Assembly: GCA_037131045.1 (NCBI GenBank)
Contig: JBAXRV010000003.1
Span: 1-52,805 of the forward strand
Length of the DNA stretch: 52,805 bases
Direction: 5' to 3'
Source of the DNA: Actinomycetes bacterium
GTDB taxonomy: Bacteria; Actinomycetota; Actinomycetes; S36-B12; UBA5976
Shown here: positions 1-52,805 of the stretch, one piece after another
Layout of the letters: each line of letters starts with the position of its first letter
Position numbering within the stretch: the stretch's first letter is position 1
Program-made: the position numbers and the translations under genes
Notes under the pieces: model-generated
Told to the model about the DNA's origin: nothing
The model's input: only the letters and a program-made list of their open reading frames with translations
Database searches by the model: none

Positions 1-50
1 TTCGCGACGGATTTACAGTCCGCTCCCATTGGCCGCTCGGGCAATCTGCC
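1..50 (-). tRNA. tRNA-Tyr (anticodon GTA), 5' portion only; the 3' part lies beyond the left window edge
   Basis: The reverse complement of 1-50 reads GGCAGAT-TG-CCCG-AGCGGCCAAT-GGGA-G-CGGA-CTGTAAA-TCCGT-CGCGAA. It has the class-II D-arm CCCGAGCGGCCAA.GGGAG as in E. coli tRNA-Tyr. The anticodon stem is GCGGA/TCCGT and the loop CTGTAAA carries GTA at plus positions 16-14. The long variable arm begins at the edge. Confidence 0.85.
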
Positions 51-115
51 ATGTCACCCGAAGGCAACTAGGTAAGAATACCGATATTTATAGGTACTGT
101 GCTAATCGTCGCACG

Positions 116-1339
116 CTAGACCGAATCCATAATATGGCGGTTCCCGCGATCAAACGTGAGGTAGTTCCACGTCCAGTCAGCCATCGTTCCAATTCGATTT
201 CGGCCACCCAAGATATAGAACAAGTGCAGCCAAAGCCAAGCAAGCCACGCAATGGGGCCAGCAATCCGGATGCCTTTTACTTCAACGATGGCTTTGTGAC
301 GCCCGATCGTTGCCATCGAACCCTTGTCTTTGTAAGCGAAGTCCGAAAGCTTCCCGCCAGCGACCAGAGCTGCAATCTGTTTTGCTACAAATCGACCTTG
401 CTGCATTGCAACCGGCGCCACCATCGGTAATAGGTAACCTTCTGAGCCAACAACTCCTGCAATGTCACCAATTGCCCAGATATTTTCAAAACCTTTGACT
501 TGTAAAGTTGCCACAGTATCAATTCGGCCGCGGGCGATGGGCAGCTGCAAAGTTTCCATAGCGGCAACACCTTTAACCCCAGCGGCCCACACTGTTGTGT
601 TAGCGGGAATTTCATTTCCAGTAGTGGTCACAATTGAATCAGCAAGTACTTCTTTGACGGCAGTATTAGTGAGCACTTTTACGCCGAGTTTTTCTAAATC
701 CTTTTTAGTTCGAGCGCTCAGTGATTCCGAGAATGATGGAACGAGTCGCGGTCCAGCTTCGATAATGCTTACGCGCACTCGCTGCGCTGCATCCGAATAA
801 TCAGAATTTAAAGGGCCACGAACTAGCTCTGCGAATGCACCAGCCATCTCGACACCAGTAGGGCCGCCACCAACAATAGCGATGTCGAAATTTTGAGTGC
901 TACCTTCAACACACATCGTTTCGTAGGTCCGCATGACCTGAGAACGAATTGCTAACGCCTCAGTCACTGATTTCATACCGAGTGCATTTTCTATAACACC
1001 TGGAATTCCAAAATCAGCAGTGGTCGAACCTAACGCAATGACCAGATGGTCGTAGTTAACTTTTGTGCCATCCTCAAGGGTCAATTCATTGTTAGTGGCA
1101 TCGAGAGTATGTGGAACGCCCATCCGAAACTGCACGTCTGTTTTGCGCAGTGCGCCGCGAATGGGGTAAGCAACATGGTCTGCGGCTAGCCCGGCAGTGG
1201 AAACCTGATACAACAGCGGTAAGAATGTTTGAAAATTGTGGCGATCAATTAACGTTACTTTGCAGGCTTTAGACATCGCACGAGCCGCAGTCAATCCACC
1301 AAACCCAGCACCAAGAATTACAACATGCGGCTTAGCCAT
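116..1339 (-). CDS. ndh: type II NADH:quinone oxidoreductase (NDH-2)
   Basis: 407 aa. N-terminal Rossmann motif VVILGAGFGGL and second dinucleotide fold IAIVGGGPTGVE. Length and layout fit NDH-2. The ATG at 1339 is preceded by the SD AAGGAAGAAGG. Confidence 0.9.
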   Translation of the reverse strand: MAKPHVVILGAGFGGLTAARAMSKACKVTLIDRHNFQTFLPLLYQVSTAGLAADHVAYPIRGALRKTDVQFRMGVPHTLDATNNELTLEDGTKVNYDHLVIALGSTTADFGIPGVIENALGMKSVTEALAIRSQVMRTYETMCVEGSTQNFDIAIVGGGPTGVEMAGAFAELVRGPLNSDYSDAAQRVRVSIIEAGPRLVPSFSESLSARTKKDLEKLGVKVLTNTAVKEVLADSIVTTTGNEIPANTTVWAAGVKGVAAMETLQLPIARGRIDTVATLQVKGFENIWAIGDIAGVVGSEGYLLPMVAPVAMQQGRFVAKQIAALVAGGKLSDFAYKDKGSMATIGRHKAIVEVKGIRIAGPIAWLAWLWLHLFYILGGRNRIGTMADWTWNYLTFDRGNRHIMDSV

Positions 1340-1526
1340 GATGCCTTCTTCCTTATATCAACTATGGCTCGAGAATAGTCCTGAATCTGGACCTTGGCAT
1401 TGTGACGTTCGGCCCCAGGTATCTTGGGAAGAACTCTGATTGCAGACCTCAGGCGCCCACCATGAGGCTCACCTTCTATATGTAGAGTCTTACTGATAGA
1501 CAAGCCAAACAAAAGCGAGGGTTTCC

Positions 1527-2018
1527 ATGGCTGATTCAAGTTTTGACATAGTGAGCAAGGTTGACCGACAAGAAGCGGACAATGCGTTGCAGCAAACGGC
1601 AAAAGAACTTGTCACACGATTTGATTTCAAAGGAACTGACACCACTGTTGAGTGGAAGGGTGAACTCAACGTGGAAATCACCTCATCTACCGAAGACCGG
1701 GTAAAGGCTGCACTCGAAGTGCTCAAAGAAAAGCTAGTTAAACGAGGGGTCAGCCTCAAGGCGCTTAAAGTTGGCGATCCACGCGTATCCGGCAAGGAAT
1801 ACAAAATCAATTGCGAATTCAAAGCCGGAATTGCACAGGACCAGGCAAAAAAGATCAATAAGTTGATCAAGGACGAGGGACCCAAGAGCGTCAAGACTCA
1901 AATTATGGGCGAGGAACTTCGCGTCACAAGTAAGAATCGCGATGACTTACAGGATGTTCAACAATTACTGAATAATGCCGAACTCGATTTCGCATTACAG
2001 TACGTCAACTACCGCTGA
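1527..2018 (+). CDS. yajQ: YajQ family nucleotide / cyclic-di-GMP-binding protein (UPF0234)
   Basis: 163 aa. Shows the hallmark N-terminus [14 protein letters not shown] and C-terminus LQYVNYR. A GAGGG SD precedes the ATG. Confidence 0.9.
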
Positions 2019-2420
2019 TTATTTTTTGCGTCGGCCACTAGGTGGTTCAGTAAGCAGCGGTGCGTGCGAGCCATCCGCGCGACGGGCACTAGGCAACGAA
2101 GCAGCAAGCTCGTCGATGCCATAAATCACTTGGGCCTTATTTTTACCCGCCGTGATTTCTTGTGACGACCAATACAGCGCATCAAACGGGCAAACATCAA
2201 TACAAATGCCACACCACATACACTGGCTAAAGTCGATCGTGAAGGAATCAAGTACATTCTTCATTGCTGGACGGCGAGCATTGCTGTACTGCGGAGCTTG
2301 CAAATCTGGCTCAGAATGCGCCTCAATTTCAATGCACCAGTCAGGGCATTCGCGAACACACAACATGCACGAAGTGCACGAGCTTGGATGAAGAGCAATC
2401 GATGCATGTGGATTTGTCAC
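2019..2420 (-). CDS. NuoI-like 2x[4Fe-4S] ferredoxin subunit (paralog, not the operon nuoI)
   Basis: Two CxxCxxCxxxCP motifs (CTSCMLCVRECP, CMWCGICIDVCP), spaced as in NuoI/HycF-type subunits. The longest ORF runs to 2501, but GTG at 2420 forms a GTGA start/stop overlap with the upstream gene, so 2420 is preferred. Confidence 0.75.
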   Translation of the reverse strand: MTNPHASIALHPSSCTSCMLCVRECPDWCIEIEAHSEPDLQAPQYSNARRPAMKNVLDSFTIDFSQCMWCGICIDVCPFDALYWSSQEITAGKNKAQVIYGIDELAASLPSARRADGSHAPLLTEPPSGRRKK

Positions 2421-2965
2421 TGCGACCACTCCGGAAATACGCCCGGCGGCAAAGATGGCCGGCGGCGAGCTGCAGTATCTGGATCTACCGCCCCTGGCCA
2501 TGGCCGCTGCGTACGCGGCAGTAACGCAAAGTCGCGGCGAAGTGGAAAGCTATCACTCACAAGTGCGAAGGGATGCGGTTGCGACAATCCGTTGAAAGTA
2601 ATGCCACAAAGTATCTGCATTTCAGATTCGTGGTAACGCGCTGTGGCAAAAAGTTCACTGAGTGACGCAACCCCGCCATCTGTCGTTGTACAACGAATCA
2701 CAACGCCATCGTGGGCATCAGGACTAGTCAGATGCGATGTGATTTCGAATGTGTCATCCATTAAGTGAGTGGCCGTTAGCCATTCGAGCCGAGGATGAGT
2801 TGCCTTGAGCTCACGATGAACAGTGAGCCATTGCTCGACTCCGACTTCAAGCCACATTGCCCGATCGCGATGAGACACATTCAGAGTAGGCGTGGCCAGC
2901 ACTTGAGTACCAGGTGAATCACCTGCCGGCGCGTTTTTCGAATTAAGCGAAGCTGAAGTTGTCAT
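2417..2965 (-). CDS. NuoC-like (complex I 30-kDa family) protein with an Arg/Pro-rich tail
   Basis: 182 aa. ARYHESEMQILCGITFNG aligns with the canonical NuoC segment [18 protein letters not shown] in this window. ATGA overlap with the upstream NuoB-like gene. Confidence 0.65.
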   Translation of the reverse strand: MTTSASLNSKNAPAGDSPGTQVLATPTLNVSHRDRAMWLEVGVEQWLTVHRELKATHPRLEWLTATHLMDDTFEITSHLTSPDAHDGVVIRCTTTDGGVASLSELFATARYHESEMQILCGITFNGLSQPHPFALVSDSFPLRRDFALLPRTQRPWPGAVDPDTAARRRPSLPPGVFPEWSQ

Positions 2966-3366
2966 GAGCTGGCACGCCGCACAAGTTCGGCAGCTTGTTC
3001 TAGGGCGCTGACCAAATCACTAGGCGTTGGTGGGCACCCTGGTACGTAAATATCTACCGGAATAAGTTGGTCTGCCCCATTAATCACCGAATACGAATCC
3101 CAGTACGGTCCGCCGCCGATTGCACATGCGCCAAACGCAATAACAACACGAGGTTCCAGCACAGAATCAAATGCTGCCTGAACATTGTTAGCCAACGCAT
3201 GGGTGAGCGTGCCAGCAATGACGAGCACATGTTGTGAAAGCGTCGGGTCGTTAGATAGAGCCCAGGTATCGTGCGCCTGAGTGATCAAAGTTGCGGCACT
3301 TGCCTCAACGCCACAGCAGGCAAGACCGACTTCAAGAACTTGAATTGGACTAGCGATGCTGCTCAC
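2962..3366 (-). CDS. NuoB-like [4Fe-4S] subunit (NADH-quinone oxidoreductase subunit B family / group-4 hydrogenase small-subunit-like), minimal form
   Basis: 134 aa. Keeps all four cluster-N2-type cysteines: GLACCGVE, FGACAIGGGPY and VDIYVPGCPPTP. These align with [16 protein letters not shown] and LPGCPPRP of the canonical NuoB at 20594-21148. GTG start; an in-frame TGA at 3433-3435 prevents a longer N-terminus. Confidence 0.8.
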   Translation of the reverse strand: MSSIASPIQVLEVGLACCGVEASAATLITQAHDTWALSNDPTLSQHVLVIAGTLTHALANNVQAAFDSVLEPRVVIAFGACAIGGGPYWDSYSVINGADQLIPVDIYVPGCPPTPSDLVSALEQAAELVRRASS

Positions 3367-3470
3367 AAATATGAGCGTAGAGCACCACAGAGATGAGTTT
3401 GGCCACGACGGGGTGTCTTTTTTTAATCTGTGTCAGGCGCGTTCTGGGTTTGGCGGTTCGGAGCAGACGA

Positions 3471-4388
3471 TTAATCAAACTCAACAACATGAGTCAATTG
3501 CCCGCGTCGTTGGCGCACGCTATCCACCGAGAGCACAACCAACGCGACCCACGTAATCGCAAACCCGGCAAACCGAGCCAGTGACATCGGCTCGTGGAAT
3601 ACCCACGTACCCAAAAAGAACTGAATTGTTGAACTGATGTACTGCATAAACCCGATGAAAACTAGCGGAACCCGCACCACCGCTGCGCCATACATCATCA
3701 ATGGGACCGCCGTAATAACTCCAGCGCTTGCAAGCATGAGCGAATGCGATGTGCCATGCGTAAAAAATGAATTCGTACCAAGATGCGCCAACCACATCAG
3801 ATACCCGACTGCGAAAGGCACAAGTACGGCAGTTTCGATGAGCAAACTTTCCATCGCATCAACGTTTGCAACTTTCTTGACATAGCCATACAGCGCAAAG
3901 CTGCTGGACAGTGCTAAGCCAACCCAAGGTGGTCGATGATGTTCCCACGTAATGTAAACCACTGCAGAGAACGCAATTGCGATTGCAACCCATTGAAGTT
4001 TTCGAAGGCGTTCTTTCAAAAAGAAAACACCAAGGCCCACACTAAAGAGTGGCGTAATGAAATATCCCAACGAAGTATCGAGAATGTGTCCATTCATAGT
4101 GGCCCAGATAAAGAGGCCCCAGTTTGAACCAATCAGCAACGAGGCGGCCACGAGTAACAGCAGCGTTTTGCGTTGCGCCAACGCGGCACGAACATGTGTG
4201 ATGCGCTTTTGGAAATACACAAGAGGAACTATGAGAACAAAGCTCCACAACACGCGATTTGCCAGAATCTCCAACGCGCTAGCTGGATGCAACGTAGTCC
4301 AGAAAAGTGGAGCTAGTCCCCAGCCTACGTAGGCGAAACCGCCATAAGTAATGCCACGAGCCAACTGTGTGCGCTCGGGCTTTGTCAT
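3471..4388 (-). CDS. rarD: EamA/RarD family (DMT superfamily) transporter
   Basis: 10-TM profile. The N-terminus MTKPERTQLARGITYGGFAYVGWGLAPLFW resembles E. coli RarD. ATG at 4388 is preferred over the longer GTG at 4427. Confidence 0.75.
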   Translation of the reverse strand: MTKPERTQLARGITYGGFAYVGWGLAPLFWTTLHPASALEILANRVLWSFVLIVPLVYFQKRITHVRAALAQRKTLLLLVAASLLIGSNWGLFIWATMNGHILDTSLGYFITPLFSVGLGVFFLKERLRKLQWVAIAIAFSAVVYITWEHHRPPWVGLALSSSFALYGYVKKVANVDAMESLLIETAVLVPFAVGYLMWLAHLGTNSFFTHGTSHSLMLASAGVITAVPLMMYGAAVVRVPLVFIGFMQYISSTIQFFLGTWVFHEPMSLARFAGFAITWVALVVLSVDSVRQRRGQLTHVVEFD

Positions 4389-4449
4389 AGGAGTAAACCT
4401 ACGGCACAGAGTAATCGTGCGGTTCACATGGGGTTATTGCACAAATGAA

Positions 4450-4480
4450 CTAGCCCGACAGGTTGCGGGTGTCGGGCTAG
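4450..4480 (-). terminator. intrinsic terminator candidate after the secreted-protein gene
   Basis: Perfect 11-bp stem CTAGCCCGACA / TGTCGGGCTAG with a 9-nt loop, 23 nt past the stop at 4504. On the minus strand it is followed by TTCATTTGT. Confidence 0.6.
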
Positions 4481-4503
4481 TTGCTCTGGAAGGGGAAGTT
4501 TTT

Positions 4504-5436
4504 CTAATTCCTTTTTATTTTGAGAGCCTTTTCTTGTGATCCGGCGGTATAAGGAATTGCCGACGGACGTAAACCTGTTGCTGTCGAATACGTTTTGCGT
4601 GCTTCCTTCGTGCTGGCTTTATATACAGTAAAAGCTGCGCTGCGGGATGACTTCGCAGTCTTTTGCGCAGCCTCAAGCGCGAGTCCATAGGTGTCCCAAG
4701 CGCTCACTAAAGCAGCATCGCTCGGGCCGTGATTTGCATTAACAACATTCATAAGTGCAACATATGCCTGATTTTTTGAATTCCTATATACTTTTTTGGA
4801 TGTTGTCAGGTCGGTGCTTAATACAGTTCCGGCTACACGCACTGATGCTCGCAATGCAGTGCGAGCAGACACGACCACACCATCGCCAGAAATTGTTGCA
4901 GCGTCATAATTCGCAAGCGCTAAATCTACATCGCTGGCCCAAGTCGCATACGCTGCGTCAATTGCATTATCGCGGATCACTTCTTGTTCACTCACTGACG
5001 CATCATATGTTGAACGCGCAATAACTCGAGTGAGTCTTCTGCTTGGTCCTGTCGCTGCTCTCTTCGCTGTTTGGTACGTAGTCCAGGCGCCAGACGTTGC
5101 ATCTCGAAAACTGAGGTTGGCTAATGTCAGTGCTGACTTATAAGAACTGTTCGCTGTGGCGATTGCAACTCGAAGATCCGAATCTGCTGCGCTTGATGCA
5201 GCCGAGTTATCTGAGTGTTTGCCTCGATGGTTACCCTCCGAAATTGGATCGCCCGCACTTCCAGCATTTCCGAGTCCTAAACCTTGACTCCAATCTTGAT
5301 GAGAACGATTATCCGTTGGAGCCGTGATTGGAATTGAATTTCGCCCATGTGGCTCAACTGCATGGACAGCTGACATGGAAAGCACAACAAGTGAAAAGCT
5401 CAGCGAGCTCGCACCCAGCGCTCTAGTCGTTTTCAC
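4504..5436 (-). CDS. hypothetical secreted Ala/Ser/Tyr-rich repeat protein
   Basis: Sec-type signal peptide KTTRALGASSLSFSLVVLSMSAVHA|VEP. The mature part is low-complexity, then helical repeats of the type A..(Y/W)..A. GTG at 5436 has the SD AAAGGA 6 nt upstream; the longest ORF extends to 5505. Confidence 0.6.
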   Translation of the reverse strand: MKTTRALGASSLSFSLVVLSMSAVHAVEPHGRNSIPITAPTDNRSHQDWSQGLGLGNAGSAGDPISEGNHRGKHSDNSAASSAADSDLRVAIATANSSYKSALTLANLSFRDATSGAWTTYQTAKRAATGPSRRLTRVIARSTYDASVSEQEVIRDNAIDAAYATWASDVDLALANYDAATISGDGVVVSARTALRASVRVAGTVLSTDLTTSKKVYRNSKNQAYVALMNVVNANHGPSDAALVSAWDTYGLALEAAQKTAKSSRSAAFTVYKASTKEARKTYSTATGLRPSAIPYTAGSQEKALKIKRN

Positions 5437-5546
5437 GGTCAGTCCTTTCACAGCGAAAGTTGCTATGACTCCACTGTGAACCTGAAAACCAGTAATGCCA
5501 ACCAAAAACCAGGCAATCTGGTCATTATTGGACCGTGGCTAGCGAA

Positions 5547-5568
5547 CTTTGGATAAACCTTGGATAAA
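5547..5568. repeat. tandem direct repeat, 2 x C-N-TTGGATAAA with 11-bp period
   Basis: CTTTGGATAAA (5547-5557) is followed directly by CCTTGGATAAA (5558-5568). It lies between the prenyl synthase stop and the secreted-protein start. Confidence 0.5.
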
Positions 5569-5583
5569 GTCCCCCGCCAGTGC

Positions 5584-6561
5584 CTAAATGCTGCGACTTT
5601 CCACGCTGTCGCATAACACAACCAAAGCACTTTTGGCTGGGCAGTCCGGCAACCCTGAAAGAAGGTTTCGGGCCTTATCGCTCCATTGGCGTAATACCGA
5701 ACGAGCCTCATCCATCGCGGGGTGTGCGCGCAGCGCAGTTAACGCGTGCGCATGTTCGGCATCGTCAACCAAAGGTTTACTGAGTAGCTCTCGTAAGTAA
5801 GTATCGGTTGCAGAATCCGCCAGCGCCAAAAGAACGGGCAAAGTCTTAATGCCTTCCCGCAAATCAGTACCAGGCGTTTTTCCTGAGACCGTTGATTCAA
5901 TGTCAAGTAGGTCATCACTTAGTTGGAAAGCAATCCCGATACTTTCGCCAAATTCAGCAAGCCGATCAGTTAACTCGGATGACACTCCACTCATCATCGC
6001 GCCGTAACGAGCAGATGCTGAAATAAGCGAACCTGTTTTGTCTGCAAGGACTTCTAAGTGATGTGTGACTGGATCTTCGCCGTCAACTGGACCAACCGTT
6101 TCACGTAGTTGACCAATGACAAGGCGTTCAAATGTTTCAGCCTGAACTCGAACAGCATCAGGACCAAGGTCAGCCAATAAGGCAGATGATCGTGCAAATA
6201 AAAAATCACCGCTGAGAATCGCCACAGTGTTTCCCCATCGGCTGTTTGCTGACTCTGAACCACGACGAACAGTTGCTTCATCCATAACATCGTCGTGATA
6301 CAGCGTTGCCAAGTGAGTTAGTTCGACCACGACCGCAGCCGGAACAATCCCTGGGGCGTTAGCATCTCCGAACTGGGCAGCTAACAACACAAGTAGCGGA
6401 CGAAACCGCTTGCCACCGGCTTCTACAAGGTGTCGTGCTGTGACATCAGCAAGTTGGTAGTCGCTTCGGATTTGCGTACGAAGGCGTGCTTCTACTTGCG
6501 CTAACCCTTGCATCATCTCGGATTCAAGGTCAGACAAGTCTGGTGGAAACAAGACCGTCAC
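5584..6561 (-). CDS. trans-polyprenyl diphosphate synthase (menaquinone side chain; hepta/nonaprenyl type)
   Basis: 325 aa. Both Asp-rich motifs are present (LYHDDVMDE, QLSDDLLD). It lies 31 nt after nuoN on the same strand. Confidence 0.9.
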   Translation of the reverse strand: MTVLFPPDLSDLESEMMQGLAQVEARLRTQIRSDYQLADVTARHLVEAGGKRFRPLLVLLAAQFGDANAPGIVPAAVVVELTHLATLYHDDVMDEATVRRGSESANSRWGNTVAILSGDFLFARSSALLADLGPDAVRVQAETFERLVIGQLRETVGPVDGEDPVTHHLEVLADKTGSLISASARYGAMMSGVSSELTDRLAEFGESIGIAFQLSDDLLDIESTVSGKTPGTDLREGIKTLPVLLALADSATDTYLRELLSKPLVDDAEHAHALTALRAHPAMDEARSVLRQWSDKARNLLSGLPDCPAKSALVVLCDSVESRSI

Positions 6562-6592
6562 GAAAAATCAACTTTCTCTTTGGCTGCACGTT

Positions 6593-8161
6593 CTAGCGAA
6601 CGAACAAGCCTGCGTGTATGACTGCATCAATAATTGGTTGCGGCACAACGCCAACTAAAAGAGTCACTGCTGTACATACTGCCACTGCCACGACTGTAAA
6701 TGCGCTCGGAATAACCACATCCGCAGTCGAATGAGTAACTGGCGAGAAGAACATCAACACAATCACGCGAGCATAGAAGAAGGCAGCAATCGCACTCGCG
6801 ACCACAGCGACAATTACTAATGGTGTAGCGCCCCCGTCAACAGCAGCGGTAAAAACTGCAAACTTCGCAGTAAACCCGCTTGTTAGCGGTATGCCCGCGA
6901 GCGCAAGAAGGTACAACCCAAAAACCGAAGCTACAAGCGGTGATTTTTTGCCCAGCCCGGACCATTGCGAAAGGTGATTGGCTTCACCGCTCGAATCGCG
7001 CACGAGCGACACAATTGCAAAGGCACCAACTGTTGTAAAACCGTAAGCGAAGAGATAAAGCAATCCACTTGCTAGACCCCGTGGAGTTGTCGAAATCACT
7101 GCCAGCAAAATAAAACCACTATGCGCAACTGATGAATAGGCAAGCATGCGCTTAATGTCCGACTGTGTGACGGCTAAAACCGAACCCACGATCATTGTCA
7201 AGATTGCGATAACCCAAAGCATTGGTCGCCAATCCCAACGCATGCCAGCAAACGCAACGTAGAAGACTCGGAACAACGCACCAAAGGCCGAAATCTTGGT
7301 GGCAGCGGCCATAAATGCTGTGAGCGGAGTTGGTGAACCTTGATACACATCGGGAGTCCATTGATGAAAAGGAACTGCGCCAACTTTAAAGAGCAACCCG
7401 ACTGTGATCATTCCAATTCCAGTCAAGATCAGGCCATCTTGGCTGGTGTTTGCCATGGCTTGAGCAATTACCCCAAATGTGACAGAGCCCGACACTGCAT
7501 AAATGAGGGCAGCACCAAATAAGAAAAACGCACTTGAAAAAGCACCAAGAACGAAATACTTCAAAGCGGCTTCTTGACTCAGAAGTCGCCGACGTCGAGC
7601 CATACCCGCTAGCAAATAAAGCGGCAGCGAGAAAACTTCCAGAGCCACAAACACAGTGAGCAGGTCGTTAGAAACTGGGAACATCACCATGCCGGCAAGA
7701 GCAAATAGGAACAGCGGCCAAATCTCAGTTTGGAACCAGCCCTGCGAAGTAAACTGCCGTTCGTCTTCACTACCCGGCAACGTTGATGAACGAGCCGCAA
7801 AAGCATCACCCTGTGGGTCAACACTTCGCTCAGCAAAAAGCAGCGCTCCAACAAATCCAACGAGTAGCAGAGTTCCTTGCAAGAACAAACCTGGACCATC
7901 AATTGCAACTGAACCACTGGCTGCAATTTGGCGAAGTCCGTGACCTTGTCCGGCGTTAACACTGAGCCCACCCGAAAGCGGTGCAGTTGCATTGATCACT
8001 ACATAACCAAGTGACGCGATGACACTTCCAAACACCACAGGTAGCTGAAGTGAGCGTCGGGAAGTTCTTGGAGCAAAAGCCTCAATCATGATCGAGATGA
8101 CTCCCGCAGTTAACAAAATGATGATCGGCGCAAGCGCTTGGTATTCAATCGAACTTCTCAC
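6593..8161 (-). CDS. nuoN: NADH-quinone oxidoreductase subunit N
   Basis: 522-aa polytopic antiporter-like protein. Last gene of the nuo run, with a 4-nt overlap with nuoM. Confidence 0.9.
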   Translation of the reverse strand: MRSSIEYQALAPIIILLTAGVISIMIEAFAPRTSRRSLQLPVVFGSVIASLGYVVINATAPLSGGLSVNAGQGHGLRQIAASGSVAIDGPGLFLQGTLLLVGFVGALLFAERSVDPQGDAFAARSSTLPGSEDERQFTSQGWFQTEIWPLFLFALAGMVMFPVSNDLLTVFVALEVFSLPLYLLAGMARRRRLLSQEAALKYFVLGAFSSAFFLFGAALIYAVSGSVTFGVIAQAMANTSQDGLILTGIGMITVGLLFKVGAVPFHQWTPDVYQGSPTPLTAFMAAATKISAFGALFRVFYVAFAGMRWDWRPMLWVIAILTMIVGSVLAVTQSDIKRMLAYSSVAHSGFILLAVISTTPRGLASGLLYLFAYGFTTVGAFAIVSLVRDSSGEANHLSQWSGLGKKSPLVASVFGLYLLALAGIPLTSGFTAKFAVFTAAVDGGATPLVIVAVVASAIAAFFYARVIVLMFFSPVTHSTADVVIPSAFTVVAVAVCTAVTLLVGVVPQPIIDAVIHAGLFVR

Positions 8162-9687
8162 AGCCCGCTCCCTTCTGCACTTGGCGTATCGGGAATTGGA
8201 TCAGTCACGCCCACCGTAGTTTGCACCTGAGTGACAACTGGTTTGATGATATTCAGCGCAACTTGCGGGAAGACGCCAAGGGCAATAATCGCAGCCAAAA
8301 TTGGAGCTACTGCAATTAACTCTCGCGTTGAAATCTCCGATACTGTGCCCGTTACTTCATCACTTGGTTCGCCAGTAATTACCCGTTGGTACAGCCACAG
8401 AATATAAAATGCCGCAAGCACGATACCGAGAGTTGAAATAATCGCAATACCTTGGAACACCGAGAAGGTTCCGACAAGCACTAAGAACTCAGAGACGAAC
8501 GACGACATACCTGGAAGCGCAAGCGATGACAGTCCGGAAATCAGGAAGACTCCAGCAAGCATCGGCGCGACTTTGTTCACTCCACCGAAATCTGAAATCT
8601 TCTTTGATCCGCGACGAGATGACAAGAATCCCACAACCAGGAAAAGGGCGCCGGTTGAGAAGCCATGGTTCACCATGTAGAACGACGAGCCGGCTAGGCC
8701 CTGCGAGGTCATAACAAAAATTCCCAGCACAATAAAACCGAAGTGCGAAATTGACGAAAATGCGACCAGACGCATCATGTCGGTTTGACCAATAGCAAGA
8801 AGTGCGCCGTAGAAAATACTGATAACGGCCAGCACGATAATCACCGGTGCAAAGTAGTGACTTGCATCTGGGAAAATTGGAAGCAGGTAGCGAATCATTC
8901 CAAAGGTGCCGACCTTATCGAGCACTCCAACTAAAAGTGTGGCTGTCCCTGGTCTTGCTTCGCTGGCTGCATCAGGTAGCCACGTATGGAATGGAACCAT
9001 GGGCGCCTTCACAGCAAAGGCAAAGAAGAATCCTAGGAAAAGCATCTTTTGCGTTGCTGGATCCATGTGCAGCGTAGTGAGCACGGAATAGTCGAACGTG
9101 CCTTGACCAAGTACTCGACCCGAGACAACGTAAAGCCCAATGAGCGATGCCAACATGAAGAGGCCACCGACAAGTGAATACAGCAAGAACTTCATCGCAG
9201 CATATGCGCGCTGTGGACCACCAAACCGCCCAATAAGGAAGTAGACCGGAATGAGCATCGCCTCAAAGAACACGTAGAACAAGAACAAATCTGTGGCGGC
9301 AAAGACACCAATCATGAATACTTCGAGTGCCATGATCAGAGCGAAGAATTCTTTCACTGAACCCCGCGACGAATCTTCGGCATCCCACCAACCAGCAATG
9401 ATCACAAGTGGAACCAAAATTGTTGCCATAGCAATTAACAGGCCAGAGATGCCATCAATTCCTAAGCTCCATGAAATTCCAAATGACGGAATCCAATCGT
9501 GCTTTTCCGAATATTGCAGGCCGCCATTGCTGTTATCCAGACCAAGAGTCAAGTAGATGGCAAATGCTGCAGTAACGAGGGGCACAACGAGTGCAACTTG
9601 CTTGGCGAGTGTTTCTATAGCTTGAGGCAACAGAGCAATCGCAACAGCGCCTACGAGTGGCAGCAACATGAGTGTGGTGAGCAACAT
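8158..9687 (-). CDS. nuoM: NADH-quinone oxidoreductase subunit M
   Basis: 509-aa antiporter-like protein (motif VPFHTWLPDA), in the expected operon position. Confidence 0.92.
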   Translation of the reverse strand: MLLTTLMLLPLVGAVAIALLPQAIETLAKQVALVVPLVTAAFAIYLTLGLDNSNGGLQYSEKHDWIPSFGISWSLGIDGISGLLIAMATILVPLVIIAGWWDAEDSSRGSVKEFFALIMALEVFMIGVFAATDLFLFYVFFEAMLIPVYFLIGRFGGPQRAYAAMKFLLYSLVGGLFMLASLIGLYVVSGRVLGQGTFDYSVLTTLHMDPATQKMLFLGFFFAFAVKAPMVPFHTWLPDAASEARPGTATLLVGVLDKVGTFGMIRYLLPIFPDASHYFAPVIIVLAVISIFYGALLAIGQTDMMRLVAFSSISHFGFIVLGIFVMTSQGLAGSSFYMVNHGFSTGALFLVVGFLSSRRGSKKISDFGGVNKVAPMLAGVFLISGLSSLALPGMSSFVSEFLVLVGTFSVFQGIAIISTLGIVLAAFYILWLYQRVITGEPSDEVTGTVSEISTRELIAVAPILAAIIALGVFPQVALNIIKPVVTQVQTTVGVTDPIPDTPSAEGSGL

Positions 9688-9689
9688 GA

Positions 9690-11549
9690 TTAGAGCCTCA
9701 CTAGTAGAAGAATCACAGCGATCAAGACCGCGCCGCCCAGCATTGTTGCCGCATAAGAACGAGCAAAACCGTTTTGAAGTTTGCGACCTTGAGAGGAAAC
9801 GCCAGCGATGACCGAAGCAAGACCAACAATGGACCCATCAACGGCTTTGCTGTCAAACCACACCAGTGAGCGGGTCAGGTACTGACCGGGGCGCATAAAG
9901 ATTGCTTCGTTAAGCGCATCACCATAAGCATCAGCACGAGCCGCGCGAGTCAACAGTCGCACATTTGATGGAGCAACCAGCGGCACCGGACGTCGCCCGT
10001 ACTTGAACCAGGCGTAACCGGCGCCTAAGAGCACCACGCCTAAGGTCACAGGAATCAACACGGTGTTCGACACTTCTTTTGCTGGATCACCATGACCCAC
10101 AACGGGTTCAAGCCACGCGTCAATGTTGCCGATAAATTTCAAAGCCATTCCGCCGAACACTGAACCTACTGCAAGCACAATCATGGGCACTGTCATCGTG
10201 GATGGCGATTCATGAGGATGCACATCGTCCTGCCAACGCGCTTCGCCAAAGAAAGTCATCGTCATCATGCGAGTCATGTAGAACGCTGTGACACCCGCAC
10301 CAATCAGTGTTGCTAGGCCCACAATGAAGTTCTGCCCAAAAGCAGCACTAATAATTTCGTCCTTTGACCAGAATCCCGCAAATGGTGGGATGCCGATAAT
10401 CGCTAGAAAGCCAAGACCAAATGTTGCGTAAGTAATTTTCATAACATTGCGAAGCGCGCCATAGTGCCGCATATTCACATCGTCATGCACTCCATGCATG
10501 ACCGATCCTGCTCCGAGGAAGAGCCCAGCCTTGAACATGCCGTGAGTTAACAAGTGGAAAATAGCGAATGCATAACCGACTGGTCCAAGGCCGGCAGCCA
10601 AAATCATGTAACCGATTTGACTCATTGTGGAACCGGCAAGACCTTTCTTGATGTCGTCTTTCGCAGTTCCGATGAAAGCACCAAGCAGTAGCGTGATTGC
10701 ACCAATGACAACCACCGCAGTGCGTGCAGTCGATGACAGATCAAAAATCGCATGAGCTCGAGTGATCAGGTAAACGCCAGCGGTCACCATGGTCGCCGCG
10801 TGAATCAGCGCTGATACTGGAGTTGGGCCTTCCATCGCATCAAGGAGCCACGATTGCAACGGGAACTGTGCACTCTTTCCGCAAGCAGCAAGCAGTAGTG
10901 CAAGACCAATCCAAGTCACTGAAGTACTTGATGCCTTGCCAGCTGACGCAGCGACACCATCGAAAGTGACCGTGCCAAAAGTTGTGAACATTAACATCAC
11001 TGCAAGCGACAAACCGACGTCACCAACACGGTTCACGACGAATGCTTTCTTGCCCGCAACTGCCGCCGACGGCTTGTGCTGCCAGAACGAAATCAACAAG
11101 TACGAAGCAAGGCCGACACCTTCCCAGCCCACATAGAGCAAAAAGTAGTTGTCAGCCAAGACCAATAACAACATCGCAGCGATAAAGAGATTCAGGTAAG
11201 CAAAAAACTTTCGACGGTTCGCATCATGTTCCATGTAACCGATGGAATAGATGTGAATGAGAGTTCCTACACCCGTAATCAAAAGCACAAATGCCATCGA
11301 TAGCTGATCGATGTGAAGCGCAAACGGAACTTGAAATGAACCAACATTAATCCAGTCGAACAAATGCTGATTAACAGCGCGCTCTTCCGCGGGCCGCCCG
11401 AGCATAGAAACGAAAGTTCCAAGGCCGACAAAAAAGGCGCTTGCCGACATAGTCACGGCAAATAAATGCCCCCACGTGTTTGTGCGACGTCCACCGATTA
11501 GGAGAACTGTGGCTCCTAGTAGTGGCAACCCAATGAGTGCTGCAGTCAT
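9690..11549 (-). CDS. nuoL: NADH-quinone oxidoreductase subunit L
   Basis: 619-aa antiporter-like protein with a long C-terminal extension (lateral helix), in the expected operon position. Confidence 0.92.
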
Positions 11550-11556
11550 GATTCCT

Positions 11557-11856
11557 CTAGTACTTCAACAGGTTAGCTTCGTCGATAGAAGCCGAGCGAC
11601 GGGTACGGAAAATTGTCACGATGATAGCGAGACCAACTACAACTTCAGCGGCAGCAACAACCATCACAAAGAATGCAACGACCTGGCCATCGAGTGTCCC
11701 AGTGATCCGAGACGCGGCAGCAAAAGCCAAGTTTGCAGCGTTGAGCATCATTTCAACACTCATAAACACAATGATTGCGTTCCGGCGCACGAGCACTCCA
11801 AACGCGCCAATCGTAAAAAGGATTCCAGCTAAGACCAGGTAGTTATTCGGATTCAC
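11557..11856 (-). CDS. nuoK: NADH-quinone oxidoreductase subunit K
   Basis: 99 aa with 3 TM segments, placed between nuoJ and nuoL. Confidence 0.92.
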
Positions 11857-12569
11857 GAGGTCACTTCCTTAACGCCATCATCTGGGTTGGATTGAAACTG
11901 TGTGGGTAACGAAGCCTGTGCTGGCGTTCCATCAGGCAACAAGGCAGGAGTGTCCACTGAATTGCTGCGGGCAAGTACGCCAGGGTTTGGCAGTGGAGTC
12001 ACTTGACCAGAACGGGTGCGCTCACGTGAAAGCTCACTTTGAGTTTTGCGCGGTGCCCATCGTTCGCGATGCGCCAAAACCATTGCACCCAAAACCGCTG
12101 TGATGAGTAAGGCAGAAGTTGCTTCGAATGCGAGCAAGTATCGACCAAAAATAAGATGAGCCAGACCTTGTACGTTTCCGCCGTAACCGATGTTTTCATT
12201 GACTAGGCCGATAACCGTTGGGGACGCAGTCGCTGTGATTCCGACAATGATGAGCACACCAAAAGCCAAACCAAGAACAATCGCAATGGCACGTTGCCCC
12301 TTGATGGTTTCAATGAGTGAGTCCGATGAATCAACACCAACAATCATCAGCACAAACAGAAACAGCATCATCACAGCACCGGTGTAGACCACGATCTGCG
12401 TGGTTGCAAGGAATGGCGCTTCGAGCATGAAATACAAAATCGCGAGATTAACCATTGCGAAAGCAACCCACAGCGCACTGTGAACCGCCTTACGAGAAAC
12501 CACAAGCCCTAGAGCACCGACAACTGAGAAGATGGCGGTGACCCAAAAAACTACGGATTCACCGTTCAC
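11853..12569 (-). CDS. nuoJ: NADH-quinone oxidoreductase subunit J
   Basis: 238 aa with TM segments and a hydrophilic C-terminal tail. 4-nt overlaps on both sides. Confidence 0.9.
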
Positions 12570-13108
12570 TTGTCACCTACCGAGTTAGCCGCGGGAGATG
12601 ATGTCACTTTGCCTTCGTAATAATCCTGCTCAGTCATGCCTGGCGCCATCGGATGAGGAGCTTCGAGCATTCCACCGAGTAGTGGGGCAAGCAGATCGTC
12701 TTTGGTGTAAATAAGTTTCTCTCGCGAATTGTCAGCTAATTCGTATTCGTTTGTCATTGTGAGGGCGCGAGTGGGGCAAGCCTCAATACATAAGCCACAC
12801 AAAATGCATCGCAAATAATTAATTTGGTAAACACGCCCGTAACGCTCACCAGGTGAGAATCGCTCTTCGTCAGTGTTGTCTGCACCTTCAACCAAAATTG
12901 CATCGGCTGGACATGCCCACGCACACAATTCACAACCTACGCATTTTTCTAAACCATCTGGGTGACGGTTGAGTTGATGGCGGCCATGGAAGCGCGGCTT
13001 CGGTGGAAACTTATCGCGCTCTTCTGGATATTGCTCGGTTGTTACCTTCTTAAACATTGATAAGAAGGTGACTCCAAAGCCACGAACGATTTGCGGCAAC
13101 TGTGGCAT
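12566..13108 (-). CDS. nuoI: NADH-quinone oxidoreductase subunit I
   Basis: 180 aa with [12 protein letters not shown] and [12 protein letters not shown] (clusters N6a/N6b). Confidence 0.95.
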
Positions 13109-14424
13109 TACTGCTCCTCCCCAACTTCGATACTGGGTACGGTGAGTGGACGATGACGCGAAGGCTGCGCTTGTTGATCTGGCATTGGTGGTACCGGAAA
13201 ACCGCCAGCAAAAGGGTCGAACTCTTCGCTAGCCAACAACTCTTGGCGCTCGGCTTCAAGTGCTTCTGCTTTGCCAGTACGAAGTTCATATACGTATGAA
13301 ATACCGACACCAATAACTAAGACAACCGCTGCTGCAATCATCAAACTACGGGTATCAAAATTGCTGTGGTTCTTTAGCTGACGAGCAGTAGCAACAATCA
13401 TGATCCATACGATCGAAACTGGAATGAGCACTTTCCAGCCAAACTTCATGAATTGGTCATAGCGCAAACGTGGAAGAGTGCCGCGAAGCCAAATGAAGAC
13501 GAACAAGAATGCAAAAATCTTTCCAAAGAACCACAGCATTGGCCACCAACCGGTGTTGGCTTGGCTCCAGAGCGAAATTGGATACGGTGCTCGCCAACCA
13601 CCAAGGAACAATGTCGTTGCCATAGCGGAGACGGTCACCATGTTGACGTACTCAGCTAGGAAGAACAGCGCGAACTTCAGCGAAGAATATTCAGTATGGA
13701 AACCGCCAACAAGTTCACCTTCGGCTTCTGGTAGATCAAAAGGTGCACGGTTTGTTTCGCCAACCATGGCAGTTGTATAAATCACAAACGAAGGTAAGAG
13801 CAACACGATGTACCACAGGTGTTCTTGTCCGGCGACAATTTGTGACGTCGACATTGATGACGCGTACATGAAGACTGCAACGAACGAAAGGCCCATCGCG
13901 ATTTCGTAGCTAATCATCTGGGCACTGGAACGCAAGCCACCAAGCAGTGGATACGTTGAGCCTGATGCCCAACCTGCTAGAACAATTCCGTAAATTCCCA
14001 CCGAAGCAATGGCAAGCACATAGAGAACAGATACTGGGAAGTCTGTGAGTTGTAACGGTGTGACGTGCCCGAGAATCGATACTTCAGGACCGAGCGGAAT
14101 TACCGCAAATGTGAGAAACGCTGTTGTTGCTGAAATGACAGGTGCAATCCAGTACACCGCCAAGTGAACGCCCACTGGAATAATTTCTTCCTTGAGCGCT
14201 AACTTGATGCCATCCATAAGTGACTGCAGCAAACCGAATGGGCCAACACGGTTAGGGCCTATACGCATTTGCATTCGTCCTACAACGCGACGCTCTGCCC
14301 AAATCGTCAACAACGTCATGAGCACCATGATTACGAAGATGCCGAGCACCTTAATCAGTACAACGCTAATTGGATCTTGCCCAAAGATTCCTAAGTCACC
14401 TTGAGCGCCAGTTCGGATGTTCAT
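13108..14424 (-). CDS. nuoH: NADH-quinone oxidoreductase subunit H
   Basis: 438 aa. Contains the NuoH/ND1 segment [23 protein letters not shown] plus an actinobacterial-style C-terminal extension. Confidence 0.95.
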
Positions 14425-16640
14425 GACTCACCTCCGGAAACGTTAACGACTGTTCCTGATGGCAAGTTCAAACAAGCCCCTTCGCTATTGGCAGGAATCC
14501 AGACAACACCATCAGCCATACCTGCAGTTTCAATCACAGGTGCAACTGCCTTGTCGCCACAACATTCCACAGTGGCCATCGCACCATCAACAAGTTTGAG
14601 TTGGCGAGCCGTCTGCGGGCTCACGCGAATTACAGCAACACGTGAGGTCGACGCCAAATATGGTTCACCGTCTTGCAATGTACCCAGGTCAAGCAAGTGA
14701 TGCCACGACGACAGAACAGCCTGACCAGCACCAACGGATTCAGCCGCTGACTTTGCTACTGAGATTTCTGGCTTATTAGCTGACAACCAAAAATCATTGA
14801 GTGATAGTGCGCTTCCCATTTCACGTGCGATTTCGCCAAGCACGTCGGCATCGCTCATTGAGCCTGCCACTGGAGTAGCAACCTTGAAGGAACGGTCGCG
14901 GCCTTCCCAGTTTCGGAAGGTTCCAGACTTTTCTGTCACCACAGCAACAGGAAGGACAACATCTGCAACTGCAGTGACATCGGTATGGCGTGTTTCAAGT
15001 GAGACAACAAACTGCGCCCGTTGCGCTGCTGCTACAAGATCACCCTGGACATCGTTTGCCGAAACGCCTGCGATAACAAGACCCTTAACGTGTGCTCCCG
15101 CATCAGCAATGATTGCGTCGGTGTCGCGACCGTTAATTGGTAGCAGACCTGCATCAAGTGCGCCACGATCGCCTGCACGTCGCGGGATCCACGCAATTCG
15201 TGCTTGGGTCGAAGCCGCGAGGTCAGCAATCGCCTTAAGCAAGCCTGGAGTTTGCGCGGCACGTTCACCAACCACGATGACGCTACCTGGTTCGCTCAGG
15301 TGTGCTGCCGCGCCATTAACTGCGGCAACTTCTTCACGTGGACCAGCGGCAAGAAGAGTTCCCTTCATCTTGGCCAATCCAGCAGTTGTGTATGGGGCTA
15401 CGGAGTACACCCTTGTGCGGTGTGACAAGGCAGCCTTGCGAAGTCGTAAGAACACAATCGGGGATTCATCTTCAGGATCGATGCCGACGAGAAGAACAGC
15501 GGGCGCAGTTTCTAAATCACCGTAAGTGACATCAAGACCGTGGCCTGCAACGTGCTGCGCCAAAAATGCTGTTTCTTCGCTGCTGACAGCGCGTGCCCGG
15601 AAATCCACATCGCGAGTACCAATGACATCGCGGGCAAATGAGTTGTAAGCGAGGGCATCTTCGTAAGTAATACGCCCACCCGTTAATACACCTGTTGCAG
15701 TGCCGGTTGCTTTGAGTCCTGCAGCCACTGCGCGCAGTGCTTCTGGCCACGATGCAGGAACGAGATTTCCATCAGCATCGCGAACTAGCGGATGAGTCAG
15801 CCGACCTTCCCGCAAGTATGGGAAAGCGAAACGACCCTTATCGCAATTCCATTCCTCGTTGACTTCAGGTGCATCCCACGCAAGACGACGCATGACAGTG
15901 CCACGACGTACGTCAGTGCGAAGTGCGCAACCGCTTGCACAGTGCTCACATGCACTTGGGGTACTTACTAAATCGAAAGGACGCGAACGGAATCGGTACT
16001 TGGCCGACGTCAATGCACCAACGGGACAAATTTGAATGGTGTTGCCGCTGAAGTATGAATCAAATGGTTGGTCTGCAGAAATACCAACTTGTTGCTTAGC
16101 GCCTCGTTCTAGCAAATCAATAAAGTGATCTCCAGCGATTTCTTCAGCAAACCGGGTGCAGCGAGCGCACGACACACAACGCTCACGATCAAGAAGTACT
16201 TGGGCACTGACGTTGATTGGTTTTGGAAAAGTGCGTTTGGTGCCATCGAATCGAGTTTCGCCACGGCCAGCAGTCATCGCTTGATTTTGCAGCGGGCATT
16301 CGCCACCCTTGTCGCAAATTGGACAATCCAACGGATGATTAATGAGCAAAAACTCCATCACACCAGATTGCGCTTTTTGCGCCATCTCGCTTGTGTGTTG
16401 TGTCTTAACAACCATGCCCTCGGCAACAGGAATGGCGCATGCCGGTTGAGGTTTCCCTTGACCTTCAATTTCCACTAAACACATACGGCACGCTGCAACA
16501 GGCGAAAGCAGTGGATGATCACAGAACCGCGGAATCGCGGTACCGAGCATTTCAGCAACCCGGATGATGAGCGTGCCAGCAGGAACTTCTACTGCGACAC
16601 CATCAACAGTGAGGTTTACGGTTTGCGTTGTAACAGTCAT
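14421..16640 (-). CDS. nuoG: NADH-quinone oxidoreductase subunit G
   Basis: 739 aa. N-terminal 2Fe-2S ([15 protein letters not shown]), [14 protein letters not shown] and [10 protein letters not shown] motifs, followed by a molybdopterin-like domain. Confidence 0.95.
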
Positions 16641-17938
16641 CGAGTCGCTCCAGCAAATACTGTGGCAGCGATCGGATTAAAGGAATCGTTCGCTGGAGTG
16701 GTTGTTGCTTGCACAAACTCGTCACGGAAATGTTTGAGAGCTGCAGGGAATGGCGTTGCAGCAGCATCACCTAACGCACAGAATGAGCGACCTGCGATCT
16801 GGCCACACAATTCAACAATCTTGTCCAAATCACTTTCTGTGCCATGTCCTTCTTCTAGACGATGGAGCAAGTCGCTAATCCAGTAGGTGCCTTCACGACA
16901 TGGTGTGCACTTGCCGCAGGACTCATGTTTATAGAACGCAAGCCAACCAGCGACCGCGCGAACTACCGACGTCGTTTCATCAAAGATCATCGGAGTACCA
17001 GTTCCCAGCATGGAACCTGCAGCGGCGATGTCTTCGTAGGTAAGCGGAGTATCGAGTAAGTCAGGAGTCAACATCGGAACTGATGATCCACCGGGCAGCC
17101 AAAACTTCACTGTGTGGCCATTGCGCACTCCACCAGCATGTTCCAGAAGCTCACGCATTGTGATGCCTAATGGTGCTTCATAAATACCTGGGCGATTCAC
17201 GTGTCCTGAGACCGCAAACAATTTAAAGCCTGGAGATTTTTCAGTTCCAAAAGAGCGGAACCATTCAACGCCGTTGTTCACGATGTGTGGAATGTTCGCA
17301 ATGGTTTCCACGTTGTTGACACATGATGGCGATGCATACAAGCCAGCAACGGCAGGAAACGGTGGCTTCAAACGTGGCTGGCCGCGACGGCCTTCAAGAG
17401 AATCAAGTAACGCAGTCTCTTCACCGCAGATGTAAGCACCCGCACCGGCATGAAGTACAACATCTAAATTGAAACCTGAACCCATGATGTTCTTGCCAAG
17501 GTAACCAGCCGTGTAGGCCTCGCGAATTGCCGCATTAACCCGACGGAATACGTGTGGCACTTCGCCGCGAACATAAATAAATGCGTGATTGGCGCGCATC
17601 GCAAACGCTGCAATGATGATGCCTTCGATCAAAGCATGCGGATTAGCAAGCATCAATGGAATGTCTTTACAAGCACCTGGCTCGGATTCATCAGCATTGA
17701 TAACTAAGTAGTGCGGCTTGCCATCGTTTTGCGGGACGAACGACCACTTCATACCAGTGGGGAATCCTGCACCACCGCGACCACGAAGTCCGGAATCTTT
17801 CACTAGTGTGATGATCTCGTCAGCGCCTTGTGAAAACGCTTTTTTGAATGCGGTGTATCCACCGTGACGCATGTAGCCGCCGATTGTGTAACTATCAGCT
17901 TCATCCCAATGCGCGGTTAAGACTGGAGTAAGAGTCAT
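16637..17938 (-). CDS. nuoF: NADH-quinone oxidoreductase subunit F
   Basis: 433 aa with GLRGRGGAGFPTG (FMN/NADH site) and ESCGKCTPCREG (N3 cluster). Confidence 0.95.
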   Translation of the reverse strand: MTLTPVLTAHWDEADSYTIGGYMRHGGYTAFKKAFSQGADEIITLVKDSGLRGRGGAGFPTGMKWSFVPQNDGKPHYLVINADESEPGACKDIPLMLANPHALIEGIIIAAFAMRANHAFIYVRGEVPHVFRRVNAAIREAYTAGYLGKNIMGSGFNLDVVLHAGAGAYICGEETALLDSLEGRRGQPRLKPPFPAVAGLYASPSCVNNVETIANIPHIVNNGVEWFRSFGTEKSPGFKLFAVSGHVNRPGIYEAPLGITMRELLEHAGGVRNGHTVKFWLPGGSSVPMLTPDLLDTPLTYEDIAAAGSMLGTGTPMIFDETTSVVRAVAGWLAFYKHESCGKCTPCREGTYWISDLLHRLEEGHGTESDLDKIVELCGQIAGRSFCALGDAAATPFPAALKHFRDEFVQATTTPANDSFNPIAATVFAGATR

Positions 17939-18582
17939 TTCTTTGCCTCCGGTGCTTTCTGTCCGAGTTCCTGAGCACGACGTAATCCAGCAAGCATGAT
18001 GTCGTCGGCTTGGCCACCGAATTCGACGAGGCCGTCATCAAAACCGGCCAAGGTGAGTTCGTTGTCTTTGAATGTTGGAATGCGTGGACCGCGTGAGCTG
18101 TGCACTTCTTCTCCACGTTGTAATGCTTCAACGACAGTCACAGCTGATTGTGGCGTCATGTTGTCTAGGAATTCCCAATTAGCAGTCATGACTGGAGCAT
18201 GAGTACATGCTGCTTGGCATTCAATGCGCTCAAAAGAAATTTTTCCATCTTCGGTAACTTCATCATTTCCAATACCGAACCGTTCGCACAACGTTGACCA
18301 GATTGCATCACCACCGAGAATGCCGCAACCAGGGTTGATGCACACACCGATGTGATACTCACCAACTGGCTTACGGTGATACATCGTGTAGAAGGTTGCT
18401 ACTGCGGCAACATCAGCAGTAGTCAATGCGAGCACGTCTGCACAAAATGCAATTCCATCTGCGCTGACAAAACCTTCTTCGCTTTGTACCAAGTGCAAAA
18501 GTGGAAGTAGCGCTGAACGTGAATGTGGATAGCGCGAAATGATTTCTTGGGCTCGCTCTTGAGTGGTTTGAGTGAATGCCAT
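17935..18582 (-). CDS. nuoE: NADH-quinone oxidoreductase subunit E
   Basis: 215 aa. Thioredoxin-like 2Fe-2S pattern CINPGC ... CQAAC. Confidence 0.93.
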   Translation of the reverse strand: MAFTQTTQERAQEIISRYPHSRSALLPLLHLVQSEEGFVSADGIAFCADVLALTTADVAAVATFYTMYHRKPVGEYHIGVCINPGCGILGGDAIWSTLCERFGIGNDEVTEDGKISFERIECQAACTHAPVMTANWEFLDNMTPQSAVTVVEALQRGEEVHSSRGPRIPTFKDNELTLAGFDDGLVEFGGQADDIMLAGLRRAQELGQKAPEAKK

Positions 18583-19902
18583 TTAGCGATCAACACCACC
18601 CATCACAGGGTCAATTGATGCAACAGCTGCAATGACATCTGCAATCTGGCCACCTTCACACATTGCTGCGGTTGCTTGCAGGTTTGTAAATGATGGGTCG
18701 CGGTAATGGACTCGATAAGGACGAGTGCCGCCATCGGAAACTATGTGTACGCCGAGCTCACCACGTGGTGACTCAACAGCGCTGTATACCTGGCCCGCAG
18801 GAACCGAAAAGCCTTCGGTCACTAACTTGAAATGGTGAATCAATGCTTCCATTGACTGACCCATAATCAACTTGATGTGCTCAAGGGAATTACCTTGACC
18901 ATCAGTTCCAATCGACAATTGTGCTGGCCAGGCAATCTTTTTGTCTTCCACCATTACGGGTCCTGGCTGTAGCCGATCAAGACATTGTTCAACAATGTTG
19001 AGTGACTGTTCCATTTCGGCAAGACGAATTAAGAAGCGACCGTAGGCATCTGATGTTGTTTGGGTACATACGTCGAATTCGTAGTTTTCGTATCCGCTGT
19101 ATGGAGCTGATTTACGGAGATCGTGCGGCAGCCCCGTTGCGCGAAGCACTGGGCCGGTGATGCCAAGTGACATACAACCTGCGAGGTCTAAGTAACCAAC
19201 GCCCGATGTGCGTGCCATCCATACGGAATTATCAACCAGCATGTTTGCTGTGTCTTTGAAACGACGTGGCAACGACTTCACAGCATCGCGAATTTCTTGC
19301 TCTGCGCCGTCTGGCAAATCTTGAGCAACGCCGCCTGGACGAATGTATGCGCTATTCATACGAAGGCCTGTGACGAGTTCAAACAAGTCAAGAACCGTTT
19401 CGCGTTCGCGGAAACCGAAAATCATTGCAGTCAGTGCGCCCAGTTCCATACCGCCAGTTGCAAGTGCAACCAAGTGCGATGAAATGCGATTAAGTTCCAT
19501 CATCATCACGCGGATAACTTGTGCGCGCTCTGGGATCTGATCTGTGATGCCTAAAAGTTTTTCAACACCCAAGCAATAAGCAGCTTCATTAAAGAATGGA
19601 GATAGATAGTCCATGCGAGTGACGAATGTGACACCTTGCGTCCAGGAACGAAACTCCATGTTCTTTTCGATTCCAGTGTGCAAGTACCCAATGCCACAAC
19701 GAGCTTCGGTTACCGTTTCCCCATCGAGTTCCAAGATCAGGCGCAGCACACCGTGGGTGGAAGGGTGCTGTGGTCCCATGTTGACAACAATGCGCTCAGT
19801 TTCACCTTCAGCGGCACCCGTGATTGAATCCCAATCTTGGCCTTGGACAGTAAAAACGCGACCGGTCGTGGTCTCGTAGGTGTCAGCGTAAGTATCAGTC
19901 AT
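18583..19902 (-). CDS. nuoD: NADH-quinone oxidoreductase subunit D
   Basis: 439-aa 49-kDa subunit ([16 protein letters not shown]-terminal DPVMGGVDR). Confidence 0.95.
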
Positions 19903-20597
19903 TAGTTGTACGACCTCCGCTGGTCTGGTGCCGGGACTGTTGCACCCTTGTATTCAACAGGAATACCGCCGAGTGGGTAATCCTTGCGTTGTGGGTGGCC
20001 TTGCCAATCATCTGGCATCTGAATTCGAGTCAGATGTGGATGGCCATCAAACACAATTCCGAAGAAGTCGAACGTTTCACGTTCGTGCCAATCTGCAGTG
20101 GGATAAACCGCAAACAGCGATGGCAAGTGTGGATGTTCATCAGCAACAGTGACTTCGACGCGCAGAGTTCGCACGTGTGTGATGGAACGGAATTGATAAA
20201 CCGCATGTAATTCGCGTCCTGTTTGATGTGGGTAATGAACACCGTTCACTCCAAGACACAGCTCGTATCGAAGCCCTGGCTCATCGCGCAGGGTGCGTGC
20301 AAACGCTACGAGTTCGGAGGCGTGAACATGAATGGTCATTTCATCGAATGCAATAACAATTTTTTCAATTGCCTTTTCGGCGCTGGTGCCAAAGTCAGGT
20401 AGTGAGGCAATAATTTCGTCTACAACCACATCGAATTGGGCGCCGAATGGTCGAGCCGATGCAGCAGGAACGGGAACGATACTGACGAGTCCACCGAAAC
20501 CTGAGGTGTCACCTGAACCTTGCGAACCGAACATTCCTTCGCGCACAGTGACAACTTCAAGCAGTGGCTGTCCCACTGGTATTAAATCTTCACTCAT
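19902..20597 (-). CDS. nuoC: NADH-quinone oxidoreductase subunit C
   Basis: 231-aa 30-kDa subunit with the motif [20 protein letters not shown]. Confidence 0.95.
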
Positions 20598-21148
20598 CGC
20601 ATGAGTCCGGTCTGCAAAATAGTTGGTGTTGCTAATAGTGCGTCGTTTTCAAGTTCGCGAATTTGCTTCACTCGATTTGCGCCAAGTTGAGTATCCGAAA
20701 TCTGGTCGTGCAACTTGAGAAGCGCATCAATCAACATTTCAGGACGTGGCGGACAGCCAGGCAGATAAATGTCAACGGGAACGATGTGATCCACACCTTG
20801 CACAACGGCGTAGTTGTTGAACATTCCACCGGAAGAGGCACACACGCCCATTGCCAGAACCCATTTTGGTGCTGACATTTGATCGTAAATTTGTCGAACA
20901 ACTGGAGCCATCTTTTGGCTCACGCGTCCGGCGACAATCATGAGGTCAGCCTGACGAGGAGAGGCGCGAAACACTTCCATTCCAAATCGCGCTAAGTCGT
21001 AGCGTCCTGCACCTGATGCCATCATTTCAATCGCACAACATGCCAGGCCGAAAGTAGCTGGCCACAATGAATTCTTACGGGCGTAGCCTGCAAGACCTTC
21101 AACGGTTGTCAGCAGAACTCCACTCGGAAGTTTTTCTTCAAGGCCCAT
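20594..21148 (-). CDS. nuoB: NADH-quinone oxidoreductase subunit B
   Basis: 184 aa with [16 protein letters not shown] and LPGCPPRP (cluster N2). Confidence 0.95.
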
Positions 21149-21163
21149 CAGTTAGTTACCTAC

Positions 21164-21532
21164 CTAATCCCACTCAAGTCCGCCGCGGCGCCACACGAAG
21201 GCATACGCAGCGAGAACTGTCAGCATAAAGATGATCATTTCGACTAATCCAAAAAGTCCGAGCGAATCAAATGTCACGGCCCATGGATACAAGAACACAA
21301 TTTCAATATCAAACACAATGAACAGCATTGCTGTGAGGTAGTACTTAACCGGGAACTTGCCGCCACCTAGAGGTTGCGGTGTTGGTTGAATGCCACATTC
21401 GTAGGCTTCAAGCTTGGCTCGGTTGTAGCGTTTTGGGCCAGTAATAGTCGCTGTCACGACAGAGAACGCAGCAAATCCGAACGCTAAAAGTCCAAGGAAG
21501 AGAATTGGCAAGTACACATTTCCTTGACCCAT
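21164..21532 (-). CDS. nuoA: NADH-quinone oxidoreductase subunit A
   Basis: 122 aa with 3 TM segments. First gene of the operon, preceded by a 261-nt leader. Confidence 0.92.
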   Translation of the reverse strand: MGQGNVYLPILFLGLLAFGFAAFSVVTATITGPKRYNRAKLEAYECGIQPTPQPLGGGKFPVKYYLTAMLFIVFDIEIVFLYPWAVTFDSLGLFGLVEMIIFMLTVLAAYAFVWRRGGLEWD

Positions 21533-21650
21533 GTCATGTCACCTGCCCATCTGGTTGCGCTGTGTTCCCGAGCCCGCCTCATGGTTCGGCTATGCCGGCA
21601 AACCAATCCTAGAGCGCAAGAAGCCTTGTAAATTGCACTCCTTGTGCGTT

Positions 21651-21666
21651 TGTGAAAACTTTCACT
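21651..21666. promoter_or_regulatory. candidate CRP/GlxR-family operator in the nuoA upstream region
   Basis: TGTGA-AAACTT-TCACT matches 9 of 10 positions of the TGTGA-N6-TCACA consensus. It is centred about 126 nt upstream of the nuoA ATG. Confidence 0.4.
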
Positions 21667-21793
21667 AACGCAATGTCAGTTTAGCCATCTCTGGAGTCGC
21701 GTCGTCGGGAACCCACCTCATGTGATGAACCTGACCACACCAACCTCTTCTATTCGGTGCAGCCCTTAGCGGGTGGAAGTACGCAATCGCGAA

Positions 21794-22483
21794 TTACTTC
21801 GTAGCGCGATGCAACGCAACAATTCCGCCCGTGAGGTTACGCCACTCACATGATTGCCAGCCCGCCTGACGAATCAAGGCAGCTAACTCACTTTGATTTG
21901 GCCAGGCTCGAATTGATTCAGCTAAATAGATATAAGCCTCTGGATCGCTAGATACCCGAGCTGCCACAGCAGGCAAAGCTTTCATGAGGTACTCCATGTA
22001 CAGGGTGCGAAACGGGGACCATGTGGGGTGACTAAATTCGCATACAACCAGACGCCCACCGGGCTTAGTTACTCGGAACATTTCCTGCAACCCTTTGAGG
22101 GTGTTGTTGACGTTACGCAAACCAAACGAAATCGTCACTGCATCAAACTCACCATCAGCAAACGGCAAGTTCAAGGCATCTCCTTGAACAAATGTCAGGT
22201 GCGGGTAACGGCGTTTGCCAACCTCGATCATTCCTGCACTGAAGTCGCACGCCACTGGGTGCGCGCCCGCTTGAAAGAACGGCTGGGTGCTCGTGCCCGT
22301 ACCAGCAGCAAGATCCAAAATTCGCTCGCCAGGTTGCGGATTAACGGCGCCAAGCACTGCCTTGCGCCACGAACGCGTTTGGCCCAACGACAGTACGTCA
22401 TTGGTGATGTCGTACTTTTCCGCGACTTTGTCGAACATCGCAGCAACGTCCTGCGGTTCTTTGTTTAAATCGGGCCTAGTCAC
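21794..22483 (-). CDS. menG: demethylmenaquinone methyltransferase (UbiE/MenG family)
   Basis: 229 aa. SAM motif [12 protein letters not shown] and UbiE-type N-terminus [25 protein letters not shown]. Confidence 0.9.
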
Positions 22484-22557
22484 GGCACTAGTCTGCCATC
22501 AATGTGCCAATCCAGCCCACTGCCCAGATTGCTAATTGGCTCTAGGCTGGAGTTGTT

Positions 22558-23835
22558 ATGAGCATTGCGGCATCCGCGTCAACAGACGCAGCAACCGACC
22601 AGCACGTTGTGCGAGTTATTGCCATACCCGACATTCCAAATTTGCTTTCGCTACTTGGTGAAGCTGGCGGATTGTCATGGGTGCGTGGACCACAAGATAA
22701 CCAACACGGCATCGTGGCGTGGGGAGAAGTTGACCGCATCGAGCTTGACGGTCCCGAACGTTTTAGTCGAGCACAACGCTGGTGGTCCGCATGGTGTGCA
22801 AAGACACAGGGTGACAAGCCAATTGCGTTCGCCTCATTTGCATTTTCATCTCAACCAGGTTTTTCCGTTGTCATCGTTCCGCAGATTGCTGTGCGCCGAG
22901 TTTCTCATCACACCGAACTCATCGTCACAGGTACCGCAAGCACAATCAGTGGGTTAGTGGAAGCAGCCCTGACATTTGTTACCCGTCCGCATGCCATCCG
23001 AAATGAAATGGGCGAAGTAACGTGGGGCGATGGCACCCGATCTGTGGCCGACTGGCAAGCAACTGTTGACACCGCGATTAACCGAATCACTTCTGGGGAA
23101 CTCGACAAGGTTGTTCTGGCACGTGACGTGGTTGCACATCTGGACGCACCAGTACACATTGGGGCGCTACTCAACCGCCTAAACGCTTCTTATCCAGAAT
23201 GCTGGACATTCGCAGTCGATGGCCTCGTCGGTGCCACACCTGAATTACTGGTGCGCCGCAATGGCGAACACGTAACAAGTCGTGTTCTTGCAGGAACCGT
23301 GCGTCGAAGCAGCGACTCAGATCGAGATGGCGCACTTGCTGCAGCATTGCTTGGGTCAGACAAAGATCAAGAGGAACATACCTACGCTGTTGAATCAGTG
23401 GCTGCGGCGCTTGCAAGCCACTGCACGGACTTGGTAGTTCCAAACCAACCTTTTATTTTGCAGCTAGCAAACGTTCAACACCTGGCAACAGATGTGACAG
23501 GTCAGTTAGTAGATGCCTCACCTGCACTGGCGTTAGCGGCTTCACTGCATCCAACGGCCGCCGTCTGCGGCACACCAACAGAGCGAGCCAAGTTAGTGAT
23601 TAAAGAAATTGAAGGCATGGATCGCGGTAGATACTCCGGCCCTGTGGGATGGATTGATCGTGATGGCGATGGCGAATTTGGAATCGCATTGCGCTGCGCC
23701 CAGATTGAAAACTCGCAACGCACCACGCTACGTCTTTTTGCAGGCTGTGGGATTGTCGCGGGTTCAACCAGTGAATCCGAAGTTGCTGAATCTAACGCTA
23801 AATTTGCGGCCATGCGCAATGCGCTCACTCGTTAA
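22558..23835 (+). CDS. menF: isochorismate synthase
   Basis: 425 aa. Chorismate-binding C-terminal core GTPTERA..IKEIEGMDRGRYSGPVGWID..GDGEFGIALRCA. A GGAG SD lies 5 nt before the ATG. Confidence 0.88.
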   Translation: MSIAASASTDAATDQHVVRVIAIPDIPNLLSLLGEAGGLSWVRGPQDNQHGIVAWGEVDRIELDGPERFSRAQRWWSAWCAKTQGDKPIAFASFAFSSQPGFSVVIVPQIAVRRVSHHTELIVTGTASTISGLVEAALTFVTRPHAIRNEMGEVTWGDGTRSVADWQATVDTAINRITSGELDKVVLARDVVAHLDAPVHIGALLNRLNASYPECWTFAVDGLVGATPELLVRRNGEHVTSRVLAGTVRRSSDSDRDGALAAALLGSDKDQEEHTYAVESVAAALASHCTDLVVPNQPFILQLANVQHLATDVTGQLVDASPALALAASLHPTAAVCGTPTERAKLVIKEIEGMDRGRYSGPVGWIDRDGDGEFGIALRCAQIENSQRTTLRLFAGCGIVAGSTSESEVAESNAKFAAMRNALTR

Positions 23836-23869
23836 TGACATTTGGGCTTTAACTTTTATTTCTTCTGCT

Positions 23870-25060
23870 TTATGCAGTAACGGGTATCGATTCCCAGCCA
23901 CGCAAAACAAAAGTCGGACGCTGTACTGGTGTACCAGCAAGCTTTAAAGTCGCAAACTCCTCAAACAACATTGGCAGTGATGTGAGCATCTCTAGTCGCG
24001 CTAAGGGAGCACCAATACAAAAATGAATCCCTGCGCCAAAAGCAATGTGCGGGTTGGTTTCGCGAGTGATGTCGAAGGTATCAACATTGTCAAAGACTTC
24101 GCCGTCACGATTAGCTGAACCCAGCAGTGCTGCAGCCCGTTGGCCAACCTTGATAACAGTGTTTCCAATCTGAGTGTCTTGCGTAGCTGTGCGATCAAAA
24201 AGGTGCAGTGGCGAGTCAAAGCGCATGAACTCTTCTAATGCTGTTGCGCTGTGCTTGCGAGGTTGTAGCGCCAATAGTTCATGCTGCTCAGGGTTACGGA
24301 ACAACGAAACTATTCCATTTCCAAAACCATTCACAGACGCTTCATGGCCTGCATTAAGTAGCAGCACGCACATCGCAATCAGTTCATGCTCATTGAGCCG
24401 CTCGCCTTGCTCTTCAACTTCTACTAACGCCGTGATCAAATCATCTTGCGGGTCTACCTTGCGTTGAGCTGCCAGTAGTGCGATGTATTCGCTGAAGTCC
24501 CTGCCGGCTGCTTGAGCAGCAAGTTCCTGCTCGCGGGTGCGACCGAACTCATACATTTTGACAATGTCCTGAGACCAGCGACGAAGATCAGCGCCTTTGT
24601 CACGTGGCACACCAAGTAAATCGGCAATGACCAATACCGGAAGTGGCTCGGCATAGTCAGCAAGAACGTCGAATGCACCGTCGCTGGCAAGTCTGCTGCG
24701 CGCGCCAGCAAGAAGCTCCTCACATAACTGTGTGATGTTCGGTTGCAAAGCACTGATCCGACCCGGAGTGAAAGCCTTTTGTACTAACGAACGAAGCCGA
24801 GTGTGCTTAGGCGGTTCACTATCCAAAATGGAATCAGAATGCAGCCAGTTAAAAATGTCCCATTCATCCTGCGGCTGTAATGGGTTATAAATCCGTCCCA
24901 TGGTCTTGGCTCGTAGAACCGCATTTGCTGTGGCATGAGTTGGTGCCAACCACATGTCAAGTTGCTCACTCCATACAAGTTCTCCTGATTCGCGCAATTG
25001 CGAATACAAAGGATATGGATTTGCGACCACATCTGGGTCCTGCATGTTGATGTCGACCAT
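23870..25060 (-). CDS. cytochrome P450
   Basis: 396 aa. Heme loop FGAGIHFCIGAPLAR, ExxR (EFMR) and I-helix LLLNAGHEASVN. Confidence 0.92.
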   Translation of the reverse strand: MVDINMQDPDVVANPYPLYSQLRESGELVWSEQLDMWLAPTHATANAVLRAKTMGRIYNPLQPQDEWDIFNWLHSDSILDSEPPKHTRLRSLVQKAFTPGRISALQPNITQLCEELLAGARSRLASDGAFDVLADYAEPLPVLVIADLLGVPRDKGADLRRWSQDIVKMYEFGRTREQELAAQAAGRDFSEYIALLAAQRKVDPQDDLITALVEVEEQGERLNEHELIAMCVLLLNAGHEASVNGFGNGIVSLFRNPEQHELLALQPRKHSATALEEFMRFDSPLHLFDRTATQDTQIGNTVIKVGQRAAALLGSANRDGEVFDNVDTFDITRETNPHIAFGAGIHFCIGAPLARLEMLTSLPMLFEEFATLKLAGTPVQRPTFVLRGWESIPVTA

Positions 25061-25088
25061 AGGTCTATTGAACTACTGTGCAGAGTAA

Positions 25089-25508
25089 CTAGTGCGACGT
25101 GGGAGGGTTTTCTTCTTTGTAACCCATCGACTTGATGGGTAGCGTGATGATGTATAACAAACCAATAAAGAGGCAGATTCCGATCAAAATCCAACGCACC
25201 CGGGAAAGTTCACCAGGACCTAGGTAAATGATGCCCGCCATTGCGCCCTCGATCAGAATTGAGAGCACCGCCACGCTACGAAATGTGGGATCGGCTGCGT
25301 TGCGCGACGTGGTCCCCTGGTTAATTGACAAGGCAATCATGAGAACACCCATGAACATGAAGAGCCATTGCACATTATCTGTGGGGGCAAGCGTGAGTTT
25401 ACTAAGTGCTTCAAGCGGTTTAGCCAAAGAGTAGACGCCCGCAATAAAGAACAAAATTGCGGAGATCACCATGACGAGCCGGCTGAGTCGATACCGTGAG
25501 TTGCGCAT
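25089..25508 (-). CDS. hypothetical small membrane protein (about 4 TM)
   Basis: 139-aa hydrophobic ORF 28 nt downstream of the P450 on the same strand. No motif recognised. Confidence 0.55.
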   Translation of the reverse strand: MRNSRYRLSRLVMVISAILFFIAGVYSLAKPLEALSKLTLAPTDNVQWLFMFMGVLMIALSINQGTTSRNAADPTFRSVAVLSILIEGAMAGIIYLGPGELSRVRWILIGICLFIGLLYIITLPIKSMGYKEENPPTSH

Positions 25509-25581
25509 GCGCCAAGTTTAGGTCAACCCCAACCCCGCGCGTACCTGAGTGCCAAAACTCAAGTGTCAATAGCATTAAGCC

Positions 25582-28572
25582 ATGAACTCAGACGACGCTG
25601 CTGCACTTGTTCTCGCCCACTATGGATTATCGGTGACCTGTACACCTTTAGCGGGCGAACGAGACCTCAACTTCAAATGCATCACTAATCCAAGCAGCCC
25701 CGATAACAGTGCCGAAGAGTACATATTTAAAGTGCAAGCGCAGCAAGAATCTAAGTTGATCGCTGCGCAGAATCAGTTACTAGAGTTTCTAGAATCCGAT
25801 CGAGGTCATGCAGCTGTATCTGGGGTGACATTAACTGAACCACGTTTAATCTCTGCGGTAAATGGTGAGCGGTTAGTAAATCTGGACGACAATCGAATTG
25901 GTCGACTACTTACGTGGGTTCCAGGAACAATGTGGTCTGACGAACAAACCCACAATGACATCCAGCTCAGCTCACTTGGGATGGCCGTGGCACAACTGGA
26001 CAAAGCACTTGCGCAATTTCCTGCGCCTCAGGACTTTGCATCGCACAGCTTTGGTTGGAACGTATTACAGACCGAGAATCTTGTTTCGCACATCGAATTA
26101 ATCGCCGATGAGTCAGTGCGGGCAGTGGTGCGCACGATTCTGACGGATTTCGTGGAAAACGTGTTACCGATTTTAAAAGCGATGCCTCACCAAGTCATTC
26201 ACAACGACGGCAACGATAACAACATCGTGATGTCAGGCAACAACGTCACTTCTCTGATTGACTTCGGCGACATCATTGTGGCCCCCCGGATTTGTGGATT
26301 AGCTGTGGCCTGCGCATATGGGATTGAGCATGACAACGATCCCATTTTTGGATTATTGCCACTCGTTGCGGGCTATCACCAAATCGCTCCCCTGCGCGCT
26401 GAGGAACTGGAAATTTTGTTCCCACTCATCAAGACTCGGATAGCAACAAGCATCGTGATGGCTGCCATACAAAGTGCGGCAGCGCCTGGAAATGAGTACC
26501 TCCTCATCAGCCAAGCCAAATTCAATCGGCTCGTGATGCTCCTTGCCGCAACATCGCACGATCACAGCCACTTTAGATTCCGAAATGCCTGCGGCTACGA
26601 AGGTTGTCCAACAAGTCGCGCTGTGCGACATTGGCTACAAACAGGTATCCCACGTATTGCCGATGTAGTGATGCCACCACTTGAACAGACCGCCAAGATT
26701 TGGTTTGACTGGTCCATCACTGGACACGGCGCGCCTAAAACGGCTGATGAGATAGCAGCAGCGATGCGCGATGCTGGTGCGGCACTTGCAATCGGAAACT
26801 TCTGCGAAGACCGAAATGTCTACGAAGGTGACAACTACGAAGTTGCAAGCGCTACTCGTCGAACAGTTCACTTAGGCGTTGATCTATTTGCACCTGCAGG
26901 AACGCCAGTGTATGCAGCACTTGATGGAGTGGTTGAACTCTTTAACGATAATTTTGCGCCTTTGGATTATGGACCAGTCATTGTGTTGCGACACGAAACT
27001 GGTGACGGAATTCCGTTCTGGACGTTGTATGGACACTTGTCACGACCATCACTTGTTCCGCTGTTCATCGGCAAGCCCATTGCAGCTGGGGATCAAATCG
27101 CGACGATGGGCGAAGAGTTTGAAAATGTTGGTTGGGCACCACACACCCACTTCCAACTGTTAACGTCGCTCGTCGATATGGGTGTCGATGTATACGGAGT
27201 CGCGCCACTCAATGAATTGCCGCTGTGGCGCAGCATCTCGCCAAATCCAAACATCGTGCTGCGTCTGGCCGAAGGTACTGACTCGCATGCTCACTTGGCT
27301 GCGACAACCTTGGCGCAAGAACGCAAAGTGGTGTTGTCTCGGGCCTTGAGTTTGAATTTCCGCGACCCAATTGAAATTGTTCGAGGTGAAGGCGCATACC
27401 TGTTTGATAACAGCGGCCGACCATTCCTGGATCTCGTTAACAATGTTGCACATGTTGGACATAGCCATCCTCGCGTCGTGCGAGCTGGCCAAGAGCAAAT
27501 GGCTTTGCTGAACACAAACACCCGGTATCTGAATCAACACGCAATTGAATACGCCCGATCGTTAGCGTCAACCTTGCCTGATCCACTCAATGTTGTGTTC
27601 TTTGTAAATAGCGGAAGTGAAGCAAACGACTTAGCCCTTCGACTTGCTCGCACACATACCAAAGCGCACGGAATGGTAGTTCTCGACCACGCCTACCACG
27701 GACACATCACAAGCATCATCGACATCAGCCCCTATAAGTTCGCACGTAAAGGTGGAACTGGTCGTCCTGATCATGTTCGTGTCGTGCCAACACCCGATAG
27801 TTACAAAGGACTGCACCGCGGCGCAGACGCTGGAATAAAGTACGCAGCTGAATTCGACACACAACTTGCTGACCTTGGAATGCCGTTGTGCGCATTCATT
27901 AGCGAGTCAATCGTCAGTACTGCTGGACAAATTACGTTGGCCGATGGATTTTTGCCGCTTGCCTACAAGAATGCGCGCGCTGCTGGCGGTGTGTGTATTG
28001 CTGATGAAGTGCAAATTGGTATGGGTCGCGTCGGTGAGCACTTCTGGGGCTTTGAGCTACATGGTGTTATTCCAGACATTGTCACTATTGGAAAGCCATT
28101 GGGTAACGGACATCCCATTGCCGCTGTTGTGACCACTCCTGAAATTGCAACGTCATTTATCAATGGGATGGAATACTTCAATACTTTTGGTGGTAATCCA
28201 GTTTCAGCCGCAATCGGACAGGCTGTACTTGACGTTGTCACCGAACAAGGTCTGCAAGCAAACGCTCGACACATGGGCAACTATTTGATGGACAACGTGC
28301 GCACATTGAGCCACTCCATTGATGCCATCGGTGACGTGCGAGGAAGTGGGCTGTTTATCGGAGTTGAACTTGTCACAGATCCGGCAACACAAACTCCGGC
28401 AACACAGCTCACTGATGACTTAATCCAGTTTGCTAAAGAACGTGGCATCTTCTTATCGTGCGATGGACCGGACAACAATGTGTTAAAGATCAAGCCACCG
28501 CTCGTAGTTTCCCAGAGCGACATTGACTTGTTTTTATCAGTATTTGAAGATGGGCTTAAGTCGTTACGATAA
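25582..28572 (+). CDS. tri-domain fusion: APH/hydroxylysine-kinase-like phosphotransferase + M23 (LytM) metallopeptidase domain + class-III aminotransferase fold of the AGXT2L (phospho-lyase) type
   Basis: 996 aa in a single frame.
- Kinase domain: HNDGNDNN (HxDxxxxN) and IDFGD.
- M23 domain: HLGVD (HxxxD), YGHL and HTHFQL (HxH).
- PLP domain: [34 protein letters not shown] and [22 protein letters not shown]. This closely matches the AGXT2L1/2 segment as I remember it. Confidence 0.85.
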
Positions 28573-28578
28573 CGGCGA

Positions 28579-29469
28579 CTAGCGCTGGCTGAGTCCGAGT
28601 TCGAGCAACACAATGTCGGACTCAGGACTTCCTGGCACTGGAGCATCGGGATTTCGAGCTGGACACACTTTTTCAAATGCACAGTAATCACACAACCACT
28701 GCACCCGAGCGTCCCACGAGGAATTAATCACATCCTGTTTAGAGTCTGCATGCATCACAGCAAGTTTCTCGCCCATCGAAATCATGATCGCCTGATCCGT
28801 TGGACGGCGCACAATCTCTTGGGCGTTCAAGAAAATGAGTTCAACTTCATCGATGTCAATGTCTAGTTGGGTCTTAAACGCCAAAGCGTAGAGATATGGC
28901 TGTGCCAACTTGTCATCAATGTAACGACCGGGGCTTTTTCCAGTCTTATAGTCGGTCACTCGGTTAATACCATCTGTTGTAAAACGATCAACTTTGCCGA
29001 AGAAATTCACTCCGTTGATATCAACAGTGAGTTCCATCTCGAGATGTTCAGGTAAGACAACAACGTGCACCGGGTCTTCTAGTCGAAAAAGATTCTCAAC
29101 CGCTTCGCGAATTTGCACCTTTACCGCGTTATTTGATTCAAAGGGTTTGTATTCGGGCTTTCGCATCATGCGACCACCATGCTCGCGCAATAGCTCAATT
29201 GCCGTTTCAAGTGTGCGCTCTTGTGCTGGCAGACGATAAATCTGTTCAATCACTTCATGTGCAATCGAGCCAGTTGCTAGCGCCGCAGTGGGCGATTCAC
29301 GCCAGCCGCCTAAGTAACTGAAATAGAACTTGAGGCCGCACTGTTGGTACAGCGACATTTGTGAATACGAAACTCGGCGAGGAACTGAAGCACCAGGTTG
29401 TTGGACCACATCAACTCGTAATGACTTATCGGACAAACCAAGCTCCTGTGTGCGTACCGGCGATTTCAA
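28579..29469 (-). CDS. PD-(D/E)XK nuclease with Cas4/AddB-type Fe-S cysteines (RecB-family exonuclease)
   Basis: 296 aa. Nuclease motifs GKVDRF and VTDYKTGK, plus a QxxxY motif (LAQPYLYAL). One N-terminal Cys (QQCGLKF) and a C-terminal CDYCAFEKVC. Confidence 0.8.
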   Translation of the reverse strand: MKSPVRTQELGLSDKSLRVDVVQQPGASVPRRVSYSQMSLYQQCGLKFYFSYLGGWRESPTAALATGSIAHEVIEQIYRLPAQERTLETAIELLREHGGRMMRKPEYKPFESNNAVKVQIREAVENLFRLEDPVHVVVLPEHLEMELTVDINGVNFFGKVDRFTTDGINRVTDYKTGKSPGRYIDDKLAQPYLYALAFKTQLDIDIDEVELIFLNAQEIVRRPTDQAIMISMGEKLAVMHADSKQDVINSSWDARVQWLCDYCAFEKVCPARNPDAPVPGSPESDIVLLELGLSQR

Positions 29470-29511
29470 TTTTCCTTAACCGTACTGCCTTAAACAGACA
29501 TCGGCATGAAT

Positions 29512-30642
29512 TCAACGCACTTGCGTGATGCGATCAAGTATCTGGTCGTGCGGCAAGGCAAATGAGGTATTACCATCACGTCCGACCATCGTGTCATTGT
29601 TGACGAGTGCATTAACTACTGCTTCTTCAACACATTGAACAACCGCTGTGAAGAATGGGTCCATGAAGTTCCACGGTACGAAATGCAAAGTGTGTAACGC
29701 TTCATCGTTCGATGAATTAACAGGGAAACCACTGGCTAGTTCACCGGCATCAGCCGTAGAAAAGGCCAAGAAAATATCACCGCTAAAGTGACCGCCAGCT
29801 GTACCAGTTCGGGCTAGACCCAACGGCACTCGTCTGGCAAGTGCGCGACATTGGTCAGGAAGCATAGGCGCGTTCGTGGCAACCACTGCGATGACAGAAC
29901 CAGCACCTGCAGGAACTACGCGCACTCGATCGTTATTGATCCATGTGGTCTGTCCCATAGGGAACGGCACATCGAGATCCTTCATCGAGACACCTGCAAT
30001 TCGAAGTTCATCGCGGTCGCCGAAATTGGCTTGCAAGAACACACCAACCACATAGTCCTGCCCACCAAAACTCACCACGCGCGACGAAGTGCCGTTGCCG
30101 CCTTTGTATCCGTAACAATTCATCCCAGTTCCACCACCGTGCGAACCTTCTAAGACTGCGCCTGTTGATGCCGACTCGATGGCCGCAATTGCATGATCTG
30201 TTGTCACATGAGGACCGTTAATGTCGTTGAGGTAGCCATCCCAGGTTTCAGCAACCACAGGTAGCAACCATTCGATGGCCGCTTCAGGATGATGCTTCTT
30301 TGTCCATTCAATTACTCCCCGATGAACTGTTCCAACAGCATGTGTGTTGGTAATCATCACAGGACCACTTAAGCCACCAGTCTCAGTAATCCAATGAGTA
30401 CCAGTCATTTCGCCATTGCCGTTCAAGGAATAGATTCCGGCAGGCACAGCATCACGCACTCGTTGCGGACCAACAGGAAGTATGGCGGTAACACCGGTGC
30501 GCACCGGGCCACCATCAATAACAAGCGGTCCGTCGCCGGAAATGATTGTGCTCATTCCAACCTGGACACCAGGAACATCTGTAATGGAATTCAACTGGGC
30601 AGGAGTTCCATCAAATGGGATTCCTAAGTCGCGAGCCCTCAT
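29512..30642 (-). CDS. P1/DmpA family (S58) aminopeptidase-like Ntn hydrolase
   Basis: N-terminus RARDLGIPFDG.P...NSITDVPGV.VG and an autoprocessing-region-like segment GYKGGNGTSS. ATG at 30642 has the SD AAGGAG; the longest ORF reaches 30657. Confidence 0.8.
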   Translation of the reverse strand: MRARDLGIPFDGTPAQLNSITDVPGVQVGMSTIISGDGPLVIDGGPVRTGVTAILPVGPQRVRDAVPAGIYSLNGNGEMTGTHWITETGGLSGPVMITNTHAVGTVHRGVIEWTKKHHPEAAIEWLLPVVAETWDGYLNDINGPHVTTDHAIAAIESASTGAVLEGSHGGGTGMNCYGYKGGNGTSSRVVSFGGQDYVVGVFLQANFGDRDELRIAGVSMKDLDVPFPMGQTTWINNDRVRVVPAGAGSVIAVVATNAPMLPDQCRALARRVPLGLARTGTAGGHFSGDIFLAFSTADAGELASGFPVNSSNDEALHTLHFVPWNFMDPFFTAVVQCVEEAVVNALVNNDTMVGRDGNTSFALPHDQILDRITQVR

Positions 30643-30700
30643 GTGCTCTCCTTGCATCTATTCACACATGGCATATGAATAGTACAAACTTACTCTCGCC

Positions 30701-31177
30701 TTATGTGTCGTAACCGTTCCATGCATCACGAAGATGACTCCTGGCACGAGAGAGCGCCGCAGATGCGCCGCCTTCACTTGTGCCCAATGCGGCCGCTAAC
30801 TCGCGCCCATTCAGGCCCTCCCAGGCTGCCAGACGCAGTACTTCACGATCTCGTTGTGCAACCGCGCTCCAGGCATGGACAAGTTTGTCGTTGGTGAGTA
30901 CCTCATCAGCAATGTCAGGTTCAAAGCCACTGATATCTAAATCGGTCGGGATGTCATCGTGCTTGCGATGAGCATTGGCCACGATGTTCCACGCACATCG
31001 GTATAGCCATGGAAGTTCAAACCCTGCGGGAATATCGTCAAGTTTGACCCATGCCAAGGAGAAAACTTCAGCCGTCAGGTCCTCGACATCACTTCCGCGA
31101 TGCCGACGTGAGATGTACCGATGAACTAGGTCCGCGTTGGTGGAAAAGAGATTTTCAAACTTTTCATGCCGTGACAC
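30701..31177 (-). CDS. ECF-type RNA polymerase sigma-70 family factor
   Basis: Region 2 (DVEDLTAEVFSLAW) and a region 4 HTH (REVLRLAAWEGLNGRELAAALGTSEGGASAALSRARSHLR). GTG at 31177 has the SD GAGGAG 5 nt upstream; the longest ORF begins with TTG at 31213. Confidence 0.85.
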   Translation of the reverse strand: MSRHEKFENLFSTNADLVHRYISRRHRGSDVEDLTAEVFSLAWVKLDDIPAGFELPWLYRCAWNIVANAHRKHDDIPTDLDISGFEPDIADEVLTNDKLVHAWSAVAQRDREVLRLAAWEGLNGRELAAALGTSEGGASAALSRARSHLRDAWNGYDT

Positions 31178-31247
31178 TTTGGCTCCTCGTAACCTTGGAC
31201 CCATCTCACACAACGGGCATATTCAATCTATGTCACGCGACGGCTAC

Positions 31248-31282
31248 TTCCTTCATCGGAATGTGAAAATTGTGTGAAGGAA
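31248..31282. promoter_or_regulatory. 8-bp perfect inverted repeat in the divergent sigma / membrane-protein intergenic region
   Basis: TTCCTTCA (31248-31255) and TGAAGGAA (31275-31282) are separated by 19 nt. GGAAT occurs twice, at 31258-31262 and 31279-31283. Confidence 0.3.
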
Positions 31283-31348
31283 TGAGGTAAGTCTGGACAT
31301 ACACCTAATAGACAGGCCAGCACTGGTCGTGTCGCGAGGAGTAAAACC

Positions 31349-32773
31349 ATGTCAGATAACCATTTCGAAGATGAAGCCTTTGTTGCGCTTCGGTCACACG
31401 ACCCAGCACAGTCTGCCAGCGATCTTGCATCCATTCGGGGACAGATTGAGACATCAGCTGTGCATCATCACGTTGTTGAAAAGAAGCGAGCTTCATGGCT
31501 AATGCCGGTGGCTGCTGCGGCGGCGGCTTGCCTATTCATCGGAACGGGCGCGGGTTATCAGCTAGCGACATCACGTTCTGATTCTGGAAGCGACTCGTCA
31601 ATGTCTGCAATTGCGCCAGGACTTGGTGCGCCAGCCACAGATATGAATTCTGGAATGAACGGTGCCAATCGGACGGGAAGCCCAGTCGCCGGTGCTTCCG
31701 ACAAAATGATGCCTGGTTTTTACGGTGCTCGGGCATTTCTTACACCAGATGCAAGTATTTCTGATTCCGCCGGAACTGCGGTTGGTTACCTCATCGATGA
31801 CTCACAAGTTGATCGCAAGGCAACGATGAACGCTGTCGCACGTGCGCTTGGCTTGAAACATATTGTGAAAACTCAAGATGGCGGATACTCAGCTGGTGAC
31901 ACAACAGGCATGAAGGCATACGCATACGTCGGTGGAACGTATGACAAGACGGTGTCCTTCTACTTTGGCGATAACTCAAAGGGCCCATGGAATTGCCCAG
32001 TTGCAATGGGTTCAACTGGTTCTGAGGTGAGTAGTTCAAGCTCACAAGGTGTCGTGACCTCCGATGCGACCGCAGTCCCACTGCCAACAGATTCACCTGC
32101 TGCCACTCCCATCCCGGTACCGACACAACCGGCATGTACTCCAGTGAGCGGCAAGCAACTTTCTGACAGTGCTGCGATTTCTATTGCTCAAAAACTCTTT
32201 TCAGCAATTGGCCTAAACAACAGTGACGCAAAGTATTCCGTGGCAGATCCTGCATGGTTTGGACAAGGCGCAGATGGTAAACCACTTCCATTTTCACATG
32301 TTGTTGCGCAAGTAATGGTTAACGGTCTTGAGACTGGCATGTCATGGACAGCTGACATTGGGCCGCAAGGCGACATTGTCAACGCCAATGGATTTGTTGG
32401 CGGATTTACTGCTACCGCAGCGTACGACATTGTTGGCGCTAAGAGCGCTACCTTGCGGTCGCAGGATATTCACTGGTCGCAGTTTGGTCCAACAGAGCAA
32501 TGGGATGGAGGTTCAGGTCCAATTGCATACGCTTCTGATGCGCGAAGCGCAACAGGTGTTTCAGCAACTCAACCTGATGCACGTCTTGATGGCCAAGGCC
32601 GACCACTCTTGGTTGAGTCATACGAAGACATCACGATAACAAGTGCTGATCCAAGTCTGACCACTTACTATCTTGCAGATGGTCGTACTGCACTCTTACC
32701 TGCATATGCACTTCATTCAGGTAAGCGCACATGGCTACAAATCGCTATTGCAGATCAGTACCTGGTTCATTAA
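31349..32773 (+). CDS. hypothetical single-pass membrane protein with a large extracytoplasmic domain (possible anti-sigma / sensor partner)
   Basis: 474 aa. About 48 aa of cytoplasmic N-terminus, a TM segment WLMPVAAAAAACLFIGTGAGY, a Ser/Gly/Pro-rich linker, then two globular parts joined by a Pro/Thr-rich linker. A GAGGAG SD precedes the ATG. Divergent from the ECF sigma gene. Confidence 0.65.
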   Translation: MSDNHFEDEAFVALRSHDPAQSASDLASIRGQIETSAVHHHVVEKKRASWLMPVAAAAAACLFIGTGAGYQLATSRSDSGSDSSMSAIAPGLGAPATDMNSGMNGANRTGSPVAGASDKMMPGFYGARAFLTPDASISDSAGTAVGYLIDDSQVDRKATMNAVARALGLKHIVKTQDGGYSAGDTTGMKAYAYVGGTYDKTVSFYFGDNSKGPWNCPVAMGSTGSEVSSSSSQGVVTSDATAVPLPTDSPAATPIPVPTQPACTPVSGKQLSDSAAISIAQKLFSAIGLNNSDAKYSVADPAWFGQGADGKPLPFSHVVAQVMVNGLETGMSWTADIGPQGDIVNANGFVGGFTATAAYDIVGAKSATLRSQDIHWSQFGPTEQWDGGSGPIAYASDARSATGVSATQPDARLDGQGRPLLVESYEDITITSADPSLTTYYLADGRTALLPAYALHSGKRTWLQIAIADQYLVH

Positions 32774-32789
32774 GAACTAGGTTGACTAT

Positions 32790-33008
32790 CTAGTCGGATT
32801 GCGCATTGTGTGTGCCGGGATCTTCAAATCCGGCCGCACGATGCGCTCCGTCGCAAAACGGCTTGTTTTCAGAATGACCACATCGGCACAGTGAAAAACT
32901 TTCTTCTGTGGCAATGGGTTGACCGTCGGCACCGATAAGTTGTGCGCCTTTAACCCGAAGTGATCCGTTAGCGCGAATAGTGATTGTTGGTTGTTCTTGC
33001 GTCATCAT
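32790..33008 (-). CDS. CDGSH iron-sulfur domain protein (mitoNEET-type 2Fe-2S)
   Basis: 72 aa carrying CRCGHSENKPFCDGAH, i.e. C-x-C-x2-S-x3-P-x-C-D-G-A-H. Confidence 0.85.
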   Translation of the reverse strand: MMTQEQPTITIRANGSLRVKGAQLIGADGQPIATEESFSLCRCGHSENKPFCDGAHRAAGFEDPGTHNAQSD

Positions 33009-33062
33009 GGCTCCTTAGGTCTCTGTGAACTGACTCTAGAGCCATTTTCCGTATTACGCAGA

Positions 33063-34709
33063 CTAGGCGAATGCTTGAGATATCTGTTTCGAAATGGTGT
33101 TCATTAAAGCAAACTCATCTGCCCGAGAACCTGTGGTGCACACAATCACGTGCACACCCGGGATTCGATCTGTGGTGTGTAGGACCCGATCAAGTTCGGG
33201 AAGAGTCGTTACTCGAGTTGCGGGTACTCCGTAAGATTCTGCAATGACCCATAGGTCTCGGCCATGTGGTGTGCCAAAAACTTTCTCGAAATGTTTCTGA
33301 AAATCTGGAGCGCCTTGTTCGAGCTGACTAAAGATTCCGCCGCCATCATTATCCAGAACAACAATGGTCAAGTTTGGTCGCACGATATCATCTGAGACAT
33401 TTAGGCCCGATGCGCCGTGTAAAAACGCCACGTCGCCCATCAGTAGATAAGTGCGCTGTGACTGCGTTAACGCGGCTCCCCATGCAGTGGAGATCAACCC
33501 ATCAATACCGTTTGCCCCTCGGTTACCTAACACCGTGAGTCCGCGGCGGCAAGGGGCGTAAGCCTCAACATGTCGAACCGGCCACGACGAGGCCACCACT
33601 AATTGATTGCTGTCGCTTGCGTGATTCCATACGTAGCGAGCCGCACTTGGCCCAGTCAAAGTGCTGCCACTTAATGCTGCGCTCACGATGCCCTCAACTG
33701 TGCTACTGCGCTGGCGCCAAAGTTCAAGCCATTCGGGTTCAACGACATTGGTTGCACTAGGAATTTCTTGCAGAATACGTTGAGCTGTACCCACTGGGTT
33801 TGGTTCATCCACGGCATTGCTTGGTAAGTGAATCGAAATATGTTCTGGAGTATTACGCAGCAGGCCAAGAATGCTGCGCGATAGACCAACCGTGCCAACA
33901 GTCATCACTGCATCAGGTACCGGCATGTGAGCAACCATGATTGCCCCGTGGCTGATTGCTGTAGCGCACCTGAATGCATTCGAACTTGGCTCCCACAGAA
34001 CAGGCCAACCTAGCTGCACTGCGAGTTGCCCTGCGCGCTGCGCATCCTGCGGGTTCGTGACATCGCCGATAATCATCACGCCGCGAGCGGGCACTTCAAT
34101 GTGTGAAGCCGGGATTTGCTCTGCTGATTCCGGGACTAACTCACGAGTTTTTTCTGGCGCCCATTCAATGTCATCGCTTTCAGGAACAAGCGGCACATCA
34201 CACTGCACGTTAATGTGAACTGGCAATTTACGAACACCACGAGTATTGCGTAATGACTTGCGCACTCGTTCAAGTGATTGCGCACTTGGGTTAATTTCTA
34301 AATCAATATAAGAATCAACAAAGTCAGAAAATATTCCAGTTTGATTAATCGTCTGCGGTGCCATGCGGCCACGGCTTGATGCAGGACGATCCGCAGTCAC
34401 AATCACGAGTGCAACACCGGAGTAGTAAGCCTCAACAACGGCAGGTAACACATTGGCCACCGCGGTACCTGATGTCACAATCACTGCAACTGGGCCGGCG
34501 GATGCTTTTGCTATGCCTAGGGCAAGAAATCCCGCCTCGCGCTCATCAATGCGCACATGTAACCGTAGGTCACCTGATTGTTCAGCTTGCGCAACAGCAA
34601 GTGCTAACCCGGCTGAGCGAGATCCAGGTGCTAACACAACATCACGGACACCAACGGACAACAGCTGCGAAACCAGCATGCGAGATATGTGAGTAGTTGG
34701 ATTTACCAC
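33063..34709 (-). CDS. menD: 2-succinyl-5-enolpyruvyl-6-hydroxy-3-cyclohexene-1-carboxylate (SEPHCHC) synthase
   Basis: ThDP enzyme layout (GSRS..., GDVAFLHG, VLDNDGGGIF). GTG at 34709 sits directly against the menC stop (GTGGTAA), so it is preferred over the longer ORF start at 34790. Confidence 0.9.
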   Translation of the reverse strand: MVNPTTHISRMLVSQLLSVGVRDVVLAPGSRSAGLALAVAQAEQSGDLRLHVRIDEREAGFLALGIAKASAGPVAVIVTSGTAVANVLPAVVEAYYSGVALVIVTADRPASSRGRMAPQTINQTGIFSDFVDSYIDLEINPSAQSLERVRKSLRNTRGVRKLPVHINVQCDVPLVPESDDIEWAPEKTRELVPESAEQIPASHIEVPARGVMIIGDVTNPQDAQRAGQLAVQLGWPVLWEPSSNAFRCATAISHGAIMVAHMPVPDAVMTVGTVGLSRSILGLLRNTPEHISIHLPSNAVDEPNPVGTAQRILQEIPSATNVVEPEWLELWRQRSSTVEGIVSAALSGSTLTGPSAARYVWNHASDSNQLVVASSWPVRHVEAYAPCRRGLTVLGNRGANGIDGLISTAWGAALTQSQRTYLLMGDVAFLHGASGLNVSDDIVRPNLTIVVLDNDGGGIFSQLEQGAPDFQKHFEKVFGTPHGRDLWVIAESYGVPATRVTTLPELDRVLHTTDRIPGVHVIVCTTGSRADEFALMNTISKQISQAFA

Positions 34710-35734
34710 GACTCGACCGCCTCTCGCACAGATGAAGTTACTAAATGTATTGCACTGGCATGCCAAGCCCGAATCATGCGTTGACGCCATTCACTATCGA
34801 GTTCAGTAGTGCCGTTTAAGTCTTGGTCAGGTACCGCGCGCTGCACCTTAAGTTCACCAGCAATGGGAAGTAATGGTTGCGACGTGACGTCACGGGAAAA
34901 CAGCAAGCCGGTGCCCAAGCCACACGCTCCGTACAAAGCAGGAACCGAAGCAGCAAGTGCCAAGCCGCTGGCTAACCCAACTGACGTATCTAAACTTCCG
35001 CTGACAACTATTGGCAAACCGACGAGCTCTGTGACAGCTAACGCCGCGCGTACTCCTCCAATAGGAATTGATTTGATAATCGCAATATCGGCGACATCAC
35101 GAAGAGCCCGGCCATCGAGTTGCTCTGAAAGTCGAATACTTTCATCAACCGCGATTTTGATATAAGAGTCCGCAAGTAAGTCTCGCAACTGGCCAAGCTC
35201 GTGAACAGTCGCACACGGTTGCTCAACATAATCCAAACCAACTGCAGCATCATCAAGTTCAGCGAGACGATGCGATGCATCTTGCGGTGACCAGGCACCA
35301 TTAACGTCGATTCGAATCCGACCATTGACTCCCAAATCAGTTAACGCCGCTCGTGCCGCTTTAACTCGCGCCACGTCGCGCACATGTGAATCAGGCAGAC
35401 CGTCATCCACTTTGAGTTTTATTGTGGTCATACCAAAATCTGTGACTGCCTGAACTACATGTTCATACGTGGCCGCGGGATCAAGAAGAGGAATAATCGC
35501 ATTGATAGGAATCTGCGAGCGCATTTGTTGCGGCCAACTATCGAAGGCCTGCTCAAGCGCCGCTGCTAACCAACGTCCTGCGATGTGATCTGAGTACTCA
35601 ACAAATGGCGCAAACTCGGCCCATCCCGAAGGTCCCTCGAATAATGCGCCATGGCGAATGTCCGTGGAGCGAAAGCGGCTACGAAGCGGAAGCGCAAAAG
35701 CTTGCGCTGTTGCAGCCAACCTTTCAATAGTCAT
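34703..35734 (-). CDS. menC: o-succinylbenzoate synthase (enolase superfamily)
   Basis: 343 aa with KLKV, IDVNGAW, YVEQP and VDES metal/catalytic motifs, placed between menB and menD. Confidence 0.85.
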   Translation of the reverse strand: MTIERLAATAQAFALPLRSRFRSTDIRHGALFEGPSGWAEFAPFVEYSDHIAGRWLAAALEQAFDSWPQQMRSQIPINAIIPLLDPAATYEHVVQAVTDFGMTTIKLKVDDGLPDSHVRDVARVKAARAALTDLGVNGRIRIDVNGAWSPQDASHRLAELDDAAVGLDYVEQPCATVHELGQLRDLLADSYIKIAVDESIRLSEQLDGRALRDVADIAIIKSIPIGGVRAALAVTELVGLPIVVSGSLDTSVGLASGLALAASVPALYGACGLGTGLLFSRDVTSQPLLPIAGELKVQRAVPDQDLNGTTELDSEWRQRMIRAWHASAIHLVTSSVREAVESW

Positions 35735-35737
35735 GAG

Positions 35738-36670
35738 CTACGGACGTTTCGGAAACTTACCAAAATCAGGGCGGCGCTTTTCTTTGTACGCATTGCGGCC
35801 CTCTTGGCCTTCTTCGCTCATGTAGAACAACAACGTTGCATCGCCGGCCAGTTGCTGTATGCCAGCAAGCCCATCGTCAGCAGCATTGTGGCTTGCCTTG
35901 AGCATGCGCAACGCCAATGGCGACAAAGCAAGCATTTCGCTACACCACTGCACGGTTTCAATTTCGAGATCTGCTAGCGGCACTACTTGATTGACAAGTC
36001 CCCAGTCATAGGCCTGCTCAGCGCCATATTGGCGACATAAGTACCACACTTCACGTGATCGCTTTTGTCCAATGTGTCGAGCAAGTAAGCCTGAACCATA
36101 ACCGCCATCGAAAGAACCAACCTTTGGCCCAGTTTGCCCAAAGCGAGCATTGTCGGCCGCAATAGTGAGGTCGCATACGACGTGAAGTACGTGCCCGCCG
36201 CCAATTGAGTAACCCGCAACCATCGCAACAACCGGCATTGGTAGTCGTCGAATTGCAATTTGTAAATCAAGAACATTAAGGCGGCCAATACCGGCTTGCG
36301 CAATGGAGTCATCGCCGATGTAACCATCGTCGCCACGGATCATTTGATCGCCACCGCTACAAAAAGCCCAATCGCCTTGGCCAGTCAAAATAACAACGCC
36401 GATTTCAGGGTTGTCGCGCACCTCGTCAAAAGCGTGAATGAGTTCCTTAACCGTTTGAGGTCGAAATGCATTGCGCTTCTCGGGACGATTAATCGTAATT
36501 TTCGCGATGCCTGTGGCATCTCCAGTTGAAGTCTGGAGTTTAATGTCGGTGTAATCGCCATGAGATACCCAGTCACAGGCTGGCGTAATAGAGGAATGCG
36601 CAGGGTTTTTAAACGCCGGACTATCTTGTGCTACCACGGGTGGTAGCGGGTAACGATTTCGAGTATCCAT
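35738..36670 (-). CDS. menB: 1,4-dihydroxy-2-naphthoyl-CoA synthase
   Basis: 310-aa crotonase fold with the MenB-specific segment [42 protein letters not shown]. Confidence 0.95.
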
Positions 36671-36690
36671 AACTGACCTTTAGGCGAAGA

Positions 36691-38022
36691 GTGGAAGCCT
36701 TGCTTGCAGGTTCTAGGCTAGTCGTGATGCACATATCTGACACACTCGGCGGATTACCAAGGCCAAACGCGCGGCGGTTGACCGCAATTACCGTACCCTC
36801 TGGCATCGGTGGCGTGACCGCATTGAACAAATCCCTTCGAGAAGCCCTAGATGGAACGGGGCCGGCCATCATCCCAGTACCCGAGAGTCCCGACTATGTC
36901 GTACAGGCCATCCTTAGCGCGTGCAAACCCGACAACATCAATTTCCCACTTGAAACCGATGACATTGCTGTTGCAGTTGCCACATCTGGATCAACAGGCA
37001 CGCCACGTGGTGTGCTCCTCACAACTCACGCACTCACAGCATCCGCCCAAGCTTTCGGAATGCGATTCGGAGTCCATGCCCGCTGGGTAGTTGCACTACC
37101 AGTGCATCGGATTGCAGGTCTCATGGTTTTAGTGCGCTGCTTTGTCCATGACAGTCCATTTGAAATTGACCCATCGGTCGGTGGCGCTCGGACGTTTGAG
37201 GCCCCGACTTTTTATGCAACAACAATGCGGGCCCGACGACTATGTGACAGCGATGGAAGATCGTTGATGATTTCGCTCGTGCCCACTCAAATAGCGCGAC
37301 TCATTGAAGCAGGACCAGTAGGCCTTGATGCACTTCGTGCCTACGACGTTGTTCTCAGTGGTGCCGCTGCGACTCCACAGCCGATGCTCGAGAAATTACG
37401 CAATGCTGGTGTTAATGTCGTGGTTTCTTACGGAATGAGCGAAACCTGTGGTGGCTGCGCATTTGATGGACAGCCCCTCGACGGTGTGACAATTTCGCTT
37501 GCCACTCAAGATGAGGCCGAACCTGGGAGAATTTCTATTTCTGGGCCGGTTGTTGCAGATGGTTACCGATTGCGCCCCGACATAGATGCCCTCACTTTTG
37601 TTGATGGGCGAATGTTGACCCACGATGTTGGCAAGTTGGATTCGGCTGGCCTATTGCACGTGCTTGGTCGACTCGACGATGTTGTCACTGTGGGCGGAGT
37701 AAACGTGTCTTTGTCAGCGGTCGAAGCATTAATTCGACATCACAACGCCATCGATGAAGTTGCCATCGTTGATGTTGCTGATGCAGCGTGGGGTTCACTG
37801 CCTATCGCATACTTGGTTTCGCATGACAGCGCAGCGTCCGAGTCACAACTCGTAGCTGAGATAAGAAACGTTGTGGCAGAACGAATCGGGCAGGCCGCCA
37901 CACCGCGGGAATTCTTTTTTGTGAATGCACTGCCTATGCTCGATAGTGGGAAAGTTGATCGGCTCACGTTACGCCTTCGAGCTGCTCAGGATTTACTCGA
38001 TGCGCATAATGCGCGTCCTTGA
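36691..38022 (+). CDS. menE: o-succinylbenzoate-CoA ligase
   Basis: AMP-binding motif TSGSTGTPRGV and SYGMSET. Short MenE-type adenylating enzyme. The start is uncertain: GTG 36691, or GTG/ATG at 36724/36727. Confidence 0.85.
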   Translation: MEALLAGSRLVVMHISDTLGGLPRPNARRLTAITVPSGIGGVTALNKSLREALDGTGPAIIPVPESPDYVVQAILSACKPDNINFPLETDDIAVAVATSGSTGTPRGVLLTTHALTASAQAFGMRFGVHARWVVALPVHRIAGLMVLVRCFVHDSPFEIDPSVGGARTFEAPTFYATTMRARRLCDSDGRSLMISLVPTQIARLIEAGPVGLDALRAYDVVLSGAAATPQPMLEKLRNAGVNVVVSYGMSETCGGCAFDGQPLDGVTISLATQDEAEPGRISISGPVVADGYRLRPDIDALTFVDGRMLTHDVGKLDSAGLLHVLGRLDDVVTVGGVNVSLSAVEALIRHHNAIDEVAIVDVADAAWGSLPIAYLVSHDSAASESQLVAEIRNVVAERIGQAATPREFFFVNALPMLDSGKVDRLTLRLRAAQDLLDAHNARP

Positions 38023-38034
38023 CGAAAGAGAATC

Positions 38035-38925
38035 ATGACAACTCGCGAACAGTGGATTGAAGGCGCTCGACCACGGACTCTGCCTGCAGCTGTGGCACCG
38101 GTTTTAGTTGGCACTGCCATTGCGGTTTTTGAAAGTTCGCTTCGAATTGGGATTGCGCTGCTCGCGCTGATAGTGGCGCTGGCATTTCAAGTGGGCGTGA
38201 ACTATTCAAATGACTACAGCGATGGAATCCGCGGCACCGACGAAGTGCGGGTTGGTCCGGTTCGACTTGTTGGCCAAGGATTAGCTCAACCAGAAGCAGT
38301 TCGCAAAGCTGCATTTCTGGCATATGGCATTGGTTCAGTTGCGGGATTACTGATGGTTGCGTTTAGCGGATTATGGATACTTGTCCCCGTTGGGATTGCA
38401 TCTGTTGCTGCGGCCTGGTTTTACACCGGAGGCACAAAGCCCTACGGATATCTGGGCCTCGGGGAAATTTTTGTGTTTGTCTTTTTTGGTCTCGTTGCAG
38501 TCGTAGGAACTAGTGCAAGCCAAACTGGACACATCACTTCGCTCTCACTGCTCGGTGGAGTCGCCTGTGGTGCGATGTCATGCGCAATCTTGGTTGTCAA
38601 TAATTTGCGAGACCGTGAAACCGATCAGATTGCTGGAAAAATGACTCTAGCTGTGCGACTGGGCGATAAGCACACTCGCGAGTTGTACCGGACTCTTATT
38701 CTTGTGGCCTATGCAATGCCTGTGATTATGACCGGAATGACAAGCGGACCAAAATTTGCATACGTATGTTTGCTCACCATGCTGTCGGTACGTCGTCCAC
38801 TTATGGCTGTGCAAAATGGTGCACAAGGTGGCCAATTAATACCCGTCTTGATTGACACCAGCAAAGTGCTGTTGCTCTTCGCAATGTCACTTACCGTAGG
38901 AATTTCTGCCTCGCCCATAAATTAG
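38035..38925 (+). CDS. menA: 1,4-dihydroxy-2-naphthoate polyprenyltransferase
   Basis: 296-aa UbiA-family membrane protein with NDYSDGIRGTD and the second Asp-rich region NNLRDRETD. Confidence 0.93.
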   Translation: MTTREQWIEGARPRTLPAAVAPVLVGTAIAVFESSLRIGIALLALIVALAFQVGVNYSNDYSDGIRGTDEVRVGPVRLVGQGLAQPEAVRKAAFLAYGIGSVAGLLMVAFSGLWILVPVGIASVAAAWFYTGGTKPYGYLGLGEIFVFVFFGLVAVVGTSASQTGHITSLSLLGGVACGAMSCAILVVNNLRDRETDQIAGKMTLAVRLGDKHTRELYRTLILVAYAMPVIMTGMTSGPKFAYVCLLTMLSVRRPLMAVQNGAQGGQLIPVLIDTSKVLLLFAMSLTVGISASPIN

Positions 38926-38959
38926 GCAGCGAATAGCATCGCTTCCACTCATACGTGAG

Positions 38960-39202
38960 TTAGTCGACATCTTCTTTACGAGTGTTGTTATCAATCTTGT
39001 CGTTGATTCGTGACAAGGCAGCGTCAACACGAGCACCCATGGATGACCGTTGATTATTCAACACAAAGAACGAGACAATCCCGGAACCAAGAAACGCCGC
39101 CACAATAAGAGTAAAGCTGCGTAACCCAGCGACATATCCCAATCCAAGTGCCACAACAAGTAGCCCTACTCGCGCTAACGAATAGCCAATGATTGGATTC
39201 AT
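38960..39202 (-). CDS. DUF4229-like small membrane protein
   Basis: 80 aa with two TM segments and a charged C-terminal tail. It occupies the position next to menA that is common in actinobacteria. Confidence 0.7.
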   Translation of the reverse strand: MNPIIGYSLARVGLLVVALGLGYVAGLRSFTLIVAAFLGSGIVSFFVLNNQRSSMGARVDAALSRINDKIDNNTRKEDVD

Positions 39203-40549
39203 CTACGAACCGGTGTAGTACTTACCCAACACAGCGAAGACTTCATCAAGAATGGCTAGGCCTTCCTTAGCGTCAGTCTCCGTCACATTGCATGGTGGCA
39301 CAACGTGAATCCGGTTGTAGTTAGTAAACGGCAACAGACCACGCTTGCGACATTCAGCAACCAGTTCAGCCATCGCAGGTGACGTGCCACCATACGGTGC
39401 AATCATCTCTTTGGTTTTGCGATCTGTAACAAGGTCGACTGCCCAGAATGTTCCCAGACCGCGCACCTCGCCAATGATTTTGTGACGATCCTGCAAATCC
39501 TTAAGCCCCGGACCAAGAATGGTTTCGCCAATGTGCTTAGCATTCTCGACAACGCCTTCTTCACGCATGACATCGATCGTGGCAACGATTGATGCTGTAG
39601 CTAATGGGTGACCTGAGTAAGTAAGTCCACCTGGGAATACTCGTTCATCAAAAGTTGCTGCAACATGATCGCTGATGATGACGCCACCGACAGGGACGTA
39701 ACCGCTATTTGAACCTTTAGCGAAAGTAATCAGGTCGGGCTTCACACCAAAGTGATCAAGTGCTAACCATGCACCAGTGCGTCCGAAACCTGACATCACT
39801 TCATCAAGAATCAACATGATGCCGTGCTTGTCACACAAGGCGCGAACACCTTCAAGATAACCGGGAGGTGGAACTAGAACGCCGGCTGTTCCGACAACTG
39901 TTTCCATCAAAATTGCGGCGATGGTTGTGCCACCTTCGTACTTCACAACATCAGTGAGATGTTCAAGAGCACGTTGTGATTCTTCTTCTTCAGTTTGCGC
40001 CCAAAACGATGAACGGTACAGGTGCGGACCAAAGAAGTGGACGTGACCTTCTGAATGCTCATTTGGCCAACGGCGTGGATCGCCAGTAGCGACAATCGCT
40101 GAACCAGTGTTGCCGTGGTAGGAACGGTAGAACGACAAAACCTTATTCTTACCGGTGTGCAGGCGAGCCATGCGAATTGCGTTTTCAATTGCATCAGCGC
40201 CACCATTTGTGAAAAATACTTTGTTGAAACCATCAGGTGAAACTTCTGTAATGCGCTTTGCTGCTTCGCCACGCGCTTCATTGGCGTGCTGCGGCGCAAT
40301 TGTGGCCAACTTGCCAGCTTGTTCCTGAATTGCAGCAATGACCTTTGGATGTTGGTGGCCGATGTTGGTATTGACCAATTGGCTCGAGAAGTCTAGATAG
40401 CGCTTGCCATCCCAGTCCCACACATACGAACCTTCGGCGCCCGCTGCATTGAAAGGCTTCAGCGAAGCTTGTGAACTCCACGAATGAAATACGTGGGCAC
40501 GATCAAGGTCATATACTTCTTGACCGCGAGCTGGATCTGGCTTGAACAT
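39203..40549 (-). CDS. class-III (omega) aminotransferase, PLP-dependent
   Basis: 448 aa with FTNGGADAIENAIRMAR, ILDEVMSGFGRTG and FAKG (PLP Lys). An AAGGAG SD precedes the ATG. Confidence 0.88.
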   Translation of the reverse strand: MFKPDPARGQEVYDLDRAHVFHSWSSQASLKPFNAAGAEGSYVWDWDGKRYLDFSSQLVNTNIGHQHPKVIAAIQEQAGKLATIAPQHANEARGEAAKRITEVSPDGFNKVFFTNGGADAIENAIRMARLHTGKNKVLSFYRSYHGNTGSAIVATGDPRRWPNEHSEGHVHFFGPHLYRSSFWAQTEEEESQRALEHLTDVVKYEGGTTIAAILMETVVGTAGVLVPPPGYLEGVRALCDKHGIMLILDEVMSGFGRTGAWLALDHFGVKPDLITFAKGSNSGYVPVGGVIISDHVAATFDERVFPGGLTYSGHPLATASIVATIDVMREEGVVENAKHIGETILGPGLKDLQDRHKIIGEVRGLGTFWAVDLVTDRKTKEMIAPYGGTSPAMAELVAECRKRGLLPFTNYNRIHVVPPCNVTETDAKEGLAILDEVFAVLGKYYTGS

Positions 40550-40697
40550 CAGCAGAACTCCTTAAGAGCGATGACGACCTACGGTGACACACCACAGGTA
40601 ATGGCATTGAGTAAACCCATGTTACGCCCGAACCTGGTGGTTTTGTCTCGGGAGTTGGTCGTGACGGGGGCCACACAAAACCCAATAGTTGTGGTTT

Positions 40698-41462
40698 TTA
40701 GTGGGTTACGGTCACCGCAGGCCAGCGGTCCGTCACAATCGGTGCAGTTAACGCAGACAGGCTGACCTGTTGGCGGCCAGACTCGTCAAAATTGCTTGGG
40801 TCCAACCACTGTTCAAAGGCCCGTTGTGCGAGTGGCCAATCGCGATCAAGAATGGCAAACCACGCAGTATCGCGGTTACGGCCCTTCACCATCGTGGCTT
40901 GCCGGAATAATCCTTCAAAAGTCATCCCAAGCCGCATCGCTGCATTAATGGATGGCTGATTGAGAGAATTACACTTCCATTCATATCGACGGTATCCCAA
41001 ATCAAATACCTGCTTCATCATCAGGTACATCGACTCTGTTGCAATGGGGCGCTGTTGAATAACAGGTGAAAATGTAATCCAACCCACTTCAATGGATCCT
41101 GCGTTGGGATCAATGCGTAGGTAGGACGCTACGCCCACTGCTTTGCCGGATTCCCGATCAATAATGGCGTAAAAGAATGGATCAGCCTTGTGGTGCGCAC
41201 CTTCGGCCCACACCCGATACTCGGCGGCACTGGTAAATGGTCCTTGTGGCATGTAGGTCCACAATCGCCCATCAGTATCTAACGAATAGGCTTCCCATAA
41301 ATCTTGCGCATGTGAATCAGCATCAAGTGGCTCTAGGTAGCAATAGCGGCCTTGTAATGTGACATCTTGCGATGGCGTTGCTGGTTTGACAAAGCCGACA
41401 ACCGGTAAGCCGATTGGATCGCCAAACTCGTTAGGTTCATGAGATACATGCATAGAGACCAC
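40698..41462 (-). CDS. GNAT family N-acetyltransferase (RimJ/RimL-like)
   Basis: 254 aa. Acetyl-CoA-binding-type core QQRPIATESMYLMMKQVFDLGYRRYEWKC. Confidence 0.75.
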   Translation of the reverse strand: MVSMHVSHEPNEFGDPIGLPVVGFVKPATPSQDVTLQGRYCYLEPLDADSHAQDLWEAYSLDTDGRLWTYMPQGPFTSAAEYRVWAEGAHHKADPFFYAIIDRESGKAVGVASYLRIDPNAGSIEVGWITFSPVIQQRPIATESMYLMMKQVFDLGYRRYEWKCNSLNQPSINAAMRLGMTFEGLFRQATMVKGRNRDTAWFAILDRDWPLAQRAFEQWLDPSNFDESGRQQVSLSALTAPIVTDRWPAVTVTH

Positions 41463-41480
41463 GTTAGTGGCCTGTGTTTA

Positions 41481-42782
<1,302 letters not shown>

Positions 42783-42802
42783 TTAACTTTTCTCATTCAC
42801 AG

Positions 42803-43828
42803 TTACTTGATGCGAGTTCCGGTGGAACGAAGATCTTCACACGCGTGCATAACGCGCTCGGCCATGCCAGCTTCAGCAAGTTTGCCGTAGGCGCGTGGGT
42901 CATAGGCCTTCTTATTGCCAACATCGCCATCGACCTTGAGAACGCCATCGTAATTCTTAAACATGTGGTCAACGATTGGTCGCGTGAACGCATACTGAGT
43001 ATCAGTATCGATGTTCATTTTGATTACGCCATAGTCCAGCGATTCGCGGATTTCTGAAAGTAACGAGCCAGATCCACCATGGAAGACCAAATCAAGTGGC
43101 TTATCTTTACCAGGATGCTTAGCTTTCACAGCTTCTTGAAGGTCCTGAAGAATGAGCGGCGTTAAAACAACGTTTCCCGGCTTGTACACACCGTGCACAT
43201 TTCCAAAAGTCGCCGCAACTAAATAGCGGCCGCGTTCGCCTAGGCCAAGTTTGTCCACCATCGCCAACGCATCTTCTGGAGTTGAAAATAACTTTGCATC
43301 ATGCTTTGCCTCGATACCGTCTTCTTCACCACCGACAACACCAATTTCAATTTCTAAAATAGTGTTTCCAGCCGCGCACTTGTCCAACATTTCGTCAGCT
43401 ACATCTAAGTTTTCTTCGAGTGTGACCGCAGAGCCATCCCACATGTGTGACTGGAATAGCGGCAGCAGTCCTTTTTTAGTGCGCTCAATTGAAATATCAA
43501 TCAGTGGACGCATGAAGCCATCTAATTTTTCGGGCGGGCAATGATCTGTATGCAATGCAATGTTGACGTCGTAGTAAGCAGCAATCGCATGCGTGAATTC
43601 CGCTAACGCAACCGAACCGGCAACCATGTTCTTAACTAACTGTCCCGAAGCAAATTCCGCGCCGCCCCAAGACACCTGAACAATGCCGTCACTTTCTGCT
43701 TGCGCAAATCCGCGGATCGCAGCAACGATTGACTGTGACGACGTGCAGTTAATCGCTGGATAAGCGAATGCTCCAGCCTTGGCACGGTCCAACATTTCGT
43801 TGTAAACCTCGGGGGTGGCGATTGGCAT
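42803..43828 (-). CDS. fbaA: class II fructose-bisphosphate aldolase
   Basis: MPIATPEVYNEMLDRAK..FAYPAINC is the typical N-terminus. ATG at 43828 is chosen; the ORF track extends 55 codons further upstream. Confidence 0.93.
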   Translation of the reverse strand: MPIATPEVYNEMLDRAKAGAFAYPAINCTSSQSIVAAIRGFAQAESDGIVQVSWGGAEFASGQLVKNMVAGSVALAEFTHAIAAYYDVNIALHTDHCPPEKLDGFMRPLIDISIERTKKGLLPLFQSHMWDGSAVTLEENLDVADEMLDKCAAGNTILEIEIGVVGGEEDGIEAKHDAKLFSTPEDALAMVDKLGLGERGRYLVAATFGNVHGVYKPGNVVLTPLILQDLQEAVKAKHPGKDKPLDLVFHGGSGSLLSEIRESLDYGVIKMNIDTDTQYAFTRPIVDHMFKNYDGVLKVDGDVGNKKAYDPRAYGKLAEAGMAERVMHACEDLRSTGTRIK

Positions 43829-43969
43829 GAAAACTCCTCTAAAGCGCGGATACAGGTACTGCTTGGGCGCCGTTGCCCGCCGTCCTATTGTGCCAGATTG
43901 CAGCAGTGGATTCCGCCTAGGGTGGAATGCCACCACCGCGGTGCGACATTCGCCCGCTACTCTTGCAAC

Positions 43970-44605
43970 GTGACCACACAGATTTTGTTCCATGCAGGCT
44001 TACTAGACCCAGAAGGCTTACTCAAAGGCTTTGGTTCTGCTGCATTTGGTATCGCCTTAGTAATCCTTGTTATTGAATGCGGTGTCATTTTTGGGGCGAT
44101 TTTGCCAGGTGACTCATTGCTTTTCATTGTGGGAGTGTTGATTGCAAGCGGATTTATTTCGGTATCGCTGATCCCAGCAATCTTCGCAATGTCTGTTGCA
44201 GCATTTGTCGGAAACCTCATCGGTTACTGGACTGGAGCTCGACTGGGTCCGGCACTGTTTAAACGACCTGACTCAAAGATTTTCAAGCAAGAGTTCGTGA
44301 CCACGACCCACGATTTCTTCGACAAATACGGAACTCGAGCCATTGTGCTTGCTCGTTTTATTCCCGTAGTGCGTTCTGTCATCACCAGCATGGCAGGGAT
44401 CGGACAAATGAACTATCGAACATTCGCAATGTTCAGTGCGATTGGCGCAGTTGTCTGGGTCACTGTATTGACAGTGGCCGGTTACTTATTGGGTAACGTC
44501 ATTTTTGTTAAACAACACATTGATCTTGTCACCGTGGCCCTGATTGCACTTAGCGCCATTCCACTTGGACTTGCATACCTGCGTTCGCGCAGAACTAAAA
44601 AATAA
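43970..44605 (+). CDS. DedA family membrane protein
   Basis: ILPGDSLLF and ARFIPVVRSV signatures. The start is uncertain: GTG 43970 is preferred over ATG 43898, whose extra residues are rich in Cys/His/Trp. Confidence 0.8.
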   Translation: MTTQILFHAGLLDPEGLLKGFGSAAFGIALVILVIECGVIFGAILPGDSLLFIVGVLIASGFISVSLIPAIFAMSVAAFVGNLIGYWTGARLGPALFKRPDSKIFKQEFVTTTHDFFDKYGTRAIVLARFIPVVRSVITSMAGIGQMNYRTFAMFSAIGAVVWVTVLTVAGYLLGNVIFVKQHIDLVTVALIALSAIPLGLAYLRSRRTKK

Positions 44606-44608
44606 TTC

Positions 44609-44911
44609 TTAGCTGACCAGTACATCAACGTCGGAAATATTTCCCAGCGATGCGTTCACCTTCACGCGAGCCTTACCTCCAGGAATAAGTGCTACAAGAT
44701 TCCATTCTCCTGGAGCTGCAAAGAATCGAAATTCGCCAACTCGGGAAACCGGAACTTCTGCGACAAATTCGTCATTGTGGTCATGAAGCCGCACGTAGCC
44801 GATTGGCGTGGGGCCATCTGCATTGCTCACAACACCTTGAATGACTGCTTGACGTGACACATCAATGTGCTCCAACGACACTCCGCCGACTACGGCGCCA
44901 CATGAACTCAT
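44609..44911 (-). CDS. DUF1416 protein (SseC-like, partner of rhodanese)
   Basis: 100 aa with GYVRLHD..DEFVAEVPVSRVGEFRFFAAPGEWNLVAL. 4-nt overlap with the rhodanese gene. Confidence 0.8.
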   Translation of the reverse strand: MSSCGAVVGGVSLEHIDVSRQAVIQGVVSNADGPTPIGYVRLHDHNDEFVAEVPVSRVGEFRFFAAPGEWNLVALIPGGKARVKVNASLGNISDVDVLVS

Positions 44912-45756
44912 GCTTGACCTGGCTCGTCACCAAGAGCAACTGGAACACCGATTAGCGAACCGTACTCAGTCCATGAACCGTCATAGTTGCGCACATTCTT
45001 TACACCCAGAAGTTCCTTGAGAACAAACCACGAGTGAGAGGATCGCTCGCCGATTCGGCAATATGCAATTACATCTTCAGCAAGATTGACGCCGGCCCCT
45101 TCGTACAAAGCAATGAGTTCGTCATCGCTTTTGAACGTTCCATCTTCGTGTGCAGTCTTGCTCCACGGAATGTTCGCTGCCGTTGGTATGTGACCTGGCA
45201 CTTGGGATGTTTCTTGTGGCAAGTGCGCTGGTGCAAGTAAGCGACCAGCGTACTCATCGGGTGAACGCACATCCACCAGACCGGCGACACCAATCGCATT
45301 TAGTACATCATCACGGAACGCACGCAATGTACGGTCTTGCTCCTGTGCAACATAGTGTGTTGCAGGTCGAACCGTTTCGTCACTGACTAATTCGCGTCCA
45401 TCAAGTTCCCACTTCTTACGACCGCCATCAAGCAGACGCACATCTTGATGTCCGTACAACTTCAAGTACCAGTACGCATATGCTGCAAACCAGTTATTGT
45501 TTCCGCCGTACAGCACAACCGTGTCGTCATTACTTATACCTTTTGCACTCAGCAACGATTCCAGTGCAGACTTACTGATCACATCACGACGTAAACCATC
45601 CTGCAGATCCTTGCGCCAATTCAGTCCGACAGCTCCAGGAATGTGGTTGATGCCGTACGCGTCGGCATCTTCATCAACTTCCACGAATACAACTTTTGAA
45701 TCAGATAGATGAGCAATCGCCCATTCTGCATCTACTAGTACGTCCTTGCGGCTCAT
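44908..45756 (-). CDS. thiosulfate/3-mercaptopyruvate sulfurtransferase (tandem rhodanese)
   Basis: 282 aa with two rhodanese domains. Active-site loop AYCRIGERSSHSW. Confidence 0.9.
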   Translation of the reverse strand: MSRKDVLVDAEWAIAHLSDSKVVFVEVDEDADAYGINHIPGAVGLNWRKDLQDGLRRDVISKSALESLLSAKGISNDDTVVLYGGNNNWFAAYAYWYLKLYGHQDVRLLDGGRKKWELDGRELVSDETVRPATHYVAQEQDRTLRAFRDDVLNAIGVAGLVDVRSPDEYAGRLLAPAHLPQETSQVPGHIPTAANIPWSKTAHEDGTFKSDDELIALYEGAGVNLAEDVIAYCRIGERSSHSWFVLKELLGVKNVRNYDGSWTEYGSLIGVPVALGDEPGQA

Positions 45757-45818
45757 AGTCTCTTTCTCCCTTAAGTTTTTAATGTGTTAATTGAGATTGT
45801 GATAGTTCCCCAACGGAA

Positions 45819-46244
45819 CTAGTTGAACAACTTCTTTCCGATGACATACATTTCGCAACCTAGACAAATACCAAATGCTGCATTGAGAAAGGCTGCGCCC
45901 AAAGCAAGACCAACAGCAAGTTGGCCGAAAGCCGTTGCGCCGACTAGCAGACCAACGAGTCCGAGTGCGGCAAAGCCAAACCCGACGAGCTGAGCAAACT
46001 GTGGCGGCTCAACATCCTCAAGTTGCTGTGGAGGGCCAAGGCGACGAGCCAGAAATTTGCGATAAAGAATTCCATATGGCTGCGCATGGAGACCCACAAA
46101 GGCACCGAGTCCAAAAACGATTGCCTGAAGTGCCAGCAATACTGTGGCAACCGTTGATGGAATCACGAGCAACACAAGTGCCAACACAACCGTTGTCAGT
46201 GCAGCACCGAATCGCGGTCCACGTGGATCGATTTGCTTACTCAT
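45819..46244 (-). CDS. DUF4395-like membrane protein
   Basis: 141 aa. N-terminus DPRGPRFGAALTTVVLALVL, 4 TM segments, and C-terminal CLGCEMY. Confidence 0.7.
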   Translation of the reverse strand: MSKQIDPRGPRFGAALTTVVLALVLLVIPSTVATVLLALQAIVFGLGAFVGLHAQPYGILYRKFLARRLGPPQQLEDVEPPQFAQLVGFGFAALGLVGLLVGATAFGQLAVGLALGAAFLNAAFGICLGCEMYVIGKKLFN

Positions 46245-46476
46245 TTTTCAAAATCCTTTAGTTGGTTGCCACTACAAACGTGTTAATTCAAGGTCGCGCA
46301 CAACGACATTGAACTCAGCGGCAACAACACATGGAGGAACTGAGCAAACCGAAATCGACGATTCGGCGCTTTGTGAGAGACACTCCGTGTGACATGTCTC
46401 TAAAAATAGAGCACAACGCTGATTAATGAAAATGCTCAGAGACTATTTGCAAACCCTTCGCAGTCAGATGTGTCTG

Positions 46477-47442
46477 TCAGGATGATTTTGAGGTCAGGCT
46501 GGCTAAAACTACGGCTGATCCAGTGATAACCAAACCCAACAGCAGTTGGAACGTAATGTGTGTAACCGATGTTGGGAACACAAGATCAATAAGAATCGCT
46601 CCTGAGAGCTGACCCAAAACCGATGCCAAGGTAAAGATAAAGACTCCGAGCGTGCGTGCCATGTATGCAGCGACGAGCACAAAGAACACACCAAACGGGC
46701 CACCCAACCAAATCACTGGATTCTGAAGTGGAGTCGGCGGCATTGTGAAATCTGCCTGACCAACAAGACGCATCACACCGAAGACCAGCAACAGCGTCAC
46801 TAGCCCGACAACAAAGTTCATAGTGGTCGCGGCCAATGCGTGTCCCGTCCTGATGGCCACTTTGCCATTGAGCGCCGGCTGTGTTGAAACAAAACAGCCA
46901 GCCGCAAAAGTTGCTAAAACTCCGCCGATTGCAAAGCTGGCTTGCGATGCTTGACCGGCCACCGAGATCACCACACCGATGACGCCAAGAATTGCTGAGA
47001 AAATCCGTCCTTGAGTAATTGCTTGCTTACCGGCAGGACCAATTCCAATTTTGTCGACAAAAAGTGCGCCTGCAGTTTGTCCCGCAACTGCTGCGATTGT
47101 AAAGATTGCAACACCGGTTGCTGCAACAAGATCGCTTTGAATCGCCACAAACGTTGCACCAGATAGGCCACCAAGCAATTGCCAACGCTGAAGATCACCA
47201 ATCCGAACCAAGTGTCGAATGCTAAAGAATGAGTCGCGGGCAGGTTTCTTAAATGCCAGCAAAAGTACCAGCGACGCCAAGCCCGAGATAAAAACTAAAA
47301 TTGCTGTGAACAAAGCATTGTGCGTGTATTTGTTCAGTTCCGCATTCACGCTGGACTGGCCAGTAATGATGATTGATGCAAAGAACGTAGTGACGATATG
47401 GTGAAACTTCACCTGACGGATTTGTAATGGTTCGTCTGACAT
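46477..47442 (-). CDS. DMT-superfamily transporter, internally duplicated YdcZ/DUF606-like
   Basis: 321 aa with about 10 TM segments. The two halves share LLGGLSGATFVA...VAGQTAGALFVDKIGIGP and WLGGPFGVFFVL...VLGQLSGAILIDLVFP. Confidence 0.7.
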   Translation of the reverse strand: MSDEPLQIRQVKFHHIVTTFFASIIITGQSSVNAELNKYTHNALFTAILVFISGLASLVLLLAFKKPARDSFFSIRHLVRIGDLQRWQLLGGLSGATFVAIQSDLVAATGVAIFTIAAVAGQTAGALFVDKIGIGPAGKQAITQGRIFSAILGVIGVVISVAGQASQASFAIGGVLATFAAGCFVSTQPALNGKVAIRTGHALAATTMNFVVGLVTLLLVFGVMRLVGQADFTMPPTPLQNPVIWLGGPFGVFFVLVAAYMARTLGVFIFTLASVLGQLSGAILIDLVFPTSVTHITFQLLLGLVITGSAVVLASLTSKSS

Positions 47443-47567
47443 CTGTGGCTACCGTCACCTTAAATTTGGAGTTCCCGCTTGCATGCGCTATTCCTGCACC
47501 CTATCCGAGGGAACAGAAGTTGTCGGGTTCGTGTTAGATGTAAGTACAAGGAAGTGGTGATAAACCA

Positions 47568-47996
47568 ATGGACAACGGGCAACTCATAGTGGTTTTCGTG
47601 CTTTTGGTGGGAACAGTTTTCGGTCTGAATCGGCTCCGCACTGACGGCAAAGTCAATCTGCATCGGCCCGGCTCGTATGTGACGCAAGCGGAACTGGGTC
47701 ACCCCATGGGCAATCGGGCAACGTTCATCCAGTTTTCCTCGCCCTACTGCCAGCCCTGCAAAACAACGCACTCGATTGTGCAGGACTTAGCGCAGTCCAG
47801 CCCGCAGGTTGCTCACGTTGACCTGCAGGTTGCCGATCACTTGGATTTAGTCAATCAACTGCACATTATGAGGACGCCGACGACTGTGCTGCTCGATTCC
47901 CGAGGGCACGTCGTGTCCCGAATTGAAGGAATCCCTCGGATTGATGAACTACATGATGCCCTGGTAAAAATCCTTGATACGCAAGGACAAGCCTGA
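47568..47996 (+). CDS. thioredoxin-fold protein with N-terminal membrane anchor (CxxC = CQPC)
   Basis: 142 aa. TM segment LIVVFVLLVGTVFGL, redox motif SSPYCQPCK, and the cis-Pro region MRTPTTVL. Confidence 0.8.
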   Translation: MDNGQLIVVFVLLVGTVFGLNRLRTDGKVNLHRPGSYVTQAELGHPMGNRATFIQFSSPYCQPCKTTHSIVQDLAQSSPQVAHVDLQVADHLDLVNQLHIMRTPTTVLLDSRGHVVSRIEGIPRIDELHDALVKILDTQGQA

Positions 47997-48071
47997 CCTG
48001 CTTGATAATGCGCACCGCAAAGTTAGGTACGCTATTACTAAATCGCGGCCACACGTCAGTAGGTGAGCAAC

Positions 48072-48779
48072 ATGGCATCCATCCTGTTACTCACCCGTGC
48101 ACTCATTCCATCAAGTGCGGTACTGCCCGGTCTAGAGCTGCTCAGCCATCGCATCAAAGTCATGAGTCCTGAACCCACTGCGCTGATCACGGCGCCTGTT
48201 GCCGACGTGATTATGTTGGATGGTCGAACTGATCTGGCTGCTGCGCGCAGTTTGTGCCGACTCATGGAAACCACAGGCAATACCAGCCCGGTCATTGTGA
48301 TCACAACTGAAGGCGGCTTGGCGGCAGTCAATCACGAGTGGATGCTTGCCGATGTCATTTTGGAAACAGCTAGCCCGGCAGAAATCGAAGCTCGCATCCG
48401 CTTAGCAATTGGTCGTACACACGCCGAAAGCGTGGCATTAAACCAGCAGGAAATTCGAACGGGTGATCTCGCAATTGACGAAAATGCGTACTCTGCGAAA
48501 CTTCGCGGTCGTACGTTAGATCTGACCTTTAAAGAATTTGAGCTTCTGAAGTTTCTCGCACAACATCCTGGTCGGGTTTTTAGTCGTGAACATTTGTTAC
48601 AGGAAGTCTGGGGCTACGACTATTTCGGAGGTACCCGAACGGTTGACGTTCATGTTCGCCGGTTGCGCGCCAAACTCGGACCCGAAAACGAATCCTTAAT
48701 CGGAACAGTTCGCAACGTTGGGTATCGCTATGTTGCTACGCCCACCGCGGATCGTGAATCACACGACATTTTGGTTTAG
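48072..48779 (+). CDS. glnR: orphan OmpR-family response regulator GlnR (global nitrogen regulator)
   Basis: [60 protein letters not shown] closely parallels Streptomyces GlnR as I remember it. C-terminal winged helix [14 protein letters not shown]. Sits next to mshD, as Rv0818/Rv0819 do. ATG at 48072 has the SD AGGTGA; the ORF track starts at GTG 48063. Confidence 0.85.
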
Positions 48780-48790
48780 TACCTGAACCA

Positions 48791-49735
48791 ATGGACATTC
48801 GCATTGAGATGTTGTCACGTCTTGACCAGACCATCATTCACGAGATTAAAAATGTCATCAGCACAGCAACCAGTTTCGACGATCTTGCGCCACTGTCCGA
48901 GCATGTCCTGATTCATATCAATCACGGTGGCGATGAATCCGACGAGCATCTTCTAGCTCGTGACAACAGCGGCGACCTCATCGGGTACCTGCATCTTGAT
49001 CAAACCGATGAAGTTGCAGGCCCGGTCGTTGAACTTGTTGTCAATCCGCAGAATCGGCGCCAAGGAGTAGGCACTGCATTAGTTCAAGCGGCACTCACAC
49101 ATTCCGGAAGCCCACTCTTTCGCCTCTGGGCACATGGTGAACTCATCAGTGCTCATTCACTTGCACGTAGTTTAGGTTTCGTATCAACTCGCGAACTCTG
49201 GCAAATGCGCCGATCACTGCTTGCTCCACTGCCACGCATCACTGCACCTGCTGACATCACAATGAGAACCTTTATCCCTGGTCAGGATGAGCAGGAATGG
49301 GTAGAGCTCAACGCCCAGGTGTTTGCAGAACATCCTGAACAAGGACAACTTGCCCGACGCGACTTAGACATACGCATGAACGAAAAATGGTTTGACCCCG
49401 AGGGATTCCTTATCGCTACCCGAGACAATCGCATGGTGGGATTTCATTGGACTAAAGTGCACGGCGGAATCCGACGCGGTCCTCATGATCACCCTGAAGT
49501 AGGAGAAATTTACGTACTTGGTGTTTCCCCGGGCGAACGTGGGACTGGGCTCGCCAAATATTTAAGCGTCAAGGGTTTGGAGTATCTACGCAATCACAAT
49601 TTGAGTGCAGCCATGTTGTACGTCGATGCAGACAATCTTTCAGCTCGCGCGCTCTATGAAAGCATTGGTTTTTCGCACTGGGATACTGACGTGATGTTCC
49701 AACGACCGATTGCAACGAAGTCGAACTCTCGCTAG
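48791..49735 (+). CDS. mshD: mycothiol synthase (tandem GNAT)
   Basis: 314 aa with two GNAT domains (RRQGVGTALV and ERGTGLAKYL), in the expected position after glnR. Confidence 0.88.
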   Translation: MDIRIEMLSRLDQTIIHEIKNVISTATSFDDLAPLSEHVLIHINHGGDESDEHLLARDNSGDLIGYLHLDQTDEVAGPVVELVVNPQNRRQGVGTALVQAALTHSGSPLFRLWAHGELISAHSLARSLGFVSTRELWQMRRSLLAPLPRITAPADITMRTFIPGQDEQEWVELNAQVFAEHPEQGQLARRDLDIRMNEKWFDPEGFLIATRDNRMVGFHWTKVHGGIRRGPHDHPEVGEIYVLGVSPGERGTGLAKYLSVKGLEYLRNHNLSAAMLYVDADNLSARALYESIGFSHWDTDVMFQRPIATKSNSR

Positions 49736-50430
49736 TAAGTAATCACAGCATCGCCGGGTTTGTATTCAATGCGCCCGCTAGATTCAAGAATCCATACGGA
49801 TTGAAGTCCCTGTACCACCCATTCATGAGGACCACCGACAAGCGCGGTCTCTTCGTCGATTCCGATAATGGTGACACCCTCGGGCACTTTCATGATGCGC
49901 ATTGCAAGATCCGGAATCCAACTAAACATTTTGTCAAAATGGGGCAGCACGCGAAGGTGTGGCAACACCCCTAAGCCACGTGTTGATTGGTGATGCGGCA
50001 ATCGCAATGCTGGAATGTGATCTGCGATGGCCATCGCTCCTGCACTGCATCCTGCTAATGCAGCCCCTTGCTGCCACGCTGCGGCGATCGCATTCCACAC
50101 GGGAGTGTCTCGCAAGGTATTAGCCAAAAAACTTGGATTGCCCCCTGACAAATAGATCAGTCCAGCACCAGCGATGAGATCAACTAAGTCCTGCCGGTGA
50201 GCATCTTCTCGAGTGCGCACTAAAACTGGCACGGCAGTCACGCCAAGGCGCTGTGCCTGTGCTTGTCCTAACGAAACCCAATGATCAAGTGACCTATCGC
50301 CTTCAGGAGCCGCTGCGGTAGGAAGTTGCACATACCGTGGATTGCGTCCCTCAAGCAATGCCGCTTCGATGCCCTGCATAACTGGTAAGTACTCACCAGA
50401 GCCCACTAACGCAATCGGCCCGGGAGTCAT
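49732..50430 (-). CDS. peptidase S51 / cyanophycinase-like (class I glutamine-amidotransferase-like fold) protein, catalytic residues apparently present
   Basis: GSGEY N-terminus, YLSGGNP, nucleophile elbow GCSAGAM and HFD. ATG at 50430 forms an ATGA overlap with the upstream gene stop; the longest ORF reaches 50448. Confidence 0.75.
   Translation of the reverse strand: MTPGPIALVGSGEYLPVMQGIEAALLEGRNPRYVQLPTAAAPEGDRSLDHWVSLGQAQAQRLGVTAVPVLVRTREDAHRQDLVDLIAGAGLIYLSGGNPSFLANTLRDTPVWNAIAAAWQQGAALAGCSAGAMAIADHIPALRLPHHQSTRGLGVLPHLRVLPHFDKMFSWIPDLAMRIMKVPEGVTIIGIDEETALVGGPHEWVVQGLQSVWILESSGRIEYKPGDAVITY

Positions 50431-52805: not shown

Follow-up and report, generated by a model that had tools for sequence, protein, structure and literature searches.

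Complex I relatives and the actinobacterial nuo2 operon

To our knowledge, the NuoB-type cluster subunit of complex I, and of every known relative, has a NuoD-type or large subunit as its partner and sits with it on a NuoH-type base; a NuoB-type cluster normally works against NuoD. In complex I structures, the N-terminal segment of NuoB and its (S/G)PRQ(A/S)D loop contact NuoH, NuoA, NuoD and the quinone cavity. Distant homologues of NuoB (MbhJ/MbsJ, HycG) and NuoC (MbhK/MbsK) occur in the group-4 [NiFe] hydrogenases, MBH/MBS/Mbx and Ehr. Among the relatives, cyanobacterial and chloroplast NDH-1 and the Fpo-type complexes that lack the F420 input subunit have no NuoEFG, and electrons reach them at the NuoI side from a low-potential Fe-S donor (PMC4453560).

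The described system closest to the locus studied here is the actinobacterial nuo2 operon, which in Streptomyces coelicolor consists of ten genes, nuoA2-B2-C2-H2-I2-J2-K2-L2-M2-N2 (SCO4599-4608). It includes a NuoC and a NuoL gene, which corrects the published annotation. Full nuo2 operons carry their own NuoA/H/J/K/L/M/N paralogues and were found in Streptomyces, Streptosporangiales and many soil metagenome contigs. The function of nuo2 has been termed unclear (PMC9239103), and a literature search on B-C-I trios, on nuo2 function and on 2-oxoacid:ferredoxin oxidoreductases (OFORs) in acI/Nanopelagicales returned only statements that nuo2 is uncharacterised. Streptomycetes have a separate nuoD2 (PMC8388888). 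No nuoD, nuoE, nuoF or nuoG was found in the nuo2 or trio clusters of about 90 loci.

A three-gene B-C-I unit between rarD and yajQ

The window, by which we mean the whole 52,805-nucleotide stretch of actinomycete DNA that was analysed, carries three minus-strand ORFs that encode NuoB-like, NuoC-like and NuoI-like proteins (hereafter the trio). The features referred to below are as follows.

116-1339: NDH-2
1527-2018, plus strand: yajQ (DUF520; NCBIfam YajQ, 190 bits), convergent with the trio
2019-2420, minus strand: I-like (NuoI2-derived) gene, 133 aa, GTG start, two [4Fe-4S] sites
2417-2965, minus strand: C-like (NuoC2-derived) gene, 182 aa, scaffold subunit without a cofactor site
2420-2515, minus strand: C-terminal tail of the C-like protein, RTQRPWPGAVDPDTAARRRPSLPPGVFPEWSQ, conserved, a signature of the NuoC2 family
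2962-3366, minus strand: B-like (NuoB2-derived) gene, 134 aa, GTG start, one [4Fe-4S] site (C17, C18, C81, C111)
3232-3303, minus strand: variable loop of the B-like protein, residues 22-45, ASAATLITQAHDTWALSNDPTLSQ; NuoB2 and NuoB have a conserved RHDF.R.G...F..GPRQAD segment in its place
3367-3470: 104-nt spacer between rarD and the B-like gene, the site of a divergent korA-korB pair in sister lineages and without korAB here
3471-4427, minus strand: rarD (EamA transporter; TIGR00688 rarD, 201 bits), a conserved upstream neighbour, given as context
6593-21532, minus strand: canonical nuoA-N operon, 14 genes, given as context; its NuoD and NuoH are the only ones seen in the window

The gene positions agree with the initial annotation, as do the translational couplings (an ATGA overlap at 2962-2965 and a GTGA overlap at 2417-2420), the gap to rarD, the zero spacer to yajQ and the extent of the unit, which is exactly three genes. 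The window also holds NDH-2 and a complete canonical nuo operon, as first described; nuoA to nuoJ were assigned by Pfam, and nuoK, nuoL, nuoM and nuoN were taken from the genes called on identical contigs. This operon and the trio share a strand, with the trio a few genes downstream. Equally, no NuoD-type or membrane partner is encoded at the locus: neither here nor at any other trio locus does a D, H, A or J-N paralogue adjoin the three genes.

The B-C-I unit recurs at more than 50 distinct loci, and its arrangement is therefore not due to chance. A convergent yajQ was found at 45 of 49 evaluable trio loci and also 3' of nuoN2 in L085 and L098, which makes it a conserved downstream boundary common to the trio and the full nuo2 operon. 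The synteny with rarD is repeated in related loci. Consensus scans for promoters and terminators around the trio gave nothing above chance, with no sigma-70-like promoter in the 104-nt spacer, and no Rfam family scored above threshold around the trio, including that spacer. GC content is uniform (0.50), with no sign of recent transfer.

Family assignments of the three proteins

The NuoB, NuoC and NuoI assignments proposed from the sequence alone all held in profile searches. The B-like protein matched Pfam Oxidored_q6 (7.5e-20) and scored above the cut-off of the NCBIfam NuoB subfamily PRK06411 (120.4 vs 116 bits). All four cluster cysteines are present, and they are kept in 53-54 of 54 homologues. 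The C-like protein matched Pfam Complex1_30kDa (3.2e-13) and fell below the NCBIfam NuoC_fam cut-off (39.5 vs 122 bits). Its core (residues 21-130) was modelled by AlphaFold2 with pLDDT >92, and the top Foldseek matches of this model were all NuoC/NDUFS3/Nqo5-type chains (probability 1.00). The I-like protein has two CxxCxxCxxxCP motifs with NuoI-type spacing, which are kept in 50 of 50 homologues, as are nine cysteines in all, the extra one lying in a CPDWC motif. Its best NCBIfam match was NuoI (TIGR01971, 5e-15), at a score below the cut-off (55 vs 113 bits). The homologue alignment favours the GTG start over an upstream ATG at 2501. The C-terminus of this protein is basic and conserved (PPSGRRKK).

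Two other identities were rejected. The B-like protein resembles complex I NuoB more than it does MbhJ, MbsJ or HycG, scoring about 97 bits against complex I NuoB/PSST chains and 61-67 bits against hydrogenase small subunits, and no NuoD/HycE-type or antiporter-like gene was present in any locus; this argues against a group-4 hydrogenase, Mbx or Ehr. The I-like protein matched the PorD_KorD delta-subunit family TIGR02179 weakly (38.1 bits, cut-off 60), so that any likeness to an OFOR delta subunit would be one of function and not of family membership.

Orthology to NuoB2, NuoC2 and NuoI2

The initial annotation regarded a module of B, C and I alone as an unexplained orphan. This no longer stands, since relatives exist in the nuo2 operon. 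In BLASTP comparisons, the B-like protein scored 106 bits against NuoB2 and 81 bits against the canonical NuoB of the window, while the C-like protein scored 73 bits against NuoC2 vs 24 bits against canonical NuoC. The I-like protein is 53% identical to NuoI2 (109 bits) vs 29% to canonical NuoI (49 bits). The signature GGPYWDSY is common to the B-like protein and NuoB2, CPDWC to the I-like protein and NuoI2, and the C-terminal motif WPGA.EP...RR..LPPGV to the C-like protein and the Streptomyces nuo2 protein. Considering these scores together with the shared motifs and NuoC2 tail, the trio proteins are orthologues of NuoB2, NuoC2 and NuoI2.

The tail of the C-like protein had been described as unusual. 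It is not a quirk of one protein: it is a signature of the whole NuoC2 family, in which no other part is as conserved. Residues W156, P157, G158, P162, R168, P174, G175 and W180 are invariant in 55 sequences that range from Nanopelagicales to Streptosporangiales. AlphaFold2 modelled the tail with low confidence (pLDDT 52-70), and it had no match among PDB chains. No natural fusion pointing to a partner was found, as the long tail-bearing NuoC-like proteins (300-500 aa) add only low-complexity extensions.

The trio as a reduced nuo2 operon

In its ancestral setting, nuo2 is flanked on one side by a divergent korAB, which encodes a two-subunit OFOR, and on the other, in many lineages, by a convergent yajQ. 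The trio keeps the flanks of the full nuo2 operon, and the order in Nanopelagicales-type genomes is korAB, B-C-I, yajQ. The trio is thus an in-situ reduction of nuo2 in Nanopelagicales-type freshwater genomes, from which A2, H2 and J2-N2, all seven membrane-subunit genes, have been deleted. The downstream boundary of the full operon is either yajQ or an M48 peptidase gene. The latter, which follows nuoN2 in Streptomyces, is retained next to the trio of L069, a Streptosporangiales-like genome that also keeps the kinase insertion of its lineage. Reduction of nuo2 therefore occurred independently at least twice. A first neighbour-joining tree had suggested many independent reductions, including those of L077, L091 and L115. 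We rejected these because all three loci have the gene order of Nanopelagicales, with canonical nuoL/M/N upstream and yajQ downstream, and only L069 is claimed as independent.

Each reduction was accompanied by loss of the NuoB PRQAD loop and by loss or shortening of the N-terminal segments of B and I. All 22 full-cluster NuoB2 proteins have the PRQxD motif, vs 1 of 53 trio B proteins (Fisher p ~1e-18, in a test that ignores phylogeny), and that single protein belongs to a mis-ordered full cluster. The loop has also been lost in L069. In the B-like protein of the window, sequence without conservation takes the place of the loop, and some 20-25 residues are missing from the N-terminus. Against the canonical NuoB of the window the shortening is about 20 residues (GLACC at residue 14 vs 34) and not the roughly 45 first estimated, and the C-terminus is about 29 residues shorter. 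Across loci, GLACC is preceded by mostly 8-20 residues in trio B proteins vs at least 25 in full clusters. The I-like protein lacks an N-terminal segment of about 35-40 residues (..QYPE..) that is common to NuoI2 and canonical NuoI; mostly 12-19 residues precede the first cysteine motif in trio I proteins vs at least 49 in full clusters. By analogy with complex I structures in general, the lost loop and N-terminal segments would have made the membrane-arm and quinone-site contacts described above.

These losses bear on whether the trio could instead replace NuoB, NuoC and NuoI in a hybrid complex I that uses NuoD and the membrane arm of canonical Nuo and omits NuoEFG. Such a complex would be ferredoxin- or KOR-driven and proton-pumping, comparable to 11-subunit NDH-1. 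In favour, the trio is encoded near canonical nuo and in the same orientation; its dedicated membrane subunits were deleted while it stayed under strong selection, which would be sensible if another membrane arm were used; and for Streptomyces there has been speculation about a nuo/nuo2 hybrid (PMC9239103). However, the B-like and I-like proteins have lost a loop and segments that are invariant whenever NuoH/NuoA paralogues are encoded, and the trio is only 37%, about 30% and 29% identical to canonical B, C and I. Its proximity to nuo also mirrors an older order, that of nuo, korAB and nuo2 in Streptomyces (SCO4562-75, 4594-95 and 4599-4608). We consider a hybrid complex improbable. Of the two hypotheses in the initial annotation, a swap into Nuo is accordingly disfavoured, and a soluble three-cluster module is favoured because B and I no longer carry segments whose conservation goes with the presence of membrane subunits.

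Purifying selection on the trio is strong, with median dN/dS values of 0.04 (B-like), 0.15 (C-like) and 0.02 (I-like). Decay had been raised as an alternative, with the trio as a non-functional leftover of a larger operon of complex-I-like or group-4 hydrogenase type, and the trio is indeed what is left of a ten-gene operon. This reading is nevertheless refuted by dN/dS of 0.02-0.15 and by conservation of all 4 + 8(+1) cysteines and with them all Fe-S ligands; in addition, the ORFs are intact at over 50 loci and translational coupling is retained. No relic of a large subunit was found in any locus, and the bit scores of the B-like protein given above argue against a hydrogenase origin. The possibility of a dedicated NuoD and membrane partner encoded elsewhere held in one half only, as the homologues of the trio are encoded with membrane genes and never with a NuoD gene. 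The Nuo2 operon thus never encodes NuoD, and at least two lineages have kept only NuoB-NuoC-NuoI.

Adjacency to korAB

A korAB pair is divergent from nuo2 in about half of the evaluable loci. By approximate counts, it is adjacent in 17 of 37 evaluable trio loci and, among 13 full nuo2 loci, in 6 by script and 8 by listing. Full operons with korAB upstream occur in Streptosporangium, Thermostaphylospora, Streptomyces and metagenome contigs. The adjacent enzyme consists of a TIGR03710 2-oxoacid:acceptor oxidoreductase alpha subunit (673 bits) and a beta subunit, and is of the two-subunit OFOR type, which is described as being without a ferredoxin-like domain (PMC5020499).

The adjacency is the basal state on the trio tree. 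The window lacks it, as does a large clade in the crown of the trio tree (20 of 37 evaluable loci), and korAB is present in the sister locus L007. The 104-nt spacer was compared with L003-L008, L007, L011-L013, L016, L018, L040, L054 and L056-L059; the korAB pair next to the trio is gone from the window's own lineage. Two ORFs of 575 and 343 aa at 33063-35734 were considered as KorAB and are MenD and MenC.

The conserved divergent adjacency makes korAB a candidate partner. Alternatively, the trio could be independent of KOR, as a general multi-cluster carrier or a peripheral membrane reductase with another donor or acceptor, the adjacency being a historical leftover; the basic C-terminal tails (ARRRP... 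and PPSGRRKK) would then bind a membrane or a partner. More than half of the evaluable trio loci, including the window, have no adjacent korAB and are under equally strong selection, and the tails of the trio proteins are conserved with or without it. Against this, the adjacency spans lineages that share only about 30% identity in NuoC2 and outlasts two independent reductions, which is hard to explain without a functional link, and no alternative partner gene was consistently found near the trio. We regard independence from KOR as rather unlikely.

Proposed function

With moderate confidence, we propose that the trio is a membrane-less derivative of Nuo2, probably a soluble electron-transfer module, and that its likeliest partner is a 2-oxoacid:ferredoxin oxidoreductase. 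Detached from a NuoH-type base and forming no quinone pocket, it would act as a soluble or peripherally attached wire of three [4Fe-4S] clusters. Electrons may enter the two clusters of the I-like protein from a KorAB-type enzyme, which has one cluster and no ferredoxin-like delta domain, with a small ferredoxin as the other candidate donor, and would be handed on to the B-like cluster. The C-like protein would serve as the scaffold, and its invariant tail might clamp the subunits or a partner. Because adjacent korAB has been lost in the window's lineage, the donor there would either have its genes at another site or be some other low-potential enzyme. The trio could also have a NuoD partner, canonical or an unlinked copy; the search covered the 53-kb window.

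A more specific version of this proposal is tentative and somewhat doubtful. The NuoD-free B-C-I module might act as a soluble three-cluster "ferredoxin" of a new kind, assembled from parts of complex I, that docks directly through the invariant NuoC2 tail on the two-subunit OFOR, giving a five-subunit 2-oxoacid dehydrogenase, and the ancestral ten-subunit Nuo2 might have been a KorAB-driven respiratory complex independent of NADH, without an operon-encoded NuoD. The 11-subunit ferredoxin-dependent relatives offer an analogy for how such an ancestral Nuo2 could have worked with KorAB, but they keep NuoD and the whole membrane arm, and the trio keeps neither. For nuo2 of Streptomyces, the korAB link provides a testable hypothesis of 2-oxoacid/ferredoxin-driven entry into the respiratory chain. 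It also suggests a candidate redox partner for the actinobacterial KOR.

The trio has the same folds as the corresponding subunits of the complex I Q-module (NuoB/C/D/I; Nqo6/5/4/9; PSST/30 kDa/49 kDa/TYKY), with three [4Fe-4S] motifs equivalent to N6a, N6b and N2, and the B-like protein scores best against true complex I NuoB chains. It differs in having no NuoD, and hence no canonical quinone pocket, in lacking the NuoH docking elements, in the family-specific NuoC tail and in an identity of only 29-37%. If the trio is autonomous, this would show the Fe-S "connecting" part of complex I to be functional without a membrane complex around it. Unlike the group-4 [NiFe] hydrogenases, Mbx and Ehr, the trio loci encode neither a large subunit nor membrane subunits. 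The I-like protein resembles the PorD/KorD delta subunit in being a 2x[4Fe-4S] protein encoded beside an OFOR that lacks such a domain, whereas it is clearly derived from NuoI2 and has NuoB- and NuoC-type partners.

Three complex I-like genes in the window

The initial annotation described three overlapping genes resembling nuoB, nuoC and nuoI (hereafter B-like, C-like and I-like, together the trio), in a window that also has a complete nuo operon and an NDH-2 gene. All of these were re-found, with the following positions:

116-1339: NDH-2
1527-2018, plus strand: yajQ, convergent with the trio, its stop codon directly abutting the I-like stop codon with zero spacer
2019-2420, minus strand: I-like gene, 133 aa, GTG start
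2417-2965, minus strand: C-like gene, 182 aa
2962-3366, minus strand: B-like gene, 134 aa, GTG start
6593-21532: complete canonical nuoA-N operon

The ATGA and GTGA overlaps within the trio and the 104-nt gap to the upstream rarD were likewise recovered. Alignment of homologues supports the GTG start of the I-like gene over an upstream ATG at 2501. No terminator-like hairpin was found between the yajQ and I-like stop codons (window 1527-2021).

Profile searches returned the expected families. The B-like protein matched Oxidored_q6 (7.5e-20) and exceeded the NCBIfam cut-off for the NuoB subfamily, and the C-like protein matched Complex1_30kDa (3.2e-13). The I-like protein is a two-cluster ferredoxin-type protein whose top NCBIfam family is NuoI, at a score under the family cut-off. 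Identities of the B-like, C-like and I-like proteins to the canonical NuoB, NuoC and NuoI of the window are 37%, about 30% and 29%. The B-like protein had been reported to lack roughly 45 N-terminal residues; alignment to canonical NuoB puts the N-terminal shortfall at about 20 residues and adds a C-terminal one of about 29.

The trio descends from the nuo2 operon

In cultured actinomycetes, the NuoC-like gene bearing the same C-terminal tail is the third of ten, nuoA2-B2-C2-H2-I2-J2-K2-L2-M2-N2, as seen in Streptosporangium sp. NBC_01495 (locus L051), Thermostaphylospora chromogena (L052) and Streptomyces anthocyanicus (L135). The nuoD, E, F and G genes are absent from these three clusters. 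In streptomycetes this is the 'nuo2' operon, SCO4599-4608, whose function 'is unclear' and whose products 'may cooperate' with the canonical complex (PMC9239103); a separate nuoD2 lies at another place in the genome (PMC8388888). The published description presents nuo2 without NuoC and NuoL (PMC9239103) and misses both genes, which are present in the operon of L135 (8893-19057) and also in those of L051 and L052. The NuoC-type third gene of S. anthocyanicus encodes 456 aa, and the C2 protein is annotated merely as 'dehydrogenase' in older records.

Similarity of the trio proteins to Nuo2 and canonical subunits
I-like: NuoI2, 53% identity, 109 bits; canonical NuoI, 29% identity, 49 bits; signature CPDWC
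C-like: NuoC2, 73 bits; canonical NuoC, 24 bits; signature, the tail
B-like: NuoB2, 106 bits; canonical NuoB, 81 bits; signature GGPYWDSY

Judged by these sequence comparisons, the trio proteins are very probably orthologues of the Nuo2 subunits. Among solved structures, the B-like protein scored about 97 bits to complex I NuoB/PSST chains and 61-67 to the small subunits of group-4 hydrogenases, MBH and MBS, which rules out a hydrogenase relic.

A further 80 metagenome loci fall cleanly into trios and full clusters, that is, loci with membrane genes. Convergent yajQ marks the downstream end of the full operon, after nuoN2, in L085 and L098, and ends 45 of the 49 evaluable trio loci. The simplest history starts from an ancestral korBA / A2-B2-C2-H2-I2-J2-K2-L2-M2-N2 / yajQ arrangement and removes A2, H2 and J2-N2 by in-place deletion.

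One other locus, L069, is close to the Streptosporangiales clusters (B, C and I score 215, 267 and 257 bits to L052) and retains their opposite-strand Ser/Thr kinase insertion. Its layout is korB< korA< ... B2-C2-kinase<-I2, followed directly by the Peptidase_M48 gene that follows nuoN2 in Streptomyces. A2, H2 and J2-N2 are absent from this locus, and the PRQAD loop (see below) is missing from its B protein too. At least two reductions to B-C-I have therefore taken place, and both led to the same molecular outcome. It is this parallelism that argues most strongly for B-C-I as a functional unit of its own.

Conservation and selection

A search with the C-like protein yielded 311 relatives that are 145-165 aa long, part of them under Nanopelagicales or Actinomycetes MAG labels, and B-C-I was followed by convergent yajQ in every long contig examined. 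Scanning species-representative genomes gave 38 loci, all from freshwater Actinomycetota MAGs, with the common synteny nuoA-N, polyprenyl synthase, rarD, B-C-I, yajQ. In public records, two trio contigs from freshwater MAGs (L028 and L044) carry the names 'Bifidobacterium breve' and 'Bifidobacteriaceae'; since their synteny is Nanopelagicales-type, this taxonomy looks mistaken.

The four NuoB-type cysteines of the B-like protein are kept in 53-54 of 54 sequences, and the eight ferredoxin cysteines of the I-like protein, plus a ninth, in 50 of 50. This ninth cysteine directly follows the first cluster motif (CxxCxxCxxxCPDWC, window 2331-2345) and also occurs in NuoI2, whereas canonical NuoI has CPADA at this position and thus lacks it. 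Median pairwise dN/dS was 0.04 (B), 0.15 (C) and 0.02 (I), taken from pairs with 0.1 < dS < 1.5. Ligand conservation and these medians indicate that the trio is functional. A decaying remnant of a hydrogenase or complex I-like operon, a possibility raised in the initial annotation, is ruled out by the same ligand data and dN/dS of 0.02-0.15.

Sequence changes accompanying the loss of membrane genes

The NuoB2 stretch that follows the CC motif (RHDF.R.GVIPFA.GPRQADLM, with the PRQAD loop) shows virtually no variation in the 22 full-cluster proteins examined, while 52 of the 53 trio B proteins have unrelated, variable sequence in its place (Fisher p about 1e-18, a value inflated by shared ancestry). 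The lone exception, L120, is a mis-ordered full cluster. The residues before GLACC in B number mostly 8-20 in trios versus at least 25 in full clusters, and those before the first Cys motif in I mostly 12-19 versus at least 49. Trio I proteins lack an N-terminal segment common to NuoI2 and canonical NuoI. By the general architecture of complex I, the lost segments would be those regions of NuoB/PSST and NuoI/TYKY turned towards NuoH/ND1, NuoA/ND3, NuoD and the quinone cavity. Given the loss of these contact elements, a hybrid of the trio with the canonical Nuo, encoded in the same window, is improbable.

The C-terminal tail of NuoC2

The tail of the C-like protein had been noted as an oddity. 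It proved to be the family signature: no other part of the family is as conserved as WPGAVEPD..ARRRPSLPPGV..EW, which has no match in the PDB. An exhaustive profile search gave 412 representative clusters (E below 1e-10), and for many of them the alignment runs through the tail. High-GC tail-bearing members, from Streptosporangium, Nonomuraea, Planobispora, Streptomyces and related genera, carry WPGAKEPGES..RRQMLPPGVP. The tail is unchanged in both full clusters and trios; therefore, its role is not contact with the membrane arm. AlphaFold2 modelled the C-like core (residues 21-130) with pLDDT above 92 in the NuoC/NDUFS3/Nqo5 fold and the tail at low confidence, as expected if the segment folds only against a partner.

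The C-like protein (tail 2420-2515, ARRRPSLPPGVFPEW) and the I-like protein (C-terminus 2019-2072, EPPSGRRKK) each have a conserved terminal tail that is rich in proline and strongly basic, resembling 'PPG + basic' motifs of NuoI2 and NuoC2. These may be a common docking or membrane-association motif. In Streptomyces NuoC2 (P0157, P0164, P0166, P0423), 250-330 low-complexity residues rich in Pro, Ala, Gly, Arg and Ser follow the conserved tail, with no Pfam domain in that stretch. Streptosporangiales NuoI2 has a similar, long low-complexity C-terminus with an RPPG.LPK(R/K) motif.

Association with KorAB and a possible role

A divergent two-subunit 2-oxoacid:acceptor oxidoreductase lies upstream of nuoA2 in all three cultured genera (L051, L052, L135). 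The alpha subunit of this enzyme scores 658-673 bits against TIGR03710, and the beta subunit is of PorB/KorB type. In Streptomyces, two histidine kinases and a response regulator form a three-gene two-component system between korAB and nuoA2. This order agrees with the published gene numbers, in which SCO4594/4595 are 2-oxoglutarate:ferredoxin oxidoreductase subunits (PMC12323332, PMC8981147) and SCO4596-98 the two-component system preceding nuo2. In Streptosporangiales-type nuo2, a Ser/Thr protein kinase gene on the strand opposite to the operon splits it between nuoH2 (or C2) and nuoI2:

L051:12807-14240
L052:11583-13136
L069:10664-12145

Together with the Streptomyces two-component system, this insertion may hint at dedicated regulation.

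Among trio loci, korB<korA< is divergent upstream of the B-like gene in L003-L008, L011-L013, L016, L018, L040, L054, L056-L059, L065 and L077. By approximate counts, korA adjoins the trio in 17 of 37 evaluable loci and the full cluster in 6 of 13 by script or 8 by locus listing. A distance tree built from concatenated B+C+I places korAB adjacency at its base, with one loss in a large crown clade and another, separate loss in the lineage of the window, whose sister L007 still has korA.

We propose, with about even confidence, that the trio forms a soluble or peripheral wire of three [4Fe-4S] clusters serving a KorAB-type two-subunit 2-oxoacid:ferredoxin oxidoreductase (OFOR). The two-subunit type has a single cluster and no ferredoxin-like domain (PMC5020499), and the two-cluster I-like protein would for this reason be the natural acceptor of its electrons. 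Electrons would leave at the B-like cluster, and the C-like protein would be a scaffold whose tail might clamp B/I or the donor. In the ancestral full Nuo2, B2/C2/I2 could have coupled KorAB, in the place of NuoEFG, to the proton-pumping membrane arm, analogous to the 11-subunit, ferredoxin-driven NDH-1, with a NuoD either provided in trans (by nuoD2 in streptomycetes, PMC8388888) or dispensed with. Nuo2 ancestry, lost membrane genes, strong selection on three cluster sites, loss of membrane- and quinone-facing elements and recurrent KorAB-type adjacency support the KorAB-serving wire. The many trio loci without korAB are compatible with a KOR-independent carrier or peripheral reductase, which we consider unlikely but less so than the hybrid.

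The nuo2 operon itself is already known but uncharacterised. In the limited searchable literature we found no description of the membrane-less B-C-I derivative or its parallel origins, nor of the NuoC2 tail signature or the conserved korAB link, an absence to which we give only moderate weight.

Other features of the window

Two ORFs had no Pfam match: 4504-5505 (minus strand; 333 aa, Ala/Ser-rich, TTG start), which is conserved between polyprenyl synthase and rarD in the related loci L003-L008, and 31349-32773 (plus strand; 474 aa). Menaquinone biosynthesis genes flank the respiratory genes:

21794-23835 and 33063-38925: UbiE/MenG-type methyltransferase, MenF-type isochorismate synthase, then MenD, MenC, MenB, MenE and MenA-type

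MenD and MenC, in the form listed, share 88 nt, so one start may be mis-set. A 996-aa ORF (25582-28572, plus strand) is an unusual fusion of phosphotransferase (APH), Peptidase_M23 and class-III aminotransferase domains.

What the first reader, a model, noticed from the sequence alone, without database searches (positions are those of the whole stretch)
25582..28572. 996-aa single-chain kinase / M23 metallopeptidase / AGXT2L-like PLP enzyme
One uninterrupted ORF joins three domains.
- An APH / hydroxylysine-kinase-like phosphotransferase, with HxDxxxxN and DFG-like motifs intact.
- A LytM/M23 domain with apparently intact Zn ligands (HLGVD, HTHFQL).
- A class-III aminotransferase-fold domain. 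Its [19 protein letters not shown]...[22 protein letters not shown] segment looks like the AGXT2L1/AGXT2L2 ammonia-phospho-lyases rather than a classical transaminase.

Established knowledge: hydroxylysine kinase plus 5-phosphohydroxylysine phospho-lyase, and phosphoethanolamine phospho-lyase, form a kinase-then-lyase route for amino alcohols. Bacterial kinase-lyase fusions helped identify the human enzymes.

Two things remain unexplained. The cytoplasmic M23 peptidase domain (no signal peptide) sits between the other two domains, and the substrate in an actinobacterium is unknown. The protein may release and then degrade an amino-alcohol or peptide-linked amine.
Basis: partly seen in the sequence, partly recalled or inferred. 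Interest (0 to 1): 0.6.

Follow-up and report, generated by a model that had tools for sequence, protein, structure and literature searches.

The report
Known kinase-M23-phospho-lyase fusion enzyme
This is a real, intact 996-residue cytoplasmic enzyme that joins a small-molecule kinase, a zinc-peptidase domain and a phosphate-eliminating vitamin-B6 lyase; it is an ordinary member of a very widespread, catalogued but untested family, and only the job of its middle domain is still open.

Summary

It is not an assembly artefact. It matches NCBIfam NF004799 (PRK06148, "hypothetical protein") end to end above the cut-off. At least 125 distinct 50%-identity clusters share the architecture, in many bacterial phyla and in Asgard archaea.

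The PLP domain is a phospho-lyase, not a transaminase. Its best solved relatives are human ETNPPL (E 2e-130, TM 0.95) and the Arthrobacter phospho-lyase A1RDF1.

The M23 domain has the canonical Zn/catalytic pentad H430, D434, H485, H521, H523 and an M23 fold (Z 13). It has no signal peptide.

Across the family the pentad is intact in 82% of clusters. It was nevertheless lost about 13 times independently, and M23-less kinase-lyase forms are scattered through the tree. The M23 domain is therefore a strongly conserved but dispensable accessory.

There is no conserved neighbour. Scattered contexts elsewhere point to collagen-type hydroxylysine and lysine catabolism, but this window's context is uninformative.

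This scan has already reported the same family on other DNA (at least 21 findings, 54 genomes). Verdict: a new member of a known kind, of low to moderate interest.

The parts
25582..28572 (+). Whole 996-codon gene (stop codon included). It is monocistronic: divergent from a 139-aa 4-TM gene 73 nt upstream, and convergent with a PD-(D/E)XK nuclease gene 6 nt downstream.
   Evidence: NF004799 full-length match of 1149.4 bits against a cut-off of 1128
25582..26586 (+). APH-fold small-molecule kinase domain (residues 1-335). Catalytic residues are H207, D209 and N214 (codons 26200-26223) and D227 of IDFGD (26260-26262). The putative ATP-binding lysine is K50.
   Evidence: Pfam APH. D209, N214 and D227 are kept in 125/125 family clusters and K50 in 120/125. 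The nearest solved structure is only homoserine kinase II, 2ppq, E 0.002.
26587..26856 (+). Family-specific linker and N-terminal extension of the M23 domain (residues 336-425). It contains the invariant residues G405, R411 and Y414.
   Evidence: alignment A3 of 70 genomes; confidently folded, pLDDT mostly above 80
26857..27171 (+). M23/LytM metallopeptidase domain (residues 426-530). Zn ligands are H430 (26869-26871), D434 (26881-26883) and H523 (27148-27150). Catalytic histidines are H485 (27034-27036) and H521 (27142-27144).
   Evidence: Pfam; PDB sequence alignment to StM23, LytM and ShyA; VIA-align Z 12-13 to EnvC, DipM, StM23, lysostaphin and LytM; pentad intact in 102/125 clusters and 69/69 genome homologues
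27172..27351 (+). Connector between the M23 and PLP domains (residues 531-590). R581 is invariant.
27352..28569 (+). Class-III-fold PLP domain of the ETNPPL/PHYKPL phospho-lyase type (residues 591-996). The Schiff-base lysine is K838 (28093-28095). D808 and Q811 are the PLP-contacting residues.
   Evidence: Pfam Aminotran_3; human ETNPPL 6tor E 2e-130 and A1RDF1 5g4i E 2.7e-93; Foldseek TM 0.95, rmsd 1.3 A, 49% identity; K838 kept in 123/125 and D808 in 125/125 clusters

Best explanation
The gene encodes a cytoplasmic, self-contained catabolic enzyme of the PRK06148 family.

Inferred mechanism:
- The N-terminal APH-fold kinase phosphorylates the hydroxyl of a vicinal amino alcohol.
- The C-terminal PLP domain binds the neighbouring free amine as an external aldimine. 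It then eliminates phosphate and, after hydrolysis of the enamine/imine, ammonia. The product is an aldehyde, as with human ETNPPL and PHYKPL.

The most likely substrate is 5-hydroxy-L-lysine or a close analogue (about 45%), which would give 2-aminoadipate semialdehyde. Ethanolamine is second (about 20%).

The central M23 domain keeps a complete zinc-hydrolase site. I think it is slightly more likely than not to be a working accessory hydrolase that frees the amino alcohol from a small peptide or amide conjugate. The alternative is that it is only a zinc-stabilised scaffold packed between the two catalytic domains.

Shown here: the architecture, the intact catalytic residues, the family membership, the phospho-lyase affinity of the PLP domain, the M23 fold and the cytoplasmic location. 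Inferred: every catalytic activity and the substrate.
For: Architecture and family:
- Three Pfam domains in the stated order, and a full-length NF004799 match above the cut-off.
- AF2 models the whole chain as one confident unit: mean pLDDT 94.5, pTM 0.89.

PLP domain:
- Human ETNPPL E 2e-130 and the phospho-lyase A1RDF1 E 2.7e-93. The next enzyme, dialkylglycine decarboxylase, scores 1.3e-56.
- Foldseek TM 0.95 and rmsd 1.3 A to 6tor.

Catalytic residues across 125 clusters at 50% identity or less:
- Kinase D209, N214 and D227 are invariant.
- PLP D808 is invariant and K838 is kept in 123/125.

M23 domain:
- The pentad is intact in 102/125 clusters and in 69/69 genome homologues, including three archaeal ones.
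- Mean identity to the query is 46.5%, against 29% for the kinase and 51% for the PLP domain.
- Fold Z is about 13.

Self-contained unit: no neighbour family is shared by more than 7 of 73 loci, and no Pfam family occurs in more than 2 of 46 co-directional adjacent genes.

Substrate hints from other lineages:
- In four Flavobacteriaceae loci the gene sits between a GH63-like glucosidase and a GH2 beta-galactosidase. Prolidase, an S37/S28 peptidase, an OCD-family gene and a Pro_racemase gene lie nearby.
- In locus L020 it lies in a run TPP enzyme, OCD, fusion, CoA-transferase III, beside ALDH and acyl-CoA dehydrogenase genes. Their best NCBIfam names are P6C dehydrogenase, succinate-glutarate CoA-transferase and P2C reductase, all below cut-off.
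- A 32%-identical stand-alone kinase is labelled hydroxylysine kinase by JGI.
Against: - No member of this family has been assayed, as far as the searchable literature shows.
- The window's own context (P450, a 4-TM protein, a nuclease, DmpA, men genes) says nothing about substrate.
- The context hints come from 5 of about 73 loci, and the NCBIfam names in L020 are all sub-threshold.
- The best solved relative of the PLP domain is the ethanolamine-phosphate enzyme, not PHYKPL. I could not obtain PHYKPL or HYKK sequences to compare.
- The M23 zinc ligands were lost in about 13 independent lineages.
- M23-less kinase-lyase forms arose at least 4 times, so the kinase-lyase chemistry does not need M23 catalysis.
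Confidence: 0.8

Rival explanations
1. The enzyme is a B12-independent ethanolamine route. The kinase makes phosphoethanolamine and the lyase converts it to acetaldehyde, phosphate and ammonia, as human ETNPPL and Arthrobacter A1RDF1 do.
For: - The two closest solved relatives of the PLP domain are both phosphoethanolamine phospho-lyases.
- EutB, the ethanolamine ammonia-lyase subunit, was not found in this 90%-complete genome.
- Ethanolamine is ubiquitous, which would fit the very broad taxonomic range.
Against: - The kinase domain hits Pfam APH, not the choline/ethanolamine kinase family.
- Its nearest labelled stand-alone relative is called hydroxylysine kinase.
- The only informative genomic contexts point to collagen-type sugars and hydroxyproline, or to lysine/glutarate catabolism.
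- An M23 domain has no obvious role with ethanolamine.
Confidence: 0.2
2. The M23 domain is not an enzyme here. It is a rigid, zinc-stabilised spacer or oligomerisation module that positions the kinase relative to the dimeric PLP domain. Its 'catalytic' residues are kept only for folding.
For: - Zn-ligand loss needs 13 independent changes on the family tree while the domain itself is kept.
- Kinase-lyase forms lacking M23 are scattered among three-domain forms, with at least 4 events forced by well-supported branches.
- pTM 0.89 implies tight, fixed packing of the three domains.
- The closest structural matches include the non-catalytic LytM domains of EnvC and DipM.
Against: - Non-catalytic LytM domains normally lose their ligands. 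Here all five residues are intact in 82% of clusters at 50% identity or less, and in 69/69 genomes from many phyla.
- The two catalytic histidines that do not bind zinc (H485, H521) are also kept.
- The domain is far better conserved than the kinase (46.5% against 29%).
- Additional invariant Arg, Tyr and Asn residues flank the site.
Confidence: 0.4
3. The C-terminal domain is an ordinary omega-transaminase and the protein is not a kinase-lyase pair.
For: NCBIfam and source annotations call relatives 'aminotransferase class III-fold PLP enzyme'. All class-III enzymes share the same PLP residues.
Against: - The phospho-lyases outscore every transaminase, racemase and decarboxylase by more than 35 orders of magnitude for A1RDF1 and more than 70 for ETNPPL.
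- In the PLP-domain tree, the genome's own class-III transaminases fall outside the family.
- The invariant fusion to a kinase makes sense only for a phosphorylated substrate.
Confidence: 0.03
4. The long ORF is an assembly or frameshift artefact joining two or three genes.
For: Split forms do exist in nature: APH+M23, M23+PLP, APH+PLP and PLP alone.
Against: - Hundreds of independent full-length homologues of the same length and domain order exist.
- An intact syntenic copy is present in a same-genus genome.
- The curated full-length HMM aligns from residue 3 to 993 without a break.
Confidence: 0.01

Closest known systems
NCBIfam NF004799 (PRK06148, 'hypothetical protein') and its sister model NF004800 (PRK06149, 'aminotransferase')
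   Same: Same length, same three domains in the same order. The alignment is end to end (residues 3-993 to profile positions 13-1009) at 1149.4 bits, above the curated cut-off of 1128.
   Different: Nothing architectural. The family itself has no assigned function. This copy scores only 632 bits on NF004800 (cut-off 973), so it belongs to the PRK06148 branch.
Human ethanolamine-phosphate phospho-lyase ETNPPL/AGXT2L1 (PDB 6TOR) and its paralogue PHYKPL/AGXT2L2
   Same: The PLP domain is about 49% identical to ETNPPL on the structure-based alignment, with TM 0.95 and rmsd 1.3 A. The PLP lysine and aspartate align.
   Different: The animal enzymes are stand-alone proteins of about 450-500 aa with separate kinases. 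Here the lyase is the C-terminal third of a 996-aa chain. No PHYKPL sequence was available, so I could not place this domain relative to the two animal paralogues.
Arthrobacter aurescens TC1 phospho-lyase A1RDF1 (PDB 5G4I/5G4J)
   Same: A bacterial (actinobacterial) class-III-fold phospho-lyase. E 2.7e-93, TM 0.94, 39% identity.
   Different: A1RDF1 is a single-domain 446-aa protein without kinase or M23 domains. It is a more distant relative than human ETNPPL.
Vertebrate hydroxylysine kinase HYKK/AGPHD1
   Same: APH-fold small-molecule kinase with HxDxxxxN and DFG-type motifs. From memory of Veiga-da-Cunha et al. 2012, its function was inferred from bacterial fusions of this kind.
   Different: Orthology was not tested here because no HYKK sequence or structure was available. 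The only direct link is a JGI label on a 32%-identical stand-alone bacterial homologue.
M23/LytM peptidoglycan endopeptidases (LytM, lysostaphin, StM23, ShyA, MepM) and non-catalytic LytM domains (EnvC, DipM)
   Same: Same fold (Z 12-13, rmsd about 2.5 A over about 130 residues) and the same HxxxD / H / HxH pentad.
   Different: - Those proteins are secreted or periplasmic and act on, or regulate cleavage of, peptidoglycan.
- This domain is internal to a cytoplasmic enzyme and has no signal peptide.
- It carries family-specific invariant residues R411, Y414, R427 and N515.
- It also occurs with an intact pentad in Asgard-type archaea.

Membership tests
NCBIfam NF004799 / PRK06148 | Whole-protein HMM score at or above the curated cut-off (1128 bits), with end-to-end alignment | tested here: met
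   1149.4 bits; residues 3-993 align to profile positions 13-1009 of 1015. The genome search gave 1151.6 bits.
NCBIfam NF004799 / PRK06148 | Domain order APH, then Peptidase_M23, then Aminotran_3, in one chain of about 1000 aa | tested here: met
   Pfam coordinates 45-256, 429-527 and 597-990
ETNPPL/PHYKPL-type PLP phospho-lyases | Closer in sequence and structure to characterised phospho-lyases than to any class-III transaminase, racemase or decarboxylase | tested here: met
   6tor E 2e-130 and 5g4i E 2.7e-93, against 1.3e-56 for the next enzyme; TM 0.95 and 0.94
ETNPPL/PHYKPL-type PLP phospho-lyases | PLP Schiff-base lysine and pyridine-N aspartate present | tested here: met
   K838 and D808 align with ETNPPL and are kept in 123/125 and 125/125 clusters
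ETNPPL/PHYKPL-type PLP phospho-lyases | Catalyses 1,2-elimination of phosphate and ammonia from an O-phospho amino alcohol and does not transaminate | not testable with these tools
   Needs an enzyme assay
ETNPPL/PHYKPL-type PLP phospho-lyases | Assignment to the phosphoethanolamine (ETNPPL) or the 5-phosphohydroxylysine (PHYKPL) specificity group | not tested
   No PHYKPL sequence could be obtained. The stand-alone relatives returned were all bacterial and unnamed.
Hydroxylysine kinase (HYKK/AGPHD1) family | APH-fold kinase with catalytic HxDxxxxN loop and DFG-type Mg-binding aspartate | tested here: met
   H207, D209, N214 and D227; Pfam APH
Hydroxylysine kinase (HYKK/AGPHD1) family | Orthology to animal HYKK rather than to other APH-fold kinases | tested here: inconclusive
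   - Nearest solved structure is homoserine kinase II, at E 0.002 only.
- NCBIfam gives only weak homoserine-kinase hits.
- One 32%-identical stand-alone homologue is labelled hydroxylysine kinase by JGI.
Hydroxylysine kinase (HYKK/AGPHD1) family | Nucleotide-dependent phosphorylation of 5-hydroxy-L-lysine | not testable with these tools
   Needs an enzyme assay
Peptidase family M23 (LytM/lysostaphin type) | Zn ligands in HxxxD and HxH motifs, plus the two catalytic histidines | tested here: met
   H430, D434, H523, H485 and H521 align with StM23 and LytM; Pfam 59.6 bits against a cut-off of 28.7
Peptidase family M23 (LytM/lysostaphin type) | M23 beta-sheet fold | tested here: met
   Domain model pLDDT 88.9. 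27 solved chains reach Z of 8 or more, all M23/LytM; the best Z is 13.2.
Peptidase family M23 (LytM/lysostaphin type) | Exported enzyme acting on peptidoglycan cross-links | tested here: not met
   - No signal peptide or TM segment.
- The domain is internal, between two cytoplasmic enzyme domains.
- Intact copies occur in Thorarchaeota and Promethearchaeota MAGs.
Peptidase family M23 (LytM/lysostaphin type) | Zinc-dependent peptide-bond hydrolysis | not testable with these tools
   Needs metal analysis and an activity assay

The most novel reading that the evidence does not exclude
The M23 domain is an active cytoplasmic zinc hydrolase that performs a first step, making the protein a three-step single-chain pathway.
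1. It cleaves a small glycine-containing peptide or amide conjugate, for example a collagen-derived Gly-Hyl or Hyl-Gly fragment left after deglycosylation, and releases the free amino alcohol.
2. The kinase phosphorylates it.
3. The lyase deaminates and dephosphorylates it.

This would be the first M23 peptidase with an intracellular, non-peptidoglycan, metabolic substrate.
Probability: 0.25. Interest if true: 0.6.

Novelty: new member of a known kind. Interest (0 to 1): 0.3.

Why it matters
As a finding, it matters little. The architecture is a curated NCBIfam family, it occurs in hundreds of species, and this scan has already reported it many times.

The family itself is still worth an experiment, for three reasons:
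- It is a large, universally distributed, self-contained enzyme with no biochemical data.
- It is kept in a streamlined 1.76-Mb freshwater actinobacterial genome, so it probably handles a common environmental nitrogen source.
- Its strongly conserved cytoplasmic M23 zinc site has no known precedent.

Assigning its substrate would annotate thousands of genes at once. It could also reveal a bacterial route for hydroxylysine or a B12-independent route for ethanolamine.

Tried and rejected
Tools and sources that were unavailable:
I derived neighbourhoods from 80 genome-contig loci with my own ORF calling instead.
- Veiga-da-Cunha et al. 2012 (JBC 287:7246; PMC3293546) is not held.
I could not measure the openness of the M23 cleft or the domain interfaces.

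Searches that led nowhere:
- Literature searches for PRK06148/PRK06149, for M23 with hydroxylysine or phospho-lyase, and for Peptidase_M23 with aminotransferase found nothing relevant.
- A search for stand-alone PLP relatives, meant to bring in named ETNPPL/PHYKPL sequences, returned only unnamed bacterial proteins. An ETNPPL-versus-PHYKPL tree was therefore not possible.
- The ESM Atlas look-up of the middle region returned only generic M23 peptidoglycan-endopeptidase clusters.
- The promoter/terminator scan found fewer sites than the shuffles give.

Ideas rejected:
- That members with a degenerate M23 site correspond to the sister family PRK06149. All the degenerate members I tested score best on PRK06148.
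- That the window's neighbours (P450, 4-TM protein, nuclease, DmpA) are functional partners. The order is kept only in the closest same-genus genome and not in two others, and no neighbour family is conserved across the family.
- That the L020-type cluster recurs in L022. Only the CoA-transferase is convincingly similar, at 44.5%; the ACAD and TPP genes are 21-25% identical.
Full report
**The observation**

The window holds one uninterrupted ORF at 25582-28572 on the + strand. It has an ATG start and 996 codons.
- HNDGNDNN at 207-214 and IDFGD at 226-230 in the kinase.
- HLGVD at 430-434, YGHL at 483-486 and HTHFQ at 521-525 in M23.
- ADEVQ at 807 and TIGKP at 835 (Lys838) in the PLP domain.

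The N-terminus has no basic or hydrophobic leader, and no segment reaches transmembrane hydrophobicity outside the buried kinase helices. The protein is therefore cytoplasmic.

The gene stands alone. It is divergent from a small 4-TM gene 73 nt upstream and convergent with a PD-(D/E)XK nuclease gene 6 nt downstream.

**Is it one gene?**

Yes. NCBIfam has a curated full-length model for exactly this architecture: NF004799 / PRK06148, 1015 positions, named only 'hypothetical protein'. The protein matches it from residue 3 to 993 at 1149 bits, above the 1128-bit cut-off.
- In the 5.8-billion-protein collection the candidate list saturated at 8000. The 120 best hits are almost all about 975-1000 aa with the same Pfam domains.
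- In the 50%-identity representative library, at least 125 distinct clusters align end to end.
- A scan of species-representative genomes returned full-length copies at about 40% identity from many groups:
  - Actinomycetota, Acidobacteriota and Alpha-, Gamma- and Delta-proteobacteria (for example Ensifer adhaerens);
  - Chloroflexota, Planctomycetota, Gemmatimonadota and Bacteroidota;
  - MAGs labelled Thorarchaeota, Promethearchaeota and 'uncultured archaeon'.
- In the window's own 1.76-Mb, 90%-complete genome the gene is single-copy.
- Seven of nine same-genus genomes carry it, and 26 of 101 genomes of the order.
- One same-genus genome keeps the order P450, 4-TM gene, fusion, nuclease, DmpA.

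**The PLP domain**

Against all solved structures, the best sequence matches are human ethanolamine-phosphate phospho-lyase (6tor, E 2e-130) and the Arthrobacter phospho-lyase A1RDF1 (5g4i, E 2.7e-93). The next enzyme, dialkylglycine decarboxylase, is at 1.3e-56, and true transaminases score lower still.

The AF2 model of the whole chain is very confident (mean pLDDT 94.5, pTM 0.89). Its C-terminal domain superposes on 6tor with TM 0.95 and rmsd 1.3 A at 49% identity. K838 and D808 are essentially invariant across the family.

I could not decide between the ETNPPL and PHYKPL specificities. No PHYKPL sequence was obtainable, and the stand-alone relatives returned were all unnamed bacterial proteins.

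**The kinase domain**

D209, N214 and D227 are invariant in 125 of 125 clusters. There is no close solved structure: the best is homoserine kinase II at E 0.002. NCBIfam offers only weak homoserine-kinase similarity. Stand-alone homologues of about 350 aa are about 30% identical, and one is labelled hydroxylysine kinase by JGI. Orthology to animal HYKK thus remains untested here.

**The M23 domain**

Sequence alignment to StM23, LytM, ShyA and others puts H430 and D434 on the HxxxD motif, H485 on the catalytic His of the 'YGHL' strand, and H521 and H523 on HxH. Folded alone, residues 336-590 give pLDDT 88.9. A Foldseek-independent search of 48,161 chains returns 27 matches at Z of 8 or more, all M23/LytM domains. 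The best have Z about 13: EnvC, DipM, StM23, lysostaphin and LytM.

Across the family:
- The pentad HDHHH is intact in 102 of 125 clusters and in 69 of 69 genome homologues, including the three archaeal ones.
- The domain is much better conserved than the kinase. Mean identity to the query is 46.5%, against 29% for the kinase and 51% for the PLP domain.
- An alignment of 70 genomes shows further invariant residues around the site: R411, Y414, R427, N515, Q525 and R581.
- On a tree built without the M23 columns, loss of a zinc ligand requires 13 independent changes. The degenerate members still belong to PRK06148, not to the sister model.
- A PLP-domain tree shows APH+PLP proteins of 750-800 aa, which lack M23 altogether, scattered among the three-domain forms. 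This needs 11 changes, at least 4 of them forced by well-supported branches.
- APH+M23 and M23+PLP split forms also exist.

The M23 domain is therefore under strong constraint in most lineages, yet the kinase-lyase core can do without its catalysis, or without the domain entirely. That pattern fits an accessory function. It does not distinguish a working hydrolase from a zinc-stabilised scaffold.

**Context and substrate**

I called ORFs in 80 loci with up to 10 kb of flank and clustered the neighbours. No neighbour family occurs in more than 7 of 73 loci. Among 46 co-directional, closely spaced adjacent genes, no Pfam family occurs more than twice. The protein is a self-contained unit.

Two minority contexts are suggestive.
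- In four Flavobacteriaceae loci (Algicola, Tenacibaculum, Flagellimonas and an unnamed MAG) the gene is immediately preceded by a GH63/MGH1-like glucosidase. A GH2 beta-galactosidase follows, directly in three of them and after one intervening gene in L076.
  - In the Tenacibaculum and unnamed-MAG loci (L069, L076), a prolidase, an S37/S28 peptidase, an OCD-family reductase and a proline-racemase-family gene lie just upstream.
  - Collagen hydroxylysine carries Glc-Gal disaccharides (established knowledge), so this looks like a collagen-fragment salvage island. An earlier follow-up of this scan reached the same reading on other DNA.
- In locus L020 the fusion lies in the run TPP enzyme, OCD, fusion, CoA-transferase III, divergent from ALDH and acyl-CoA dehydrogenase genes.
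  - L020 is a MAG whose aldehyde dehydrogenase is 75% identical to one in the window's genome.
  - The best NCBIfam names for these genes are L-piperidine-6-carboxylate dehydrogenase, succinate-glutarate CoA-transferase and pyrroline/piperideine-2-carboxylate reductase. All are below their cut-offs.
  - That set would carry 2-aminoadipate semialdehyde, the product expected from 5-phosphohydroxylysine, on to glutaryl-CoA. This is inference.

The window's genome keeps the DAO-ALDH / TPP trio and the CoA-transferase on other contigs, not next to the fusion. It has two proline-racemase-family genes and one OCD gene. EutB was not found.

I rate 5-hydroxylysine or a close analogue at about 45%, ethanolamine at about 20%, and other amino alcohols as the remainder.

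**Comparison with what is known, and novelty**

The kinase-then-phospho-lyase logic is established for animals (HYKK plus PHYKPL, and ETNPPL). Two held papers cite the 2012 discovery as a comparative-genomics / gene-fusion case.

The three-domain architecture is catalogued (NF004799/NF004800) but I found no biochemical study of it in the searchable library. This scan has already reported the same family at least 21 times, with look-alikes in 54 genomes. Its follow-ups reached the same conclusions.

The present gene is thus a new member of a known kind. What stays open is the family's substrate and the role of a strongly conserved cytoplasmic M23 zinc site, which also occurs in archaea that are not expected to have murein.

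**Verdict**

The novelty is low and the interest is 0.3. The most novel reading not excluded is that M23 is an active intracellular hydrolase performing a first, substrate-releasing step. I give that about 25%.

Noticed in passing
L064, L069, L076, L098 (Flavobacteriaceae loci), about 1300-16200 in each locus: The fusion gene is immediately preceded by a GH63/MGH1-like glucosidase. A GH2 beta-galactosidase follows, directly in three loci and after one intervening gene in L076. In L069 and L076 a prolidase, an S37/S28 peptidase, an OCD-family reductase and a proline-racemase-family gene lie upstream. It looks like a collagen-fragment (glycosylated hydroxylysine plus hydroxyproline) salvage island.
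   Followed up: partly
L020:451-14025 (MAG record titled Bifidobacterium breve ME-08apr19-276): The gene order is acyl-CoA dehydrogenase, a 387-aa gene and ALDH on one strand, then TPP enzyme, OCD, fusion and CoA-transferase III on the other. The best (sub-threshold) NCBIfam names point to a 2-aminoadipate-semialdehyde to glutaryl-CoA route. The record's species label looks doubtful, because its ALDH is 75% identical to that of the window's freshwater actinobacterium.
   Followed up: partly
Own genome outside the window: G000:C23:5462-9799 (L103) and G000:C17:23632-24753 (L104): A DAO-family oxidase and an ALDH (best name P6C dehydrogenase, below cut-off) lie divergent from a TPP enzyme. A family-III CoA-transferase flanked by two GntR regulators lies on another contig. 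These are the counterparts of the L020 cluster but are unlinked to the fusion gene here.
   Followed up: partly
L031 (Thorarchaeota MAG), L042 (Promethearchaeota MAG), L068 (uncultured archaeon): Full-length three-domain homologues at about 40% identity, with the M23 pentad HDHHH intact, in archaeal MAGs. This indicates either inter-domain transfer or binning contamination. It was not resolved.
   Followed up: no
G093:C6:72605-74260 and G093:C20:54018-56276 (same-genus genome): A same-genus genome shows a 556-aa APH+M23 open frame (profile positions 10-576) and, on another contig, a 753-aa frame covering positions 244-1010. This is either a natural split or duplication, or an assembly break.
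   Followed up: no
window 23870-25508 (- strand): The cytochrome P450 gene and the small 139-aa 4-TM gene upstream of the fusion are kept together with it in one same-genus genome (L017; 73% and 45% identity). They are not found beside the fusion in two other same-genus genomes.
   Followed up: partly
window 29512-30657 (- strand): A DmpA/S58-type aminopeptidase gene lies two genes downstream on the opposite strand, behind an ECF sigma factor gene. I found no evidence linking it to the fusion beyond proximity.
   Followed up: no
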